In this document: positions 1-64,000 of the stretch, piece by piece
Numbering within the stretch: position 1 is the stretch's first letter
Layout of the letters: each line of letters opens with the position of its first letter
Assembly (NCBI GenBank): GCA_963665845.2
Contig: OY762492.1
Span: 2,688,001 to 2,752,000 of the forward strand
Reading direction: 5' to 3'
Origin: Candidatus Poribacteria bacterium
GTDB lineage: Bacteria; Poribacteria; WGA-4E; GCA-2687025
Length of the DNA: 64,000 nucleotides
Notes under the pieces: model-generated
What the model was told of the DNA's origin: nothing
The model's database searches: none
What the model saw: the letters and a program-made list of their open reading frames with translations, nothing else
Translations under genes and position numbers: made by a program

Positions 1-34
1 CGTTCATTTGTCCGCCCTTCCGTCTTCAGCCGAT

Positions 35-349
35 TCATTCTTTGCCGTCATCCGTCCGCGTTTGCTCTAGCGCTAACGTCTCGCGCTCGCGTTGTTCGTC
101 GGGGAGCTGGAGCTGCGCCGCCGTTTGACTGCGCAGATCGTCCAGCGCCAAGGTCACGTTCGCGTATTGGCTGTCAAAGCGCTGACGCATCTCCGCCATC
201 TCGTTCAGCGCCGCCTTCAGCTCTTCCTTAAGGGCGGCATTCTCCTTTTTGGATCGGGATCTGTCGCGCAAAGCTCCGAGCAGTATACTCCCCCAACGAC
301 CGACGATTCCCATACCGATAATGATCAGAACAAAGACAAAAAAGTTCAT
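35..349 (-). CDS. small membrane-anchored coiled-coil hypothetical protein
   Basis: N-terminal hydrophobic helix (MNFFVFVLIIIGMGIVG) followed by a heptad-like charged helix; ATG at 349 chosen over the longer ORF start. Confidence 0.6.
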   Translation of the reverse strand: MNFFVFVLIIIGMGIVGRWGSILLGALRDRSRSKKENAALKEELKAALNEMAEMRQRFDSQYANVTLALDDLRSQTAAQLQLPDEQRERETLALEQTRTDDGKE

Positions 350-378
350 TGTCAGCCTTTCTGTTTTCTGCCGGCGCG

Positions 379-1853
379 TCAAAGATACCCCAGCTCCTCC
401 AACCGCGCCGCGATCTTCGCCTCATCCTCTTCAGAGTACGCCTCCGCTTCCGCCTCGTCCTCCTCCAGCAGGTTGGCGCCTTGCGCGTCCGTCGGCGGCT
501 CAACGCCCAGCAGGTCTAAGACGGTCGGCGCGATATCCAGCAGGCTCATGCCCAGGCGCGGCGACGGCTCATGCTCAACGCCCGGACCCGCCGCGATGAA
601 GACGCCGCGTTCCGCGTGGTTCGCGTCGTCCGGCCCCGTGTCGTTCTCAAACGTGTAAATATGCCCCGACCCGACCTGCCCGATGGAGCGCCAATGCAGC
701 CCGCCGAACTCCGCTATCAGATCGGGCGCGGCGCCGTTCACCTGGGCGTACAGATCTTCAGGGCGGCGCACCCGCGTTCCGATCGGTTTGCCTTCGTTAT
801 CGCCCAGCGCCTCTAGGCTTTCGATGATCTCGTCGCGCAGCGTTTCAACCTGCGCCTTCGGGACGGCGCCTTGCGGCTCGCGCCCCTTGATGTTCAGGAA
901 AATGCGCCCATAATAACCGCCCTCTCCCCATACGCGCGTTTTTTGCCAGTCGATCATCTCTGCGGTCAGGCGCGTCGGTTCGGGCGGCGCCTCTTTGAGC
1001 GTCAAATACCCGTTCTGGATGAGCCACTCGTTGAGGCAGATTCCGCCGTCCATGCGTTTCGCGCCATGGTCGGAGGCGATCAGGACGGTCGTTTCGTCGC
1101 CGAGTATGTCCATGAACCGCCCGATTTCGGCGTCCATCTCGACATAAAAATCGCGCACAACGTTTTCATACGGGTTGCCCTGTTCATACAGCCGATGCCG
1201 CGGGTCCACATACCGCCAAAATGCGTGGTGAAGCCTGTCGACCGCCATGACGACCATCGCAAAGAAACGCCATGGCTTCGTCTGCGCGAGTCGGCGGGCG
1301 GCGGCGAACCGCTTCCGCATCATTTCGTACAGCTGCGTCAACAGCGCGTCTTTCGGCTCCATGCGGAAATTGCGGACATCGAACAGATAGCCGCCGGCGG
1401 CGCGGTTCACCTCCGCCGCGAGCGAAGCGGGGTGCGTGAAAACGCGGTCGGCGTCCGGCGTCAAAAAGCAAGAGACGAGACAGCCGTTCATCGGACGCGG
1501 CGGATAGCTGGGCGGAACGCCGACAACGACGCTTTGTTCCGACATGGAGCCGAGTATGTCCCACAAGGTCGGCGCCTTGATCGAACGGAGGAGGCGAGCG
1601 ACAACGGCGCATAGGAATGATCAGCGCGGTTTCGGAAGCCGTACACGCCCAACGCTCCTGGGTCGCGGCTCGTCATCATGCACATCCATGCGGGAACGGT
1701 GATGGGCGGCGAGACGCTTTCCAGTTCGCCGTGGACGCCGCGGTCCGCCAGCGCTTTCAGATTCGGCAAGCCGTTCAAACTTTTTCCAAACAGAAACTGC
1801 GGCGTCAAGCAGTCGATGCCGATGAGCGCGACTCGTTCCGTTTTCTTTACCAT
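379..1853 (-). pseudogene. alkaline phosphatase superfamily (type I phosphodiesterase/nucleotide pyrophosphatase-like) protein with one frameshift near 1587-1590
   Basis: N-terminus (VALIGIDC..PPITVPAWMCMMT) is in one frame and the C-terminus (DRLHH, SDHG, DIAPT, RLEELGYL) is in another; adding one C at TCCTCC^GTTCGATCAAG restores ..ASSRSIKAPTLWDIL. Confidence 0.8.
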
Positions 1854-2536
1854 TTTGCGTTCATCGCAAAGCGGGGCTGGGCGCTGACATTCATGCTGCC
1901 GCTGTGGGCGGTGAAGATGCTGTAAAAGAGAATGTCGCCGCGCTTCGGCGTCGTTTCGACAGGCGCGCCGATGTCCAAATCTCGAAACGCCTGCGCCAAT
2001 TCCCACATGAGCGCATACGCTTCAGGATTGCTGCGCGCGAGCGAAACCGCTTTCAGATGCGACTTTGGCCAGACAAGCGTCCCGCCGCCATGCTTCGGCA
2101 CATCGTTTAAAAACAGCATGGAGGCAAGGCGGCATGGCGTCGGGAAGGTTTTGTGACCATGCTCTTTGATGGAGTGGTCAAGGTGCGGTCCGCCGGGGCG
2201 CCATTCGCCCTCGGTCGGAAAGATGTTGATGCAGTAGGCGCCGCCGGGCGGGCGGTAGGCGTCCTGAACAGGAGGCGCGTCGCCCAGCTGCGCGACCGCC
2301 GCCATCGCTTCGGGCGTGTAACAGGCGGTCAGGTCGGGGTCTTTAAACACCTGATGCCCTCTCGGCGCGTCCGCCCATGCCGCCGGGTTGTCAGGGTCCA
2401 GTTTCAGGTTGCGCCACATGGCGTCGTAGGCGCGGCGGGCGGTCTCGTCGGGCACCAGACCCGATGCGAGCAGATACCCGTTCTCCAAATAATACTCGAT
2501 TTGCTCCTGCGTCAGCGGAGCCGCTGTTTCATTCAT
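1847..2536 (-). CDS. phytanoyl-CoA dioxygenase (PhyH) family Fe(II)/2OG oxygenase
   Basis: YLENGYLL start, HLD (HxD), GGT.VWPKSH, GD...F..H, distal Arg. Confidence 0.85.
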   Translation of the reverse strand: MNETAAPLTQEQIEYYLENGYLLASGLVPDETARRAYDAMWRNLKLDPDNPAAWADAPRGHQVFKDPDLTACYTPEAMAAVAQLGDAPPVQDAYRPPGGAYCINIFPTEGEWRPGGPHLDHSIKEHGHKTFPTPCRLASMLFLNDVPKHGGGTLVWPKSHLKAVSLARSNPEAYALMWELAQAFRDLDIGAPVETTPKRGDILFYSIFTAHSGSMNVSAQPRFAMNAKW

Positions 2537-3248
2537 GCCGTTGCCTTTCATGATCGTTCTCGAACCTCATCTTGCACAATTCAGCAATCTCATTGATCTC
2601 AACGCCCCGCCAGTTTTCCACCTCCGATCGATGCGGATCGTAGACATCGGTCAGGTCAACCCGTATCAGTATCGGAAACATGCCGACAGCCGCGGCTCCT
2701 GTCAGCTCTTCGCTGCTTCCGTCTCCAATATAGACGCATTCCAGCGGCTTTACATTCAACCGGCGGCATGCGGTCTCATAGATCGCCCGCGCCGGCTTCT
2801 GGATCCGCTCCTCGCATGAGAACGCCGCCGCGTCTATATATGTTGCCAAGGGCGATTGGGGAAAACATTTCACCGTGTCCGATGCGCAATTTGTGATCAT
2901 GCCGAGAAGCAGCCCGCGCGATTTTAATTCGGCGAGAGCGTTCAACGTTTCAGCGTCAGGAATGAGCGCCTTTTGGGTGAATCGATACCTCAGGGCGGCC
3001 GCCTGCGCTATCTGCGGGCGGTTCGCTTTTCTGCCTAAACGCCTGCATGCCTCGACAAGGTTTTCTTCTACGGAACGGCCTTTTCCTACGGCGCGCTCAT
3101 AAAACAGCCGCTTCATTGCTTCCCGAAATTCAGGATACGGCGCATGCAATACCGCCGCTGTTTCCTCTAAAACTTGATCATACGCCCTGCGGCTATAGGA
3201 CGGTACCAACGTTCCGAACAGATCAAAGATGAGCGCTTTATACCGCAT
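2529..3248 (-). CDS. HAD-superfamily hydrolase
   Basis: FDLFGTL motif I, ITN, KP, YIGDG motif. Confidence 0.85.
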   Translation of the reverse strand: MRYKALIFDLFGTLVPSYSRRAYDQVLEETAAVLHAPYPEFREAMKRLFYERAVGKGRSVEENLVEACRRLGRKANRPQIAQAAALRYRFTQKALIPDAETLNALAELKSRGLLLGMITNCASDTVKCFPQSPLATYIDAAAFSCEERIQKPARAIYETACRRLNVKPLECVYIGDGSSEELTGAAAVGMFPILIRVDLTDVYDPHRSEVENWRGVEINEIAELCKMRFENDHERQRHE

Positions 3249-3258
3249 TTTTTGAACG

Positions 3259-4017
3259 TTAAAGCGGAGCGTTTGACAAATCAGGCTCCTGCCAGACGCC
3301 CGACGCCGCGTTCGTTAAGACCGCTCTCTGGGACGGCGAGACCGCCGCCAGCGTCCTCGGCGACGGCTGATAGCCCGGCCACACCGCCGCGTCCGCCCGC
3401 CCAAAGTTGACGATGATCGTCTTGCGCGTTTTGTTGGAGCGGTTCGGCAACCCGTTATGCAGCAGCCCCTCATTGAAGAGGATAATGTCGCCCGCCTCAA
3501 CGTCGTCAAACGCATGCGGCTCTTGCCCGTCAACGCCTGGGCGGTGCGAACCCGGCGCTACGGCGAATTCGCCCTCCTCGGCGCCGACATCGGTCAAGCA
3601 GTAAAAAACCTTCACCATCGGGCAGATGAACGCCCCGCGCGACACATGCCCGTTCGCATGGCTGCTGACGCCCCGGTGCCATCTGCCGCCTTCGTAGCCT
3701 GGATACGTATAGTACAGCTCATTGTCGATATGCCGATAGTCGGCGCCAAGAAACGTCTCCAGATACGGCGCGGCGGCGGGATGGTTTAAAAAACAGGCGA
3801 AGCGCGGATCCGCGTCGATGATGCGCGACACGGGGCGGTTCAGCTGATGCCGTATGCGATCGGGGTCGTCCGCGTTCAGCGCTTCAATATCGGACGACTC
3901 CGCCTCCGCCGCCCATTTCAGCGTTTCCGCGACCTCATCGGGCTTCATGCCGTTTTTGAGATGCAGATAGCCGAGAACGTCAAACGCGCCTCCGATCTCT
4001 TTGCGGGGATCGTTCAT
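3259..4017 (-). CDS. PhyH-family Fe(II)/2OG oxygenase (HxG variant)
   Basis: F..LGYL, WHRG, LTDV...G.F.V.PGSH, AGD.ILFNE.LLHNG, distal Arg. Confidence 0.8.
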   Translation of the reverse strand: MNDPRKEIGGAFDVLGYLHLKNGMKPDEVAETLKWAAEAESSDIEALNADDPDRIRHQLNRPVSRIIDADPRFACFLNHPAAAPYLETFLGADYRHIDNELYYTYPGYEGGRWHRGVSSHANGHVSRGAFICPMVKVFYCLTDVGAEEGEFAVAPGSHRPGVDGQEPHAFDDVEAGDIILFNEGLLHNGLPNRSNKTRKTIIVNFGRADAAVWPGYQPSPRTLAAVSPSQRAVLTNAASGVWQEPDLSNAPL

Positions 4018-5087
4018 GGGGACGGCCGCTCGTCTTCTGGGACATCCTGATAAACCTCCTCCAGCGAATGGAACCCGTCCTTGACGACAACGCTGTACAG
4101 GTTGTTTTTGTCGACCTGGACAGGGTCCAGCAGGACCGACGGCACATCGATTTTGCCGTTCGGGGTTGTCTGGTTTGCCGCGGGCTTTTCGCCTTTCGCC
4201 AGGGCGACCGCCAGCTCGGCGGCGCGTTCGGCAAGCGGCTTCAACGGCTTATACACCGTCATCGTCTGCAGACCGGCGGCGATGCGTTGACAGGCGGCAA
4301 GGTCGGCGTCCTGCCCGCTCACCGCTGTTTTCCCGGCGAGACCCTGCGCGCGCAGCGCCTCCACGGCGCCGCCCGCCGTCCCGTCGTTCGAAGCGACGAT
4401 GGCGTCGATCATGTTGCGGTTTGCTGTCAAAGCGTTCTCCACATGCGCCAGCGCCGCGTCAGGGTCCCAGTTGTCTGTCCATTGCTGTCCGACGACCGTC
4501 ACGGCGCCCGATTCGATGAGCGGCATCAAGGCGCGCATCTGCCCTTGTCGCAGCAGCAGCGCGTTGTTGTCGGACGGCGAGCCGCCCAGCAGAAAGTAGT
4601 TGCCCTTCGGGACAACGCGCGTCAGATACTCCGCCTGCATATATCCGACCCGCTCATTGTCGAACGAGATATACAGGTCCAGATCGCAGTTTCGGATGAT
4701 GCGGTCGTAGGCGAGGACGGGGACGCCCGCCTTTTTCGCCGCTTCCACAATCGCCGCGGCGGCTTCGCCGTCGCGCGGGATGACGACCAGCGCGTCCACG
4801 CCCTGCGCGAGCAGGTTTTCCGCCTGCGAATTCTGTCGGTCGGCGCTGCCGTCCGCCGATTGAACCAGCGCCTCGCCGCCCAGCTCCTCAACGCGCGCCT
4901 TGAACAGGTCTCTGTCCCGCTTCCACCGCTCCACGCGCAGCGAGTCCATCGACAAGCCGATGCGCAGCGTCCCCGTTTTTTCCGCCTTTTCCGTCTTCTC
5001 CGTTTCTTCCGTTTTCTCCGGCGAGGGGCAACCCGCCAGAAACGCGCACAGCGCCGCCGCCGCCATCCATACCGTTAATCGCCGCAT
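4014..5087 (-). CDS. xylF: D-xylose ABC transporter substrate-binding lipoprotein
   Basis: lipobox LAGC; ERWKRDRD, YDR, ISFDNERVG, ASNDGTAGG, SGQDADLAA, QTMTVYKP typical of XylF. Confidence 0.85.
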   Translation of the reverse strand: MRRLTVWMAAAALCAFLAGCPSPEKTEETEKTEKAEKTGTLRIGLSMDSLRVERWKRDRDLFKARVEELGGEALVQSADGSADRQNSQAENLLAQGVDALVVIPRDGEAAAAIVEAAKKAGVPVLAYDRIIRNCDLDLYISFDNERVGYMQAEYLTRVVPKGNYFLLGGSPSDNNALLLRQGQMRALMPLIESGAVTVVGQQWTDNWDPDAALAHVENALTANRNMIDAIVASNDGTAGGAVEALRAQGLAGKTAVSGQDADLAACQRIAAGLQTMTVYKPLKPLAERAAELAVALAKGEKPAANQTTPNGKIDVPSVLLDPVQVDKNNLYSVVVKDGFHSLEEVYQDVPEDERPSP

Positions 5088-6343
5088 GTCGCTTCTCCGT
5101 TCTCTTTCGTGTCTGATTTCAGTTCCAGCCTGACAATGTCGCCTCTCAACGCCTCGCCGGTCACCAGAACGGCGCGCGACATGGCGGGGCGCATCGCCTC
5201 TTCGACTCGTATTGTTCCAATCAGTTTTTCGACCGCGCCGATCTTTTCGCCGGTGTCAGGGTCCAGCACCGGCTCGCCTTCTCGATAGACGCGGAACATG
5301 TCGCCCGTTTTTACCTTGTGTTTTCCGCCGAGATTGATGTAGATCTCGTTCTCCTGTATAAACGCGATTTTTCCGATCAGCGCCTCCCGCGCCGGCTCCG
5401 CCTCCCCCTCTTCAGGCAGCGCCGGCCCGATGCGGTCCCGCAGCTGGACGACCGCCGAATTCAGCGTCTTCGCCGTGACAATTCCAAGCAGCGTTCGGCG
5501 GTAGTTGGGCGGCGCGCCTCGTTTTTCCGGCGCGTCCCAGCCGTTGACGCCGAATTTGATCCTGTTCAAAAGGCTGTATTCCACAATGGGCGGCTGTCGT
5601 TTCGGCGCGGCGGCGTCTTGAGAGCCGAGCCTTGTGGACGCCCCTTGGTTGTCTAAGGAGGTCGCGAGCGGACCTGTCTGCGCGGAGCCGACGGAATAGG
5701 TCGCCGTTTCGTCGATGCGCGCGGACAGCAGCTCACGCCCCTCCGGTCCGTAGGCGGTGAACTGAACCCGCGCGGAGGCGCGATAATGCGCCGCCTCCAC
5801 CCCGACCTTGCCGGTTGCTGAAAACGTCCCTCCGCCGCCCATCTTTCCGCTTGTTCCGCCGCGCAGCCGTTCCTGTCTGAACTTTTCGATCTTGCCGGTC
5901 AGGAGCGCGTCCGCGCCGAGATGCGCCGCGAGCCGTTTTCGCGCCGCCTCTTTTTTGAGGTCTTTTGGATTCAGCTTGAGCTGCGCCAGCGCCGCGTTCA
6001 TCTCTTCTGGGGAGATCGGCTCGTATCCGTAGGCGCTTTCCAGCGTTGTCGTCAGCATGTCGCGGAAGCCCGCCGCAAGGTCCCACCGCTCGCGCGCCCC
6101 GCGCGTCCGCCCGAACAGCTTCTCCAGAGGTCCCATCGGAATGCATCCGCATCCGCGCGGAGAGTCGAACCCGGAGCTGTCTTGAAATTCAAGAACGGCA
6201 AGCCGCTTGTTGAACGACTCATCCGCCGACCATGCTGTTGAAAGGGCGGCGAAGAGAAACGCCGCGGCGGCAAAAAGCGCGCCGGTTTTTAAAACGCGCG
6301 CGGAAAACGGACGGGCAAATTTAAAAAAGAAAAAAAGAGGCAA
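5075..6343 (-). CDS. exported CsgG/FlgT-like protein (start uncertain)
   Basis: signal peptide; KRLAVLEF and LGADALLTGKI resemble CsgG/FlgO; C-terminal IYINLG...G..F.VYR.G....DPDTGE.IG resembles FlgT C-terminal domain. Confidence 0.6.
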   Translation of the reverse strand: MPLFFFFKFARPFSARVLKTGALFAAAAFLFAALSTAWSADESFNKRLAVLEFQDSSGFDSPRGCGCIPMGPLEKLFGRTRGARERWDLAAGFRDMLTTTLESAYGYEPISPEEMNAALAQLKLNPKDLKKEAARKRLAAHLGADALLTGKIEKFRQERLRGGTSGKMGGGGTFSATGKVGVEAAHYRASARVQFTAYGPEGRELLSARIDETATYSVGSAQTGPLATSLDNQGASTRLGSQDAAAPKRQPPIVEYSLLNRIKFGVNGWDAPEKRGAPPNYRRTLLGIVTAKTLNSAVVQLRDRIGPALPEEGEAEPAREALIGKIAFIQENEIYINLGGKHKVKTGDMFRVYREGEPVLDPDTGEKIGAVEKLIGTIRVEEAMRPAMSRAVLVTGEALRGDIVRLELKSDTKENGEATCGD

Positions 6344-6365
6344 GGAATGCTCCTCCAGAGGCGGC

Positions 6366-6629
6366 TCATCCGCCGCGTATCGCCGGTATAAAATGGATTT
6401 CGCTGTCGGGCTGGACAGGTTGAATGAGACCCATCGTTTCCGTTTCGCCGTCGATGGAGGCGGCGACGCCCGGCATCAGCTCTCCGTCCTGCGTGAGCCG
6501 CTTTTTGACGCCCGGAAAAAGTTCCTCAAGCGCGTCAATAATCTGCCGAAGCGTCGCGCCTTCCAGCTCCACCTGCTCAACGCCGCCTGTATGCCGCCGC
6601 ATCAACGGCGGTATAAATACGGTCGCCAT
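6366..6629 (-). CDS. MoaD/ThiS family sulfur carrier protein
   Basis: 87 aa ubiquitin-like sequence ending in IPAIRGG. Confidence 0.85.
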   Translation of the reverse strand: MATVFIPPLMRRHTGGVEQVELEGATLRQIIDALEELFPGVKKRLTQDGELMPGVAASIDGETETMGLIQPVQPDSEIHFIPAIRGG

Positions 6630-6712
6630 GTCGATCCTCCTCCGCGTTTGACCCAGAACAATGCGCCGCATGGCATGATACTCCTGTTTGAGTCGACGCG
6701 CAAATGAAAGGA

Positions 6713-7251
6713 CTGACCTCATGCATAAAGTTGGGACACTTGAACCGACGATCGCTCTATTCATGGGAAAAGGCGCCGCCAAACAGTTCGTCATTCCCGC
6801 GCAAGCGGGAATCTTAAGGCGTCGCAGCCGCCGTGGCGGCTAAAACCCCCCCAGCCCCCCTTTTCAAGGGGGGAGTCTAGAAACCCCGCGCCCCCTGCCT
6901 CCCGCTGGTCGTCATTCCCGCGCAAGCGGGAATCTTAAGGCGTCGCAGCCGCCGTGGCGGCTAAAACCCCCCCAGCCCCTCTTTTCAAGGGGGGAGTCTA
7001 GAAACCCCGCGCCCCCTGCCTCCCGCTGGTCGTCATTCCCGCGCAAGCGGGAATCTTAAGGCGTCGCAGCCGCCGTGGCGGCTAAAACCCCCCAGCCCCC
7101 CTTTCAAGGGGGGAGTCTAGAAACCCCGCGCCCCCTGCCTCCCGCTGGTCGTCATTCCCGCGCAAGCGGGAATCCAGATGCGCCGCAAGAGACGTCCGCC
7201 CTTGCGGTAAGACTTCATGCCGACATGTCCCAACTAAAGAAGCAAGGTCAG
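6713..7251. mobile_element. MITE-like element (family 1) enclosing a tandem array
   Basis: 26-bp imperfect terminal inverted repeats CTGACCTCATGCATAAAGTTGGGACA (6713-6738) and, on the other strand, CTGACCTTGCTTCTTTAGTTGGGACA (7226-7251); related ends occur at 60973-61140. Confidence 0.65.
6789..7175. repeat. tandem array of a ~120-bp palindrome-rich unit (3 copies plus a partial fourth)
   Basis: units start CGTCATTCCCGCGCAAGCGGGAATC at 6789, 6910, 7031 and 7150 (periods 121, 121, 119) and are near identical. Confidence 0.95.
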
Positions 7252-7369
7252 GCGCCTTCCGTTCACTTTTACTCTAAAAGGCGCTAACATACTGGACAGC
7301 GATTTTAAACAATCCAACCCGTAACGGCGTCTAACAAGATACGCGCCCGACCATGACACGATCGAAAAG

Positions 7370-8734
7370 GTGGATATGGACATACGAAGATTGACGCGGT
7401 TCACATGCTGCTGGATCGCGGCGGCATGCGCCCTTGCCGCAAGCGCGCAAAACGGCGCCGCCCCCGAACCGCCCGACAACCTGAACGAAATACTCGGCAT
7501 TGAGGAATGCATACAGATCGGCCTCGAATACGCGGCTTCCATACGCGCTGCGAGGCTGTCGGAAAGCTCCAGCCGCCTCAGCCTGCAAGACGCGCAATCC
7601 GCTTATCTGCCGACGATCCAGACGCAAGGCTCCTATTTCGCCAACGACCGCATCGATTTTGACATCGAACGCGAAAATCTGGACTGGAGAATCACCGCCA
7701 ACTACACGCTCTGGGACCATGGCAGACGGCGCATTCAGCTGAACCAAGCGCGCAACAGCCTCGAAAGCGCGCAAACCGACCTGGAACGGAACCGGCAAGA
7801 CCTTGTGCTTTCCGTTGTCCGGGCGTACTACAGGCAGCTGGAAGCGCAAAAGCTGGTGGAGCTGGACAAGTCGCTCCTAGAAGCGTCCCAGGAGAACGCT
7901 GAAAAGGTGCGCGCTTTCATGCTGATCGGAAAAACGGCGGTCGAAGCGGATGTCGCCGCCGCGGAAGTGCGCGTCGCCGCGGATGAGCTTTCCCTTCTGA
8001 ACGATGAGAACGCGCTCTCCATCGCCCAAGCTCAACTCCCAAGAACGCTCGGACTCCCTCCCGAACAGCCGATACAGATTGCGGACGACCCAGGCTTCAC
8101 CCTTTATCAAGAAACAGGGCAATTTGAACGGTACGCCAAAACGCTTGAAGAGACGGTCGCCGAGGCGCTTCAAAAACGCCAGGCGGTCAAGGCGTCCGAA
8201 CTGGACCTGCGCTTCTTGGAGCTAAGCCTCAAACGGGCGGCGCGGGAGCGACTGCCGCAACTGACCGCGCAAGCGAACTACGGCGTCGACCTCCATAACT
8301 TTTTGCGCGAACGGGAAAACTTCAAGGAATTTCGGTCATGGGACGCCGCGGCGCGCCTCTCCTTTCCGATCTTCGACGCGGGTTACAACCGCCGCCAGCT
8401 GGACCGCGCCAACATCAATCTTCTGCGGGCGCGAGAGCTGCATGCAGACCTGAAACGCGGCATCTCGCTGGACGCGACGCAGGCGTACTACAATCTCAAA
8501 CAGGCTGAAAAACGGCTCGACATCTCCGCGGTGCAGGTTCGAAACGCGCAGCTGAATCTGGACGTAACAACTGAACAGTACGCGCAGGGGCTGGTGATAT
8601 TGCTTGAGCTGCTGGACGCGCAGACGCAATTTGGGCAGGCAATAACGAATCAGGTCCGCGCCTATTACGACTACAAGATCGCGCAGCGGTCGCTGGAGCG
8701 CTCCGTCGGAAAAGCGGCGCCGGCAGCCCCTTAA
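7370..8734 (+). CDS. TolC family outer membrane efflux protein
   Basis: signal peptide, two OEP repeats (YLPTI..., LPQL...., LSFPIFDAG, Y..G...LELLDAQ). Confidence 0.9.
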   Translation: MDMDIRRLTRFTCCWIAAACALAASAQNGAAPEPPDNLNEILGIEECIQIGLEYAASIRAARLSESSSRLSLQDAQSAYLPTIQTQGSYFANDRIDFDIERENLDWRITANYTLWDHGRRRIQLNQARNSLESAQTDLERNRQDLVLSVVRAYYRQLEAQKLVELDKSLLEASQENAEKVRAFMLIGKTAVEADVAAAEVRVAADELSLLNDENALSIAQAQLPRTLGLPPEQPIQIADDPGFTLYQETGQFERYAKTLEETVAEALQKRQAVKASELDLRFLELSLKRAARERLPQLTAQANYGVDLHNFLRERENFKEFRSWDAAARLSFPIFDAGYNRRQLDRANINLLRARELHADLKRGISLDATQAYYNLKQAEKRLDISAVQVRNAQLNLDVTTEQYAQGLVILLELLDAQTQFGQAITNQVRAYYDYKIAQRSLERSVGKAAPAAP

Positions 8735-8754
8735 CAGAAGCGGAATTCAACCCT

Positions 8755-10683
8755 ATGAACCGCAAAAAATGGACGCTCATCGGAACGGCGGCGCTCATCG
8801 CCCTGATCGCAGGAGGAGGTTATTTCTTCTTAAAACCCTCCAAAAGCGAAGAGGAGAAACCGCGCTCTGAAATTGTCCGCTCGGCTCCGTTCATCGTCAA
8901 AATACGTGAAACGGGCAAGCTGGAGCCGCTCATCTCCGTCAATGTGAAATCGAACGTTGAAGGCGAAATCGCGCGCATATACGTCCGCCAAGGCGACAAG
9001 GTACAGCAGGGCGATACGCTCATCAAACTGGACGACGAACGCATACGGGAGGAGCAGGTTCAAGCAAACGCGAACCTGGAAGCGGCGAAGGCGCAGCTTG
9101 ATCAATCGAAGCAGTCGGTTGAGTTGACGCGCATTCGTCAGAACGCGCTGCAAAAGTCGGCGGAAGATGGGGCGAGCATTGCAAAAGCGTCTCTGGACGC
9201 CGCCAAAAAATCGACCATTCAGCAGATACGTTCGGCGGAGCTGGAGCTGGCAAACGCCCGCGCCTATCTTGACCAGGATCTGATCGCGTTGAATCAGGCG
9301 CGCATCACGGAGCGGCAGAGTCAGTTGAGTTTGAGCCGGGCGAAATCGCGCCTCTCTTCCACGCGCGTCAACCTTACGAACGCCGAGTCGGAATTGACCC
9401 GCTCTAAAGAGCTGTATGAAAAAAAGTATATCTCGTTGAGCGCGCTGGAAAACGCGCAAGCCGCCGAAGCCTCCGCCCGAACAACCTACGAGCAGACGGA
9501 GCAGGATGTGTCCGCCGCCGAGGAGTCGGTCAAATCCGCCGCGGAGTCGATTGCGTCCCGCGAGACCGGCATCGCCAGCCGGCGCGAGGCGATACGGGTT
9601 CAAGAAGCGAATCTGGAGACGCTCAAAGAATCGCGCGAGGCGATCGAGTATCAGGCGGAGCTGCAGCTTCAAACGGCGCAAACAGAGCTGAAACGCGTGC
9701 GCGATTCGGCGGAGGCGGAAGTAAAAAACAGCGAATCGGCGCTGGCGATTGCGAACGCGAACTACATCCGCGCCGAAAGCGGACTCAAAAACGCGCAGGA
9801 GCGGCTTGAATGGACGGAGATCGTCGCGCCGCTCACCGGCTCCATCATCGCGCTTGTAGTGGAGGAGGGGGAGATTGTTCAATCGGGCAGATCCGCCTTC
9901 GCGCAAGGTCCCGCCATTATGACCATCGCCGATCTGTCGCAGATGGTCATCAAAACATATATCAACGAGGTGGACATTCCGCGCATACAGGTTGACCAGA
10001 AGATAGAGATCCACCTCGGCGCCTATCCCGAACAGGTGTTTGAGGGGCGCGTCAAGGAGATCTCGCCTCAAGGCATACCGCTGGAGAATGTCACCAAGTT
10101 TGAGGTGGTCATCGAAGCGCTCGGCTCCCCCGAAGAGCTGAAGCCTGGGATGAACGCGGACGTCGACATCGTTGTCGCCGACCGGCAAGATGTGACGCAG
10201 CTGCCGATCGAGACGCTCATCGAAAAAACAAAGATGATTGTTCAGCTGGGGGTCGCCGGCGCCGATATGCAGCGGCTGAGCATAGATCAAAGCGTGGATG
10301 TGGAGTCGCGTTCCGGCAAGCGTTACGGGGGGCGCATCGTCGCGTTCAACGAATCGGGCGAGTATGCGGCGACCGTGTTTATCGATGAGACGGCGCCGGC
10401 GGGTCTCCGCGCCGGGATTCAGACCATGTCGCTGATTCTGAAAGCGGACAGCGGCAAGAAGGAAGACGAAACGAAAATAGAAGACCTGCGCTGCCTCGTC
10501 CAGAGAGACCGAAAACAGCTGGTGCTGCTGCCGGTTGAAACGGAAAACAAGGACGAATCCAGCGACCGAGAGACGGCGATCAAGGTCGGCTTGCGAAACG
10601 ATATGTCGTTTGAAATACTGGAAGGACTCAGCGTCGGAGACTCGGTTCTCGTGCCGGACCTCTCCAGGCTTATTGGAAGGTAG
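8755..10683 (+). CDS. efflux periplasmic adaptor (HlyD/MacA-like) with a very long coiled-coil
   Basis: N-terminal TM, V.S.V.G.I..IYV..GD.V..G lipoyl half, IVAPLTG, INEVDI..I, LKPGM, C-terminal VGL..D...EILEGL. Confidence 0.85.
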   Translation: MNRKKWTLIGTAALIALIAGGGYFFLKPSKSEEEKPRSEIVRSAPFIVKIRETGKLEPLISVNVKSNVEGEIARIYVRQGDKVQQGDTLIKLDDERIREEQVQANANLEAAKAQLDQSKQSVELTRIRQNALQKSAEDGASIAKASLDAAKKSTIQQIRSAELELANARAYLDQDLIALNQARITERQSQLSLSRAKSRLSSTRVNLTNAESELTRSKELYEKKYISLSALENAQAAEASARTTYEQTEQDVSAAEESVKSAAESIASRETGIASRREAIRVQEANLETLKESREAIEYQAELQLQTAQTELKRVRDSAEAEVKNSESALAIANANYIRAESGLKNAQERLEWTEIVAPLTGSIIALVVEEGEIVQSGRSAFAQGPAIMTIADLSQMVIKTYINEVDIPRIQVDQKIEIHLGAYPEQVFEGRVKEISPQGIPLENVTKFEVVIEALGSPEELKPGMNADVDIVVADRQDVTQLPIETLIEKTKMIVQLGVAGADMQRLSIDQSVDVESRSGKRYGGRIVAFNESGEYAATVFIDETAPAGLRAGIQTMSLILKADSGKKEDETKIEDLRCLVQRDRKQLVLLPVETENKDESSDRETAIKVGLRNDMSFEILEGLSVGDSVLVPDLSRLIGR

Positions 10684-10686
10684 ATT

Positions 10687-11472
10687 ATGCTTAGATACCG
10701 CAGACAATCGGCTGAAGACGGCGGATCAACGAACGGCGCTCCGCCTATTATTCAAGTGAACGACCTGCATAAAACCTATGTGATGGGCGATGTGCAGGTG
10801 CATGCGCTTCGCGGCGTCAGCCTCAACATCACCCAGGGCGAGATGGTCGCCATCATGGGTCCGTCCGGCTCCGGCAAGTCCACCTTTATGGACATACTCG
10901 GCTGCCTCTCCAAGCCGACGCAGGGAGAGTATGTTCTGGAAGGCTCCGCCGTTGAGACGCTGAACGACAACCGCCTCGCCGAGATACGCAACCGCAAAAT
11001 CGGCTTTGTGTTTCAATCGTTCAACCTGCTGCCGCGCATGTCGGCGCTCCATAATGTGGAGCTGCCGCTCATCTATGCCGGCGTCGGCAGGCGGTCGCGC
11101 CGGCGGCGCTCCATGGAGGCGCTGAAGTCGGTCAACCTAGAAGACAGGGCGCATCACCGCTCCAACGAACTCTCCGGGGGACAGATACAGCGCGTCGCCA
11201 TCGCCAGGGCGCTGGTGACGAACCCGTCCATCATCTTCGCCGACGAGCCGACCGGCAATCTCGACACCAAAACGAGCGCCGAAATCATGAGCGTCTTCAC
11301 CGACCTGCATGAGCGCGGCAACACGCTTCTTCTGGTGACGCATGAGCCTGAAATCGCGTCGTATTGCCAGCGAATCATACGGCTGCGGGACGGGCTGGTG
11401 GAGGCGGATGAATGGATCAAAGAGAAATGCGATACGCCGGAGTTTGAGGTTGTGGGCGATGAGCGGATGTGA
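10687..11472 (+). CDS. ABC transporter ATP-binding protein (MacB/LolD type)
   Basis: GPSGSGKST, IGFVFQSFNLL, LSGGQIQRVAIARAL, DEPTGNLD. Confidence 0.95.
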   Translation: MLRYRRQSAEDGGSTNGAPPIIQVNDLHKTYVMGDVQVHALRGVSLNITQGEMVAIMGPSGSGKSTFMDILGCLSKPTQGEYVLEGSAVETLNDNRLAEIRNRKIGFVFQSFNLLPRMSALHNVELPLIYAGVGRRSRRRRSMEALKSVNLEDRAHHRSNELSGGQIQRVAIARALVTNPSIIFADEPTGNLDTKTSAEIMSVFTDLHERGNTLLLVTHEPEIASYCQRIIRLRDGLVEADEWIKEKCDTPEFEVVGDERM

Positions 11473-11986
11473 GCTTCGCTTTGGAAAGGCGCGCCCAGGG
11501 GACATCGAGGCGATGCTGCGCATTGAGCTGCAGTCGTTTGGGGCGCCGTGGACGCGCGCCTTGTTTGAAAAGGAGCTGTCCGGCGAATTGCCGCAGTCCA
11601 GAACAACCGCCGCCTGGCTCAACGGCAAGCTTGCCGCATACTGCGTCGCATGGACGGCGGCGGACGAAACGCATATCGTCAACTTCGCCGTCCATCCAAA
11701 CCTGCGCCGTCAAGGGATCGGGAAGGCGCTTGTGCGGCATGTTTTCGCCGACGCGCTCCGCGGCAAAGCGCCCCGCGTCACCTTAGAGGTCCGCGTCAGC
11801 AACCGCCCCGCAATCCGCCTCTATGAAAGCATGGGGTTCCGAATTGCCGCCGTACGCAAAGGCTACTATCGGGACAACGGCGAGGACGCCTACGTCATGT
11901 GGGCGGACGCGCGCCATGAACCAACCTCAACCGAAAGCGTCAACAATGAATGCCAGAGAAGTCCGATGGGAGCGCATGTTCCCTGA
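11459..11986 (+). CDS. rimI: ribosomal protein S18 alanine N-acetyltransferase
   Basis: AVHP..RRQGIG, LEVRVSN..AI.LYE..GF, RKGYY...GEDAYVM. Confidence 0.85.
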   Translation: MSGCELRFGKARPGDIEAMLRIELQSFGAPWTRALFEKELSGELPQSRTTAAWLNGKLAAYCVAWTAADETHIVNFAVHPNLRRQGIGKALVRHVFADALRGKAPRVTLEVRVSNRPAIRLYESMGFRIAAVRKGYYRDNGEDAYVMWADARHEPTSTESVNNECQRSPMGAHVP

Positions 11987-12887
11987 TGAGCTGGAAGCCG
12001 CCTTTCAAAACTGCCCCGTTCTCTATTTCTCCTACGGGCTGTGCGAGCCTCACGGTCCGCAAAACGCTGTCGGGCTGGACGCGCTGAAGGCGCATGCAAT
12101 CGCATGCAAAGCGGCGCGGAAATACGGAGGGATCGCCGCGCCGCCGGACTACTGGCATATCCATGAACTGGGCGGATATGCGCATTGGGCGCATAACTCC
12201 GTCGGACAGGTTGAACGGCACTGGATGACCTCCGTTCCGCCATGGATTCATTTTAAAAACATCTGCTACCAGATACGGACGGCGGACGCGCTCGGCTTCC
12301 GCGCCGCCGTTCTTTTGACAGGGCATTACGGTCCCAACTGGGAAGATTTAAAAACGCTGACGCAGTTGATTCAACCGTACGCCGCTGTCCGCCTTTACTC
12401 GCTGCCCGACTTTGAGGCGAATCAGCCCGGCATGGACGGCGCGTCCGGCGACCATGCAGGCAAAGTCGAAACCTCGCTGCTGTGGGCGTTGGAGCCTGAC
12501 TGCGTCGACATGTCCAGAATGCCCGGCCGAGACGACCCCGGACCCCACTTCGCTATGGGCGGGAACGCCTACGAGGCGGATCGGCGCGTCGGGGAGCGCA
12601 TGGCGGAGGATGAGGCGCGGTTCTTGGGCGAAAAGGCGCGCGAACTGCTGGAAGCGTATGAAGAGGCGCATCAGGGCGGGGAACCTGAAAACAGGCTGCG
12701 CACCTTCGACGATGTGGAGCGGGTCTGGGAAGAGGCAGTCCTGCCGGCGCTGGGCGAATTCAAGACGATGAACGACGGGCATCTCCAGGAGCCGCTGCCG
12801 TCCTCCTCCGTCTGGTCGGCGAATTCGCCCATACCTAAGCGCCGCGGAGAGCGGTTTAGCCGCCCGAAGACCAGCGCGTTCCGTTGA
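11946..12887 (+). CDS. creatininase family amidohydrolase
   Basis: G.CEPHG....GLD, LTGHYG, GDHAGKVETS. Confidence 0.85.
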   Translation: MNAREVRWERMFPDELEAAFQNCPVLYFSYGLCEPHGPQNAVGLDALKAHAIACKAARKYGGIAAPPDYWHIHELGGYAHWAHNSVGQVERHWMTSVPPWIHFKNICYQIRTADALGFRAAVLLTGHYGPNWEDLKTLTQLIQPYAAVRLYSLPDFEANQPGMDGASGDHAGKVETSLLWALEPDCVDMSRMPGRDDPGPHFAMGGNAYEADRRVGERMAEDEARFLGEKARELLEAYEEAHQGGEPENRLRTFDDVERVWEEAVLPALGEFKTMNDGHLQEPLPSSSVWSANSPIPKRRGERFSRPKTSAFR

Positions 12888-13479
12888 CGACCAGCTTCGC
12901 AAACATCGGATGCTCGCAGGCGGACGGGTCATGCCCAAGCGCAATGTAGCAGACGCGCCCCTCTCCATGCGGCTTCGTCCAGACGACAGGGTGCGCCTCG
13001 CCTTTATGCAGCGCGGTTGCCAGCGTCAGAACCCGCGAGTCGTAGTTCAGAATGTACTGCTCGTCGGTCACAAAAAATTCGGAGTCCACGCCGTCTGTGA
13101 CGGGATGCTCCACGTCGGTCAGGCTCACCTGGTACTGGCGGTAACGCGGGTGCGTCACAAAGTATCCGCCGACGATGTTGCGGTAGTCGGGGTCGCCGCG
13201 GAACGAATCGGCGGCGCTGTGAATGCCGACATACCCTTTTCCGGAGGCGAGCCAGTTGGAGAGTCCTTCCCGCTGCGACGCGGTGATTTCGCCGACCGTG
13301 TAATGAAACACGAGCGCGTCGTACGGTTTCAGGTTGTCTCCTTCGAGAGCCGACAGATCCTCCTGCGCGGTGTCGATGTCGAAGCCGCCGTCCGCTTCCA
13401 GCGCGGCGACCAGATGCGGCTGAATGCCTTTCCAGTCATGAATGCCGCCGCCGCCGAACACTAGCGTTTTGATGCTCAT
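12856..13479 (-). CDS. ThuA-like (trehalose utilization) domain protein
   Basis: HDW, GKGYVGIHSA.D, GG.F..HP, DEQY, PVVW....G.GRV.Y.ALGH. Confidence 0.85.
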   Translation of the reverse strand: MSIKTLVFGGGGIHDWKGIQPHLVAALEADGGFDIDTAQEDLSALEGDNLKPYDALVFHYTVGEITASQREGLSNWLASGKGYVGIHSAADSFRGDPDYRNIVGGYFVTHPRYRQYQVSLTDVEHPVTDGVDSEFFVTDEQYILNYDSRVLTLATALHKGEAHPVVWTKPHGEGRVCYIALGHDPSACEHPMFAKLVVNGTRWSSGG

Positions 13480-13571
13480 CCGTATCGCTCCATTTTCTGT
13501 TCATGAAAAATGTTGATGGACGCGCTATGTATACCGCTTTCTGCGCTGCGCGTCAACGCCCTCATTTAACC

Positions 13572-13803
13572 GGCAGTCTCTACAGGCGATGACGACGAAA
13601 ATCCCGTTTGAGTTGTGCTAATCGTGATTCCGCGCACGGAACTAAAACCCCCCCAGCCCCCCTTTTCAAGGGGGGAGTCCAGAAACCGCGCCCCAACCGC
13701 TGTGATTGGGCTATTCGTTCCCCGCTTCCGCGAGGACATGCATTCCCGCGCAAGCGGGAATCCAGAGTTTTCCCAGACAGCCTCCGCATTCCAAAACGCC
13801 GCA
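13572..13803. repeat. composite intergenic repeat; partial copy of the family-2 MITE
   Basis: starts GGCAGTCTCTACAGGCGATGA like the 30604-30758 element; contains the CCCCCCAGCCCCCCTTTTCAAGGGGGGA and CATTCCCGCGCAAGCGGGAATCCAGAG modules. Confidence 0.75.
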
Positions 13804-13824
13804 TGAGCGCGCTGCCGGACGAGC

Positions 13825-15828
13825 CTAATGATCGGAGACATCCCAAAGAAGGACGGTACCGTCGGCGCTTGCCGTCCCGATCGTCTTTCCATCCGGGGAA
13901 AACTCCGCCCAGTTGACCGCTCCCGTATGCCCTTCAAGCGTTTTGAGAAGGGCGCCCGTCTCGGCGTTCCATATCCGCGCCGTTCGGTCGCCGCTGCCGC
14001 TGACAATCATCGTTCCGTCCGGCGAATACGCCGCCCAGTTCACGCTGTTCTCCGAATGCCCTTTCAGTTGTCTCAGAACGGCGCCGGCGCGCGCGTCCCA
14101 AACCGTAAGGCTGCCGTCCATACCGCCGCTCACGAAGGCGCGTCCATCCGGCGAATAGACGGCTGAATTGGCGCCTTGCTTATGCCCCTTGATCGTTTTG
14201 AGAAGGTCTCCCGTACGGGCGTTCCAGATCCGTATCGAGCCGTCATTGCTTGCGCTGACGATCGTTTTGCCGTCCGGCGAATAAGCGGCTGAATAGATCG
14301 GATAAACCGTATTCGTTCTAACATCTCTTCTTAGATCTCCTTCAAGCGTTTCGAGAGACTTGCCCGTCTCGGCGTCCCAAATGCGGACATAGCCGTTTTT
14401 GCCACCGCTAAGGAGACGCTGCCCGTCTGGAGAAAACGACAGCGTAACGATCTCATTTGCATCCCCTTCGCTAGCGGGACGCAATCCGTCTGGAGAAGAC
14501 AACCACGTAACAACCCCAACTCCATCCGTTTTGATCTCTTTAAGAAGCGCGCCTGTCTTAGCGTCCAGAATAGTGATCGCCCCGACGCCCCTAACGCAGG
14601 CGATTCGCTTGCCGTCCGGCGAATAGGTCAGCATGCGCAGATACGCCTTCTGCTCCCGCAGCATGTTGACAAGCGCGCCGGTTTCAACGTCCCATAAATA
14701 CAGGCTGCGGTCGTCGGAATAGCTGACAACGATATGCTTCCCGTCCGGCGAAAACGAGGGACGCATGCCGACGCCTATATATCTCCTCTCAATCGTACGG
14801 ACAACGGCGCCAAGCGCAACGTTCCAAATTCGAATCGGGCCGTATCCTTCTGTTCCCGCGATGAAATGCCCGTCCGGCGAAAAGGCGGCCAAAGAGGCGT
14901 TGAAAGAGTAGTCCAACGGGTAAAGAGGCGCGCCGCCGGGAAATCTCCACAAAAGCAGCCTCCTAGAAGGACCGCCGCCGGCAAGGATTCTACCGTCCGG
15001 AGAATAGGCGACAGAGTCGACATGACGGGCGTCAAGCGTGTTGAGCGTCTTGCCCGTCTCGGCGTCCCAGACGCGAATCGTCTTGCGGTCGGCGCCTGCA
15101 ATATAACGCCCGTCTGGAGAACACGCCGCCGATACGACCGAGTCGGCATGCCCTTTCAGCGTTCGAATCAGCGTTAAGGTTCTGGCGTCCCATATGCGAA
15201 TCCTTTTGCCGCTGCCGCTGACGATGCGCTGTCCGTCCGGCGAAAAGGCGGCGGAATGAACCGTACCTGTGTGTCCTTCAAGCGTTTTGAGAAGCGCCGC
15301 CGTTTTGACATCCCAGACGCGAACCGTTTTGTCGCCGCCGCCGCTGACGATATAACGTCCGTTCGGCGAAAAGGCGGCTGAATAGACTCCGCCTGTATGT
15401 CCTTCAAGCGTTTTGAGCGTCTCGCCCGTCTCGGCGTCCCAGATGCGAATCGTCGAATCGCCGCTGCCGCTGACGATATAAAGACCGTGCGGCGACCAGG
15501 CGGCGGAACGGACCGACTCGGTATGCCCTTGAAACAGCGCGATCTCGTCTCCGAAACGCGCGTCGTATATCCACACGCCGGGGCTGCCTGCGGCGGCAAT
15601 CCTGCGGCTGTTCGGCGAATAGGCGAGCGAATGGAGGCGCCCTTTGCCAATGCGCAGCTTGGCGCCGTCGGGAAGCGCGCGCCGACAGATCAGATCCGTC
15701 TCGGCAAGAGATCGAGTCAACCCATCGGCGGCAAACGCCTCAAAGACGCCGCATATCAAAAAGCATACGATGAAGAGAGGCGGGCGTCTCCAATGAAGAC
15801 GGCGATCCGCGCCAAAGCGAATGTTCAT
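13825..15828 (-). CDS. exported WD40-repeat protein
   Basis: many GH...V.SAAFSPDG..IVSGS.D.TIRIWD repeats; N-terminal hydrophobic segment; LPDGAKLRIGKG. Confidence 0.95.
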   Translation of the reverse strand: MNIRFGADRRLHWRRPPLFIVCFLICGVFEAFAADGLTRSLAETDLICRRALPDGAKLRIGKGRLHSLAYSPNSRRIAAAGSPGVWIYDARFGDEIALFQGHTESVRSAAWSPHGLYIVSGSGDSTIRIWDAETGETLKTLEGHTGGVYSAAFSPNGRYIVSGGGDKTVRVWDVKTAALLKTLEGHTGTVHSAAFSPDGQRIVSGSGKRIRIWDARTLTLIRTLKGHADSVVSAACSPDGRYIAGADRKTIRVWDAETGKTLNTLDARHVDSVAYSPDGRILAGGGPSRRLLLWRFPGGAPLYPLDYSFNASLAAFSPDGHFIAGTEGYGPIRIWNVALGAVVRTIERRYIGVGMRPSFSPDGKHIVVSYSDDRSLYLWDVETGALVNMLREQKAYLRMLTYSPDGKRIACVRGVGAITILDAKTGALLKEIKTDGVGVVTWLSSPDGLRPASEGDANEIVTLSFSPDGQRLLSGGKNGYVRIWDAETGKSLETLEGDLRRDVRTNTVYPIYSAAYSPDGKTIVSASNDGSIRIWNARTGDLLKTIKGHKQGANSAVYSPDGRAFVSGGMDGSLTVWDARAGAVLRQLKGHSENSVNWAAYSPDGTMIVSGSGDRTARIWNAETGALLKTLEGHTGAVNWAEFSPDGKTIGTASADGTVLLWDVSDH

Positions 15829-17720
15829 CGACCGCCCTCCTGATCCTGCCCTTGCGGCAGAGCGCGGGAATCTTCGTCAGACAGATCCCATATGAGAATG
15901 GTTCCATCCTCGCTGGCGCTGGCGAGCGTCTTGCCTTCCGGCGAATACCCGACCCATTTGACATTGCCGGTATGCCCTTCCAGCGTTTTAAGACGCTCGC
16001 CCGTCTCGGCGTCCCAGATGCGTATCCTCTCGCGGCTGCTTCCGCTGGCGATCGTTTTTCCATCGGGCGAATACGCCGCCGAAAAGACCCATATATCCTC
16101 TTTCAGCGTTTTGAGAAGCGCGCCTGTCGCGGCGTCCCAGATGCGCAAGGTTCCATCATCGCCCGCGCTGACAATCGGTTTGCCGTCCGGCGAATACGCC
16201 GCCGAATTGACTGGCTCGGTATGCCCCTCCAGCGTTTTGAGAAGCGCGCCTGTCTCGGCATTCCAGACGCGCAAGGTTCCGTCTTCGCCTGCGGTGACGA
16301 CCGCATTTCCGTCTGGAGAAAACGCGGCGCCGTTGACCCGCTCCGTATGCCCCGCAACGATGAGCTGGGCGCCCGTTGCGGCGTCCCATACCCGAACGGT
16401 CTTGTCTTGGCTTGCAGACACAATCCGATCGCCGTTTGGAGAGTATGAACCGAAAAGGATGTGTTCAGCATGCCCTTTGAGCGTGAGGAGACGCGCGTCC
16501 GTCTCAACATTCCGTATGACGATCTCATCATTGTCCGAATAGGCGATCGTCTTTCCGTCGGGAGAATACGCCGCCCATGTTGAATAGTCGGGCTTTCCGA
16601 GCGTTTTGAGATGCGCCCCATTTTCATAGTCCCATAGATCGATGCCGCCGATCGGAGCGGCGATCGTTTGACCGTCCGGCGAGAATGCAGGAATGCGATA
16701 GCCGCCGCCAATATGACCGTCAAATGTATAGACAGGGGCGCGAATCTGGATGTTGATAATGCGAACGCCATCGCCGGCATCGCCCGCAACATTGTGTCCG
16801 TCCGGCGAAAACGAAACGGCAGAGCTGTGGCTATTTTTCACGAACGGCAAAAGAGGCGACTCGTAGTCGGCGCTCCATACGTTGCCTAAACCGCCGGCGA
16901 GGAACCTCCCGTCCGTGGAATATGCAAACGATCTGAAATTTCTGAAATTGCCGAGCGAATCTAGAGGATGAAGCAGCGCGCCCGTCTTGACATCCCAGAT
17001 TCCGATATATTGAGCATTAAAAGTTGTGCAGGCGATTCGTTGTCCGTCAGGCGAAAATGCGATAGACATGACGCCCGCCTTATTTTCCTCATCGTCTATC
17101 GAGTTGAGAAGCGCGCCTGTCTCCACATCCCATATCGTTATGGTCGGATCGCCGCCTCCTCCGCCGGCAACCTTCTTTCCGTCGGGAGAATAGGTTGCCG
17201 TAAAGACAGTACCTGTATGCCCCGTTAGCGTTTTCAGCAGGCGGTTCGACTCGGCGTCCCATATCTTGACCGATTCGCCATGCGCGGCAAGGAGGCTCTT
17301 TCCGTCCTGCGAAAATTCAGCAGAGAAGGTCCATCCGCCCTTTCGACCAAGCGTGTTCAAAAGCGCGCCCGTTTCGGCGTTCCATATCCGAACCGATCCG
17401 TCCCAGCTTGAGCTGACAATCTTCTTGCCGTCCGGCGAATAGTCCGCCGAATTGACCGCCGCTTTATGCCCCCGCAGCAGCGCCATCTCCTTGCCGTAGC
17501 GCGCGTCGTAGATCCATATGCCGATCGTACTGCCGACCGCGATCCGCTCCCCGTCCGGCGAATAGTCGACCGAATAGACATGGCCCCTGCCGATGCGCAT
17601 CTTGACGCCGTCGGGCAGCGACAGCGGCGAAATGTACGACAACATCTCCGGCTCCGCCGCCGAGGCGCCGACGAAGCTGATCAAGAAGAGCGCGCCGATA
17701 GAAGAGAGGCGTTTGTTCAT
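15825..17720 (-). CDS. exported WD40-repeat protein
   Basis: signal peptide, LPDGVKMRIGRG, many WD40 repeats. Confidence 0.95.
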   Translation of the reverse strand: MNKRLSSIGALFLISFVGASAAEPEMLSYISPLSLPDGVKMRIGRGHVYSVDYSPDGERIAVGSTIGIWIYDARYGKEMALLRGHKAAVNSADYSPDGKKIVSSSWDGSVRIWNAETGALLNTLGRKGGWTFSAEFSQDGKSLLAAHGESVKIWDAESNRLLKTLTGHTGTVFTATYSPDGKKVAGGGGGDPTITIWDVETGALLNSIDDEENKAGVMSIAFSPDGQRIACTTFNAQYIGIWDVKTGALLHPLDSLGNFRNFRSFAYSTDGRFLAGGLGNVWSADYESPLLPFVKNSHSSAVSFSPDGHNVAGDAGDGVRIINIQIRAPVYTFDGHIGGGYRIPAFSPDGQTIAAPIGGIDLWDYENGAHLKTLGKPDYSTWAAYSPDGKTIAYSDNDEIVIRNVETDARLLTLKGHAEHILFGSYSPNGDRIVSASQDKTVRVWDAATGAQLIVAGHTERVNGAAFSPDGNAVVTAGEDGTLRVWNAETGALLKTLEGHTEPVNSAAYSPDGKPIVSAGDDGTLRIWDAATGALLKTLKEDIWVFSAAYSPDGKTIASGSSRERIRIWDAETGERLKTLEGHTGNVKWVGYSPEGKTLASASEDGTILIWDLSDEDSRALPQGQDQEGGR

Positions 17721-17848
17721 AGGCGTTTTCCTTGCGCCTGTTGCTGCGGTCTGCTAAATGAGCATAAGGGACGCTGGGCGGCGCGTCAAGGCGCTTGCGC
17801 TGCCGCCGAGTCTGTGCGACGCTTAACGCCAGGAGCGGAGAGCATCGT

Positions 17849-18658
17849 ATGGAAAACGGCAAGACGGCGCTGATCACCGGCGCGTCTAGCGGCATCGGCA
17901 TGGAGCTGGCGCGCCTGTTCGCCCAAGACGGATACCGCCTCGTTCTCACGGCGCGCAGCGAAGACAAACTGAACGCGCTGGCGGACGAGCTCGCGGAGGC
18001 GCATGGGGCGCCGTCGCTCGTCCTTCCGAAAGATTTGGCGCAGCCGAACGCGCCGGCGGAGCTTCACAACGCGCTCAAAGAGAACGCGGTTCACGCGGAC
18101 GCTCTCGTCAACAACGCGGGCATCGGCAGCTACGGCTTTTTTCATGAAACAGACCCGGAGCGGATCGCCGGCATGCTTCAGCTGAACATCATGTCGCTCA
18201 CGGCGCTGACCCGCCTGCTGCTTCCGGAGATGGCGGCGCGCGGCGGGGGGCGCATTATGAATGTGGCTTCCACGGCGGCGTTTCAGCCTGGACCGCTCAT
18301 GGCGTCCTATTTTGCGTCGAAGGCGTATGTGCTGTCGTTCTCGCAGGCGGTCGCCAACGAGGCGGCCGGCAGCGGCGTCTCGATCACATGCCTATGCCCC
18401 GGTCCCGCGGCGACCGGTTTTATCGAAAGCGCCCAGATCGGATCGCCGCGCATTTTTAAAACGAACATACTGGACAGCTCCCGCGTCGCCAGAGAAGGTT
18501 ACCGCGCCATGATGAAAGGCAAGCGGGTCGCGGTCGTCGGCAGGATCAACAAGATTCTCGCCCTCGCCGTTCGTCTGGCGCCGAGAAGTTGGACGACGCG
18601 CGCGCTGCGTTATCTGTTGACCGATCCTGACAGTCCGCCGGCAAAGGAGAAGTCATGA
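17849..18658 (+). CDS. short-chain dehydrogenase/reductase
   Basis: TGASSGIG, NNAG, YFASK. Confidence 0.95.
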   Translation: MENGKTALITGASSGIGMELARLFAQDGYRLVLTARSEDKLNALADELAEAHGAPSLVLPKDLAQPNAPAELHNALKENAVHADALVNNAGIGSYGFFHETDPERIAGMLQLNIMSLTALTRLLLPEMAARGGGRIMNVASTAAFQPGPLMASYFASKAYVLSFSQAVANEAAGSGVSITCLCPGPAATGFIESAQIGSPRIFKTNILDSSRVAREGYRAMMKGKRVAVVGRINKILALAVRLAPRSWTTRALRYLLTDPDSPPAKEKS

Positions 18659-19713
18659 CTGCGCGGGGCGGAGCCGAAGCGGTGGATCATAAACGGGCGG
18701 ACGGGCGGTACTACACGCGCGGAAACCCGTTTCTGTTGAAGCCCTTTCAGCGGTGGGCGAAGGAGGCGCGGTTGGATCGGCGGCGCGTTCTGGAGCCTTT
18801 TGCGGGAGCGAAGGATATACCGCGCCTGTTGGACGCGGCGGGTTATGTCGGGCTGGAATGGTCGCTTTTTGACATTCAGCCCAGCGCGGAGGGGGTGAAG
18901 CGGCGCGACACGCTCGCCGATTTTCCGACCGGTTACGGCGCATGCATCACGAACCCGCCATGGCTCGCGCGCAACTCGGCGACGCGGCGCGGTTTGCCGT
19001 TTCCGCCCGAATCACAGTATGACGATCTGTATAAGCATGCGCTTGAAAAATGCCTCGCCCATTGCGGATGGACGGCGGCGATCATCCCGGAGGCGTTTAT
19101 ACGCAGCGGACTCTTTTTGGAGCGGCTGTCCGATTTCGTCTCGCTGGTTTCCTTTGCGCCTGTTGAATCGGACGGCGGCGGCGCGCCGTCGAAGATGTTT
19201 GAGGATACAGATCATCCGGTCGGCTTGGCGCTCTTTGCGCCGTCGGCGGAGGAACAGGCGCGCGTCTGGAGAAACGACCGCTTTCTCGGCGAGCTGGGCA
19301 GTCTGCGCGCCCATCTGCCTCCCGCGTCGCGCAACCGCCGCATCGTCTTCAACAACCCGAACGGGAACCTGGGCTTGATCGCCATCGACAACACGGTTGA
19401 AGCGTCCATACGGTTCTGTCCGCCTGAAGAGCTGAAGGGTCGTCTCGTCAGCTCGCGCGATCGGTTTCTGACGGTCATCCGCGTCCCTTGGAACGCCGAC
19501 ATTGACCTGTTGAACGCGCGCTTGAGAACGCTCCGCGAAAAGACGCATGACGTGTTTTTAACGGCGTTCAAGGGTCTTCGCCAAGACGGGAAATACCGCC
19601 GCCGCCTCGGATACGCGCTCGCCCGCTCCATCATCGACATGGACAATCCGCAGCTCAAAATGAATCTGATGTTTAGCCTCAAGCCGCCAAAACGGAATGG
19701 AGACGCGCCATGA
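18655..19713 (+). CDS. putative orphan amino (N6-adenine/N4-cytosine) DNA methyltransferase
   Basis: GRYYT (motif X), LEPFAG (motif I), ITNPPW (motif IV). Confidence 0.6.
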   Translation: MTARGGAEAVDHKRADGRYYTRGNPFLLKPFQRWAKEARLDRRRVLEPFAGAKDIPRLLDAAGYVGLEWSLFDIQPSAEGVKRRDTLADFPTGYGACITNPPWLARNSATRRGLPFPPESQYDDLYKHALEKCLAHCGWTAAIIPEAFIRSGLFLERLSDFVSLVSFAPVESDGGGAPSKMFEDTDHPVGLALFAPSAEEQARVWRNDRFLGELGSLRAHLPPASRNRRIVFNNPNGNLGLIAIDNTVEASIRFCPPEELKGRLVSSRDRFLTVIRVPWNADIDLLNARLRTLREKTHDVFLTAFKGLRQDGKYRRRLGYALARSIIDMDNPQLKMNLMFSLKPPKRNGDAP

Positions 19714-21137
19714 AACGCAACGCCGTCGTCATCTGCGTCGATACTTTTCGCGCCGACATGGGAGGCTCCGGCGGCAAGCTCAGCTTCGTCAAGACGCCCA
19801 ACATCGACCGCCTGCGCGATGAGGGCGTCTCCTTCACCCGCTGCTTCGGCGAGGGCGAGCCGACGATACCGGTGCGCCGCTGCCTTTTCACGGGGCGCCG
19901 CTCTTTTCCATGGCGGCATAACATTCCAAACGAGGGGCTGCAGCCGCACGGGGGCGGCTGGCACGCCATACCGCCCGAACATGACGCGCTCGCCGAAATC
20001 CTGCATGACAACGGCTGGCTGACCGCCCTTGTCGCCGACACCTACCATATGTTCAAGCCGACGATGAACTTCACCCGCGGCTTCTTGAGCTGGCAGTTCA
20101 TACGCGGGCAGGAGAACGACCCTTACCGTTCCGGCCCGTTGAGCGGCATCGACCTTGCCGCGCACACGCCTGAAGACGACCCGACGCCGCTGAATCATCC
20201 GACGCTGGCGCAGTACCTGTTGAACGCGCAGGGGCGGACAAGCGAAGAGGATTGGCAGGCGGCGCAGGTGTTCAGAACGGCGGCGAGCTGGCTTGAACAG
20301 AACCGCGCCAACTCCCCCTTCTTCCTTTGGATCGACAGCTTCAGCCCGCATGAGCTGTGGGATCCGCCGCGTCAATACGCGGACGCCTATTTTCCGTCCA
20401 AGCCAGGTCTCAAAGATTACATCTACCCAGCCTCGTTTCGAGGCAATGTCGAGAGCTTGACCGACGACGAACGGGAACGGGTCAAGGCGCTCTATTTCGG
20501 CTTCGTTACCTTTGTCGACCGCTGGATCGGACATCTGCTGAACGCGGTGGACAGCTTGAATCTGTGGGACGACACGATCGTCATGTTCGTCACCGACCAT
20601 GGAACGGAGATGTTGGACAAGGGCAGGTTTGGCAAGAGCGCCGCCCGCCTCTACCCTTACAACACGCGCCTGAATTGGATCGTCCGCCATCCGGACGGAC
20701 CGCGCGGCGTCGAGTGTAACGCATGGACGCAGAACGATGATATGTTTCCGACGCTGCTGAACCTGCTGGGCGTTTCGGTTGAGGAATGCGACGGATACGA
20801 CGTCTGGCCGGTCGTCTCGGATCCGTCCAAGGGGGAGCGCAAGCATGCGGTCACGGGATGGGGCAACAACGTCTGCGTCCGCGGGGAGAAATGGGCGGTT
20901 CATATGAACGCGACGGCGGAGAATTACGCCGACACAGCGCGCGTGTACGACCTTGAAAACGACCCGGACGAGACGAAGAACATCGCCGAGGCGAATGCGA
21001 ATGTGATTCAGCAGGCGGCGATACGGGTTGAGCAGGCCGCCGGACCGATGCCGCTTCAATTCGATCAGTTCAAGCAGCGCGCCCGCGGACGCACGATGCG
21101 CTCTTTCGCGCCCTTGCGGTTTAAAACGGATGAATGA
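19710..21137 (+). CDS. sulfatase-like hydrolase (Thr at the nucleophile position)
   Basis: N.VVICVDTFRAD, TPNIDRL, TIPVRRCLFTG, PHELWDPP, TDHG, YDLENDPDE. Confidence 0.85.
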   Translation: MKRNAVVICVDTFRADMGGSGGKLSFVKTPNIDRLRDEGVSFTRCFGEGEPTIPVRRCLFTGRRSFPWRHNIPNEGLQPHGGGWHAIPPEHDALAEILHDNGWLTALVADTYHMFKPTMNFTRGFLSWQFIRGQENDPYRSGPLSGIDLAAHTPEDDPTPLNHPTLAQYLLNAQGRTSEEDWQAAQVFRTAASWLEQNRANSPFFLWIDSFSPHELWDPPRQYADAYFPSKPGLKDYIYPASFRGNVESLTDDERERVKALYFGFVTFVDRWIGHLLNAVDSLNLWDDTIVMFVTDHGTEMLDKGRFGKSAARLYPYNTRLNWIVRHPDGPRGVECNAWTQNDDMFPTLLNLLGVSVEECDGYDVWPVVSDPSKGERKHAVTGWGNNVCVRGEKWAVHMNATAENYADTARVYDLENDPDETKNIAEANANVIQQAAIRVEQAAGPMPLQFDQFKQRARGRTMRSFAPLRFKTDE

Positions 21138-22665
21138 TCTTCAACGCTGCTATGAGGCGTTCGTTTTTTTAAAAAAAGAGATGTCGCGCTGGCTGTCGCA
21201 GAGCGCGCGCATGGACGGACCCGGCCCGAACGGCGGCGGAGAAGATGAAGCGAATTACGCGCTCGCATGGTTTCAACATTATCTCATAACGCGCGAAGAG
21301 GCGGCGGCGCGCCATTTCCGCGAACTGCTGTCGGCGCTGAAAGGCTGGGTCGAACGCGAATGCGTCAACGGGTATGAGCCGAAGGCGGAGGCGCACCATG
21401 GGACGGAACCGTTTTTGCTGTTTCTGCCGAGGTATATTGATCTGTTTCCTGAAGACGAGTCGGCGCGGCGTCTGCTTCTAGGGGCGGCGCAGCATATCGG
21501 CAACTGGCATCCCGAATCGCCCGATTGGTTCGATGAACGGCGCGGCTGTTTCCGCTCGTTTCATTTGGGAACGCGCCATGTCGGAAACGATCCGCGGTAT
21601 GCGTATGAGTTCACTGATCACATCCGTTTTCTTCATATCGCGCTTGCCGCCTACCGCGCGTCGGGTCGACAGCGGTATGTGGACTGGGCGTTTCAATATG
21701 GGCGCGTCTGGGCGAAGCGGATCGCGGCATGCGAGACGATCCCTGTTATCTGGACGCAGGCGGGCGAGCCGGTCGCCGCGGACGTTTTACCGCAAAGTCT
21801 TGACCCGCGAACGCGCCGCGCCGCCGCTGGACATCATATCCCGAACGATCCGTTGAGCGGCGTTGAAAACCTGCTGGCGTCCGGCGCCGTCTATGCGTTT
21901 GGAGACCTGTTTAGCTTGAACCGCGAGCCGCAGTTTGCGCAGGCGGCAAACCGAATCGCGTCGCCGTTGATCTCAACATTGAGCGACCCGTTCGCCGACC
22001 CTGGCGCCGCCGCGTTGAGTTACACGCGCCATGCGTTTGGCGACAGGTCGCTGGACGCGCCGCTTCTGGAGGAGATCGCGCGTTTTCCTAAAGAGCCGCC
22101 GCGGCCGCTGGCAATGCTTTTCCCTGAAGAGCGGAAACGGCGGGAGCCGGGCGTCGGAAAACGCAGCGACATGATCTACTGGGCGGAATGGCAAGAGGAC
22201 GGATCGGCGCGTCCCTTACAGGCGCCGACGACCGCCGCGTATGCGCTCGCTTATCAGATGACGCGCGAACCGATCTATGCGCGTATCGCGCTGGAGACCG
22301 CCGGACGCAAACTGGCGATGGCGCGGCGCGTTCTGCGCGGCGGACGGGAGCATGCGGACATGGGCGGCGCGGTCTGTTCTGTGGCGGCGGGGCATGGACG
22401 CAACTGGGGCTGCGGCGCCGTGACAGGCTGTTATGGTCCGCTGCTCTTGGGTACGCGCGAGATTCTCGGCGCTGTGACGCCGCGCTATGAGTTTGCCGGC
22501 GGCAAAGTCCCAGACGGCTTGCTGCCGCTCGCGTCGGACGGCTCCGTCCTGTTTTACAACGGCTCAAAAAAGCGGCTTGATATCGAATGGCGCCCGTTCG
22601 GAAAATCGGGTTGGGAAAAACTGACGCTGCAGTCGTCCGAGTCGGCGGAGCGGAATCTGGAATGA
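21130..22665 (+). CDS. hypothetical protein (predicted helix-rich)
   Basis: 511-aa ORF overlapping neighbours in an operon-like manner; no motif recognised. Confidence 0.7.
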   Translation: MNDLQRCYEAFVFLKKEMSRWLSQSARMDGPGPNGGGEDEANYALAWFQHYLITREEAAARHFRELLSALKGWVERECVNGYEPKAEAHHGTEPFLLFLPRYIDLFPEDESARRLLLGAAQHIGNWHPESPDWFDERRGCFRSFHLGTRHVGNDPRYAYEFTDHIRFLHIALAAYRASGRQRYVDWAFQYGRVWAKRIAACETIPVIWTQAGEPVAADVLPQSLDPRTRRAAAGHHIPNDPLSGVENLLASGAVYAFGDLFSLNREPQFAQAANRIASPLISTLSDPFADPGAAALSYTRHAFGDRSLDAPLLEEIARFPKEPPRPLAMLFPEERKRREPGVGKRSDMIYWAEWQEDGSARPLQAPTTAAYALAYQMTREPIYARIALETAGRKLAMARRVLRGGREHADMGGAVCSVAAGHGRNWGCGAVTGCYGPLLLGTREILGAVTPRYEFAGGKVPDGLLPLASDGSVLFYNGSKKRLDIEWRPFGKSGWEKLTLQSSESAERNLE

Positions 22666-23288
22666 ACGCGGCGGGGCTGCTGCTGGCGGCGGGCGCATCA
22701 AGGCGAATGGGAACGCCCAAGGCGCTCCTCCCCTTCGGCGATGCGACCGTCATAGAGCGCGGCGTCCAGAATTTTAAAGAGGCCGGCGTTCAGCATGTCG
22801 TTGTGGTATTGGGTTTTTGGGAAAAGGAGATACGGCGCGCCTGCCCCGATCTGTTCAGCGGAAAAGTAACGGCGGCGCTGAATCCTCAACCCGAACTCGG
22901 TATGCTCTCTTCGGTTCAATGCGGGTTGCGCGCGGCGGCGAAGCTGGGCGTTGAGGCGGTTCTCCTCGCGCTGCTTGACCAGCCGTTCGTCCCTCCGTTC
23001 GTCTATCGGCAGACGCTGGAGGGCTGTCAAACGAAGCTTATCTCGATTCCTCAATACAACGGACGAAGCGGACATCCGATCGCCGTGTCGATGCGGCTCG
23101 CCGAGGAGGTATTGGCGATGAACCCTGAAAGGCAGACGCTGCGCGACTTCGTCCGCGCGGAGCCTGGGCGGGTTCAGCCCGTATCGGCGGGAACGAACGC
23201 TATTCTGCGCGACATGGACGCCCCGTCAGAGTATCATAAGGAGTTGAAGCGGCTTCAGAAGAAACATGGAGAGAGCGATGCTCCCTAA
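22662..23288 (+). CDS. MobA/MocA-like nucleotidyltransferase (molybdenum cofactor cytidylyltransferase-like)
   Basis: LLAAGASRRMGTPKALL, DQPFV, GHP, DMDAP. Confidence 0.85.
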   Translation: MNAAGLLLAAGASRRMGTPKALLPFGDATVIERGVQNFKEAGVQHVVVVLGFWEKEIRRACPDLFSGKVTAALNPQPELGMLSSVQCGLRAAAKLGVEAVLLALLDQPFVPPFVYRQTLEGCQTKLISIPQYNGRSGHPIAVSMRLAEEVLAMNPERQTLRDFVRAEPGRVQPVSAGTNAILRDMDAPSEYHKELKRLQKKHGESDAP

Positions 23289-23982
23289 AGCGATCCTGTT
23301 CGACCTAGACGACACGATCTTGCGGTTCTCCGACTCCGGCGCCGACCGCTGGCGCGAGATCTGTATGGACGCTGGACCGCGGCTTTCGCTGTCTCCGTCG
23401 GCGCTGTTTGACGCGATTCATTCGACGGCAAATGCGTTTTGGAGCAGCCCTGAACGGACGCCCGCCGACCGGTTCGATTTTCCCAAAAGCCGCCGCCGCG
23501 TCGTTCAAAAGGCGTTTGAGTCGCTTGAGATCGACAATCCTGAATTTGCCGTAGAGCTGGCGGACCTGTTCTCGGCGACGCGGGACGAAGGCATCGCCCC
23601 GTTCCCCGGCGCCATCGAGACGCTGAAACGTTTGCGCTCAAAAGGCGTCCGCTTGGCGATGGTCACCAACGGAAGCGAGGAGGCGCAGCGGGCGAAGATC
23701 AACCGCTTTCAGCTGGAGCCGTATTTTGAGTATATTTTAATAGAGGGGGAATTCGGCGCCGGGAAGCCGGAGCCGATCGTGTATGAAACCGCGTTGAACG
23801 CTGTAGAGGCGGAGCCGAGCGAGGCGTGGATGGTGGGCGACAGCCTAGAAAACGAGGTGGCGGGACCGCAGCGCCTCGGCATTTACGCCGTCTGGCGCGA
23901 CAACGCGGGGCGCGGACTCCCGCCCAACAGCGCCATCAAGCCCGACCGTATTATCCGATCCATCGCGGAGCTGCTGCCATGA
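23266..23982 (+). CDS. HAD-superfamily hydrolase
   Basis: FDLDDTI, VTNG, GKP, MVGDS. Confidence 0.9.
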   Translation: MERAMLPKAILFDLDDTILRFSDSGADRWREICMDAGPRLSLSPSALFDAIHSTANAFWSSPERTPADRFDFPKSRRRVVQKAFESLEIDNPEFAVELADLFSATRDEGIAPFPGAIETLKRLRSKGVRLAMVTNGSEEAQRAKINRFQLEPYFEYILIEGEFGAGKPEPIVYETALNAVEAEPSEAWMVGDSLENEVAGPQRLGIYAVWRDNAGRGLPPNSAIKPDRIIRSIAELLP

Positions 23983-25412
23983 GCATACGAGACGCCTACA
24001 GATCGCCGTTGACGGAGCGTTACGCCAGCGCGGAGATGTGCCGCATTTTTTCCGCGCAATTCCGCTCCGAAATCTTCCGCCGCCTCTGGATCGCGCTCGC
24101 GGAGGCGCAGCGGGAACTCGGCTTGCAGATCAGCGCGGCGCAGATCGAAGCGATGCGCGCCAACATAACGAACATTGACCATGAGTACATCGCCCAAAAA
24201 GAGCGGGAGATACGCCACGACATCATGGCGCATATCCACGCCTTCGGGGAGGTTGCGCCGACAGCCAGAGCGGTCATCCATCTCGGCGCGACGAGCGCCT
24301 ATATCGGCGACAACGCCGACCTGATACAGACGCGCGACGCGCTGCGCATAGTAGAAAAGCGGCTGTTGAACGCGATGGCGCCGCTCGCGTCGTTCGCCGA
24401 ACAGTATAAGGCGCTGCCGACGCTTGGGTTCACGCATTATCAGCCCGCCCAGCCGACGACGGTCGGCAAACGCGCCTGCCTGTGGCTCCATGACCTGCTG
24501 ATGGACTGGCATGATCTCCAATACAGGCTGAACAAGTTTGCCTTTAGAGGCGCGAAGGGCGCCACCGGAACGCAGGCAAGCTTTCTCAAGCTGTTTGAAG
24601 GAGACGGCGAAAAGGTCGCCCGGCTGGATCGCCTCGTCGCCGAGAAGATGGGTTTTCAGGGCGCCTTTCCGGTGACGGGGCAAACCTATCCGCGCAAACT
24701 GGACGCGCAAACGGCGGCTCTTCTGTCCGGCATTGCGCAGTCGGCGTCCAAGTTCAGCGGCGACATTCGCCTGCTGCAAAACCTGAAGGAGATTGAGGAG
24801 CCGTTCGGCGCCAAGCAGGTCGGGTCGTCCGCGATGCCGTATAAACGGAACCCGATGCGTTCGGAGCGGATCGGGGCTTTGTCGCGGTATATGTTGACGG
24901 CGGCGCAAAGTCCGGCGGCGACGGCGGCGTCTCAATGGTTTGAACGGACGCTGGACGACTCGGCGAACAAGCGCATCGTCATGCCGGAGATGTTTTTGGC
25001 GGCGGACGCGGTGTTGATTCTTGTTCAGAATACGGCGTCGGGGCTGGTCGTCCATGAGAAGATGATCGAGAAGCGTCTTCGGGCGGAGCTGCCGTTCATG
25101 GCGGCGGAAAATATACTCATGGAGGCGGTGAAGCAGGGCGGCGACCGTCAGGAGCTGCATGAGCGTCTGCGGGAGGCGGCGCAGGAGGCGGGCAGGCGCG
25201 TCAAACAGGGCGAAGAGAACGACCTGCTAGAGCGCATCGCTTCAGACAAGGCGTTCGGTTTGGACAGAGCGGCTCTAGAGTCGGCGCTGGACCCGCATGC
25301 GTATATCGGGCGCGCCGAAGAGCAGACGGAGGCGTTTTTGGATGAACATATCCGCCCGATACTAGAAAGCCGCGCGGACGATCTTGATCAAGGCGAAGAG
25401 CTGCGCGTCTAA
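23979..25412 (+). CDS. purB: adenylosuccinate lyase
   Basis: RHDIMAH, LGATS, GFTHYQPAQPTTVGKR, GSSAMPYKRNP, FERTLDDSA. Confidence 0.95.
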   Translation: MSIRDAYRSPLTERYASAEMCRIFSAQFRSEIFRRLWIALAEAQRELGLQISAAQIEAMRANITNIDHEYIAQKEREIRHDIMAHIHAFGEVAPTARAVIHLGATSAYIGDNADLIQTRDALRIVEKRLLNAMAPLASFAEQYKALPTLGFTHYQPAQPTTVGKRACLWLHDLLMDWHDLQYRLNKFAFRGAKGATGTQASFLKLFEGDGEKVARLDRLVAEKMGFQGAFPVTGQTYPRKLDAQTAALLSGIAQSASKFSGDIRLLQNLKEIEEPFGAKQVGSSAMPYKRNPMRSERIGALSRYMLTAAQSPAATAASQWFERTLDDSANKRIVMPEMFLAADAVLILVQNTASGLVVHEKMIEKRLRAELPFMAAENILMEAVKQGGDRQELHERLREAAQEAGRRVKQGEENDLLERIASDKAFGLDRAALESALDPHAYIGRAEEQTEAFLDEHIRPILESRADDLDQGEELRV

Positions 25413-25449
25413 TTCGTTATTCAGATTTGCGGTAAACGCGCGGAAATCG

Positions 25450-25680
25450 AGAGGCGCGGCGTCCGATTCCCCTTGAAAAAGGGGCTAGGGGGTTTGGCGC
25501 TCGGGTTGCGCTTGGTTTTGAACTAGGATGGAAGGATGATTAAGATTGCCAAGAGAGCGGCTTACGGGAATCCTCTTGGCAATCCTAGTTCAGACGGCAG
25601 ACAGTTTCGGCGGCGCCTCTGGATTCCCGCGCGTTCACCGCAAGGGCGGGAATGCATGTCCTCGCGGAAGCGGGGAACGA
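25450..25680. repeat. composite intergenic palindromic repeat
   Basis: 25450-25600 is roughly the reverse complement of 60680-60845; includes the TGAACTAGGAT..ATCCTAGTTCA inverted repeat and the GGGAATGCATGTCCTCGCGGAAGCGGGG module. Confidence 0.85.
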
Positions 25681-25700
25681 CCTAGCATTCCGCGTTTGCC

Positions 25701-25729
25701 TTGAACAATCCGCCCGTCAGCGCCATAAT
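25701..25729 (+). promoter_or_regulatory. putative sigma70 promoter
   Basis: TTGAAC-17 bp-CATAAT upstream of 25768. Confidence 0.45.
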
Positions 25730-25767
25730 CTGATAGACGCAAAACGAAAAAGAAACGGAGAGCAACT

Positions 25768-26604
25768 ATGAAAGCGTTCACAGCCGCGGCCGCAGCCGTA
25801 CTCATGGCGCTTGGCGCGTTGACGGCGTCCGCGGGGCAATGGTACATCGGAATCGGCGGCGGAGTCGTCTTCGGTCCCGCCCTCGATATGAGCGGACACA
25901 ACCTCGACACAACCCGCTACCCCGACTGGGACTACACAGGTCTGCCCGACGACAAGCCCGAAGGCTACCGATGGTTCTACGATCTTGAGACGGACGCCGG
26001 CTACGCCTTCCCTGATGAAGCCGCCGTCGGATACATGATGTATGAGGAAGGCGAAGGCGGCGCCCGCATCGAATTCGCCTACTCCCGCCGAACGCAGCCG
26101 CTTGAGCAGGTCTTCAAAGACCTGACATTCCTGGACGAATCCGCCATTCAACCGAACAACAGCGGCGTTAATGCCGATTTTAAATCGGAAATCGGCGATC
26201 TGACCAACAGCGTTGCCGCTCTCAATCTCTACTACGATCAGCCTGTCGCCGACCGCGTTAAAGCGTATCTAGGCGTCGGGGGCGGGATCGCCCGCGTGAA
26301 CATCTCCGACCTCTTCTTCCGAGTCAACTACACCGACGCCGACGGGGTCGCGTTGAGCGAATACGACAGCGCCCAGTGCGAAGATTTTTTAGAAACCGCC
26401 TTCGCCGCCAACATCCATGCAGGCGTCGACTACCAGCTCACCCGAACCCTCCTTGCCGGCTTGAAATGGAGTTACGCGGTCATCGGAGAGATTGAATCGG
26501 TCAGCAATTATATGGAGCATCCGATTCCAGAGTTGACGAACACCACCGTTTTCAGCGGCAACCGGCAATGGTCGCTTGCCTTCGCCCTGAAATACATGCT
26601 TTAA
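25768..26604 (+). CDS. outer membrane beta-barrel protein (8-stranded, Opa/OmpA-TM-like)
   Basis: signal peptide, WYIGIGGG first strand, N.YYD, YLGVGGGIA, AGVDY, aromatic C-terminal strand (LKYML). Confidence 0.75.
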   Translation: MKAFTAAAAAVLMALGALTASAGQWYIGIGGGVVFGPALDMSGHNLDTTRYPDWDYTGLPDDKPEGYRWFYDLETDAGYAFPDEAAVGYMMYEEGEGGARIEFAYSRRTQPLEQVFKDLTFLDESAIQPNNSGVNADFKSEIGDLTNSVAALNLYYDQPVADRVKAYLGVGGGIARVNISDLFFRVNYTDADGVALSEYDSAQCEDFLETAFAANIHAGVDYQLTRTLLAGLKWSYAVIGEIESVSNYMEHPIPELTNTTVFSGNRQWSLAFALKYML

Positions 26605-26669
26605 ACGAAAAAGCGCTGTATCATGGGCGCGTTGAGTAAGCAATTCACAAAACGCAAACGGAGATTTGC

Positions 26670-27182
26670 ATGACGCGATTCATAAACATGGCGCTGGCTG
26701 CGAAAGTTGCCGCGGCCTTGTGCCTGATGACGTTCATCGGAACCCCACATGCCTTCGCCGGCAACCATGAGGCGCATGAAACCGAAACCCAGGTAAAGTA
26801 CGTCTCCCATAAAAGTCCTGTCCTCGCTTTCGTGGCATCCTTTGTCATTACAGGAGCCGGCCAGGTTTACAACGGAGAGTGGAAGAAAGGCGCGGTTCAA
26901 TTCGTGGGGGCTACGGCAGGCGCCGTAATGGTGCTGAGCGCAGTGGGCGAAGATGAAACTCTGGACGAAGACGACAACGCGACCCTTGCGGGCATTGGAG
27001 CCTTGGTATGGGTCGGCTCCGCCGTGTGGTCATTGATTGACGCGCCGATTTCCGCCAACCGAATCAACCGAGAGGCGCAGTCCGCGCATCTGTTTCAGAT
27101 GGACGCGGGACCCTTCATCGTCGGGGCGGATCCTGTCGTCCGGCGGAACGGCATGGGAGGAGCGTTGACGCTCCGTTTTTAA
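26670..27182 (+). CDS. exported membrane protein, DUF5683/TM2-like, paralogue 1
   Basis: KSP.LAF..SF..GAGQ.YNG..KG; WS.IDAP; C-terminal LTLRF. Confidence 0.7.
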   Translation: MTRFINMALAAKVAAALCLMTFIGTPHAFAGNHEAHETETQVKYVSHKSPVLAFVASFVITGAGQVYNGEWKKGAVQFVGATAGAVMVLSAVGEDETLDEDDNATLAGIGALVWVGSAVWSLIDAPISANRINREAQSAHLFQMDAGPFIVGADPVVRRNGMGGALTLRF

Positions 27183-27249
27183 CCGCTGGACAAGCGGCAG
27201 AGGCGCCCGGCGCGTCTCTGCCGTACCCGGCTCTTTTCTAGGAGAAAAC

Positions 27250-27885
27250 ATGCGGCGTTTTGGCGTTCTTTTTTGCTTCGCCGCCTTGATGGGACTGGGA
27301 GCTTCGGAAGCGTCTGCGCAGCAGGCGATGGAAGATGTCGTTTATTTGAAGGACGGCAGCATCCTCCGCGGGACGATCATTGAGATGACACCGGGCAAAA
27401 CCCTGAAAATCCAAACGCGGGACGGCAATATCCTTACGTACGACATGGATAAAGTGGCGCGCATGACCAGAGAGCCGGCGGTCGGCGGTCAGAAATCGCC
27501 TGTCTACAAGAAAATCCCCGCTCTCTCTTTCGCGCTTTCTTTTTTCGTTCCAGGAACTGGGCAGTTTTACAACGGCCAACCGGGAAAAGGCGCGATTCAA
27601 TTAGGTGTAGCTGCGTTCGGTCTCGCTCTGTTGCTTGTGGAAACACAAGCCGGGGTTCTGATGGCTGTAACTGGAACAGGTGAAGGCGGCTCTTTCAATG
27701 GAGCCTGGATATATTTTGGAGCATGGCTGTGGTCAGTGATTGACGCCCCGATTTCCGCCAACCGAATCAACCGAGAGGCGCAGTCCGCTCATCTGTTTCA
27801 GATGGACGCGGGACCCTTCATCGTCGGGGCGGATCCTGTCGTCCGGCGGAACGGCATGGGAGGAGCGTTGACGCTTCGTTTTTAA
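27250..27885 (+). CDS. exported membrane protein, DUF5683/TM2-like, paralogue 2
   Basis: signal peptide, DVVYLKDGSILRG small beta domain, PGTGQFYNG, same C-terminus as paralogue 1. Confidence 0.75.
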   Translation: MRRFGVLFCFAALMGLGASEASAQQAMEDVVYLKDGSILRGTIIEMTPGKTLKIQTRDGNILTYDMDKVARMTREPAVGGQKSPVYKKIPALSFALSFFVPGTGQFYNGQPGKGAIQLGVAAFGLALLLVETQAGVLMAVTGTGEGGSFNGAWIYFGAWLWSVIDAPISANRINREAQSAHLFQMDAGPFIVGADPVVRRNGMGGALTLRF

Positions 27886-27920
27886 CCGCCGTTCCCAGCT
27901 CTCTTTCGAGTAGGAGAAAC

Positions 27921-28535
27921 ATGCAACGTTTGAGCATTCTTTTTTGCCTCGCCGCTTTGACGGGACTGGGCGCTTCGGAAGCGTCTGCGCAGCAGGCGAT
28001 GGAAGATGTCGTTTATTTGAAGGACGGCAGCATCCTCCGCGGGACGATCCTTGAGATTACACCGGGCAAAACCCTGAAAATCCAAATGCGCGACGGCAAT
28101 ATCCTTACGTACGACATGGATAAAGTGGAGCGCATGACCAGAGAGCCGGCGGTCGGCAGTCAGAAATTGCTTGTCTACAAGAAAATCCCCGCTCTCTCTT
28201 TCGCGCTTTCTTTTGCCATTCCAGGAGCCGGGCAGTGTTACAACGGCCAACCGGGAAAAGGCGCGCTTCTATTCGGAGCGGCGGCGTTAGGACTCGTACT
28301 CGGAGCAGCCGGAAGCGGAAGCAACGACTTGATGTTTATACCGAGTCCATTCATACTTCTTGTTCCCGTCGCTTGGATCTGGTCGTGGATCGACGCGCCA
28401 ATGACCGCCTTTCGAATCAACCGAGAGGCGCAGTCCGCGCATCTGTTTCAGATGGACGCCGGCCCCTTCGTTGTCGGCGCCGATCCTGTCGTCCGGCGGA
28501 ACGGCGCCGGCGGCGCGTTGACAATCCGTTTTTGA
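27921..28535 (+). CDS. exported membrane protein, DUF5683/TM2-like, paralogue 3
   Basis: N-terminal part near identical to paralogue 2; C-terminus LTIRF. Confidence 0.75.
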   Translation: MQRLSILFCLAALTGLGASEASAQQAMEDVVYLKDGSILRGTILEITPGKTLKIQMRDGNILTYDMDKVERMTREPAVGSQKLLVYKKIPALSFALSFAIPGAGQCYNGQPGKGALLFGAAALGLVLGAAGSGSNDLMFIPSPFILLVPVAWIWSWIDAPMTAFRINREAQSAHLFQMDAGPFVVGADPVVRRNGAGGALTIRF

Positions 28536-28571
28536 TTCGGTAGAATCGGCATGAGCTTTGGAAACGGAGGC

Positions 28572-29423
28572 ATGCAAATGACGCGAACGGCTGTGGTGTG
28601 TTTCGTTGCGGCGGCGGCTGCATTCTTCGCCTCGGCGCAAGAGGCGGAGCGGGACCGATGGTACTTCACCGCCGGGGCGGGTTTAAACTTGACGGCGACT
28701 CTGGATCAAAACGGATACAGCTACGACGATGTCGCCTATCCTGACCTGGACTATTCCCATCTGCCCGGCGGAAAGCCGGACGGATTCCGATGGCATTACG
28801 TTGTGGAAACCGAATCGGGTCAAGCGTTTCAAGCCGCTGTCGGGCGCATGTTTAAAAGCGGCGGGCGGCTCGAACTCCGCTACGACCGCCGAACCGCCCC
28901 CTTGGAGCATGGCGAAAAAAAGAGTACCTACCTTTACGGCGATGAAATCAAAGGCAGGGAAACGGAGATTGTTGGGACGCCGAAGTGGGGCATTGGCGAT
29001 CTGCTGACCGACACGATCTCTCTCAACGCTTATTACGGCGTCCCTGTCGCCGACGAGAAAATCACGCCTTATCTGGGCCTCGGCGTCGGGCTTTCCCGCG
29101 CCACAGCTACCGATGTGTACTTTGAATCTCAATACGCGGGAACGGCGGAGCCTGGCTGGCCGGCGCCTGAAACGTTCAACAACCTGCAAAATGTGGATGT
29201 GGACGGCGTCGCCGCAACGCAGATTTTATCGGCAGGCGTCGACTTTCGGCTCACAAACGAAACGCTGGTCGGGTTGAAATATGTGTACGCCGCTGTGGAC
29301 GACATTGAACAGGAAGACCTGTACCAGACCCATCCGAAGCCTGGGTTCACCAGCGTCACAAAATTTAGCGGCATGAACCACTGGTCGATAGGGGTTGAGG
29401 TCAAGTATCTGCTTGGAGAATGA
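28572..29423 (+). CDS. outer membrane beta-barrel protein, paralogue of 25768-26604
   Basis: signal peptide; shares YPD.DY..LP..KP.G.RW, IGDL, YLG.G.G, FSG...WS...KY motifs with 25768. Confidence 0.75.
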   Translation: MQMTRTAVVCFVAAAAAFFASAQEAERDRWYFTAGAGLNLTATLDQNGYSYDDVAYPDLDYSHLPGGKPDGFRWHYVVETESGQAFQAAVGRMFKSGGRLELRYDRRTAPLEHGEKKSTYLYGDEIKGRETEIVGTPKWGIGDLLTDTISLNAYYGVPVADEKITPYLGLGVGLSRATATDVYFESQYAGTAEPGWPAPETFNNLQNVDVDGVAATQILSAGVDFRLTNETLVGLKYVYAAVDDIEQEDLYQTHPKPGFTSVTKFSGMNHWSIGVEVKYLLGE

Positions 29424-29430
29424 GGCGGCG

Positions 29431-29949
29431 TCAAAGATTCGCATGGCTGCTCCATACGGCGCTGGGGTCTATGCCCGCTTTCTGCGCGATGGCTGACGCC
29501 AGCCCGTCCAAAACGAGCAGCAGCGCCTGCTCAAACGCGGATCTGCCGAGCTGCTTGGACGGCGTCGTTGGGATTTCCAGTACGGACGACGCCAGCTTCG
29601 CGGCGCGCGATTTTGCATCGCCCGTTACGCAAAGCGTTCCCGCTCCAAGCGCTTGCGCCGTTTCGATCTGCCTGCATACCGCCGGCGTCTCCCCAGAACC
29701 TGTGCATGCGAGCAGTAGATCGCCCGCGCGTATGGCAGGCGTTGTCGGCTCTCCAACGGCGAAAACGGTCCAGCCGAGCTGCGCTAGACGGGTGGCGAAT
29801 GCGGCGGCGACCAGCCCTGTTCGCCCCTCGCCGGCGGCGAACACGCGCCTGCCTGAACAAAGCTTTTCAACAAAAAGATCGAACTGATGAGAGGAAACCC
29901 GCTCTACATTTTGACGCGCTTCGGCTAAAATCTCATTCAAGATGGACAT
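29431..29949 (-). CDS. SIS-domain 6-phospho-3-hexuloisomerase-like protein
   Basis: GEGRTG, RL.QLG, VGE..TP.I..GD, GSGET, FEQ, HANL C-terminus. Confidence 0.8.
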   Translation of the reverse strand: MSILNEILAEARQNVERVSSHQFDLFVEKLCSGRRVFAAGEGRTGLVAAAFATRLAQLGWTVFAVGEPTTPAIRAGDLLLACTGSGETPAVCRQIETAQALGAGTLCVTGDAKSRAAKLASSVLEIPTTPSKQLGRSAFEQALLLVLDGLASAIAQKAGIDPSAVWSSHANL

Positions 29950-30469
29950 ACTGAACCTCGGCTGCGGAAATCATCAACTCCCGAACGCTGTCGGCTGCGA
30001 CATTGACCCGAACGCCGCCGCCGTCAATGTGGTATGCGATCTGAACCGCGTTCCGTACCCGTTCCGCGACAATCAGTTCGCCCTTGTCGTCTGCCAGGAC
30101 ATCCTTGAACACCTAGACGACATCCCCGCGGCGATGGCGGAACTCCACCGCATTTTACAGCCAAACGGCGTCGTCCGCATCCGCGTTCCGCACTACACGA
30201 GTATGGACGCTTACGGCGATCCGACGCACCGCCGTTTTTTGTCGACGCGCAGCTTCGATTTTTGCACGGAGGGTGAGACGGCGCCGCCGGGTTTGCGTTC
30301 GTCGGCGCTGTTTCGCCGGGTGAAGCGGGAGATTGCGTTCTATCGGATCTATCGGATCTTGGGCGTCGCGGCGCTGGCAAATCGGTTCCCGCGGCGGTGG
30401 GAGGGGCATGCGGCGTTCATTTTTCCCGCGCAGTATATGCTGTTTGAGCTGGAGGCGATCAAGGATTGA
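29942..30469 (+). CDS. class I SAM-dependent methyltransferase
   Basis: LNLGCG, LEHL, ELHRIL.P.G, DPTH. Confidence 0.85.
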   Translation: MDILNLGCGNHQLPNAVGCDIDPNAAAVNVVCDLNRVPYPFRDNQFALVVCQDILEHLDDIPAAMAELHRILQPNGVVRIRVPHYTSMDAYGDPTHRRFLSTRSFDFCTEGETAPPGLRSSALFRRVKREIAFYRIYRILGVAALANRFPRRWEGHAAFIFPAQYMLFELEAIKD

Positions 30470-30603
30470 CGGAACCCCCTTAGGATCCCCGCTTGCGCAG
30501 GAATGACGAGAAGGAGAAGCGGCCGCCTCTGGATTCCCGCGCGCTTTACCCCAAGGGCGGGAATGCATGTCCTCGCGGAAGCGGGGGGCGATGCGCTCAA
30601 GCG

Positions 30604-30758
30604 GGCAGTACCTACAGGCGATGATATGCATTTTTGCGCGACTGCCTGCGGATCCAGGCCGTCATTCCCGCGCAAGCGGGAATCCAGAGTTTTTCCATAG
30701 AGCCTTCGCATTCCAAAACGGCGCTCTAAAATCGAAATCATCGCCTATAGAGACTGCC
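30604..30758. mobile_element. MITE-like element (family 2), 155 bp, with 8-bp target-site duplication
   Basis: TIRs GGCAGTACCTACAGGCGATGAT / GGCAGTCTCTATAGGCGATGAT (19/22); CTCAAGCG at 30596-30603 and 30759-30766. Confidence 0.8.
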
Positions 30759-30773
30759 CTCAAGCGTATCCAT

Positions 30774-30802
30774 TTGACACGCGCCGCAAAAAGCGTTATC
30801 TT
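30774..30802 (+). promoter_or_regulatory. putative sigma70 promoter of the DUF4139 operon
   Basis: TTGACA-17 bp-TATCTT; RBS AGGAGG before ATG 30840. Confidence 0.6.
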
Positions 30803-30839
30803 GCCTGTAAGGTACCCTATTGAAAAGGAGGATGACCCC

Positions 30840-32135
30840 ATGAACCGCGCGCGTATGCATCTCTGGGCGGGCGTATGTCTCGGCGCGCTGCTGATGATCG
30901 GAGCCGCCGCGCTGCTCTGGAACCGCCCCGGCGAAGCGCAGGTGCAGCTTGTCACCGCCCCTGGACGAGACGCCGTCGAACTCACCATCTACGAAAGCGA
31001 AGACCTCACCTACGCCAAAGAGCGCCGAAACATCACCCTCCGCAAAGGAACCAACCTCCTCCAATTCAGCTGGGCGGGAACGCAGATCGACCCAACCAGC
31101 GTTCAGCTGGCGTCGGTCAGCGACCCTGAAAAGACGCGCGTCAAGGAAGCGATCTTTCCCAAGCATCTCAACAACGCCATCCAGTGGAGCGTCGAATCGA
31201 CCGACGGCGGCGCGAACATGGTGGAAGTCTCCTATTTCATCCGCGGGCTGCGTTGGCATGCGGACTACATGATGTTCGTCAACAGCGAAGAGACGCTGCT
31301 GCGCCTGCAGGGGCGTTTCACGCTTGTCAACCGCAGCGGCGAAGACTTTGAGGATGCGTCCGCCCGCCTCGTCGTCGGCGACATCCATCTCGTGTCGGAG
31401 GGTCAGCTTCAGGAGTCGCTCAAGCGGCTCGGCGGCATTTCCACAAAAGACGCTGCAATGTCTGTGACGTTTGGGGGAAGAGCGGTAGGGCGGGGCAGAA
31501 GCGCCCGCCAGCAGGCTGAAGCGCTGTCCGAATACTATATGTTCGCCGTCCCCGGCAAAAACACGCTTGAAAACGGCTGGACGAAGAAAATCGAAGCGAT
31601 GGATGTTCAGGACATACCGCTGGAAGTCGTGTACCGGTATTCGCCGAACGAACAGCTGGTGCGCCGAATGTACGCCTTCGTCAACAACGCCGACAGCCGA
31701 CTCGGCACGGAGCCGCTCCCAGGGGGAGCCGCGCGCGTCTTCATGGTTGACAGCGAGGGGCAGGTCGAGTTTGTCGGCTCCAATGGTCTTCGCTTCAGCC
31801 CTGTCAGCAAAGAGATCAAACTGGACCTTGGACATGAACTTGCCGTCACGGTGGAGCGCAAGCGAATGGACTTTAAAAAAATGAACCTCGCCTACAACGA
31901 CGACGGCGACGTCTCCCACTTCGACACCGAAGAAGAGATGCGCATCGAAGCGCGCAACTTCCGCCCCGAAAGCGTCCAGCTGGAGCTGCCCGAACGCATC
32001 GGCGGACAATGGGAAATGCTGCAATCCAGCCACGAATATGAACAGGAAGACGCCAGCTCCATTCTCTACACGATCGAGATCAAGCCTGGCGAAACGCAGG
32101 TCGTTCAATACCGCTTCAGGCGGCTCGGCAGATAG
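30840..32135 (+). CDS. DUF4139-like exported protein
   Basis: signal/TM segment; LTIY, ERR.I.L.KG.N, IDPTSV, Y...L.W.ADY, N.SG.DF.DA...LVVG, PLPGG. Confidence 0.7.
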   Translation: MNRARMHLWAGVCLGALLMIGAAALLWNRPGEAQVQLVTAPGRDAVELTIYESEDLTYAKERRNITLRKGTNLLQFSWAGTQIDPTSVQLASVSDPEKTRVKEAIFPKHLNNAIQWSVESTDGGANMVEVSYFIRGLRWHADYMMFVNSEETLLRLQGRFTLVNRSGEDFEDASARLVVGDIHLVSEGQLQESLKRLGGISTKDAAMSVTFGGRAVGRGRSARQQAEALSEYYMFAVPGKNTLENGWTKKIEAMDVQDIPLEVVYRYSPNEQLVRRMYAFVNNADSRLGTEPLPGGAARVFMVDSEGQVEFVGSNGLRFSPVSKEIKLDLGHELAVTVERKRMDFKKMNLAYNDDGDVSHFDTEEEMRIEARNFRPESVQLELPERIGGQWEMLQSSHEYEQEDASSILYTIEIKPGETQVVQYRFRRLGR

Positions 32136-32145
32136 GAGATTCATC

Positions 32146-33279
32146 ATGCGAAAGATATTGGTATGGACGCTGGCGGCGGCGTTTGTTTTAGCGGCGGGAT
32201 TGGCAATAGAACGCGCCGCGGCGCGCATCGGCCTCGTCACGATACCCGCCCGGCAGGACATACGCATCAAGATCGACCGCAGCAACAACGCGCTCGTCCA
32301 AGAACGGCGCGGCATCACCCTCAAAAAAGGCATGAACCGCATCGAGTTCAGCTGGCCGAACATGAAGATCGATTTCAACACGGCGCAGCTCCTCCCTCTA
32401 GAGCAGCAGGACGCGATCTCCATCTTGTCGGTCTCCGTGCCGCCGAACGCCGCCAACACGCTCATTTTGGAGGTGGAGAGCCAGAAGCCGAACCTTGTGC
32501 CGTTCCGCATCACCTATCTGACGAGCGGCATCTCATGGAAAGCGTCCTACACCTCCATCGCCGACATGGACGAAAAGACGATTCATCTGGAAGCGAGCGT
32601 CGCCATCTCGAACAACACGGTGGAAGATTACCATGACGCCGCCTTTGCGCTGCCGGTCGGCAAGCCGTTTCGTCAGTTTATTCAGAGCGGCGAGACGAAA
32701 AAGATCGTTCTGTTTACGGCGCCGGCGATTCCCGTAACGAAAACCTATCTGTCCGATCCGCGCGAATATCCGGACGCGGCGGCGATGCATTATGTGTTCA
32801 AAAACGAGGACGCGAGCGGCTTGAAGGAGGGCATGCTCCTGCCGGGGCGCGTCCGCCAATTCAAAAAAGACGCGACCGGAAGCGTCGCCTTTGTCGGCGA
32901 GGACATCCTCCGCTTTGTGCCGGTCGGGGACGAGATACGTTTATACCAGGGTCCGGCGCGCGACATTGAGGTGGAGCGGCGCATCATGAAGCGGGAGCGC
33001 ACATCGATCAAGCGGAACAAAAAGGGGCAGATCGTCTCCTACGACACGGACGAAACCTACCGCATCGCGATACAGAACCGCAAGCTGTCAGACGCGCCGC
33101 TGATTGTGCGGGCGCATCTGTCGAACTACTGGGAGATGAAGGAGCATTCGGAGCCGTTTGAGCGGAAAGACGCCGGGACGATTGAGTTTGAAACGACCGT
33201 TCCGCCCCGCTCCGAAAAGGAGATCACGTTCAGAGTGGAAGGCAAAAATCTCCAGAACGGGTATGTGCTGAACGAATAG
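32146..33279 (+). CDS. DUF4139-like exported protein (paralogue)
   Basis: LVQERR.I.LKKG.N.I.FSW, Y.TSGISW.ASY, LLPG.VR, F.GED. Confidence 0.7.
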   Translation: MRKILVWTLAAAFVLAAGLAIERAAARIGLVTIPARQDIRIKIDRSNNALVQERRGITLKKGMNRIEFSWPNMKIDFNTAQLLPLEQQDAISILSVSVPPNAANTLILEVESQKPNLVPFRITYLTSGISWKASYTSIADMDEKTIHLEASVAISNNTVEDYHDAAFALPVGKPFRQFIQSGETKKIVLFTAPAIPVTKTYLSDPREYPDAAAMHYVFKNEDASGLKEGMLLPGRVRQFKKDATGSVAFVGEDILRFVPVGDEIRLYQGPARDIEVERRIMKRERTSIKRNKKGQIVSYDTDETYRIAIQNRKLSDAPLIVRAHLSNYWEMKEHSEPFERKDAGTIEFETTVPPRSEKEITFRVEGKNLQNGYVLNE

Positions 33280-33293
33280 AGGAGGAGGCGTCC

Positions 33294-34187
33294 ATGTCGA
33301 ACGAGCCGGTTTATCCGAGCGTCAAGCAGGGCGTGTTGATGTGCCTTGTCTGCATCTCTGCGATTTTCGTCATCGGATGCGGCATCGGCATTGCCGTTCT
33401 CGCTTACTACTTTGTCTCAGGCGGGGACGTCTCCGCTTCTTCAGAGGAACTCGGCGGCGATTTTATTTTAGCAACCATTCTTGTCAGCAACATTTTGACG
33501 CTGGGCGGCGTCTTCTTTTACGGATACAAGAAATCGAAGGCGCCGCTCCGTTCGATTCTGCCCATGAAGCGTATTCGTCCGCTGCTCTATGTACCGATGG
33601 CGGCGATGCTGGTCGGCATGGGGATTCTATTCTCGCAGTTGGACAACTTTTATTTATGGTTTCTCGAATGGATTACGCCTGAGTGGTTGTTCAATCTCAT
33701 GAAAGAGGCGTTTCTAGCCGATCCCGAAGCCAGTCTATGGCTTGTCGTTCTTCTGTTCGTCATCGTCGCTCCCGTCACGGAGGAGCCGTTGTTCCGCGGT
33801 CTGCTGTTGCGCGGCTTTTTGACGCATCGGAGCCGTTGGAGGGCGGTTTGGATCTCGGCGCTGCTCTTCGGAGCGATTCATATGAATATACGTCAATTTA
33901 TGCCGGCGGTTGCGCTCGGCATCGCGTTCGCGTGGTGGCGCATTGAGACAGGGTCCATTTTGCCGGCGCTCCTCGGACATGCGCTCTACAACGCATGCGC
34001 GGTCTTATACTGGATTCTTGACAATGCCGGCGTGGAGTTTGAAACATTGCAGCCGCTTTGGTTGAACGCGGCGGGCGCGCTTCTTTTCTTATACGGCTTA
34101 CGGAGCCTGCGCCGGCTTTTTCAAAACCAGCCCAAAGATGCGGACAACAGCGGCGATCCGCCCCTTGAAAACGGACCTGATGGATGA
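33294..34187 (+). CDS. CPBP family intramembrane metalloprotease
   Basis: EEPLFRG, F...H, H..YN; multiple TM segments. Confidence 0.9.
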   Translation: MSNEPVYPSVKQGVLMCLVCISAIFVIGCGIGIAVLAYYFVSGGDVSASSEELGGDFILATILVSNILTLGGVFFYGYKKSKAPLRSILPMKRIRPLLYVPMAAMLVGMGILFSQLDNFYLWFLEWITPEWLFNLMKEAFLADPEASLWLVVLLFVIVAPVTEEPLFRGLLLRGFLTHRSRWRAVWISALLFGAIHMNIRQFMPAVALGIAFAWWRIETGSILPALLGHALYNACAVLYWILDNAGVEFETLQPLWLNAAGALLFLYGLRSLRRLFQNQPKDADNSGDPPLENGPDG

Positions 34188-34204
34188 GCCGCTAAGGAGA
34201 CCCC

Positions 34205-35002
34205 ATGTCGAACGAGCCGGTTTATCCGAGCGTCAAGCAGGGCGTCTTGCTGGTGTTGGCCGCCTTCGCGCTGCTGTACAGCGTTAGCTACGGCTTGAGC
34301 CGTCTAACCGCAAACGTTGGCATATCATACGATGCGGTCTTCACCGTTGCGTATATCCTATCTTTCGGCGGCGTATTTGTTTACGGCTGCAAGCGGGCAA
34401 AGGCTCCGCTCCGTTCGATTCTTCCGATAAAGCCTGTCTCTCCGCGCCTCTACCTGTCGATAGCGGCAATGACCGCCGGGCTATTTCTTCTGGAGTTGGT
34501 GTTCATCAGCCTTTGCGCCTTTCTCCTAGAGCAAATCAGTCCTGACTTGGTTTCAGACGACATGCCCTATGGAGATCTATGGAACTTTGCGGTTGCGGTT
34601 CTTCTCCTCGCGCCTTTACTGGAAGAAGCGCTGTTTCGAGGTCTGATCCTGCGTGGTTTTTTGACGCATTGCAGCCGCTGGAAAGCGATCTGGATCTCGT
34701 CGATTCTCTTTGGGCTCATGCATATCGTCGATCCTTTCCAAGTTTTGCCAGTGGGCGCTCTCGGCGTCGCATTCGCGTGGTGGCGAGTCGAAACAGGTTC
34801 GATCTTGCCCTCCGCGATCGGACACTCTTTTTGCAACTTAATGGCGGTCTCTGTATATCTGTCTGCCGAGATTCTCTATACATCCCTGATGATCGCGGGA
34901 GGGGTTGCGCTGCTTCTGCTGGGCATATGGAGCCTGCGCCGCCTTTTTCAAAACCCGCCCGACAGGGAACCGAACGGCGCCGAAATCCCGCCGCCCAAAT
35001 AG
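34205..35002 (+). CDS. CPBP family intramembrane metalloprotease (paralogue)
   Basis: EEALFRG, FGLMH, HSFCN; first 14 codons shared with the upstream paralogue. Confidence 0.9.
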   Translation: MSNEPVYPSVKQGVLLVLAAFALLYSVSYGLSRLTANVGISYDAVFTVAYILSFGGVFVYGCKRAKAPLRSILPIKPVSPRLYLSIAAMTAGLFLLELVFISLCAFLLEQISPDLVSDDMPYGDLWNFAVAVLLLAPLLEEALFRGLILRGFLTHCSRWKAIWISSILFGLMHIVDPFQVLPVGALGVAFAWWRVETGSILPSAIGHSFCNLMAVSVYLSAEILYTSLMIAGGVALLLLGIWSLRRLFQNPPDREPNGAEIPPPK

Positions 35003-35094
35003 ATTCCGCTTTAAGCCGCAAATTAGGCTAAACTAAATTAGAGCGCGCGCGTCTAACATACGAACGCGGCAATTTCTTATAGGGAGAACAGCGA

Positions 35095-36831
35095 GTGTAC
35101 GAAGCGGTTGACCGGTCGTTGGTTGACATCTTAGAAGAAGGCGGCATGCTTTCACAGGAGCATTCCGCGCAGGCGAGAGAGCGGCTGGCGGAAGCGGACG
35201 GAACCGACGAAGCCTCCGTTTTGGAGGAGTTTGTCTCCGCCGCCGACCTGGAGCTGGCGGTGAAAAGCCGAGAATTCGGCGTCCCATGCGTCCGACTCAA
35301 CGGACAAGGCGACAACCAAGAGGTCGTCAGCAAAATACGCGCCAATTACGCCTACAAGTACAAGGTGGCGCCCGTCAGTATGGACGACGGAAAACTGGTC
35401 GTGGCGATGGCGGACCCGCTCGATATTGAGCTGATCGATGAACTGCGGGTGGTGACGGGGCATGACGTCGTCCCGCTCCTCGGCGACCAGTCCGACATCG
35501 AAGACGCCATCCGGCGCTACTACGGGCAATCGACCGAGCAGCTGATTAGCGGACAGCTGGCAGGTCCCAGCGGTTCGGTCACCATCGAAACGGTCGAAGA
35601 GATCCATGACTACGGCATGAACGCCGATGTCCTGGCGCGCGACCCGACCGTCAAAGAGGCGGTGAACCAGATCATCATCGACGCGGTGAGCGAAGGCGCG
35701 ACCGACATCCATGTGGAGCCGTTTGAGGACAGGCTGCAGATACGGTTCCGTCTGGACGGCATGCTGGAAGCGCGCACCTCGCCGCCGAAGCATCTCCAAG
35801 CGGCGATCTCCTCCTATATCAAGCTGCAGTCGGAGATGAACATCGCCGAGACGCGCCGCCCCCAAGACGGGCGCATCCAGGTGCGCATCGCGACTCTCGG
35901 ACAGCGCGAGATCGACATCCGCGTGTCCACCGTCCCAACGATCTGGGGCGAAAGCATCGCCATGCGTATCCTTGACAAAAACATGGTGCGCCTCGGTTTG
36001 CGCGAACTGGGACTTCTAGAACGCGATTTTGAACTTTTCCAGAAAATGATCCACAAGCCCTGGGGCATCATCCTCGCCACAGGACCGACAGGGAGCGGAA
36101 AAACCACCTCCCTGAACGCGATTTTGAACGAGATCAAAGATGTCGGAACGAAGATCATCACGGTGGAAGACCCCGTTGAATACGACATGGACGGCATCAA
36201 CCAGATCGGCGTCAACGCCGAGATCGATGTTACCTTCGCCCGCGCGCTGCGGCATATTCTGCGGCAAGACCCCGACAAGGTGATGGTCGGCGAAATCCGC
36301 GACCTTGAAACGGCTGAAATGGCGATCCACACCTCGCTGACGGGGCATCTTGTTCTCTCGTCGCTGCATACGAACGACGCGCCGCAGGCGATCACCCGTA
36401 TGATCTCGATGGGCGTCGACCCGTATCTGGTCTCGTCAACTTTGGAGGGGGTCATCGCGCAGCGTCTGCCTCGGCGCGTTTGCCGAGCCTGCGCCCGGAT
36501 GGAACCGCCGACCCATGAGGAGCTGCTGGCGGTTGGCGTGGATCCTGACCAAGCCGACCCTGACTGGTTGGTTCCGCAGCCTGTCGGCTGCGCGCAATGC
36601 CGCGGGACAGGCTACCGCGGGCGCATCGGCATTTTTGAAATCATGCAGATGACCGAACCGCTGCGCGAGCTGGCGCTCCAGAACGCGTCCGCGTACCAGA
36701 TACGCCAGCATGCGGTCAAGGAAGGCATGCGCTCCCTGCGCGACGACGGATGGGAAAAGGCGCTGAACGGAATCACCACTGTCGAAGAGGTGCTGCGCCT
36801 CACGCCGTCCGCCGGAACGGTAGGCGCCTGA
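35095..36831 (+). CDS. gspE: type II secretion / type IV pilus assembly ATPase
   Basis: ATDIHVEP, PQDG, GPTGSGKTT, EDPVEY, LRQDPD, GEIRD, TGHLV.S.LH, CxxC..CxxC zinc motif. Confidence 0.9.
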   Translation: MYEAVDRSLVDILEEGGMLSQEHSAQARERLAEADGTDEASVLEEFVSAADLELAVKSREFGVPCVRLNGQGDNQEVVSKIRANYAYKYKVAPVSMDDGKLVVAMADPLDIELIDELRVVTGHDVVPLLGDQSDIEDAIRRYYGQSTEQLISGQLAGPSGSVTIETVEEIHDYGMNADVLARDPTVKEAVNQIIIDAVSEGATDIHVEPFEDRLQIRFRLDGMLEARTSPPKHLQAAISSYIKLQSEMNIAETRRPQDGRIQVRIATLGQREIDIRVSTVPTIWGESIAMRILDKNMVRLGLRELGLLERDFELFQKMIHKPWGIILATGPTGSGKTTSLNAILNEIKDVGTKIITVEDPVEYDMDGINQIGVNAEIDVTFARALRHILRQDPDKVMVGEIRDLETAEMAIHTSLTGHLVLSSLHTNDAPQAITRMISMGVDPYLVSSTLEGVIAQRLPRRVCRACARMEPPTHEELLAVGVDPDQADPDWLVPQPVGCAQCRGTGYRGRIGIFEIMQMTEPLRELALQNASAYQIRQHAVKEGMRSLRDDGWEKALNGITTVEEVLRLTPSAGTVGA

Positions 36832-38090
36832 TGCCGAGATACGCCTATGTAGCCGTCACCACCTCCGGTTCCAAAACAAAAGGCTCCATGGACGCGGCGT
36901 CGCGCAACGAGCTGGTCGCCCGCCTTCGAGAGATGGGGTACTTTCCGACGCATGTTGAAGAGGCGGTCGGAGAAGAAGATAGCGGCCTCTTTAGCGGATT
37001 TCGCGTCGGCAAGAAGGTGAAACCGAAGCAGGTGGAGTTTTTCACCTTTCAGCTGGCGACGCTGGTCAAGGCGGGCATTCCGCTTGACAGGGCGTTGGTC
37101 ACCTGCTCCGAGCAGGCGGAAAGCAACGAGCTGCGCCGCCTCATCGAAGACATCCGCGCGGACGTCGAACAAGGCGCCAGCCTCTCCGAGGCGATGGGAA
37201 AGCATCCAAAGCATTTTGACGATCTGTACACGAACATGGTTCGCTCCGGGCAAGAAGGCGGGGTGCTGGGTCTTGTGCTGGGGCGCCTTTCCGAGTTCAG
37301 CCGACAGCAGCGCGAGCTGCGCGACTCGGTCGTCTCGGCGCTCATTTATCCGATCATCCTGCTGTTCATTGCGGTCATCATCGTCGCGGTGATGATGCTT
37401 CTGGTGATTCCGCGCTTCACCGAAATGTTTATGGAGGTCGGGATGGACCTGCCGGCGTCCACCCGTATGTTGATTGCGGTCGTCGCCTATGTGAAGTCGG
37501 CGTGGGGGTTTGCGTGGATGTATGGAAGCATACCGCTTCCGGGCGCGACGCTGACAGGGATGATTTTGATCTGGTTCGCTTCGCGTCAGTACCGCAAAAC
37601 GGAGTCGGGCGAGGTGTTTTTTGACAAGGCGCGCATGCGCGTCCCGCTGGTCGGTCCCGTCGTCCGAAACTTCGCCATTGTCCGCATGACGCAGACGATG
37701 AGTACGCTGTTGGAAAACGGCGTCATGCTGTTGACGGCGCTGCGCGTCGGAAAGGCGACCACCGGCAGCGTCGTCTATGAAAGCGCGCTGGAGCATGCGG
37801 AGCAGGAGGTGCAAACCGGCTCCAGCCTGTCCGGCCCGCTCGAAGAAAGCGGCCTGTTTCCGCCCATCGTTACGAACATGCTGGCGATTGGCGAAGAATC
37901 AGGGCGCCCGGAGACGATGCTCGGCCACCTCGCCGACTATTACGACATGGAAATCAAACGCTCTCTGGAACGGCTGGTGGCGGCGTTGGGACCGATGCTC
38001 ATTCTGTTTATGGCGGGCATCGTCGTCGTCATCGCCATCTCCATCATCACGCCTATGGTCAACCTGTCCAACATCAGCGCAAGCCCATGA
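36831..38090 (+). CDS. gspF: type II secretion inner membrane platform protein
   Basis: QLATLVKAGIPL, G.SLS.A, GQEGG, ALIYP, GEESG. Confidence 0.9.
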   Translation: MPRYAYVAVTTSGSKTKGSMDAASRNELVARLREMGYFPTHVEEAVGEEDSGLFSGFRVGKKVKPKQVEFFTFQLATLVKAGIPLDRALVTCSEQAESNELRRLIEDIRADVEQGASLSEAMGKHPKHFDDLYTNMVRSGQEGGVLGLVLGRLSEFSRQQRELRDSVVSALIYPIILLFIAVIIVAVMMLLVIPRFTEMFMEVGMDLPASTRMLIAVVAYVKSAWGFAWMYGSIPLPGATLTGMILIWFASRQYRKTESGEVFFDKARMRVPLVGPVVRNFAIVRMTQTMSTLLENGVMLLTALRVGKATTGSVVYESALEHAEQEVQTGSSLSGPLEESGLFPPIVTNMLAIGEESGRPETMLGHLADYYDMEIKRSLERLVAALGPMLILFMAGIVVVIAISIITPMVNLSNISASP

Positions 38091-38117
38091 ACATGCGTAA
38101 AGAAAAAGGAGCGCAGA

Positions 38118-38621
38118 ATGGCACGAAAACTGCTCAATAAACTCCGACGGCGGAGCAACGGCGACGAGGGTTTCACACTGGTGGAAGTTCTGGTCGTTTT
38201 GACGATCATCGGAATTCTTGCGGCGGCGATCTCGCCCGCTGTCCTCAAAGAAATCGGCAAAGCAAAACAGCAAAAAGCGCAGCAGCAGATCTCCATCTTC
38301 GCAGGCGCCCTGAAACGGTACAGCCGCGATGTCGGCGACTACCCGACAACAGAAGAGGGGTTGATGGGGCTGATCCAAGCGCCCAGCGGCGTGACCGGAT
38401 GGGACGGACCCTATCTGGAAGAGGCGCTGCTCCCTGACGGAACCATGAAGCCCGACCCCTGGGGGAACCAGCTGGAGTACGTCTATCCAGGCGCGCACCA
38501 AGCCCTGACCTACGCCTTCGACCTGACCAGCTACGGCAGAGACGGACAAGAAGGCGGTACCGGCGTCGACTCCGACATCTCCAACTGGGCGGGCGTCATG
38601 GACGAAAGCCAGGAAGAGTAA
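38118..38621 (+). CDS. gspG: major pseudopilin
   Basis: GFTLVE prepilin site; YPT.EEGL..L, W.GPYL, DPWGN...Y..PG, SYG.DG..GG...DI.NW. Confidence 0.92.
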   Translation: MARKLLNKLRRRSNGDEGFTLVEVLVVLTIIGILAAAISPAVLKEIGKAKQQKAQQQISIFAGALKRYSRDVGDYPTTEEGLMGLIQAPSGVTGWDGPYLEEALLPDGTMKPDPWGNQLEYVYPGAHQALTYAFDLTSYGRDGQEGGTGVDSDISNWAGVMDESQEE

Positions 38622-38635
38622 GCAGGCGGCGAACG

Positions 38636-39265
38636 ATGAACGCAATGCGCATGAACCCAGAACGCTCTCAAAGAGGCTTCACGCTGGTCGAAATGCTGGT
38701 CGTGCTGGCGATCATTTCGCTCATGCTGGCGGTCGCGGCGCCCTCGTTCAAAAACTTTTCGGACAAGCAAAAGTTGGAGACCGCAGGCGACGCGGTACGC
38801 AGCCTAGCGCATTACGCGCGCGACACCGCCATGGCGGACGGAGAGCCGTATATGATCGTGTTCGACTTCGTGCAGCAGACCTTCTGGCTTTCAAAAGCCT
38901 CCGCCCTGGAATACGGCGACCTGTCGATGAGCGCCTATCTCGGATCCTACGGACCCGAAGCGGAAGGCATGTCGCCTGAAGAGATGATCGCCGAACGCGC
39001 CCACGGCATACTGGGCGATATGCGCGAAATGGACGCCGTCGTCTCAATAGACCGAGTCGATGTGGAGCGCGAAGGCGCCATCGTGAGCGGCGCGCCCGAT
39101 TATGAATATGTCCAGTTCAATGCGGACGGCACCGCCGAGCCGGCAAGCGTCTATCTGTTGAATAACCGGAACCAAGCGGCGGTTGTGGATGTATGGCTCC
39201 GCGCTTCCCGCATTGATGTTCGGATGTTGAACGATAATGAGGCGTCCGAACTGGTTGAACGGTAA
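38636..39265 (+). CDS. gspH: minor pseudopilin (GspH/FimT-like)
   Basis: RGFTLVEMLVVL, F.ADG; position after gspG. Confidence 0.7.
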   Translation: MNAMRMNPERSQRGFTLVEMLVVLAIISLMLAVAAPSFKNFSDKQKLETAGDAVRSLAHYARDTAMADGEPYMIVFDFVQQTFWLSKASALEYGDLSMSAYLGSYGPEAEGMSPEEMIAERAHGILGDMREMDAVVSIDRVDVEREGAIVSGAPDYEYVQFNADGTAEPASVYLLNNRNQAAVVDVWLRASRIDVRMLNDNEASELVER

Positions 39266-39290
39266 CGCTGTGAAGAGAAACCGCGCCGCC

Positions 39291-39701
39291 ATGAACAAAT
39301 CTTCTGGGTTCACTTTGCTAGAGGTGCTGGTCGCGCTGGCGATTATCGGCGGAACGCTGCCGTTTTTGGCGCTGGCGCTGGCGAACACCTCGCGCATGAG
39401 CGCCGAGTCGAGAGACCTGATCACCGCGTCGCATCTGCTGCGCGATAAAATGAGCGAACTGGAATCGGTCGAATCGCTTCCGTCGGGGCAATCGCAGGGC
39501 GAGTTCCTTGAAGGCGCCCGCTTTCAATGGCAGGTACAGATCTCTCCAACAACCTACAACTCCCTCTACGACGTCTCGGTGATGGTTACATGGCTTTCAG
39601 GCGGAATACCGAAACGGCTCGGCGCCCGAACCTACATCATGGGCGAAGCGCAGGAGGCGGAAGAAGAGGGCGGACAGCAAGGCGGACAAGGAGCCAGATG
39701 A
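39291..39701 (+). CDS. gspI: minor pseudopilin (GspI-like)
   Basis: GFTLLEVLVALAI; small size and gene order. Confidence 0.7.
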   Translation: MNKSSGFTLLEVLVALAIIGGTLPFLALALANTSRMSAESRDLITASHLLRDKMSELESVESLPSGQSQGEFLEGARFQWQVQISPTTYNSLYDVSVMVTWLSGGIPKRLGARTYIMGEAQEAEEEGGQQGGQGAR

Positions 39702-40534
39702 TGCAAAGACGCGCTCAAAGACGCAAAGACGCGGGCTTCACGCTGGTCGAACTGCTCGTCACTATGGCGATGGTGACGATCGTCAGCGGCATCGTCTACT
39801 CCTCCTTCAGTAACGCGCTCAGCTCCTATAGCAAGGATTCGTCCAAGATGAATGAGGCGCGCGCCATACGCGCCGGACTGCAGGGGCTGGCGGACGATAT
39901 GTCGAACGCTGTCGGCGACGCTGCGAACCTTGATTTCATGTTTCTGTTTCAGGACATGGAGGGGCTTGAAGGCTACGGGCAGGACATCGTCAGCTTCGTC
40001 ACCTCCACCGAGCCGAACACGGCGGAAACGGAAAGCCTCAACAACGGCGCGCCGCCAAGCCGCGCCGGTACGCTCCAAAGCTCCATCATTGAGGACGAGG
40101 AGGAAGACGCCCCGCAAGCGGCGTCCGATCTGATTCGTATCGCGTATATGGTCGGCGCCAGCCAGGACAACCCCCCAGACGAAAACGCCGAGATTCAACC
40201 GCAGGCGCTTCTCAAAGTGATCTCGCCGACGCTGGACATTGAGGAGCTGCTGGGAGATTCGGGGCTGTCGCAGGATGTCGAATCGATGCTTGCCGCGCTC
40301 ATGGAGCAGGGGGCGGAGGTGGAAACGGTCGTTGACTCGGTTCTGGGGCTAGATTTTGAGTTTTTTGACGGCGAACAGTGGACGCCGATGTGGAACACGG
40401 AGGAGCAGGGGGTTCCGCTGGCGGCGCGCGCCAAGCTGACCGTCGGCAACGCGGCAAATCTAGAAACCGCGCTCACCCGCTCCACCACCGCGCGCATCGC
40501 CGTCACAAGCGTCCCAGGAGGAGCGGGAAATTGA
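39698..40534 (+). CDS. gspJ: minor pseudopilin (GspJ-like)
   Basis: GFTLVELLV; C-terminal L.F.FFDG..W...W......P.A motif. Confidence 0.7.
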   Translation: MMQRRAQRRKDAGFTLVELLVTMAMVTIVSGIVYSSFSNALSSYSKDSSKMNEARAIRAGLQGLADDMSNAVGDAANLDFMFLFQDMEGLEGYGQDIVSFVTSTEPNTAETESLNNGAPPSRAGTLQSSIIEDEEEDAPQAASDLIRIAYMVGASQDNPPDENAEIQPQALLKVISPTLDIEELLGDSGLSQDVESMLAALMEQGAEVETVVDSVLGLDFEFFDGEQWTPMWNTEEQGVPLAARAKLTVGNAANLETALTRSTTARIAVTSVPGGAGN

Positions 40535-41949
40535 AACGCCCCAACGACGCCGGCCTCGCCCTCATCACAACGCTCTGGGTCATCGCCATCCTGTCCATAC
40601 TCGTTACAGCGTATCTGTACGACGCCCATCTGGACTGGCGAATCAGCCGCCGCGCCGTTGAAAAAACGCAGGCGGAATACGCCGCCAAAGCCGGCATCTC
40701 CCAATTCCAAGCGGTACTGGAAGACGACGACGAATCGTACGACGACGCCCAAGAGGACTGGGGGCAGGGCGTCAGCGGGCAGATGGAAGACCCCGCCGGG
40801 ACAGGCAAGGCGTTCAGCTACTCTGTCAGCGCGACCGATCTGAACGCGCTTATCGACATCAACTCGGCGGATGAAACGGTCGTCAGCTCGCTGCTGCAAA
40901 GCGCGGGCGTCCCGGAAGAATCGCGCACAACGCTGGCGCAAAACATTGTCTCGGCGCGGGATCAACGCCCCTTCCTAACGCCAGGCGACCTCGCCCGCGT
41001 GGAAGGCATGACGAACGCGATTCTATACGGCGGTCAAGCCGCGCCCGCAGAAGGCGAAGAAGCGCAGCAAACGACTCCGCTTATCAACCTTATCAGCGTC
41101 TATTCCGTCGATAAGAATGAGCAGTCGAACGGAACCAGCCGGACGAACATAACCAGCGCGGACGCCAACACGCTCCGCCAAAATTTAACGAACTCGAGCG
41201 GCGAGGAGCTGCTGTCTCAAAATGAAGCGGACGCATTGGTCAGCTACCGAGACGACAACGAACTGGAATCGATCGGCGATCTGTTCGACGCGACGGCAAT
41301 CACCCAAGAGACGCTGAACGACATCCGCGGCGATCTTAGCACAGACGATTCGGACGACGACGACGAGGACGAAACGACCAACATCAACACGGCAGACGCC
41401 GACCAGCTCGCCAATGTAGACGGGCTGGATCAAGGCACGGCGGAAGCGATCGTTCGTTACAGGGACGAAAACGGGAACTACGACAACGTGGACGATATAC
41501 AGAACGCGCTCATCTTCACCCGCGATGAGATACGGCAGATCGCCGACAAAGTCACGGTGACAGACGACGACACTTTAACCGGCGTCTTGAACCTCAACAC
41601 AGCGGGCGCGAGCGCACTGGGGCTGCTGCCGAACATGAACAACCAGAAGGCGCAGGCGATTGTGAACCAGCGGCAAGCGCAGCAGGCGTCCAACGAACAG
41701 CAAGGCTCCGGCGCCGAGGAGGCCTCCGCCTCCTCCAACCCGTTCCGATCCATCGGCGATCTGCTCAACATCGACAGCATCGACGCGGAGACCTTTAAAG
41801 GAATCGCCAACCTTGTGACCTATAGAACGCAGGCGTTTCAGCTGACCGCAAACGGGATGGACCCCGCAGGGGCGCAAGCGGCGACCGTCACCGCGATCAT
41901 CGACCGCAGCGGCGAGGAGATCAGCATTCGTTTCTGGCGCATTGAATGA
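40531..41949 (+). CDS. gspK: GspK-like minor pseudopilin with four helix-hairpin-helix repeats
   Basis: GLALITTLW (no Glu5), A.YAAKAG, D.NA.IDIN; repeated .NINTA....L..G.....A.AIV..R motif; TTG start. Confidence 0.75.
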   Translation: MKRPNDAGLALITTLWVIAILSILVTAYLYDAHLDWRISRRAVEKTQAEYAAKAGISQFQAVLEDDDESYDDAQEDWGQGVSGQMEDPAGTGKAFSYSVSATDLNALIDINSADETVVSSLLQSAGVPEESRTTLAQNIVSARDQRPFLTPGDLARVEGMTNAILYGGQAAPAEGEEAQQTTPLINLISVYSVDKNEQSNGTSRTNITSADANTLRQNLTNSSGEELLSQNEADALVSYRDDNELESIGDLFDATAITQETLNDIRGDLSTDDSDDDDEDETTNINTADADQLANVDGLDQGTAEAIVRYRDENGNYDNVDDIQNALIFTRDEIRQIADKVTVTDDDTLTGVLNLNTAGASALGLLPNMNNQKAQAIVNQRQAQQASNEQQGSGAEEASASSNPFRSIGDLLNIDSIDAETFKGIANLVTYRTQAFQLTANGMDPAGAQAATVTAIIDRSGEEISIRFWRIE

Positions 41950-41997
41950 AAAACATAACGCATCGTATGAACTTGGACAGATCGGCGGAGAAACAAC

Positions 41998-43932
41998 GTG
42001 GCTAGCAAAACGATCATCGGCATCGATATCGGCGCCCACTGCGTCAAAGCGGCGCGCGTCGAAGACAAAGGCGGGTTCACGGTTCTGGGCATCGGCGAGG
42101 AGCCAATGCCCCCAAACGCTTCGATTGAGCAGCAAAAAGAAGCGATCCAAAAAGCGCTCAACCAAGCGGGCGGACGGCGCAGCCGGTGCGTCATCGGCGT
42201 GCCGCGCGACCAGGTCGTCCTGCGGCGAATCGACAAGCTGCCGAAAGACCTGGACGAAGCGAGCATGCGGGAAGTGGTGCGCCTCCAGGCGGACAGCGAG
42301 CTGCCGTTTGATCATGGCGAGGCGGTGTACGATTATCTGAATGTGCGCGAGAGCGAGGAATCCGCTTCGGTGGAGATCGTCGCGGCGCGGCTCAGCGAAG
42401 TGGAGCGTCTCGTCAACAGCGCGCGCGAAGCGGGCGGCAAGCCGGTCGCCATCGCGCCGTCGGTGTTTGCGATCCCGGCGCTCGCGCGGCTGCACGCCGG
42501 CAACGAGACGGACCATCGCCATCTGCTCATTGTGGATATCGGGCATTCGGCGACCGAGGTCGGCGTCATTTGCGACGGCGCCATCGAAACGACGCGCAGT
42601 TTCCCCATCGGCGCCGACCAGCTGCGCAACGGCGACGCGCGCATCCCTTCCCTCTTTATCGGCGAATTGACGCGCACCGTTCAGGCGCACAAGCGGCAGT
42701 TTGAAGACGACAAGCCGTTCGACGACATCTGGCTCTGGGGCGGCGGCGCCTCCATGCGCTTCGACAACCTGACCGAAGACGGCGCGTCGGTCTCGCTGGC
42801 GCAGCTGATCGAAGCGCAGCTGGGCGCGCCCGTTCATACGAACATCGAAATCGGCGGGTTCAAGGACGCCTCCAAGGTGAGCGCGGAGCCTGCAGGCTGG
42901 CATCGATACGGCGTCGCGCTGGGGCTGGCGGTCGGCGAGCTGTCCGGGACGCTGGAAGCGAACCTGATACCGAAAATGGACAAGGAAAAGCATGAACAGG
43001 CGGACCGCAACAGGCAAGCGCTCGTTTGCGTCATCGCGGCGGCGGCTTTGACCGCGGCTATCGCCCTGCTCAGCGCCCAGATCAAGCGCAGCCAGGCGGA
43101 GGATGTGCGCAGCCTCAACAACGAAATCAAAACCTATAGAGCGGACAAGGCGATCTCCGACCAAGAAGCGTCCAAAATCCGCCGTATGAACGCCTACATG
43201 GAGCCGAAATACTCGGTTCTGGATGTGCTGCGGGAGCTGACCGCTCTTCTGCCGGACCGCCCCTCGGTCGCGGCGACCGCGATACAGTTTTCCGATTCGG
43301 GCGAGGTGCAGATCGAACTGCAGGGAAGCTCGCATGACATCGTCAAGGAGACGGCGCGCAAGATCGCCCGATCGCCATGGTTCGACTCGAACGAAATCTC
43401 CCTCAGCCAAGTAACAACGTTCGAGGAAAACAGGCGCCAGATCCATCAGTTCAGGGTCACCGCTCAAGTGTCGGTCAACGCCCCGGTTCTAGCCGTCCGA
43501 AAGATCGGAACCGGCAACGAACCGACCGCTGAAGCGGAACCGCAGGGTCAACGCGGCGGAGGCAGACAAACCGCCCAAAGCGGCGGAAATCAGCAGCGGG
43601 GAGGAGGCGGCAGCCGCCAGGTCTCTTCGCGTCAAGGCGGCGGACGCGGCGGCGAAGCGCGAGGAAGCGGCTTCCAGCAAAGCGGCCAAGTCTCCATTCA
43701 GAACGTAAAGGCGGCGGCGGAGTTTGAAGCTATCGAAGGCTCCGAGAAAATAGAGGCGGCGTTGAAAGAGGCGCTGGGGAAAGAAGGCGTCAGCATTGAG
43801 CTGGACGCGGAAGCGCTTGAAAAGCTGAAGTCGGAGGGAATCGCAGTGATAAAGAGCGACGCCTCCATCGACAGCGGAACGATTGAAACCATCAAGATCG
43901 ATGTGTCAACAAGCGAAGAAAAGGACGAATAG
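41998..43932 (+). CDS. GspL / PilM-PilN fusion protein
   Basis: N-terminal actin-like IGIDIG...VK, VDIG...T, ANLIP then a TM helix and PilN-like periplasmic region; G/Q/R-rich tail. Confidence 0.7.
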   Translation: MASKTIIGIDIGAHCVKAARVEDKGGFTVLGIGEEPMPPNASIEQQKEAIQKALNQAGGRRSRCVIGVPRDQVVLRRIDKLPKDLDEASMREVVRLQADSELPFDHGEAVYDYLNVRESEESASVEIVAARLSEVERLVNSAREAGGKPVAIAPSVFAIPALARLHAGNETDHRHLLIVDIGHSATEVGVICDGAIETTRSFPIGADQLRNGDARIPSLFIGELTRTVQAHKRQFEDDKPFDDIWLWGGGASMRFDNLTEDGASVSLAQLIEAQLGAPVHTNIEIGGFKDASKVSAEPAGWHRYGVALGLAVGELSGTLEANLIPKMDKEKHEQADRNRQALVCVIAAAALTAAIALLSAQIKRSQAEDVRSLNNEIKTYRADKAISDQEASKIRRMNAYMEPKYSVLDVLRELTALLPDRPSVAATAIQFSDSGEVQIELQGSSHDIVKETARKIARSPWFDSNEISLSQVTTFEENRRQIHQFRVTAQVSVNAPVLAVRKIGTGNEPTAEAEPQGQRGGGRQTAQSGGNQQRGGGGSRQVSSRQGGGRGGEARGSGFQQSGQVSIQNVKAAAEFEAIEGSEKIEAALKEALGKEGVSIELDAEALEKLKSEGIAVIKSDASIDSGTIETIKIDVSTSEEKDE

Positions 43933-43935
43933 ACG

Positions 43936-46032
43936 GTGAAATTTGAACTGGGCGGAGCCGTTTCGGATCGCAGCGTCAAGCTGCTACTCATCGTCGCGGT
44001 CGTTGGGGTCGCGCTCTTTACGGCGTTTCAGCTGATCGGAATTCTCAGCGGACAAGAAAATGTGGACGCTAAAAAACAGGAGCTGGCGGAAGCGTCGCTC
44101 ATGTCGCGCCTGCAAGAGCCGCTCAAAACGGCGGCGCGTTCCATTCAGGACGCCTCGAAGACGTCGGGAGAAACGCTGCCCCAGCCGGTCATCGACAAAA
44201 TGAAAGAGGTGTACGCTGTCAAGCCGACGCCTGAAAACGGAAAACGCTCTATCCTGACAGCGAGCGCAAACGACCTGATGGCGCGCCTGGGCGTCAACCC
44301 TCGGCAGGCGCAGTTCATCCTTGAAAACAGGGCGGGCGTTGAATCGGTCGACGATTTCTCGGACCGGCGGCGCAACCTGTTTGACGCGAACGCGGACACC
44401 ATTGAGCCGATGATCCTGCAAAAAATCGCGCAAATCGCCGGCAGAAGCGGCATTCAAAAACTGGATTTTGTGAAGGTTGAACAGCAAACCAAAGTCGATA
44501 AAACGCAAGCCGTCCTCGTCAAACCAAGCCCGATCTCCATCCAAGACCTGGCGGAGCGCAGAGCCGCCATCCGAGAGGCGCTGGAGTCGGAGCATTCCGC
44601 CCCGCTGCAGGAAGCGGCGCAGCGGCTGATTCAGCTGACGCGCGACGACCCTTCCATTCGAAACAGCGCGGAGGACAACCTCGAATCGATGATGGACAAC
44701 CCCAACCTTTCTGCGGACAAGGTCGCCCAGCTGCGCCTCGCCCATCTCGCCTCGCAGCCCTCCAAGATGCGTATACTGGACAGCCTGCTGCGAACGCATA
44801 TGCAGGATGGATTGAGCCGAATTCCGCCGGAACCAGCGCCAGAACCGGAGCCGCAAACAAACGGCGAAAACGAAGCCGAAAACGCCGCTGAAAACGAGGC
44901 AGAGAACGGAAACGAAACCGAAGAAGAAAACGGCTCCGAAAATGCTGAAAATAACGAGGAAGGCGGAAACGAAAACGCAAACGGCGAGGAAGGCGGAAAC
45001 GAAAACGCAAACGGCGAAAATGAAACGAAAACAGAAGCCGATGACGCCGAAGCGGACAATGTCAAGGAACCGTCTAAACCGCCGGCGCATCCCGCCCCCA
45101 TCAAATTTGGAGCGTACCCCTATCCGCGCATCCCCCAAATAGAACCGGCGGCGCAGAAGCGGTTGATGGAAACGCTCCGCGACAACCAAGCCGCCTGGCT
45201 CAGCGACGACCAGCTGCGTTACATTCTGGATGTGAAAGAGGAGGAGCCGAAGCCCGACAATACAGACACAGAAGAGGGCGCGACCGAAAACGAAGATGAG
45301 GGCGGCGGCGAGAATGCCGAAAACGAAGATGAGGGCGGCGGCGAGAATGCCGAAAACGAAGATGAGGGCGGCGGCGAGAATGCCGAAAACGAAGATGAGG
45401 GCGGCGGCGAGAATGCCGAGACTGAAAACGAAGAAGAAAACGGCGCGCAAGAAACTACAGACGCCGATCCGAACGAATCTGAAGAGGCGGCAAACGAAGA
45501 AAACGGCGGCGGCGCGAATCAAAACGAAGGCGACAACGCCAACGGCGGCGACGCGAATCAAAATGAAAACGAGAGCGACAACGGAAACGGCGACGGCGCT
45601 GACCAAGATGAAAACGCCAACGGCGACAACGGAAACGGCGAAGCGAAAGACGAAGAGAACGGAGACAGCGAAGCGAACGGCGACGAGAGCGGGGACGATC
45701 AAAACGACGGCGAAGACGCCCAAGACGAGAGCGAGAGCGGACCGCCGCCGTTCACCCATCCCGACCTCGAAGAGATACGCGCCTACCATGTCAAGCTGAT
45801 CGATACGTTGTGGCGCATATCGGAGGCGGTGGATAAACCGTCCCCCTCCAAGCCGATCATCTACACGGCGGCGACCGAATTTCGGGCGCGGCTCGAAAAC
45901 CTCACCCGATTCGTGTACCAGCTGGAAGGGGAAGCGCCGTGGATGCGCATCTCCGAACTCAACCTGACAAAGCACAACGAAGACGGTCCAACGCTTCTCG
46001 TCCGAGTGACCGTCAAAGCGACCATCTTTTGA
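43936..46032 (+). CDS. GspM/PilO-position membrane protein with long acidic low-complexity inserts
   Basis: N-terminal TM; C-terminal F....L.RF.Y.LE.....I..L ferredoxin-like PilO/GspM pattern; E/N/G/D-rich tracts. Confidence 0.55.
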   Translation: MKFELGGAVSDRSVKLLLIVAVVGVALFTAFQLIGILSGQENVDAKKQELAEASLMSRLQEPLKTAARSIQDASKTSGETLPQPVIDKMKEVYAVKPTPENGKRSILTASANDLMARLGVNPRQAQFILENRAGVESVDDFSDRRRNLFDANADTIEPMILQKIAQIAGRSGIQKLDFVKVEQQTKVDKTQAVLVKPSPISIQDLAERRAAIREALESEHSAPLQEAAQRLIQLTRDDPSIRNSAEDNLESMMDNPNLSADKVAQLRLAHLASQPSKMRILDSLLRTHMQDGLSRIPPEPAPEPEPQTNGENEAENAAENEAENGNETEEENGSENAENNEEGGNENANGEEGGNENANGENETKTEADDAEADNVKEPSKPPAHPAPIKFGAYPYPRIPQIEPAAQKRLMETLRDNQAAWLSDDQLRYILDVKEEEPKPDNTDTEEGATENEDEGGGENAENEDEGGGENAENEDEGGGENAENEDEGGGENAETENEEENGAQETTDADPNESEEAANEENGGGANQNEGDNANGGDANQNENESDNGNGDGADQDENANGDNGNGEAKDEENGDSEANGDESGDDQNDGEDAQDESESGPPPFTHPDLEEIRAYHVKLIDTLWRISEAVDKPSPSKPIIYTAATEFRARLENLTRFVYQLEGEAPWMRISELNLTKHNEDGPTLLVRVTVKATIF
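45286..45417 (+). repeat. intragenic 33-bp tandem repeat x4 (ENEDEGGGENA)
   Basis: GAAAACGAAGATGAGGGCGGCGGCGAGAATGCC repeated four times; a 30-bp duplicate also at 44956-45015. Confidence 0.9.
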
Positions 46033-46055
46033 AGACGACAACGAAGGAGCGACTC

Positions 46056-46748
46056 ATGATACGAAGAACAGCGGTTGCGTTGTTTGCGATGGCGGCGATG
46101 GCGGCTCCGCAGCTTTACGCGGACGAGCGCCCGCCGATGGACTACTACAAGATTCTCTCCGAGAAAAACCTGTTCCGAAAACTGGGCTGGAAACCGCCCG
46201 ACAACCGCCCGCGCTACAGCCTGCTCATGACCGTAGTGATCGAAGACGAGACCGAAGAGGAAGAAACGGTTGAATTGAGCGAGGAAGAGCAGTTTCTGCT
46301 GACGCTTTACGGGAATGAACTGGAAACGCCGGAAGAGTCGACCGCCGAGCTGGAAGCGGAGCCGCGCAAGAACTACGCCAGGATCCAGCGGCAAGGCGGC
46401 TCCACGTATACCGTGGACGAAGGGGACCAGTTTGAAGGCATGACGCTTGTCTCCGTCGGCTATGGGCGGGTCGCCATCGTCAACGGCGAGGGCGAAGAGA
46501 CGAACCTATCGCTTCCGACCGCCTCCGGCGCATCCGGCGGAAGCGCCAACCAGGGCGGCAGCTCGCGCAGCCGAGCGCAAGCCTCCTCCCGTTCCAGCGA
46601 GAGAGGCGGGCGCGGCGGATTCCCTGAAGGCATGCCGGCCGATATGCGCGAACGGATGGAGCGGCTGCGCAACGCCAGCCCCGAAGAGCGCGCCGAAATC
46701 ATGCGGGAATTCCGCGGACGAGGCGGCCGGCGAGGCGGCAGAGATTGA
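46056..46748 (+). CDS. exported protein, GspC/PilP-like by position
   Basis: signal peptide, Y..I.EKNLF, A.I......YTV.EGD.F.G..LV.V (HR/PilP-like), R/G-rich tail; directly before the secretin. Confidence 0.5.
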   Translation: MIRRTAVALFAMAAMAAPQLYADERPPMDYYKILSEKNLFRKLGWKPPDNRPRYSLLMTVVIEDETEEEETVELSEEEQFLLTLYGNELETPEESTAELEAEPRKNYARIQRQGGSTYTVDEGDQFEGMTLVSVGYGRVAIVNGEGEETNLSLPTASGASGGSANQGGSSRSRAQASSRSSERGGRGGFPEGMPADMRERMERLRNASPEERAEIMREFRGRGGRRGGRD

Positions 46749-46847
46749 AAAAACGCGGTTCCATTAAACCTAAACGCCTGTTTTGGAATCTAACATGCTG
46801 GAGCGCAACGCGCATGCTGCCAGCGGCGCCAGTAGAAAGTTGAAAAC

Positions 46848-49817
46848 GTGAAACCATTGAGGATGCCCATGTTCACCCGTAGTTACCGCCGCCTGATCGT
46901 CTTTGCCGCCGTCTGCTTGACGGCGCTGCCCGCCGTCTTGAACGCCCAGCAGGGCATGCAGGTCACCGAACGCGGCGACGACGATAAAGCGGCAAGACTC
47001 ACCCTAGACTTCGTCAACGTCGAACTGAAGGATCTGATCCAGTTTATTCAGCGCGAAACCGACCTGACCATCATCTCCACCGAACGGGACATACAGGGCA
47101 AAAAGCTGTCGCTCGTCAACCTAAAAAATGTGACCATCGACGAGGCGCTGGAAAAAATCAAAACGGGGCTGATGCAGTTCGATCTGACAACGATTCAGAC
47201 CGACTCAACGCTTCTCATCACGACCGTTCAGAAAGCGGTCAGGATGAAGGTTCCCGTCTCCTACGGCGCCGACCCTGAATCGATACCCGACTCGGATCAG
47301 GTCATTACGCATGTGATCCCGCTGAAGCATCTGAACGCGGACGAGATCGCCGGAAAGCTTGGATCGTTGAAGTCGGACGCCGGCGTTCTGTTTGGCGACC
47401 GTGAATCGAACACGATCGTCATCACCGGCATCGCCTCCAACATCCGGCGCATTGCGACCTTCCTAGCGCAGATCGATGTCGCCAGCATGGACATACAGCT
47501 GTTTGAAACCGAGGTGATTCAGATCAACAACACCGAAGTGGACGAGATTGAGGACGCGCTGGAGGACCTGTTCGGCAGATCAGGCGACACCGCGCGATGG
47601 TTTTACTCCGACTCCGGCGGCTCGGCGGCGTCGGCGGGGCTGGCGGTGTTCATCACCAGCAATGACGAAACGAACCAGCTGATTGTCCGCGCGACAAAAG
47701 AAAATATGGATTACGTTAAAGAGCTGGTCGCCAAGATGGATGTCGCCCCGTCGCTTCAAACCGATGTGCGCGTCTTCCCGCTGAAATACGCGAACGCCAG
47801 CAATGTGGTCGATATTTTGCAAGAGGTGCTGGAAGGCTCCTCCTCCTCAAGCAGCCGCAGCAGCCGATACTACTACTCCTCATGGTACGACCGAAGCCGA
47901 GGCAGCGATTCGCAAGGGGTCGCCGGCGAGATTCAATACGCCGCTGACGAACGGCTCAACGCGGTCGTCATCTCCTCCGACCCCAGCAACTGGACCATCA
48001 TTGAAACGCTGATCAATGAGCTGGACATACAGGACGACCCAGGGAATGAGATCGAAATCTTCGTCTTGAAAAACGCCAACGCCGAAGCGCTGGTCCAAAA
48101 CATTCAGGAGCTGATCGACGGACAGGACGACGACGACCGAGACCGCTACCGGTACTGGTGGTACGACGATTACGATCAGGGCGACGACGATTCAGACAGC
48201 GGCTTTGGGCTTCAAGGCGAAGTGAACCTGACGGCGGACACGCGCCTGAACGCGATCGTCGCGGCAACCTCCTCCAAGAACCTAGCGGTGCTGAAAGACC
48301 TGATCAACCGCATGGATGTGAGCATGCCCGAACAGGAATGGGGAACGCGCATCTTTCCGCTGCAGTACGCAGACGCGACGAAGATCGCCGAGGTGCTGAA
48401 CGCCGTCTATCAAGGCGGGGGTCAGCAAGGCGGAGGCGGCGGAGGCGGCTTTTTCTCTTTCTTAGAATCGGTGCGAAGCCGCAACCAGGGCAACACCGCC
48501 CAAGGCTCGCTCGCCGGCAATGTGGTCGCGGCGGCGTATCCGACGACAAATTCGATCATCATTTCAACGGGAACGGCGCGCAACTTTGAGCTGATCGAAG
48601 AGTTTATCAAGGAGCTGGACATTCCGACGCCTGAAGGGCAGCGCGAAATCACGCGCGTTTTCAACCTTGAATACTCGGACGCGACGCAGCTGGAGCCGCT
48701 CCTGTCCCAAATATGGAGCAGCAGCTCGCAAGACCAGGGCGGCGGTTTTCCGTTCTTCGGTCCATTTGGGCGCTTCTCGCAATCCGCGGCTGAACAGAAT
48801 ACGGACATCAACAGCCTCATCGACAAGGTGAGCCTGTTCGCCGACGAACAGACCAATTCGCTCGTCATCACAACCCGCTCCCGCTACATTGAGGATATTG
48901 AAAAGATCGTCCGCGCGCTGGACATCGTCCGCGGGCAGGTCTGGATCGACATCCATATCCTTGAGCTGACGCTGGACGACACAACGAAGATGGGCATTGA
49001 GATGGCGCTGATGGAGAAACGGCTCTTTGGAACAGACGCCTTCGGCAAAAACCGAGAGCCTGGCTCCAACCCGCTCACCGGCGAATTCAATTCGTCGCTC
49101 AATTTGGAGCAGCAGATCACCGGCTTTTCCGTTCAGGCGGCGACAAACGAGTACATGGGCTTTCTCCATACGCTCATGCGCAGCAACAAGGTCAGGACGC
49201 TCTCCTCGCCTAGTTTCATGGTGCGCGACAACCAGCCCGCCACCTTCGTAAGCGGGCGCGATATTCCGTATCTGCAGAGCGCCCGCACCTCCGACCTGCT
49301 GGAAGGGCAGATCTTCGACTTTGACTTCCTGCAGGACATCGGCATCAACATCAGCATCACGCCGCGCATCGCGCGCATGACCGCAGGCGACCGCGGCAAA
49401 CGCACCATCGGCTTGCAGATCGATCAGATCACGGCAAGCAATTTCATTGAGTTCACCAACTTCAACGCCCCGCTGACCGAAGAAAGCACCGTCTCCACCT
49501 TTATCGACGCGGAAGACGGGCAGCAGATTGTGATCGGCGGCTTGAAGAAGCGTAAACAGCAAGAGGTTGAAGAAAAGGTGCCGGTTCTGGGCGACCTGCC
49601 GCTTGTCGGGGCGCTCTTCCGCCGGACAGAGAATATCGCGCAGGACTCGGAGGTCGTCATCGTTATCACGCCGCGCATCGTCGACATCAACAACCCTGAA
49701 GACAGAGCGCGCATGCAGGACATACAGTATGATCAGTTCGGCTCTCATGACGATCTCCTGACGCCGTTAGAGGAGACAACGGGCGACGCCGAAGTCGAAG
49801 CGCCGATGAGCGAATAA
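46848..49817 (+). CDS. gspD: type II secretion secretin with six NolW-like periplasmic repeats
   Basis: LDFVNVEL N0 domain, repeated F.L.YA.A....D.R.N.... units, LD..R.QV.I...I.E, LS.P....DN, VIGGL, KVPVLGDLP.VG.LF, ITPRIV. Confidence 0.9.
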   Translation: MKPLRMPMFTRSYRRLIVFAAVCLTALPAVLNAQQGMQVTERGDDDKAARLTLDFVNVELKDLIQFIQRETDLTIISTERDIQGKKLSLVNLKNVTIDEALEKIKTGLMQFDLTTIQTDSTLLITTVQKAVRMKVPVSYGADPESIPDSDQVITHVIPLKHLNADEIAGKLGSLKSDAGVLFGDRESNTIVITGIASNIRRIATFLAQIDVASMDIQLFETEVIQINNTEVDEIEDALEDLFGRSGDTARWFYSDSGGSAASAGLAVFITSNDETNQLIVRATKENMDYVKELVAKMDVAPSLQTDVRVFPLKYANASNVVDILQEVLEGSSSSSSRSSRYYYSSWYDRSRGSDSQGVAGEIQYAADERLNAVVISSDPSNWTIIETLINELDIQDDPGNEIEIFVLKNANAEALVQNIQELIDGQDDDDRDRYRYWWYDDYDQGDDDSDSGFGLQGEVNLTADTRLNAIVAATSSKNLAVLKDLINRMDVSMPEQEWGTRIFPLQYADATKIAEVLNAVYQGGGQQGGGGGGGFFSFLESVRSRNQGNTAQGSLAGNVVAAAYPTTNSIIISTGTARNFELIEEFIKELDIPTPEGQREITRVFNLEYSDATQLEPLLSQIWSSSSQDQGGGFPFFGPFGRFSQSAAEQNTDINSLIDKVSLFADEQTNSLVITTRSRYIEDIEKIVRALDIVRGQVWIDIHILELTLDDTTKMGIEMALMEKRLFGTDAFGKNREPGSNPLTGEFNSSLNLEQQITGFSVQAATNEYMGFLHTLMRSNKVRTLSSPSFMVRDNQPATFVSGRDIPYLQSARTSDLLEGQIFDFDFLQDIGINISITPRIARMTAGDRGKRTIGLQIDQITASNFIEFTNFNAPLTEESTVSTFIDAEDGQQIVIGGLKKRKQQEVEEKVPVLGDLPLVGALFRRTENIAQDSEVVIVITPRIVDINNPEDRARMQDIQYDQFGSHDDLLTPLEETTGDAEVEAPMSE

Positions 49818-49819
49818 GC

Positions 49820-50977
49820 ATGCGTTTACCGTTGACCGGCAAACGGAGCGATCATCTGAAAATCGGCGTCGCCGCGGCAGGCAGGGGCGACCTAGAAACG
49901 GTCCGCGAAATCGCGCGCGTCAAGCCCGAATGGATTCGGCGCGTCGCGTCCCACGGGCGAACGATGCTCTGGGAAGCGGCTTGGCGCGGCAAGCTGGAGG
50001 TTGTGAAATTCTTGGCTGAAGTCGGCGCGGATGTGAACGCGCATGGCTGCCATTACACGCCCCATCGCATTGAGATCAGCCCCGTCTGCGCCGCCCGTTT
50101 AGCGCGGCGGACGGAGACAGCGGAGTGGCTGTTGAAAAACAGCGCCGTTTATGACGTCTACGCCGCGGCGTATCTGGGCGACCTGCCCGCGCTCAACAGG
50201 TTGCTGGATGAGGATCCGTCCCAAATAGAAGCGGGAAATCCGCAGGCGGAAATCGCCGCTGACGCCGTTGAAGAGGACGGCTCGCCGATGTTGGCGCCGG
50301 CGCCCGCGCCATGGGCGACTCCTTTAATGTACGCCGTTTGCGGTCAACAGCTGGAGGCGGTTCATTTGCTGATTGAGCGCGGGGCGGACGCCGTTCAACA
50401 CAGCAAGACGCTGATGGGCGATGTCCGAGAGCATGTGGACATCGCGCGCGCGTTGATAGAGGCGGGCGCAAATCCGCATGACGCGCCGACGCCGATTTCG
50501 GCGCAGGACGGGGTCGGCAAGCTGTTGGCGGAATACGGCGTTCAGCCCGACCCGAACAAGCCTGTTCATTGGGGCTGGCCGCCGATTGTGTATTACAGCC
50601 GAGGCGACAAGGGGGAAAATCCGCAGCGCATTTTAGAGCTGATTGCGGCGGGCGCGGATGTGAACGCGCGAAACCGCAAAGGCAAAACGGCGCTCCACGC
50701 GGCGGCGAAAGCGGGTTTCTCCAAAACGATGGCGGCGCTTCTGGAACATGGCGCCGACATCAACGCGCGGGACAACGCCGATGAAACGCCCCTGTTCGAC
50801 GCGGTTCGCTCCACGATACGCAAAACCGATAAAAAGATTGCCGCCGTTGAAACGCTGCTGGCGTCCGGCGCGGACGCCTCCGCCGTCAACAAGAGGGGCG
50901 AAACTCCGCTCGCTGTCGCGCAGCGCTCCCGCCGCGAAGGCGCCGACAAGATCGTCCGCCTTTTAAGAGAGGTCTGA
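49820..50977 (+). CDS. ankyrin repeat protein
   Basis: G.TALHAAA, GADVN, ETPL repeats. Confidence 0.9.
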   Translation: MRLPLTGKRSDHLKIGVAAAGRGDLETVREIARVKPEWIRRVASHGRTMLWEAAWRGKLEVVKFLAEVGADVNAHGCHYTPHRIEISPVCAARLARRTETAEWLLKNSAVYDVYAAAYLGDLPALNRLLDEDPSQIEAGNPQAEIAADAVEEDGSPMLAPAPAPWATPLMYAVCGQQLEAVHLLIERGADAVQHSKTLMGDVREHVDIARALIEAGANPHDAPTPISAQDGVGKLLAEYGVQPDPNKPVHWGWPPIVYYSRGDKGENPQRILELIAAGADVNARNRKGKTALHAAAKAGFSKTMAALLEHGADINARDNADETPLFDAVRSTIRKTDKKIAAVETLLASGADASAVNKRGETPLAVAQRSRREGADKIVRLLREV

Positions 50978-51011
50978 CAGCTCATCCCCACTTCATGCTC
51001 GCTTTCCTCTC

Positions 51012-51375
51012 CGTCATTCCCGCTCCTCTCTCTGTCATTCCCGCGTAAGCGGGAATCTTAAGGCGCTACAGCCGCCGCGCGCGGCTAAAACCCCCCCAGC
51101 CCCCCTTTTCAAGGGGGGAGTCCAGAAACCCCGCGCTATCCGCTGTCATTGGGCTGCTCGTCATTCCCGCGCCTCTCTCCCTGTCATTCCCGCGTAAGCG
51201 GGAATCTTAAGCGCCGCAGTTGTCGTCTGAACTAGGATTGCCAAGATTAAAAAGATTAACATGAGGATTGCGAATGCCGATACGCCGCTCTTGACATGCC
51301 GCATCCCCGGCCGTCCCCGCTTCCGAGAGGGCATGCATTCCCGCCCTTGCGGTAAAACGCGCGGGAATCCAGAGT
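51012..51375. repeat. composite intergenic palindromic repeat
   Basis: one diverged copy of the ~120-bp unit of 6789-7175, extra GTCATTCCCG copies and a TGAACTAGGATTGCCAAGATT module. Confidence 0.85.
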
Positions 51376-51425
51376 CGATCTCTAAACCGTCCGCATCCGT
51401 CAATCGCGTCATCCCGTCTTAAAAC

Positions 51426-51466
51426 AAAATCCCGCGCGCAAGGTTCAGACCTGCGCGCGGGGTTTT
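51426..51466 (-). terminator. intrinsic terminator downstream of groEL (possibly bidirectional)
   Basis: CCCGCGCGCA..TGCGCGCGGG stem flanked by A- and T-runs. Confidence 0.75.
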
Positions 51467-51495
51467 ATCAAAGCGTCTTAGGACGCCGACTTTGT

Positions 51496-53124
<1,629 letters not shown>

Positions 53125-53135
53125 CGCGAGTCTCC

Positions 53136-53426
53136 TTACTCAATGATTTTTGCGAGAATGTCGTCTTCGCGCAGGATCAGATAATCCTCGTCTTCAACGG
53201 TGATCTCCGTCCCGGCGTATTTGCCAAAAAGTACCGTGTCGCCCACCGCGACATCGGGCGCCTGACGCTCGCCGCTGTCAAGCGTCTTGCCCTCGCCGAC
53301 CGCGACCACCTTCCCCTGCTGCGGCTTCTCTTTAGCCGTGTCGGGAATGATGATGCCGCCGATCGTCTGCTCTTCCTCTTCAATCCTCTGAACGAGGATA
53401 CGGTCGTAAAGTGGCGTGATGGCCAT
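53136..53426 (-). CDS. groS: co-chaperonin GroES
   Basis: [35 protein letters not shown]. Confidence 0.98.
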
Positions 53427-53486
53427 ATCCGCCCTTCCCATCGCCAATTGGCCTAAGTTGCGTGTTCCTTGAAGGACGGCTCTTGA

Positions 53487-53513
53487 TTAGCAAATAAGGC
53501 GCCAAAATGCTAA
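53487..53513. promoter_or_regulatory. degenerate CIRCE (HrcA operator)
   Basis: TTAGCAAAT-N9-AAATGCTAA versus consensus TTAGCACTC-N9-GAGTGCTAA, about 60 bp upstream of groES. Confidence 0.65.
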
Positions 53514-53628
53514 AACGCAAAAACCCGCATGATAACAGGCTTTGAGGAACATTCCGAAACAAAGGCGCGTCAAAATGGCGCGTATGGCGGGTCAAAACGG
53601 CGCTGGCGTGTTATATTGGCGCGTATGT

Positions 53629-54612
53629 TCAGGGGGCAAGCAGACCCGGCGCAATCTGCGCGGCATGCCGACGGTACCAGCGCGCCGTCTCCAGCAGCGC
53701 CTCGTCCAGACCCGCCTTCGGCTCATATCCAAGAACGGCGCGGGCGCGCGAGATGTCCGGCGACCGAAGATGAACGTCTGAATGCTTAAACGGAACAAAC
53801 TCGATGCGCGAACTGGAATTGCACGCCTGAATGACGGCGCGGGCGAGCTGCAGCATGGTGACCGTGTTCGCCGGGTTGCCGATGTTGAACGCCTGACCGA
53901 CCGCTTCCTCCGCTGTCGCGGCGCGCAGCAGCCCGTCGATAAAGTCGTCAATATAGCACCAAGAGCGGATGGCGGAACCGTCGTTATGGACGGTGATCGG
54001 GTCATGGTTCAGCGCTTGAAAAATGAAACGCATGACCGCATGGTCGCCGATGCGCTTTGGACCGAACAGGTTGAACGGGCGCACAATGACAGCGGGCAGC
54101 CCGCGCTCCTGATAATGCCCCTGCGTCATATGCTCGCCGACAATCTTGCTGGCGGCGTAGCTCCAGCGCGGTTCGTCCGGCGGACCGGAGACCGCGTTGT
54201 CCGCCTCGCCCGCGTTGTAGGCGTCCGGACCGTAGATTTCGCTGCTGGAGATGTAGACAAACCGCTCCGTCGCGGCGGGGTTCAAGACCTCTAAGATGTT
54301 CTGGACGCCCTGTACGTTCACCTCCAGCGTCCGCAGCGCGTTCATGATGACCGTCTGAACGCCGACGACCGAAGCGAGATGAACGACGATATGCGCGCCC
54401 GCGCATGCCTCCTTGAGCCGCCGCTTGTCGAGAATGTCGCCCTGAATGAAGCGGATGTTCGGGCGGTCTTTCAGGTTGGCGTAGGCGGCGGAGTTCTGAT
54501 CGAAGCGGATGTCGTAGAGTAGAACCTCGTTGGATGGGTGGAGCGTTTCGGCTAAAGCAGCCCCGATAAAGCCTCCGCCTCCAGTGATGAGAACACGCCG
54601 TCCATGAATCAT
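53629..54612 (-). CDS. NAD-dependent nucleotide-sugar epimerase/dehydratase
   Basis: TGGGGFIG, SSSEIYG, YAASK, RPFN.FGP. Confidence 0.92.
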   Translation of the reverse strand: MIHGRRVLITGGGGFIGAALAETLHPSNEVLLYDIRFDQNSAAYANLKDRPNIRFIQGDILDKRRLKEACAGAHIVVHLASVVGVQTVIMNALRTLEVNVQGVQNILEVLNPAATERFVYISSSEIYGPDAYNAGEADNAVSGPPDEPRWSYAASKIVGEHMTQGHYQERGLPAVIVRPFNLFGPKRIGDHAVMRFIFQALNHDPITVHNDGSAIRSWCYIDDFIDGLLRAATAEEAVGQAFNIGNPANTVTMLQLARAVIQACNSSSRIEFVPFKHSDVHLRSPDISRARAVLGYEPKAGLDEALLETARWYRRHAAQIAPGLLAP

Positions 54613-54736
54613 TGATCAACGCTCCAAAACAATCTACGGGCAAAAGTTTAGCGCAGGATGCGCCGCAGGTCAACGCCCATCGTTCGATGGCAGTACGCCC
54701 ATGCAGAGATTTTATTGACGACCCTAAAGCGTCCGC

Positions 54737-54825
54737 GCCGCGCGAGGACATGCATTCCCGCGCAAGCGGGAATCCAGAGGCGCCGCAGAAACCGTCCGCC
54801 CTTGCGGTAAGACGCGCGGAAATCT
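54737..54825. repeat. palindromic repeat module
   Basis: GAGGACATGCATTCCCGCGCAAGCGGGAATCCAGA..CGTCCGCCCTTGCGGTAAGAC, shared with 7150-7212 and 13733-13766. Confidence 0.8.
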
Positions 54826-54969
54826 TAGAGGTTTTGCGCTCAGAAAGTTACAGCGCGGTCAAAACTATGGTACAATGGCGATACGGCTTGGAGTGGGTTG
54901 AAGGGGAAAACGACGTTTGGGAAAACTGATGTGCAATGAGCCGCCCCTTCATCCTGAAAGGAGCATGGC

Positions 54970-56091
54970 ATGACCTTCTCCGCCTTCACAAAACCCGTGG
55001 CGGCGTTCGTGTCCGCTGTCTTCTCGCTTCTGTTGTGCGCGTCCGCGCCGGCAAGAGACTTTGTCCCAAAGGAAGATGTAACAAGACTGGAGAAGCCGAC
55101 CCTCTGCGTAAGGAGCGGAGACACGCTTAAACTCATCGACTGGGACGGTCAAAATGAAAGGGTCTGGATGACAGGCGAATTCAACGGCCCCGCTAGATTT
55201 AGCCGGGACGGCAAGCGCGCCGCCTTCATCGCCAGTACGGACGATTTCGGTTGGTACACGATGTTCATCCTGGAGCTGGAAACAGGGCGGCTCATCAACA
55301 TGACCGAGCGCCTCGACAACAAAGGATATGAACATATTTACATTCCATTTGTAGCGTGGTTTCCAGACGGGAGGCGTCTTGCATGCGCCGCAAAAGACAG
55401 AAACAACCCGTTCCCATCGTTTGGAGACATCTATGCGTTGGATTTCCGCGCCGCGGCGCTGGAGCAGCTCACCAAGACGCCGGATCAGGATGAATATTGG
55501 CCGTCCGTCTCTGGAGACGGCAAGAAGATCGTTTACAGTTCCACTCCCAGCGACAAGGAGAGAGCTGCGCTCGGTCTCACTGGAGATCACTGGCGCAAAC
55601 ATCTCTATACGATGAACGCTGACGGCTCCAACGTTGTCAACCTGACGTACAGCGCTGCAACCGAGAGATACCCCGAATGGTCGCCGGACGGCAAGAAGAT
55701 TGCGTTTGAGGCGTTCGACCGCAAAGATCAGGAAGGAGAGATTGGAGGACCTGACGTTTATATGATGGACCCGGACGGTTCCAATGTTGAGCGTCTCACA
55801 TCCCGCAAAGACGGATTGCGGGCAAGCCTCAGCGATTGGTCGGCGGACAGCAGATGGATTCTGTTCCATATAAAACTTGACGACAACCACAACCCGCTGA
55901 GCGGACTTTACCGCATTCATATAGAGACGCGGGAGATCGTGCGCATCGGCCGATTCGGCGCAACGACATGGGTTCATGCGGGCAAGAGCCGTTTCCTCTC
56001 CGTTGACCCTGCCGGTAAGAAAAAAGCGCCATGGGGAGCGTTGAAAGCGGCGGACCGTAGCGATAAACCAACTCCGCAAGACGGCGACTAA
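54970..56091 (+). CDS. TolB-like (PD40) beta-propeller exported protein with a C-terminal VDPAGK..WGALK tail
   Basis: P.WSPDGKKIAF, YTMNADGSN...LT repeats; signal peptide. Confidence 0.85.
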   Translation: MTFSAFTKPVAAFVSAVFSLLLCASAPARDFVPKEDVTRLEKPTLCVRSGDTLKLIDWDGQNERVWMTGEFNGPARFSRDGKRAAFIASTDDFGWYTMFILELETGRLINMTERLDNKGYEHIYIPFVAWFPDGRRLACAAKDRNNPFPSFGDIYALDFRAAALEQLTKTPDQDEYWPSVSGDGKKIVYSSTPSDKERAALGLTGDHWRKHLYTMNADGSNVVNLTYSAATERYPEWSPDGKKIAFEAFDRKDQEGEIGGPDVYMMDPDGSNVERLTSRKDGLRASLSDWSADSRWILFHIKLDDNHNPLSGLYRIHIETREIVRIGRFGATTWVHAGKSRFLSVDPAGKKKAPWGALKAADRSDKPTPQDGD

Positions 56092-56175
56092 CGCGCAGAA
56101 GGGCGCAGCGGGCGCTTGACATCTTCCCCCGTATGAGCGACGCTATAGCGACTTATCCAAAACGGAGTATGCCGC

Positions 56176-57435
56176 ATGGCAGCGCGCCCCCTCTCGCATG
56201 ATGAAATCAGCTCCGCCGTGGAGCGCGCCGTTCAAGCGCAGCGCGCCTTGGACATCCATACCCATCTGTTCTCGCCCGAATTCGGTGCGCATATGCTCTG
56301 GGGGATCGACGAGCTGCTGAACTACCATTACCTGATCGCCGAAACGCTGCGCCAATCGGACATCGGCGCGGACGCGTTCTGGAAAATGAGCCGCGCCGGT
56401 CAAGCCGACCATATCTGGCAAACCTTGTTCATCGACAACTCGCCTGTCAGCGAAGCGTGCAGGGGCGTCATTACGGCGCTCAAAACGCTCGGCGCCGACC
56501 CCGCCGAACGCAACCTGAATCGCATCCGCGAATTCTTTGCCGACTCCACCGCGGACGAAATGATCGACCGCGCCTTCAAAGCGGCGAACATCGGCGCCGT
56601 CGTCATGACGAACGACCCGTTCGATGAGGAAGAGGCGCGCGTCTGGTTCAAGGGGCGTCCGCCGAATGAGCGGTTTTTGCCGGCGCTCCGCATCGACCCG
56701 CTGCTCAACAACTACGAAGAAGAGGCGCTGCCGACGCTGCTCGCGCAAGGGTATAACGCGGACGCCGCGCTCTCCAAGGAGTGTCTCGGCGAGATACGCA
56801 AATTTCTAAACGACTGGATCGACCGCATGGACCCGCTCTATATGGCGGTGTCGCTGCCGCCCGACTTTGACTATCCAGAGGAGTCGGTACGCGGCGAGCT
56901 GATTCGGCAGTGCGTTCTCCCTGTTTCGTATTTCCGCGGCGTTCCGTTTGCGCTCATGATCGGCGTCAAGCGTCAGGTGAACCCGTCGCTGCGCATGGCG
57001 GGGGACGGGTGCGCGAAGGCGGACATGTCGGCGCTGGAGCGTCTCTGCGCTGAAAATCCTGACAACGCTTTTTTGACCACCTTTTTGTCGCGGGAGAATC
57101 AGCATGAGCTGTGCGTCGCGGCGCGGAAGTTTCCGAACCTGCTGGTTTTCGGCTGCTGGTGGTTCATGAACAACCCAAGCGTCGTGGAGGAGATCACGCG
57201 GGAGCGGGTGGAGCTGCTGGGGCTAAGTTTCATCCCCCAGCATTCCGACGCGCGCATCTTGGAGCAGCTGGCGTATAAATGGCCGCACGCGCGCGCGGCG
57301 ATCGGCGCCGTCCTCGCCGAGAAATACCGCGATCTTGCCGCCGCCGGCTGGAGCGTGTCCGCCGCCGAGCTGGAGCGCGACGTCCATAACCTGTTTGTCG
57401 GCAACTTTCAGCGGTTTCTGGAGCGCGCCTCATGA
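56176..57435 (+). CDS. uxaC: uronate (glucuronate) isomerase, amidohydrolase superfamily
   Basis: DIHTHL, GIDELL.YHYL, MTNDPFD, GCWWF.NNP, HSDARILEQL.YKW. Confidence 0.85.
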   Translation: MAARPLSHDEISSAVERAVQAQRALDIHTHLFSPEFGAHMLWGIDELLNYHYLIAETLRQSDIGADAFWKMSRAGQADHIWQTLFIDNSPVSEACRGVITALKTLGADPAERNLNRIREFFADSTADEMIDRAFKAANIGAVVMTNDPFDEEEARVWFKGRPPNERFLPALRIDPLLNNYEEEALPTLLAQGYNADAALSKECLGEIRKFLNDWIDRMDPLYMAVSLPPDFDYPEESVRGELIRQCVLPVSYFRGVPFALMIGVKRQVNPSLRMAGDGCAKADMSALERLCAENPDNAFLTTFLSRENQHELCVAARKFPNLLVFGCWWFMNNPSVVEEITRERVELLGLSFIPQHSDARILEQLAYKWPHARAAIGAVLAEKYRDLAAAGWSVSAAELERDVHNLFVGNFQRFLERAS

Positions 57436-57929
57436 GCGGACGCTTTCGCATACGCCCGGCGGTTGAGAGCGACGCCGCCCTCCTGTTGAGCCTGATACGC
57501 GAACTGGCGGAATACGAGCGGCTGCTGCATGAGGTGTCTGCCGACGAAGACGCGGTGCGCGACACTCTGTTTGGAGAGGACCCATGCGCCGAGGCGGTCA
57601 TCGGCGAGCTGGACGGAGAGCCGATCGCCTTCGCCCTCTTTTTTCAAACCTACTCAACATTCCTCGGCAAACCTGGTCTATGGCTCGAAGACCTGTATGT
57701 CCAGCCGCAGCATCGGCGTCAAGGCTACGGCGGACAGCTCCTTAAACATGTCGCGTTGACCGCCGAACAACGAGGCTGCGGCAGGTTCGAATGGACGGCG
57801 CTGGACTGGAACGAGCCGGCGGTCAACTTCTATCTCAAGATCGGAGCCGTTCCGATGAGCGACTGGACAACCTTTCGCCTCGCCGGCGACGCGCTGCGCG
57901 ACTTTACCCGCTCCCGTCCTCCTCAATAA
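57432..57929 (+). CDS. GNAT acetyltransferase (spermidine/spermine acetyltransferase-like)
   Basis: ELAEYE, YSTF.G..GL.LEDLYV, R.QGYG, LDWN..A..FY. Confidence 0.9.
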   Translation: MSGRFRIRPAVESDAALLLSLIRELAEYERLLHEVSADEDAVRDTLFGEDPCAEAVIGELDGEPIAFALFFQTYSTFLGKPGLWLEDLYVQPQHRRQGYGGQLLKHVALTAEQRGCGRFEWTALDWNEPAVNFYLKIGAVPMSDWTTFRLAGDALRDFTRSRPPQ

Positions 57930-57975
57930 TTGTATCCCGAAAGGGATTGACGCCTTTGGCTAGTAGGAGAGAGGC

Positions 57976-58479
57976 ATGGGCATCGTATTTGCGGTAAATT
58001 TAAAGATTTACGATGACGGCGAAAACTGGAGGCATCGATCTGATGATGGCAGCTTCCCGCTTTCAGCCAAAGTCGCCATGAAGGCGAGCCAATACGGGTA
58101 TGGAATGCAGTTCTGTAAACCGTACTGGTCGCCATGGTTCATCAATGAGATGCCGTTTGAAATAGGGGCGTCGCCGTTTTCAGACGCTTCAGGCATTTTC
58201 GCCGCCGAGTTTCAAGACCCGCTTGACTGGGAGAAGATTCAGTTCCCGACATTATTGCTGGAGCTGTGGCAATTGCCAAAAGTTGAAGCGGCAATGTTTA
58301 TGCGGATCACAGACGGTTCTAAACCCGTTGATCAGCTGATCTCGGTTCAAGGTTCTAAAGAAAAGCCGAAGCCTGTCTCCATCTACAAGGTGATGGACGA
58401 TCTCGTTGCGCTCAGAGCGCGCGCGGATGTTCCGAACCAGCGGTACTATCTGAACAAAAAAGCGAGCGTTCTTGACTAG
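57976..58479 (+). CDS. hypothetical protein, paralogue A
   Basis: RBS plus ORF; shares motifs with the next gene. Confidence 0.7.
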   Translation: MGIVFAVNLKIYDDGENWRHRSDDGSFPLSAKVAMKASQYGYGMQFCKPYWSPWFINEMPFEIGASPFSDASGIFAAEFQDPLDWEKIQFPTLLLELWQLPKVEAAMFMRITDGSKPVDQLISVQGSKEKPKPVSIYKVMDDLVALRARADVPNQRYYLNKKASVLD

Positions 58480-58490
58480 GAGGGGCATGC

Positions 58491-58985
58491 ATGAGCATCG
58501 CGTTTGCCGGCGTTTTGAAACTTCGGAGCGGGACGGACCGAGACGCTTTTTCGCTCAAGATGACGGCGACAGCGCTCGAATTCGGTTACGGACTGGCGTT
58601 TGAACCTGGCCAAAGCAATGACCGATGGGCGTTCGAAGCGGTTGAAAAGTTGGGCGGCAGAGAGGCGGCGCTCTTTTTTAAACCAACCAGCGAGCCGTGG
58701 GACATCAACATTGACGACGCCTTTACGGAAGAGATGTGGTCGCCGCTGGACTGGTCAAAGGTACAGTTCCCGACCTTTCTGCTGAAACTGTGGCAGCTGC
58801 CGGAGATTGAGGCGGCGCTGTTTGTTCGTTACAACAGCGATATGCATGACCTGAAAAAAGAGAGCGGACTTCCTCAGCCCGTCTCCATCTACAAAGCGAT
58901 GGAGGCGGTCGTCTCGGATTACTACGGTCCAGCGCGCCAATGGTACCTAGACAAAAGCAGCGCGGAGCCTGTCTGGCGCGGTTGA
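58491..58985 (+). CDS. hypothetical protein, paralogue B
   Basis: shares PLDW.K.QFPT.LL.LWQLP..EAA.F and PVSIYK with 57976-58479. Confidence 0.7.
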   Translation: MSIAFAGVLKLRSGTDRDAFSLKMTATALEFGYGLAFEPGQSNDRWAFEAVEKLGGREAALFFKPTSEPWDINIDDAFTEEMWSPLDWSKVQFPTFLLKLWQLPEIEAALFVRYNSDMHDLKKESGLPQPVSIYKAMEAVVSDYYGPARQWYLDKSSAEPVWRG

Positions 58986-59039
58986 CGCTTTGCGGCTTCT
59001 CAACCCCGTCGGCGCGAGTTGAGAAGCCGTCAAAGCGTC
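58984..59039. terminator. long hairpin between convergent genes
   Basis: GACGCTTTGCGGCTTCTCAAC ... GTTGAGAAGCCGTCAAAGCGTC. Confidence 0.6.
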
Positions 59040-59046
59040 GGCATGT

Positions 59047-59892
59047 TCATTCGCGGTGAGGTCGCGCCACCCCGACCCCGTCATCCTCAATGAGAGGGCG
59101 GTTGTAGATGTAAGGCGGCTCTAAGGTTGCCTGCTGCGCCTCCGTCAGCTCATGTACCCACTCCGGCAGCTTCGTATGGTAATAGCCGCCCGCGAAGTGC
59201 AGATACTTCGGCGAATAGCGCACCAGCAGCGACCGCCGCTCCCCTTCCGACACCCACGGCAGCGTCCCATGCAGCGTCGCCTCGTTGAAGATCACCAGGT
59301 CGCCCGCCTTGCACGGCACATTATAGACGATGTGCTGATACTCTTCCCATTCCCGTATCTTTTTTGGCAGCGGGATGTTCGACTTGTGGCTCCCGGGTAT
59401 GACGCACAGCCCGCCGTCCCCCTCGTTCACATCGGTCAGCTGGTATTGCATGACGATCATGCCGCACCGCATGACGCCGTTGCTGAACGCGTAGTACTGC
59501 GATCCGTCAAACACGCGCGCCGTTGACCCGTGAAGAACCAGCCCCTCGGTTCCCTTCGTCGAGTAAAGCAGGAACGGCGAATGGTCAATCTTCCAGCCGC
59601 GCCCATGCATCGTGTTGAGGTACGGCACCGCCTTCGGATGCGCGAGCATGTCGCGCCACGGCTGGCAATGCGGCTGGGGCCAGGTGAGCATCCCGTTGAA
59701 CATGCCCCGCTTGCGTCCGGCAAGCGTTTTCGACTCGCCCGTGTGGGAATTGCCGTCCTCAACCATGCGATCCATGTTCGCATCGAGAGAGGCGTTCAAC
59801 GCGCTCACTTCCTCTTCGGTCAGGAAGTTCGGCACATGCAGAAAACCCTGCAGGTCGAAGAGAAACTTTTCGGTTTCGTTCATCTGTATCAT
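59047..59892 (-). CDS. PhyH-family Fe(II)/2OG oxygenase (HxS variant)
   Basis: FDLQGFL, LHGS, LTDV..GDGG..VIPGSHK, KAGD..IFNE..LHGT.PW, RR.L..RY. Confidence 0.85.
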   Translation of the reverse strand: MIQMNETEKFLFDLQGFLHVPNFLTEEEVSALNASLDANMDRMVEDGNSHTGESKTLAGRKRGMFNGMLTWPQPHCQPWRDMLAHPKAVPYLNTMHGRGWKIDHSPFLLYSTKGTEGLVLHGSTARVFDGSQYYAFSNGVMRCGMIVMQYQLTDVNEGDGGLCVIPGSHKSNIPLPKKIREWEEYQHIVYNVPCKAGDLVIFNEATLHGTLPWVSEGERRSLLVRYSPKYLHFAGGYYHTKLPEWVHELTEAQQATLEPPYIYNRPLIEDDGVGVARPHRE

Positions 59893-59903
59893 GCGTTTTC
59901 TTT

Positions 59904-60542
59904 CTAGGCGCCTCCGCGCCTGTTTTCAGGTATGATGAGTATGCTGACGACGACGCCCTGTATGGTGGCGCCGTTCTCCGATTCGATTTCAATGTCGGGA
60001 TAATTCTTGCGGCTGTTTTCGGAGGCGAGCGCGCACCGCCCGCCCTCTTCTATGCGGAGCCGTTTGAGCGCGCTTTCGCCGTTGATGAGCGCCGCGACGA
60101 TGTCGCCGCTGCGCGCCTGCAGGTTCGGGTCGACGACGACGCGCGCTCCTTGCGGTATATGCGCGTCGATCATCGAGTCGCCCTTCACGGAAAGCACAAA
60201 ACGGCCTGGACGCCCGCCGAATTCCGACGGCCAAAGATGATGTCCGATCACATTCTGCGTCGCTTCATCCGGCGGTCCGGCGCGTATCCAGCCCAGTTCG
60301 GGCAGCAATGCGCCGTCGATCTCCTCAAACAGCGCGGACGGCGGCACCTCAAAATAGCGCGCCAGTTTCGGCAGCAGTTTCAACGGCGCCTGCTGATACG
60401 CGCCGCGCATGAGATTGGAAACGCGCTGCTGCGAGATGCCGAGCGCGTCCGCAATCTCGCGTTGAGGAATCGCCCGCCCCTCCTTCCGCCGCTTCCGCTC
60501 CACCAGTTCGCGTATGCGCATCTTCATCGTCCGCCTCTCCAT
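59904..60542 (-). CDS. XRE HTH + S24 peptidase (LexA/CI-like) repressor
   Basis: Q.EIA..LGISQ..VS HTH; Ala-Gly site (IRAG); V.GDSM and LKR catalytic motifs. Confidence 0.85.
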   Translation of the reverse strand: MERRTMKMRIRELVERKRRKEGRAIPQREIADALGISQQRVSNLMRGAYQQAPLKLLPKLARYFEVPPSALFEEIDGALLPELGWIRAGPPDEATQNVIGHHLWPSEFGGRPGRFVLSVKGDSMIDAHIPQGARVVVDPNLQARSGDIVAALINGESALKRLRIEEGGRCALASENSRKNYPDIEIESENGATIQGVVVSILIIPENRRGGA

Positions 60543-60589
60543 ACCGCCTTATCATAAAGGCGCCGGCGGAATTTGTAAAGCGCAACCTG

Positions 60590-60910
60590 CGCCTAAAATC
60601 CCCAGCCGCCCTTTTCAAGGGGAATCGGATGCGGCTCCCTACCCGCCGTCATTCCCGCGCAAACGGGAATCTTAGCCGTTTTCTGAACTAGGATTGCCAA
60701 GATTGAAAAGATTGCTAAGAGGATTCCTGTATATCGCTATCTTGGCAATCTTAATCATCCTTCCATCCTAGTTCAAAACCAAACGCGCCCCGCGCCTAAA
60801 CCCCCCAGCCCCCTTTTTCAAGGCGGGAATCGGATGCGGCGCCGCCGGTCGTTCCCCGCTTCCGCGAGGACATGCATTCCCGTGAAAACGGGAATCTTAG
60901 GCGCCGCAGA
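60590..60910. repeat. composite intergenic palindromic repeat
   Basis: two CCCCAGCC..TTTTCAAGG modules, GTCATTCCCG module and TGAACTAGGAT..ATCCTAGTTCA inverted repeat (60684-60775). Confidence 0.85.
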
Positions 60911-60972
60911 CGCCGTCCATATCAAATCTCCGATCCACATCATTGCATGGGAGTACTGCCGTCGGAGGTTGA

Positions 60973-61140
60973 CTGACCTTACGTCTTTAGTTGGGACATG
61001 TCGGCAGGTGAAAGCGGGCGGCCTCTAAGGCGCCTCTAGATTCCCGCTTACGCGGGAATGACGCCTCGCGGAGCGGAGGCTTTTCTACTGACCATCGCGG
61101 TTCGTTCATGACGATGTCCGAACTTTAGGCGTCAGGTCAG
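60973..61140. mobile_element. MITE-like element (family 1), 168 bp, with 7-bp target-site duplication
   Basis: TIRs CTGACCTTACGTCTTTAGTTGGGACA / CTGACCTGACGCCTAAAGTTCGGACA; AGGTTGA at 60966-60972 and 61141-61147. Confidence 0.8.
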
Positions 61141-61150
61141 AGGTTGAAGG

Positions 61151-61179
61151 TTGACAGCGCTGCCGACTTCAGATAGCAT
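61151..61179 (+). promoter_or_regulatory. putative sigma70 promoter of the pspA-like gene
   Basis: TTGACA-17 bp-TAGCAT. Confidence 0.5.
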
Positions 61180-61218
61180 ATATCCAGGTTGACGAGATTT
61201 GTTCAGAAGGAGAGGCGC

Positions 61219-62085
61219 ATGGCGAACATATTCGTTCGATTCTGGCGGTATATGACCGGCTGGATGCACGATGGCTTGTCGAAGGCGGAGGCGCAGCGGC
61301 CGGAAATTGTGTACAAGCAGGCGATCGAAGGACAGACGAAGCAGTATCAGCAGATGGAAGAAGCGGTAGCGGGTCTGGTGGCGAACCGAGCGCGGCTGGA
61401 CGACGACCTGAAAAAGGCGGAGGACAGCCTCATGGAGGTGCGTTCGGCGATAGATCATGCGATCGTCAGCGCGCAGGGCAGCGACAAAGAAGCCGCCGAA
61501 GAAGCGATCCTGGTCGGCTCCATGCTTCAAGAAGAAGAGGAAACGTTGGTACAGCGCATCCACCTGCTCACCGAAAGCAGAGATTCGGTGCGCGTCCAGG
61601 TGGACAACTACCAGGAGAAACTGGTCACGTTCCGGCACAGCATCAACAAGCTCCAGTCCGAAAGGGATGAGGCGGTTGCGCAAGCCCGCGTCGACAGGCA
61701 AACCGTCGAACTGAACCGGCAGCTGCAGGGCATGTCCACCGAAGGCGATATGCAGGCGCTGAACGAATTGCGCAACAACCTTGCGCGTCTTCGCGCCCAG
61801 GCGACCATGAGCGAGGAAATGCAAAGCGAATCGCTGGACTCGCGCATTAAAAAATACAAGAATGCGGTCAAATCTGACAGCGCAAAGGCGAAATTCCTGC
61901 AGCGGGTCGAAGAGTCCAAAGCGCTCGCTGCTGGAACCGCAAACGAGAGCGCAAGCGAAAGCAGCGGCGAAGGCGAAAGCGCCGGCGCAAGCGAATCCTC
62001 CGCATCGGAGGGGGCAAAAGAGCGCTTTCTCGAACGGGTCGAAGGCGCCTCTTCAGACGAGCCGAAGCCGCCCGCTACGGAGTAA
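61219..62085 (+). CDS. PspA/IM30 family protein
   Basis: N-terminal amphipathic helix (IFVRFWRYM), PE..Y.QAI, long coiled-coil. Confidence 0.75.
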   Translation: MANIFVRFWRYMTGWMHDGLSKAEAQRPEIVYKQAIEGQTKQYQQMEEAVAGLVANRARLDDDLKKAEDSLMEVRSAIDHAIVSAQGSDKEAAEEAILVGSMLQEEEETLVQRIHLLTESRDSVRVQVDNYQEKLVTFRHSINKLQSERDEAVAQARVDRQTVELNRQLQGMSTEGDMQALNELRNNLARLRAQATMSEEMQSESLDSRIKKYKNAVKSDSAKAKFLQRVEESKALAAGTANESASESSGEGESAGASESSASEGAKERFLERVEGASSDEPKPPATE

Positions 62086-63040
62086 AGCCCGCTGCCCGCA
62101 GTTTCGCCTCCGCCGCGCGCCAAACCCGCTCTGCCGTAAGCAGCTGCAGGCAGGCGTTGTTGCGGCAATGGTTGCGAAACTGCTTGCAGGGGCTGCATGC
62201 GATTGGTTCCCACAGGTTCGTATGCCTGTCGTTCAAGAGGCGGAACCGATCCCTGTTTCCAGGTCCGAAGAGCGCGATGGTCGGCGTTTGGACGGCGGCG
62301 GACAGGTGCATCGGTCCTGAATCGCATGTGATAAACAGGTCGCACTGCCGGATGACAGCGGCAAGCGTTCCAAGCGGCAGGTTTAGATATGCCCGCGCGC
62401 GCCCGTTCGTCAGCGCGGCGATGCGTTCGGTTCGCGCCCGTTCGTTCGTTCCGCCGACGACAATCGCGCCGCCGCCGAGCCTGTCCATGACGCGGTTGGC
62501 GATTTCGGCAAACCTGTCCGGCATCCACATGCGCATCTCCCAGCTGGCGCCGGGAAAAAAGCCTGTCAGCGGACGCGCGGCGCCTTCCAAGAGACGGCGC
62601 GCCTCCCGCTCCTGTTTTTCTGTTGTAAAAAATTCCATGTCGTCTTCTTCGCTCTCAACGCCGAGAGGAGCCAAAGCGTTCAGCGCTTCATGGGACGCAT
62701 GCGTCGTCTGCTCATGCGTTCGATCCCGCATGAGGCGGCGCGGTATGCCTGCCGCCCGCGCCAGCAAAACGGTCTTCCGCTTCCCATGCAGGTCGACCGA
62801 CAGATCAAACCGCTCCGCTCGAATCTGCTTCAAGGCGTTCATCGTTCCCTTCGCCCCTTTTTCAAGCGGGATGACCGCGTCCACGCGCGGGTTGTGCGCA
62901 TAAAGCGGCGCGTATCGGGCGTAGGTTAAAAAAACGATGCGCGCGTCCGGGAAGGCGCGCCGCGCGGCGCGCGCAGCGGGGGAGGTCAAAAGAACATCCC
63001 CCAGCGAACTGAGGCGCATGAAAAGAATGCGCTCCGCCAT
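62075..63040 (-). CDS. glycosyltransferase family 9 (LPS heptosyltransferase-like)
   Basis: RLSSLGDV, PGASW..R.W, DSGPMHL..A...PT.ALFGP, C-terminal Cys cluster. Confidence 0.9.
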   Translation of the reverse strand: MAERILFMRLSSLGDVLLTSPAARAARRAFPDARIVFLTYARYAPLYAHNPRVDAVIPLEKGAKGTMNALKQIRAERFDLSVDLHGKRKTVLLARAAGIPRRLMRDRTHEQTTHASHEALNALAPLGVESEEDDMEFFTTEKQEREARRLLEGAARPLTGFFPGASWEMRMWMPDRFAEIANRVMDRLGGGAIVVGGTNERARTERIAALTNGRARAYLNLPLGTLAAVIRQCDLFITCDSGPMHLSAAVQTPTIALFGPGNRDRFRLLNDRHTNLWEPIACSPCKQFRNHCRNNACLQLLTAERVWRAAEAKLRAAGFTP

Positions 63041-63702
63041 CAGAACTGAAACGAAAGAACGGCGGACTCGCGCCTCAACACAACCCGCGCGGTCCACATA
63101 CCTAAAAGCGCGCCCCCAAGCGTGTCGCTCGGATAATGCCGCCCCAGATAGACGCGGGAAAACCCGACCCCCGCCGCCAGCCCGTAAAAAAGCGGCTTCC
63201 ATTGCGGATAAACATGCGACATCGCCGCCGCCGCCGCAAAAGCGTTTGTCGTATGTCCAGACGGCATGGAGCGCCTGTCTTCAGGGTTCAGGGGGCGCGG
63301 CCGCCCGATGATCCGTTTGAACGCCTCCGAGGCGAGTCCCGCCGCGGCGTAGCTTGTCAACACAAGCCGCCCGGCGCGCCGCCCTTTAGGCGTCCCCCAT
63401 TCCGCCGCCGCCAGCGATCCTACCAGCAGAACGCGCCCGTCCCCCAGCTCATTCACGACCGACACCGCCCCGTCCAGCAGCGGCGCGCGCATCCCTTCAT
63501 GGACGGCGATGAACATGCGCCTGTCGAGCGAGGGCGCCTCTGGGTTCATGTCGCGCAGAATGAGCGCGCGCGTCCCAAAACCGACGCCGAGCAGCGTTCC
63601 CGCAAAGAGAGCCTTCTCTTCGTTTTTGGAAAGCGCGTTTGCCGTCGGCGCGGCGCATGCCAGCGCCATTAAGACGGCAAACGCGCGCAAAGCCGCTCTC
63701 AT
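63040..63702 (-). CDS. PAP2 family phosphatase
   Basis: K....R.RP, SMPSGH, SRVYLGRHYPSD. Confidence 0.9.
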   Translation of the reverse strand: MRAALRAFAVLMALACAAPTANALSKNEEKALFAGTLLGVGFGTRALILRDMNPEAPSLDRRMFIAVHEGMRAPLLDGAVSVVNELGDGRVLLVGSLAAAEWGTPKGRRAGRLVLTSYAAAGLASEAFKRIIGRPRPLNPEDRRSMPSGHTTNAFAAAAAMSHVYPQWKPLFYGLAAGVGFSRVYLGRHYPSDTLGGALLGMWTARVVLRRESAVLSFQF

Positions 63703-63707
63703 GCGGT

Positions 63708-64000
63708 CTATTTCAGTATCAGCAGCCTGCGCAGGGGCGTTCGCCGGCTGCCGGCGGCAATCTCCACAAAGTAAAGCCCGCTCGCCGCGATTTCGCCGAG
63801 GTCGTTTTTGCCGTCCCAGCGCGCCGCCCGGCTCTTCGTTTTATAAACGCCCGCCGGCAGCCGCCCCAGATCCAGCGTCCGCGCCAGCTGTCCGCGCGAG
63901 TCGTAGATGCGGACGCTCAACTCGCTCTCCGCGCCCAGCGCAAACGGTATCCATGCCTCTGGGTTGGACGGGTTCGGGAAAATCGGGAAGCTCTCCAGCG
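63708..64000 (-). CDS. 3' end of an exported protein with a FlgD-Ig / T9SS type A-like C-terminal domain (runs off the window)
   Basis: open frame to the window edge: FPNPSNPEAWIPF.L...SVRIYD..G.L.R.L.LG...AG.Y.....WDG.N..GE.AASG.YF. Confidence 0.8.
   Translation of the reverse strand, partial: LESFPIFPNPSNPEAWIPFALGAESELSVRIYDSRGQLARTLDLGRLPAGVYKTKSRAARWDGKNDLGEIAASGLYFVEIAAGSRRTPLRRLLILK

Follow-up and report, generated by a model that had tools for sequence, protein, structure and literature searches.

What might clusters of aromatic residues be doing in the loops of an elongated secretin? The question is raised by a gene in the 64,000-nucleotide stretch of Candidatus Poribacteria DNA analysed here (the window). 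The initial annotation of that gene had described six N domains after N0, five of them carrying a disordered loop with an aromatic patch, and had suggested that stacked rings of such loops could form a filter resembling that of the FG nucleoporins. The gene and the region encoding its signal peptide are as follows.

46848..49817, forward strand: gspD secretin gene, 989 aa from a GTG codon; probable start at the ATG at 46869, 982 aa
46848..46946, forward strand: signal peptide region, judged by eye from the sequence to be of the Sec type

The true start is probably the ATG at 46869, because the database copy of the protein is 982 aa in length, as compared with 989 aa for the open reading frame 46848–49817. 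By the features tested, the gene encodes the outer-membrane channel GspD of a type II secretion system (T2SS). The whole protein passes the GspD model TIGR02517 (440 bits; cut-off 351.35), and its secretin domain scores 120.5 bits against PF00263 (cut-off 27.5). Scores for the PilQ and SctC models fall under their cut-offs, that for PilQ (TIGR02515) being 231.7 bits against 284.35. In a structure search, the best matches were T2SS secretins. With regard to an S domain, a short C-terminal helix was predicted by AlphaFold. GspD was the sole secretin found in a search of the genome, which is 90% complete. Its named homologues derive from Ca. Poribacteria, and a secretin domain was found in 150 of the 151 genomes of that phylum.

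The gene closes a series that is transcribed in one direction: gspE, F, G, H, I, J and K, then L-like, M-like and C-like genes. The genes that precede it are listed below.

35095..36831, forward strand: GspE/PilB-type ATPase, the only one in the genome
36750..38090, forward strand: GspF platform protein, from family matches
38118..38621, forward strand: GspG major pseudopilin, TIGR01710 at 123.9 (cut-off 88.85)
38636..41949, forward strand: minor pseudopilins H, I, J and K, from family matches below cut-off
41998..43932, forward strand: GspL-like PilM-PilN fusion, from domain matches
43936..46032, forward strand: GspM-like protein, weak match to NF040576 at the C-terminus, homologues at other loci
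45939..46748, forward strand: GspC-like protein, weak match to NF041515

With respect to the equivalog cut-offs, GspG lies above and E, F, H to K, M and C lie below. GspK contains helix-hairpin-helix repeats. The GspM-like protein is 698 aa long with long acidic inserts, and the proteins in the GspM position were 428–657 aa in all 12 of the loci among those listed. Gly/Phe-rich tracts were also observed in the GspC tails of relatives; the Gly/Phe style is therefore not limited to the channel, and composition is not to be equated with function. An identity as the secretin of a type IV pilus (PilQ) was rejected on the basis of the PilQ score and the absence of a retraction ATPase. A tblastn search of the 90% complete genome with the ATPase recovered only the ATPase itself, and the genome therefore has no PilT.

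Within GspD, the following domains were delimited.

46992..47231, forward strand: N0 domain, weak PF21305 match; aligns to the N-terminal region of 3ezj, 5wq7 and 5zdh; model fold
47298..47480, forward strand: N1 domain, without a loop insert, from profile comparison and model
47499..47741, forward strand: N2 domain, insert at 47574-47639
47757..48026, forward strand: N3 domain, loop at 47838-47912, Trp/Arg-rich in the family
48042..48317, forward strand: N4 domain, loop at 48123-48206, conserved patch of Pro-Trp-Trp type
48336..48620, forward strand: N5 domain, loop at 48417-48500, Phe cluster
48639..48923, forward strand: N6 domain, proximal to the barrel, loop at 48717-48803, Phe in amphipathic-helix spacing
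48924..49697, forward strand: secretin barrel domain, PF00263

The count of six N domains after N0 in the initial annotation was upheld by two profile searches. Pfam recognizes six Secretin_N stretches and one Secretin domain in GspD, and a profile built from the family finds six Secretin_N domains in 79 of 81 related loci, the other two being truncated, so that all 79 complete loci have six. The N0 model PF21305 scores 15.6 bits, below its cut-off of 27, and the fold predicted by AlphaFold is in line with N0. In profile comparisons N1 resembles canonical N1, and N6 has canonical N3 as its best match. N3, N4 and N5 are also closest to canonical N3, N3 and N4 being the closest pair; the assignment of N2 to canonical N2 or N3 is ambiguous. 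These sequence relationships would be explained most simply if an N3-type domain that already bore a loop had been duplicated in tandem. A length of 20 nm is given for PulD, which has four N domains (PMC6882859), and the six rings of Thermus PilQ measure 35 nm; by analogy, a stack of seven rings would form a tube of roughly 28–40 nm. The wide periplasm proposed in the initial annotation is plausible, given the Thermus precedent and the length of the GspM-position proteins.

The five aromatic motifs described for the inserts were all located in the sequence, at 47589, 47841, 48126, 48414 and 48729. All five inserts are thus aromatic in this protein, but only those of N3 to N6 are features of the family. 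The notion of five equivalent loops was rejected, as the N2 insert lacks aromatic residues in 44 of 120 homologues and in 8 of 15 representatives sharing less than 70% identity. The patch in N2 is peculiar to this lineage, and in most homologues the insert is helix-like and non-aromatic. In two AlphaFold models, the N3–N6 inserts lie between helix 1 and strand 2 with pLDDT values under 50, and the loops are accordingly predicted to be disordered; in the full model the N2 insert is partly helical, at pLDDT 50–70. Both are monomer models of low pTM (0.35 and 0.41).

Sequence alignment places the N3–N6 loops at the position of the canonical N3 loop, with residue 657 of the query aligned to residue 302 of PulD (6hcg). 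In PulD the unmodelled loop comprises residues 288–303, equal numbering being assumed, and N3 constriction sites have been described (PMC6882859). The N3 loop of the phage secretin pIV is directed towards the centre of the pore (PMC8563730), and in a Deinococcus secretin the canonical N3-loop site lies in a domain with a 59-residue gap (PMC10828601). Since the position is homologous to that of lumen-facing loops elsewhere, the N3–N6 loops are likely to face the lumen.

Aromatic residues are present in every N3–N6 loop of all 120 homologues. The loops are 17–37 aa in length (medians 22–31), are rich in Arg, Gly and aromatics (the latter 8–18%), and contain very few aliphatic residues. Trp predominates in N3 and N4 and Phe in N5 and N6, although the N5 patch is based on Phe, Trp or Tyr, depending on the clade. 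N4 to N6 bear one mid-loop cluster and N3 has scattered Trp. Among the 15 representatives, the main patch lies at 0.41–0.46 of the loop length, and one cluster was found in 8, 14, 13 and 9 of the N3, N4, N5 and N6 loops, respectively. Three or more aromatics within six residues occur in 118 of the 120 N5 loops (38.5 expected from shuffled sequences), in 102 N6 loops (28 expected) and in 66 N4 loops (27 expected, with a window that took in one conserved flanking Phe); the N3 count, 7 against 5.8 expected, is at the shuffle level. In an approximate gene set of the genome, 102 of 1508 polar, aliphatic-poor 24-mers (6.8%) showed such clustering. Those 102 include all five GspD inserts, and the clusters thus exceed chance. 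The N6 loop has a median amphipathic moment z of 2.3, with values above 1.5 in 10 of the 15 representatives. The idea that all of the loops form amphipathic helices was rejected, as N6 alone passes. Fourteen canonical GspD proteins, picked by hand for diversity from the 60 plasmid matches listed, provided controls: their N3 loops are 2.9% aromatic, have no Trp, and in no case (0/14) contain two aromatics within six residues.

The anticipated pattern of persisting aromatics and drifting spacers was also observed. Among the 15 representatives, aligned aromatics remained aromatic in 69% of cases and polar residues were identical in 21%. In 861 pairs from 73 loci, aromatics were the best-kept loop residues, at 83%, as compared with 64% for other residues that are neither Arg nor Gly. 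Retention values of this kind are inflated by the tendency of aligners to anchor on aromatics. Values of pN/pS in these pairs, which have 80–95% scaffold identity, are not independent and show uncorrected pS near saturation, were 0.25–0.26 for the N3–N6 loops; the scaffold gave 0.13 and the N2 insert 0.35.

Tandem copies of gspD are frequent in one genus of 38 genomes, and two or three intact copies were present in all 24 loci fetched from it, loci selected because the genome search gave at least two matches. Paralogues of the same genome (26 pairs) have 80–98% identical scaffolds, and in all 26 the identity of the N3 loop is 33–65%, making it the loop most distinct between copies. Nucleotide identity between copies reaches at least 95% in N0 at 15 of the 24 loci, in the N3 loop at none and in the N6 loop at one. 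The folded halves of N3 are not homogenized either (0 of 24 at that level, medians 78–79%), and the unit under selection may therefore be the domain as a whole. In a subset of 12 genomes, scaffold pS amounts to 0.27 for copies of one genome but 0.53 for copies from different genomes, a difference indicative of gene conversion; the N3 and N6 loops of the copies, by contrast, remain distinct. The N3 loop in this subset has a pN/pS of 0.18 and a cross-genome identity of 82%, figures that are partly circular because the genomes were picked according to their type of N3 loop. When all 23 two-copy loci are taken together, the contrast is modest, identity being 55% for the same position and 47% for the other. 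At one locus the N6 loop is fully homogenized, indicating that conversion of a loop is possible. It appears, therefore, that the sequence of the loops matters, since the scaffolds are homogenized while the N3 and N6 loops differ.

The explanation we favour, though tentatively and at somewhat less than even odds, is that the aromatic-tipped N3–N6 loops form stacked constrictions that plug the lumen and grip cargo. A T2SS secretin would have been elongated by additional copies of the N3-type domain, and the disordered loops of N3 to N6, likely by homology to project into the channel, would meet at their aromatic tips as four stacked, sticky constrictions plugging the resting tube. These would hold cargo through transient contacts as the pseudopilus pushes it outward, and would themselves be displaced by the pseudopilus, swinging back to the wall in the manner of the N3 loop of InvG. 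From the periplasmic end towards the gate, Trp/Arg-rich rings would give way to Phe/Gly-rich ones, an order that suggests ring-specific contacts rather than a uniform gel. The ring is taken to be roughly 15-fold. With 15 subunits, 26-residue loops and a ring height of 28 Å all assumed, and with ring diameters of 67–90 Å (PMC8563730, PMC10828601), geometric estimates have the loops filling 30–53% of the lumen of each ring, at a local concentration of 400–720 mg/ml and 0.56–1.0 M aromatic side chains. Tips at mid-loop could reach the axis. This reach and the degree of filling favour stacked constrictions. No support was found for 121 proteins with a short Trp-Gly C-terminal tail as cargo of the channel. 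SprA-like and PorV-like genes are present in the genome as well, along with 53 type IX-like tails, so that much export may bypass this channel. No match to GldM was found in the genome, in a search in which no control gave a signal; an earlier paper had reported that no structural genes of the type IX pathway were found in Poribacteria (PMC3909097).

It is conceivable, if doubtful, that the aromatic patches instead dock in a groove between neighbouring rings or subunits and fold on binding, the docked loops stiffening the elongated tube while it assembles or while it is occupied by the pseudopilus. The helix adopted by the InvG N3 loop between N3 and N1 in the presence of the needle (PMC6155069) would be a precedent, the spacing of the N6 loop suits an amphipathic helix, and every ring has its own fixed type of patch. 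Both AlphaFold monomer models, however, leave the loops undocked, at low confidence, and giant secretins, in which the median number of N domains is 33.5, cope with aromatic-poor loops. Moreover, paralogues with 92–98% identical scaffolds keep very different loops, which is unexpected if a loop docks on the scaffold. Binding to a partner other than cargo (a chaperone, the tip of the pseudopilus, a plugging protein or, where the locus is duplicated, the sister subunit within a mixed ring) is more doubtful still. The lumen of PulD is occluded by a plug density at N0–N1 (PMC6882859), and tandem copies adjoin and keep two versions of the loops, but the operon has no evident partner gene, and single-copy genomes such as this one bear the same patches. 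It is highly improbable that the lineage, one prone to Gly/Arg/Phe tracts, simply tolerates the loops as near-neutral spacers of low complexity. That would agree with the tracts in GspC tails and with the variable lengths of loops and spacers, but not with the retention of the patches across the 15 representatives, the pN/pS of about 0.25 or the small proportion (6.8%) of comparable proteome segments that are so clustered.

The filter suggested by the initial annotation did not withstand a comparison with FG nucleoporins, which have long disordered domains of hundreds of residues, many interchangeable motifs and shuttling receptors. FG occurs in none of the 15 N2, N3 or N4 loops, in 3 of 15 N5 loops and in 6 of 15 N6 loops, and the loops are of about 25 residues with mostly a single patch; by motif number and disordered-domain length, this is not a barrier of FG-nucleoporin type. 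A broader version, in which the loops form a cohesive, sequence-tolerant selective phase (akin to an FG meshwork or the PEX13 YG phase) through which cargo dissolves, is unlikely. The Arg/Gly/aromatic composition of N3–N6 with its few aliphatics, the estimated concentrations and the exchange of patch chemistry between clades speak for it, as does a second class of poribacterial secretins, of about 800 aa, rich in FG and GGFGG. That class has four N domains in all 108 of its long members, with FG in 317 and GGFGG in 224 of 345 loops of a redundant set, and it is closer to the FG idea than the gene at 46848–49817. Against such a phase stand the shortness of the loops, the mostly single patch in a set place, the rarity of FG, the maintenance of paralogue-specific loop sequences, and the barrel domain of the protein itself, the gate of which in other secretins already seals the channel; we also know of no shuttling receptor for such a phase. 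Similarly small is the chance that the stacked constrictions amount to a selective aromatic barrier in several tiers within a bacterial secretion channel, a small-scale convergent counterpart of the meshworks of nuclear pores and peroxisomes, in which loop sequences would determine what proteins pass, duplicates would diversify in specificity by their loops only, and the GGFGG class would be a more FG-like version.

Elongated secretins and gates formed by N-domain loops are already known. In the titles and opening parts of abstracts of the open-access literature, no description was found of conserved aromatic-tipped loops on four rings, and no paper was found on poribacterial secretins, aromatic secretin loops, analogies between secretins and nucleoporins, or giant planctomycete secretins. 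The canonical N3 loop is unresolved in the secretin structures compared and has the appearance of nondescript polar filler in the 14 controls; in poribacterial GspD it has been quadrupled, bears conserved aromatic patches and is kept different between duplicates. The duplicated genes thus amount to a loop swap made by nature, from which it could be learned whether lumenal loops serve to seal the channel or to select cargo, in a system for which, according to a review (PMC9251779), the mechanism of substrate recognition is not known. The hosts are uncultured, and the secretin is nearly phylum-wide in Poribacteria, known as major symbionts of sponges.

Among known systems, the closest are GspD, PulD and XcpQ (TIGR02517; 5wq7, 5zdh, 6hcg, 5wq8, 5wln), the top matches in both sequence and structure, which have in common with the poribacterial protein N0, KH-like N domains, the barrel, an unresolved loop at the same N3 site and a full Gsp operon. 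Canonical GspD has three N domains and one loop, as compared with six domains and four loops here, and its loops are 2.9% aromatic (14 controls) as against 8–18% in N3–N6. The PilQ of Thermus thermophilus is also an elongated stack (N0–N5, 35 nm), said to span a wide periplasm, and has a second gate made by long N-domain loops (PMC5745081). It is, however, a 13-meric secretin of type IV pili and DNA uptake with one ring fewer, and its gate is formed by other loops, at N0/N1, for which the accessible part of that report mentions no aromatic patches (PMC5745081). In Salmonella InvG, the disordered N3 loop has been proposed as a periplasmic constriction that becomes ordered once the filament fills the lumen (PMC6155069). 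The InvG loop finally runs out between domains, where it serves as a structural element (PMC6155069), a fate that speaks against the favoured reading. This ordering against the wall supports displacement of the loops, and docking between rings as well; InvG differs in belonging to a type III system and in having a single such loop (PMC6155069).

FG nucleoporins and the YG domain of PEX13, a peroxisomal aromatic meshwork (PMC13733771), likewise have aromatics in polar disordered chains proposed to line a protein conduit, but the poribacterial loops are short, have mostly one position-specific patch and share no homology with them. Secretins of 2,100–5,500 aa made up most of what a profile search of 1.84 billion proteins recovered (144 of 149 examined), named Phycisphaerae or Planctomycetota wherever the source gives a taxon, and a protein atlas search returned only Secretin_N clusters, with Planctomycetota the commonest phylum where known. 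These giant secretins share the tandem expansion of N domains and the site of the loops. They differ in their number of N domains, 33.5 at the median and 55 at most among the 236 proteins examined, and their loops are rich in Ala, Gly and Arg, 2.9% aromatic, and clustered in 65 of 3671 cases. Elongation and aromatic patches as a single innovation were rejected on this account: the elongation of the poribacterial GspD is modest by comparison, and separable from the patches on its four N3-type rings.

An FG-nucleoporin-like filter inside the secretin channel had been proposed in the initial annotation for the gspD product of the window. The collected relatives and database proteins included three further sets of secretins.

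Locus L089, 5361-7814, plus proteins P0365-P0484: GspD of a second class in Poribacteria, approximately 800 aa, four N domains
Loci L082-L085 and L104-L123: six-domain secretins of one genus in tandem, two or three copies per locus
Proteins P0122-P0364: giant secretins of Phycisphaerae/Planctomycetota, up to 55 N domains

It is apparent that the loops of the second poribacterial class carry literal GGFGG repeats, and FG was found in 317 of its 345 loops, as counted in a redundant sequence set. As an FG-like barrier, this class is a stronger candidate than the gspD of the window. The loops of the giant secretins are Arg/Gly-rich, and in the tandem copies the N3 and N6 loops are divergent while the scaffolds are homogenised.

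Other genes of note were located in the source genome (contig G000:C1) and in the window.

G000:C1:935094-941711: SprA-like gene, 2,205 aa
G000:C1, 1875496 and 3741002: PorV-like genes
G000:C1:2593696-2594115: orphan GspG-like gene, separate from the operon
Window 25768-33279: a set of paralogous genes with exported products, lying upstream of the type II secretion operon
Window 43936-46748: GspM-position and GspC-like genes
Window 49820-50977: gene with ankyrin repeats, its start 3 bases past the gspD end
Window 54970-56091: gene for a Trp-Gly-tail protein

A short C-terminal tail with a Trp-Gly core was observed in 121 proteins genome-wide, 90% of which have an N-terminal hydrophobic stretch (versus 41% of all proteins). 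The SprA-like and PorV-like genes, together with 53 type IX-like tails and no match to GldM (in a search in which no control gave a match either), constitute a predicted reduced type IX-like pathway. The orphan GspG-like gene, whose product has a short N-terminus, adjoins a gene for a 691-aa membrane-anchored protein.

The exported genes upstream of the operon comprise two porin-like, three short membrane-type and two MuiA-family-like genes; family matches, in the five scanned, were weak or below cut-off. At some loci of relatives, the place directly after gspD is occupied by an ORF of 380-420 aa. Of 81 loci, only 6 had a detectable separate GspC-like gene; in the others, M directly adjoins D. 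The GspM-position protein of relatives is 428-657 aa long; GspM of studied systems is approximately 165 aa.
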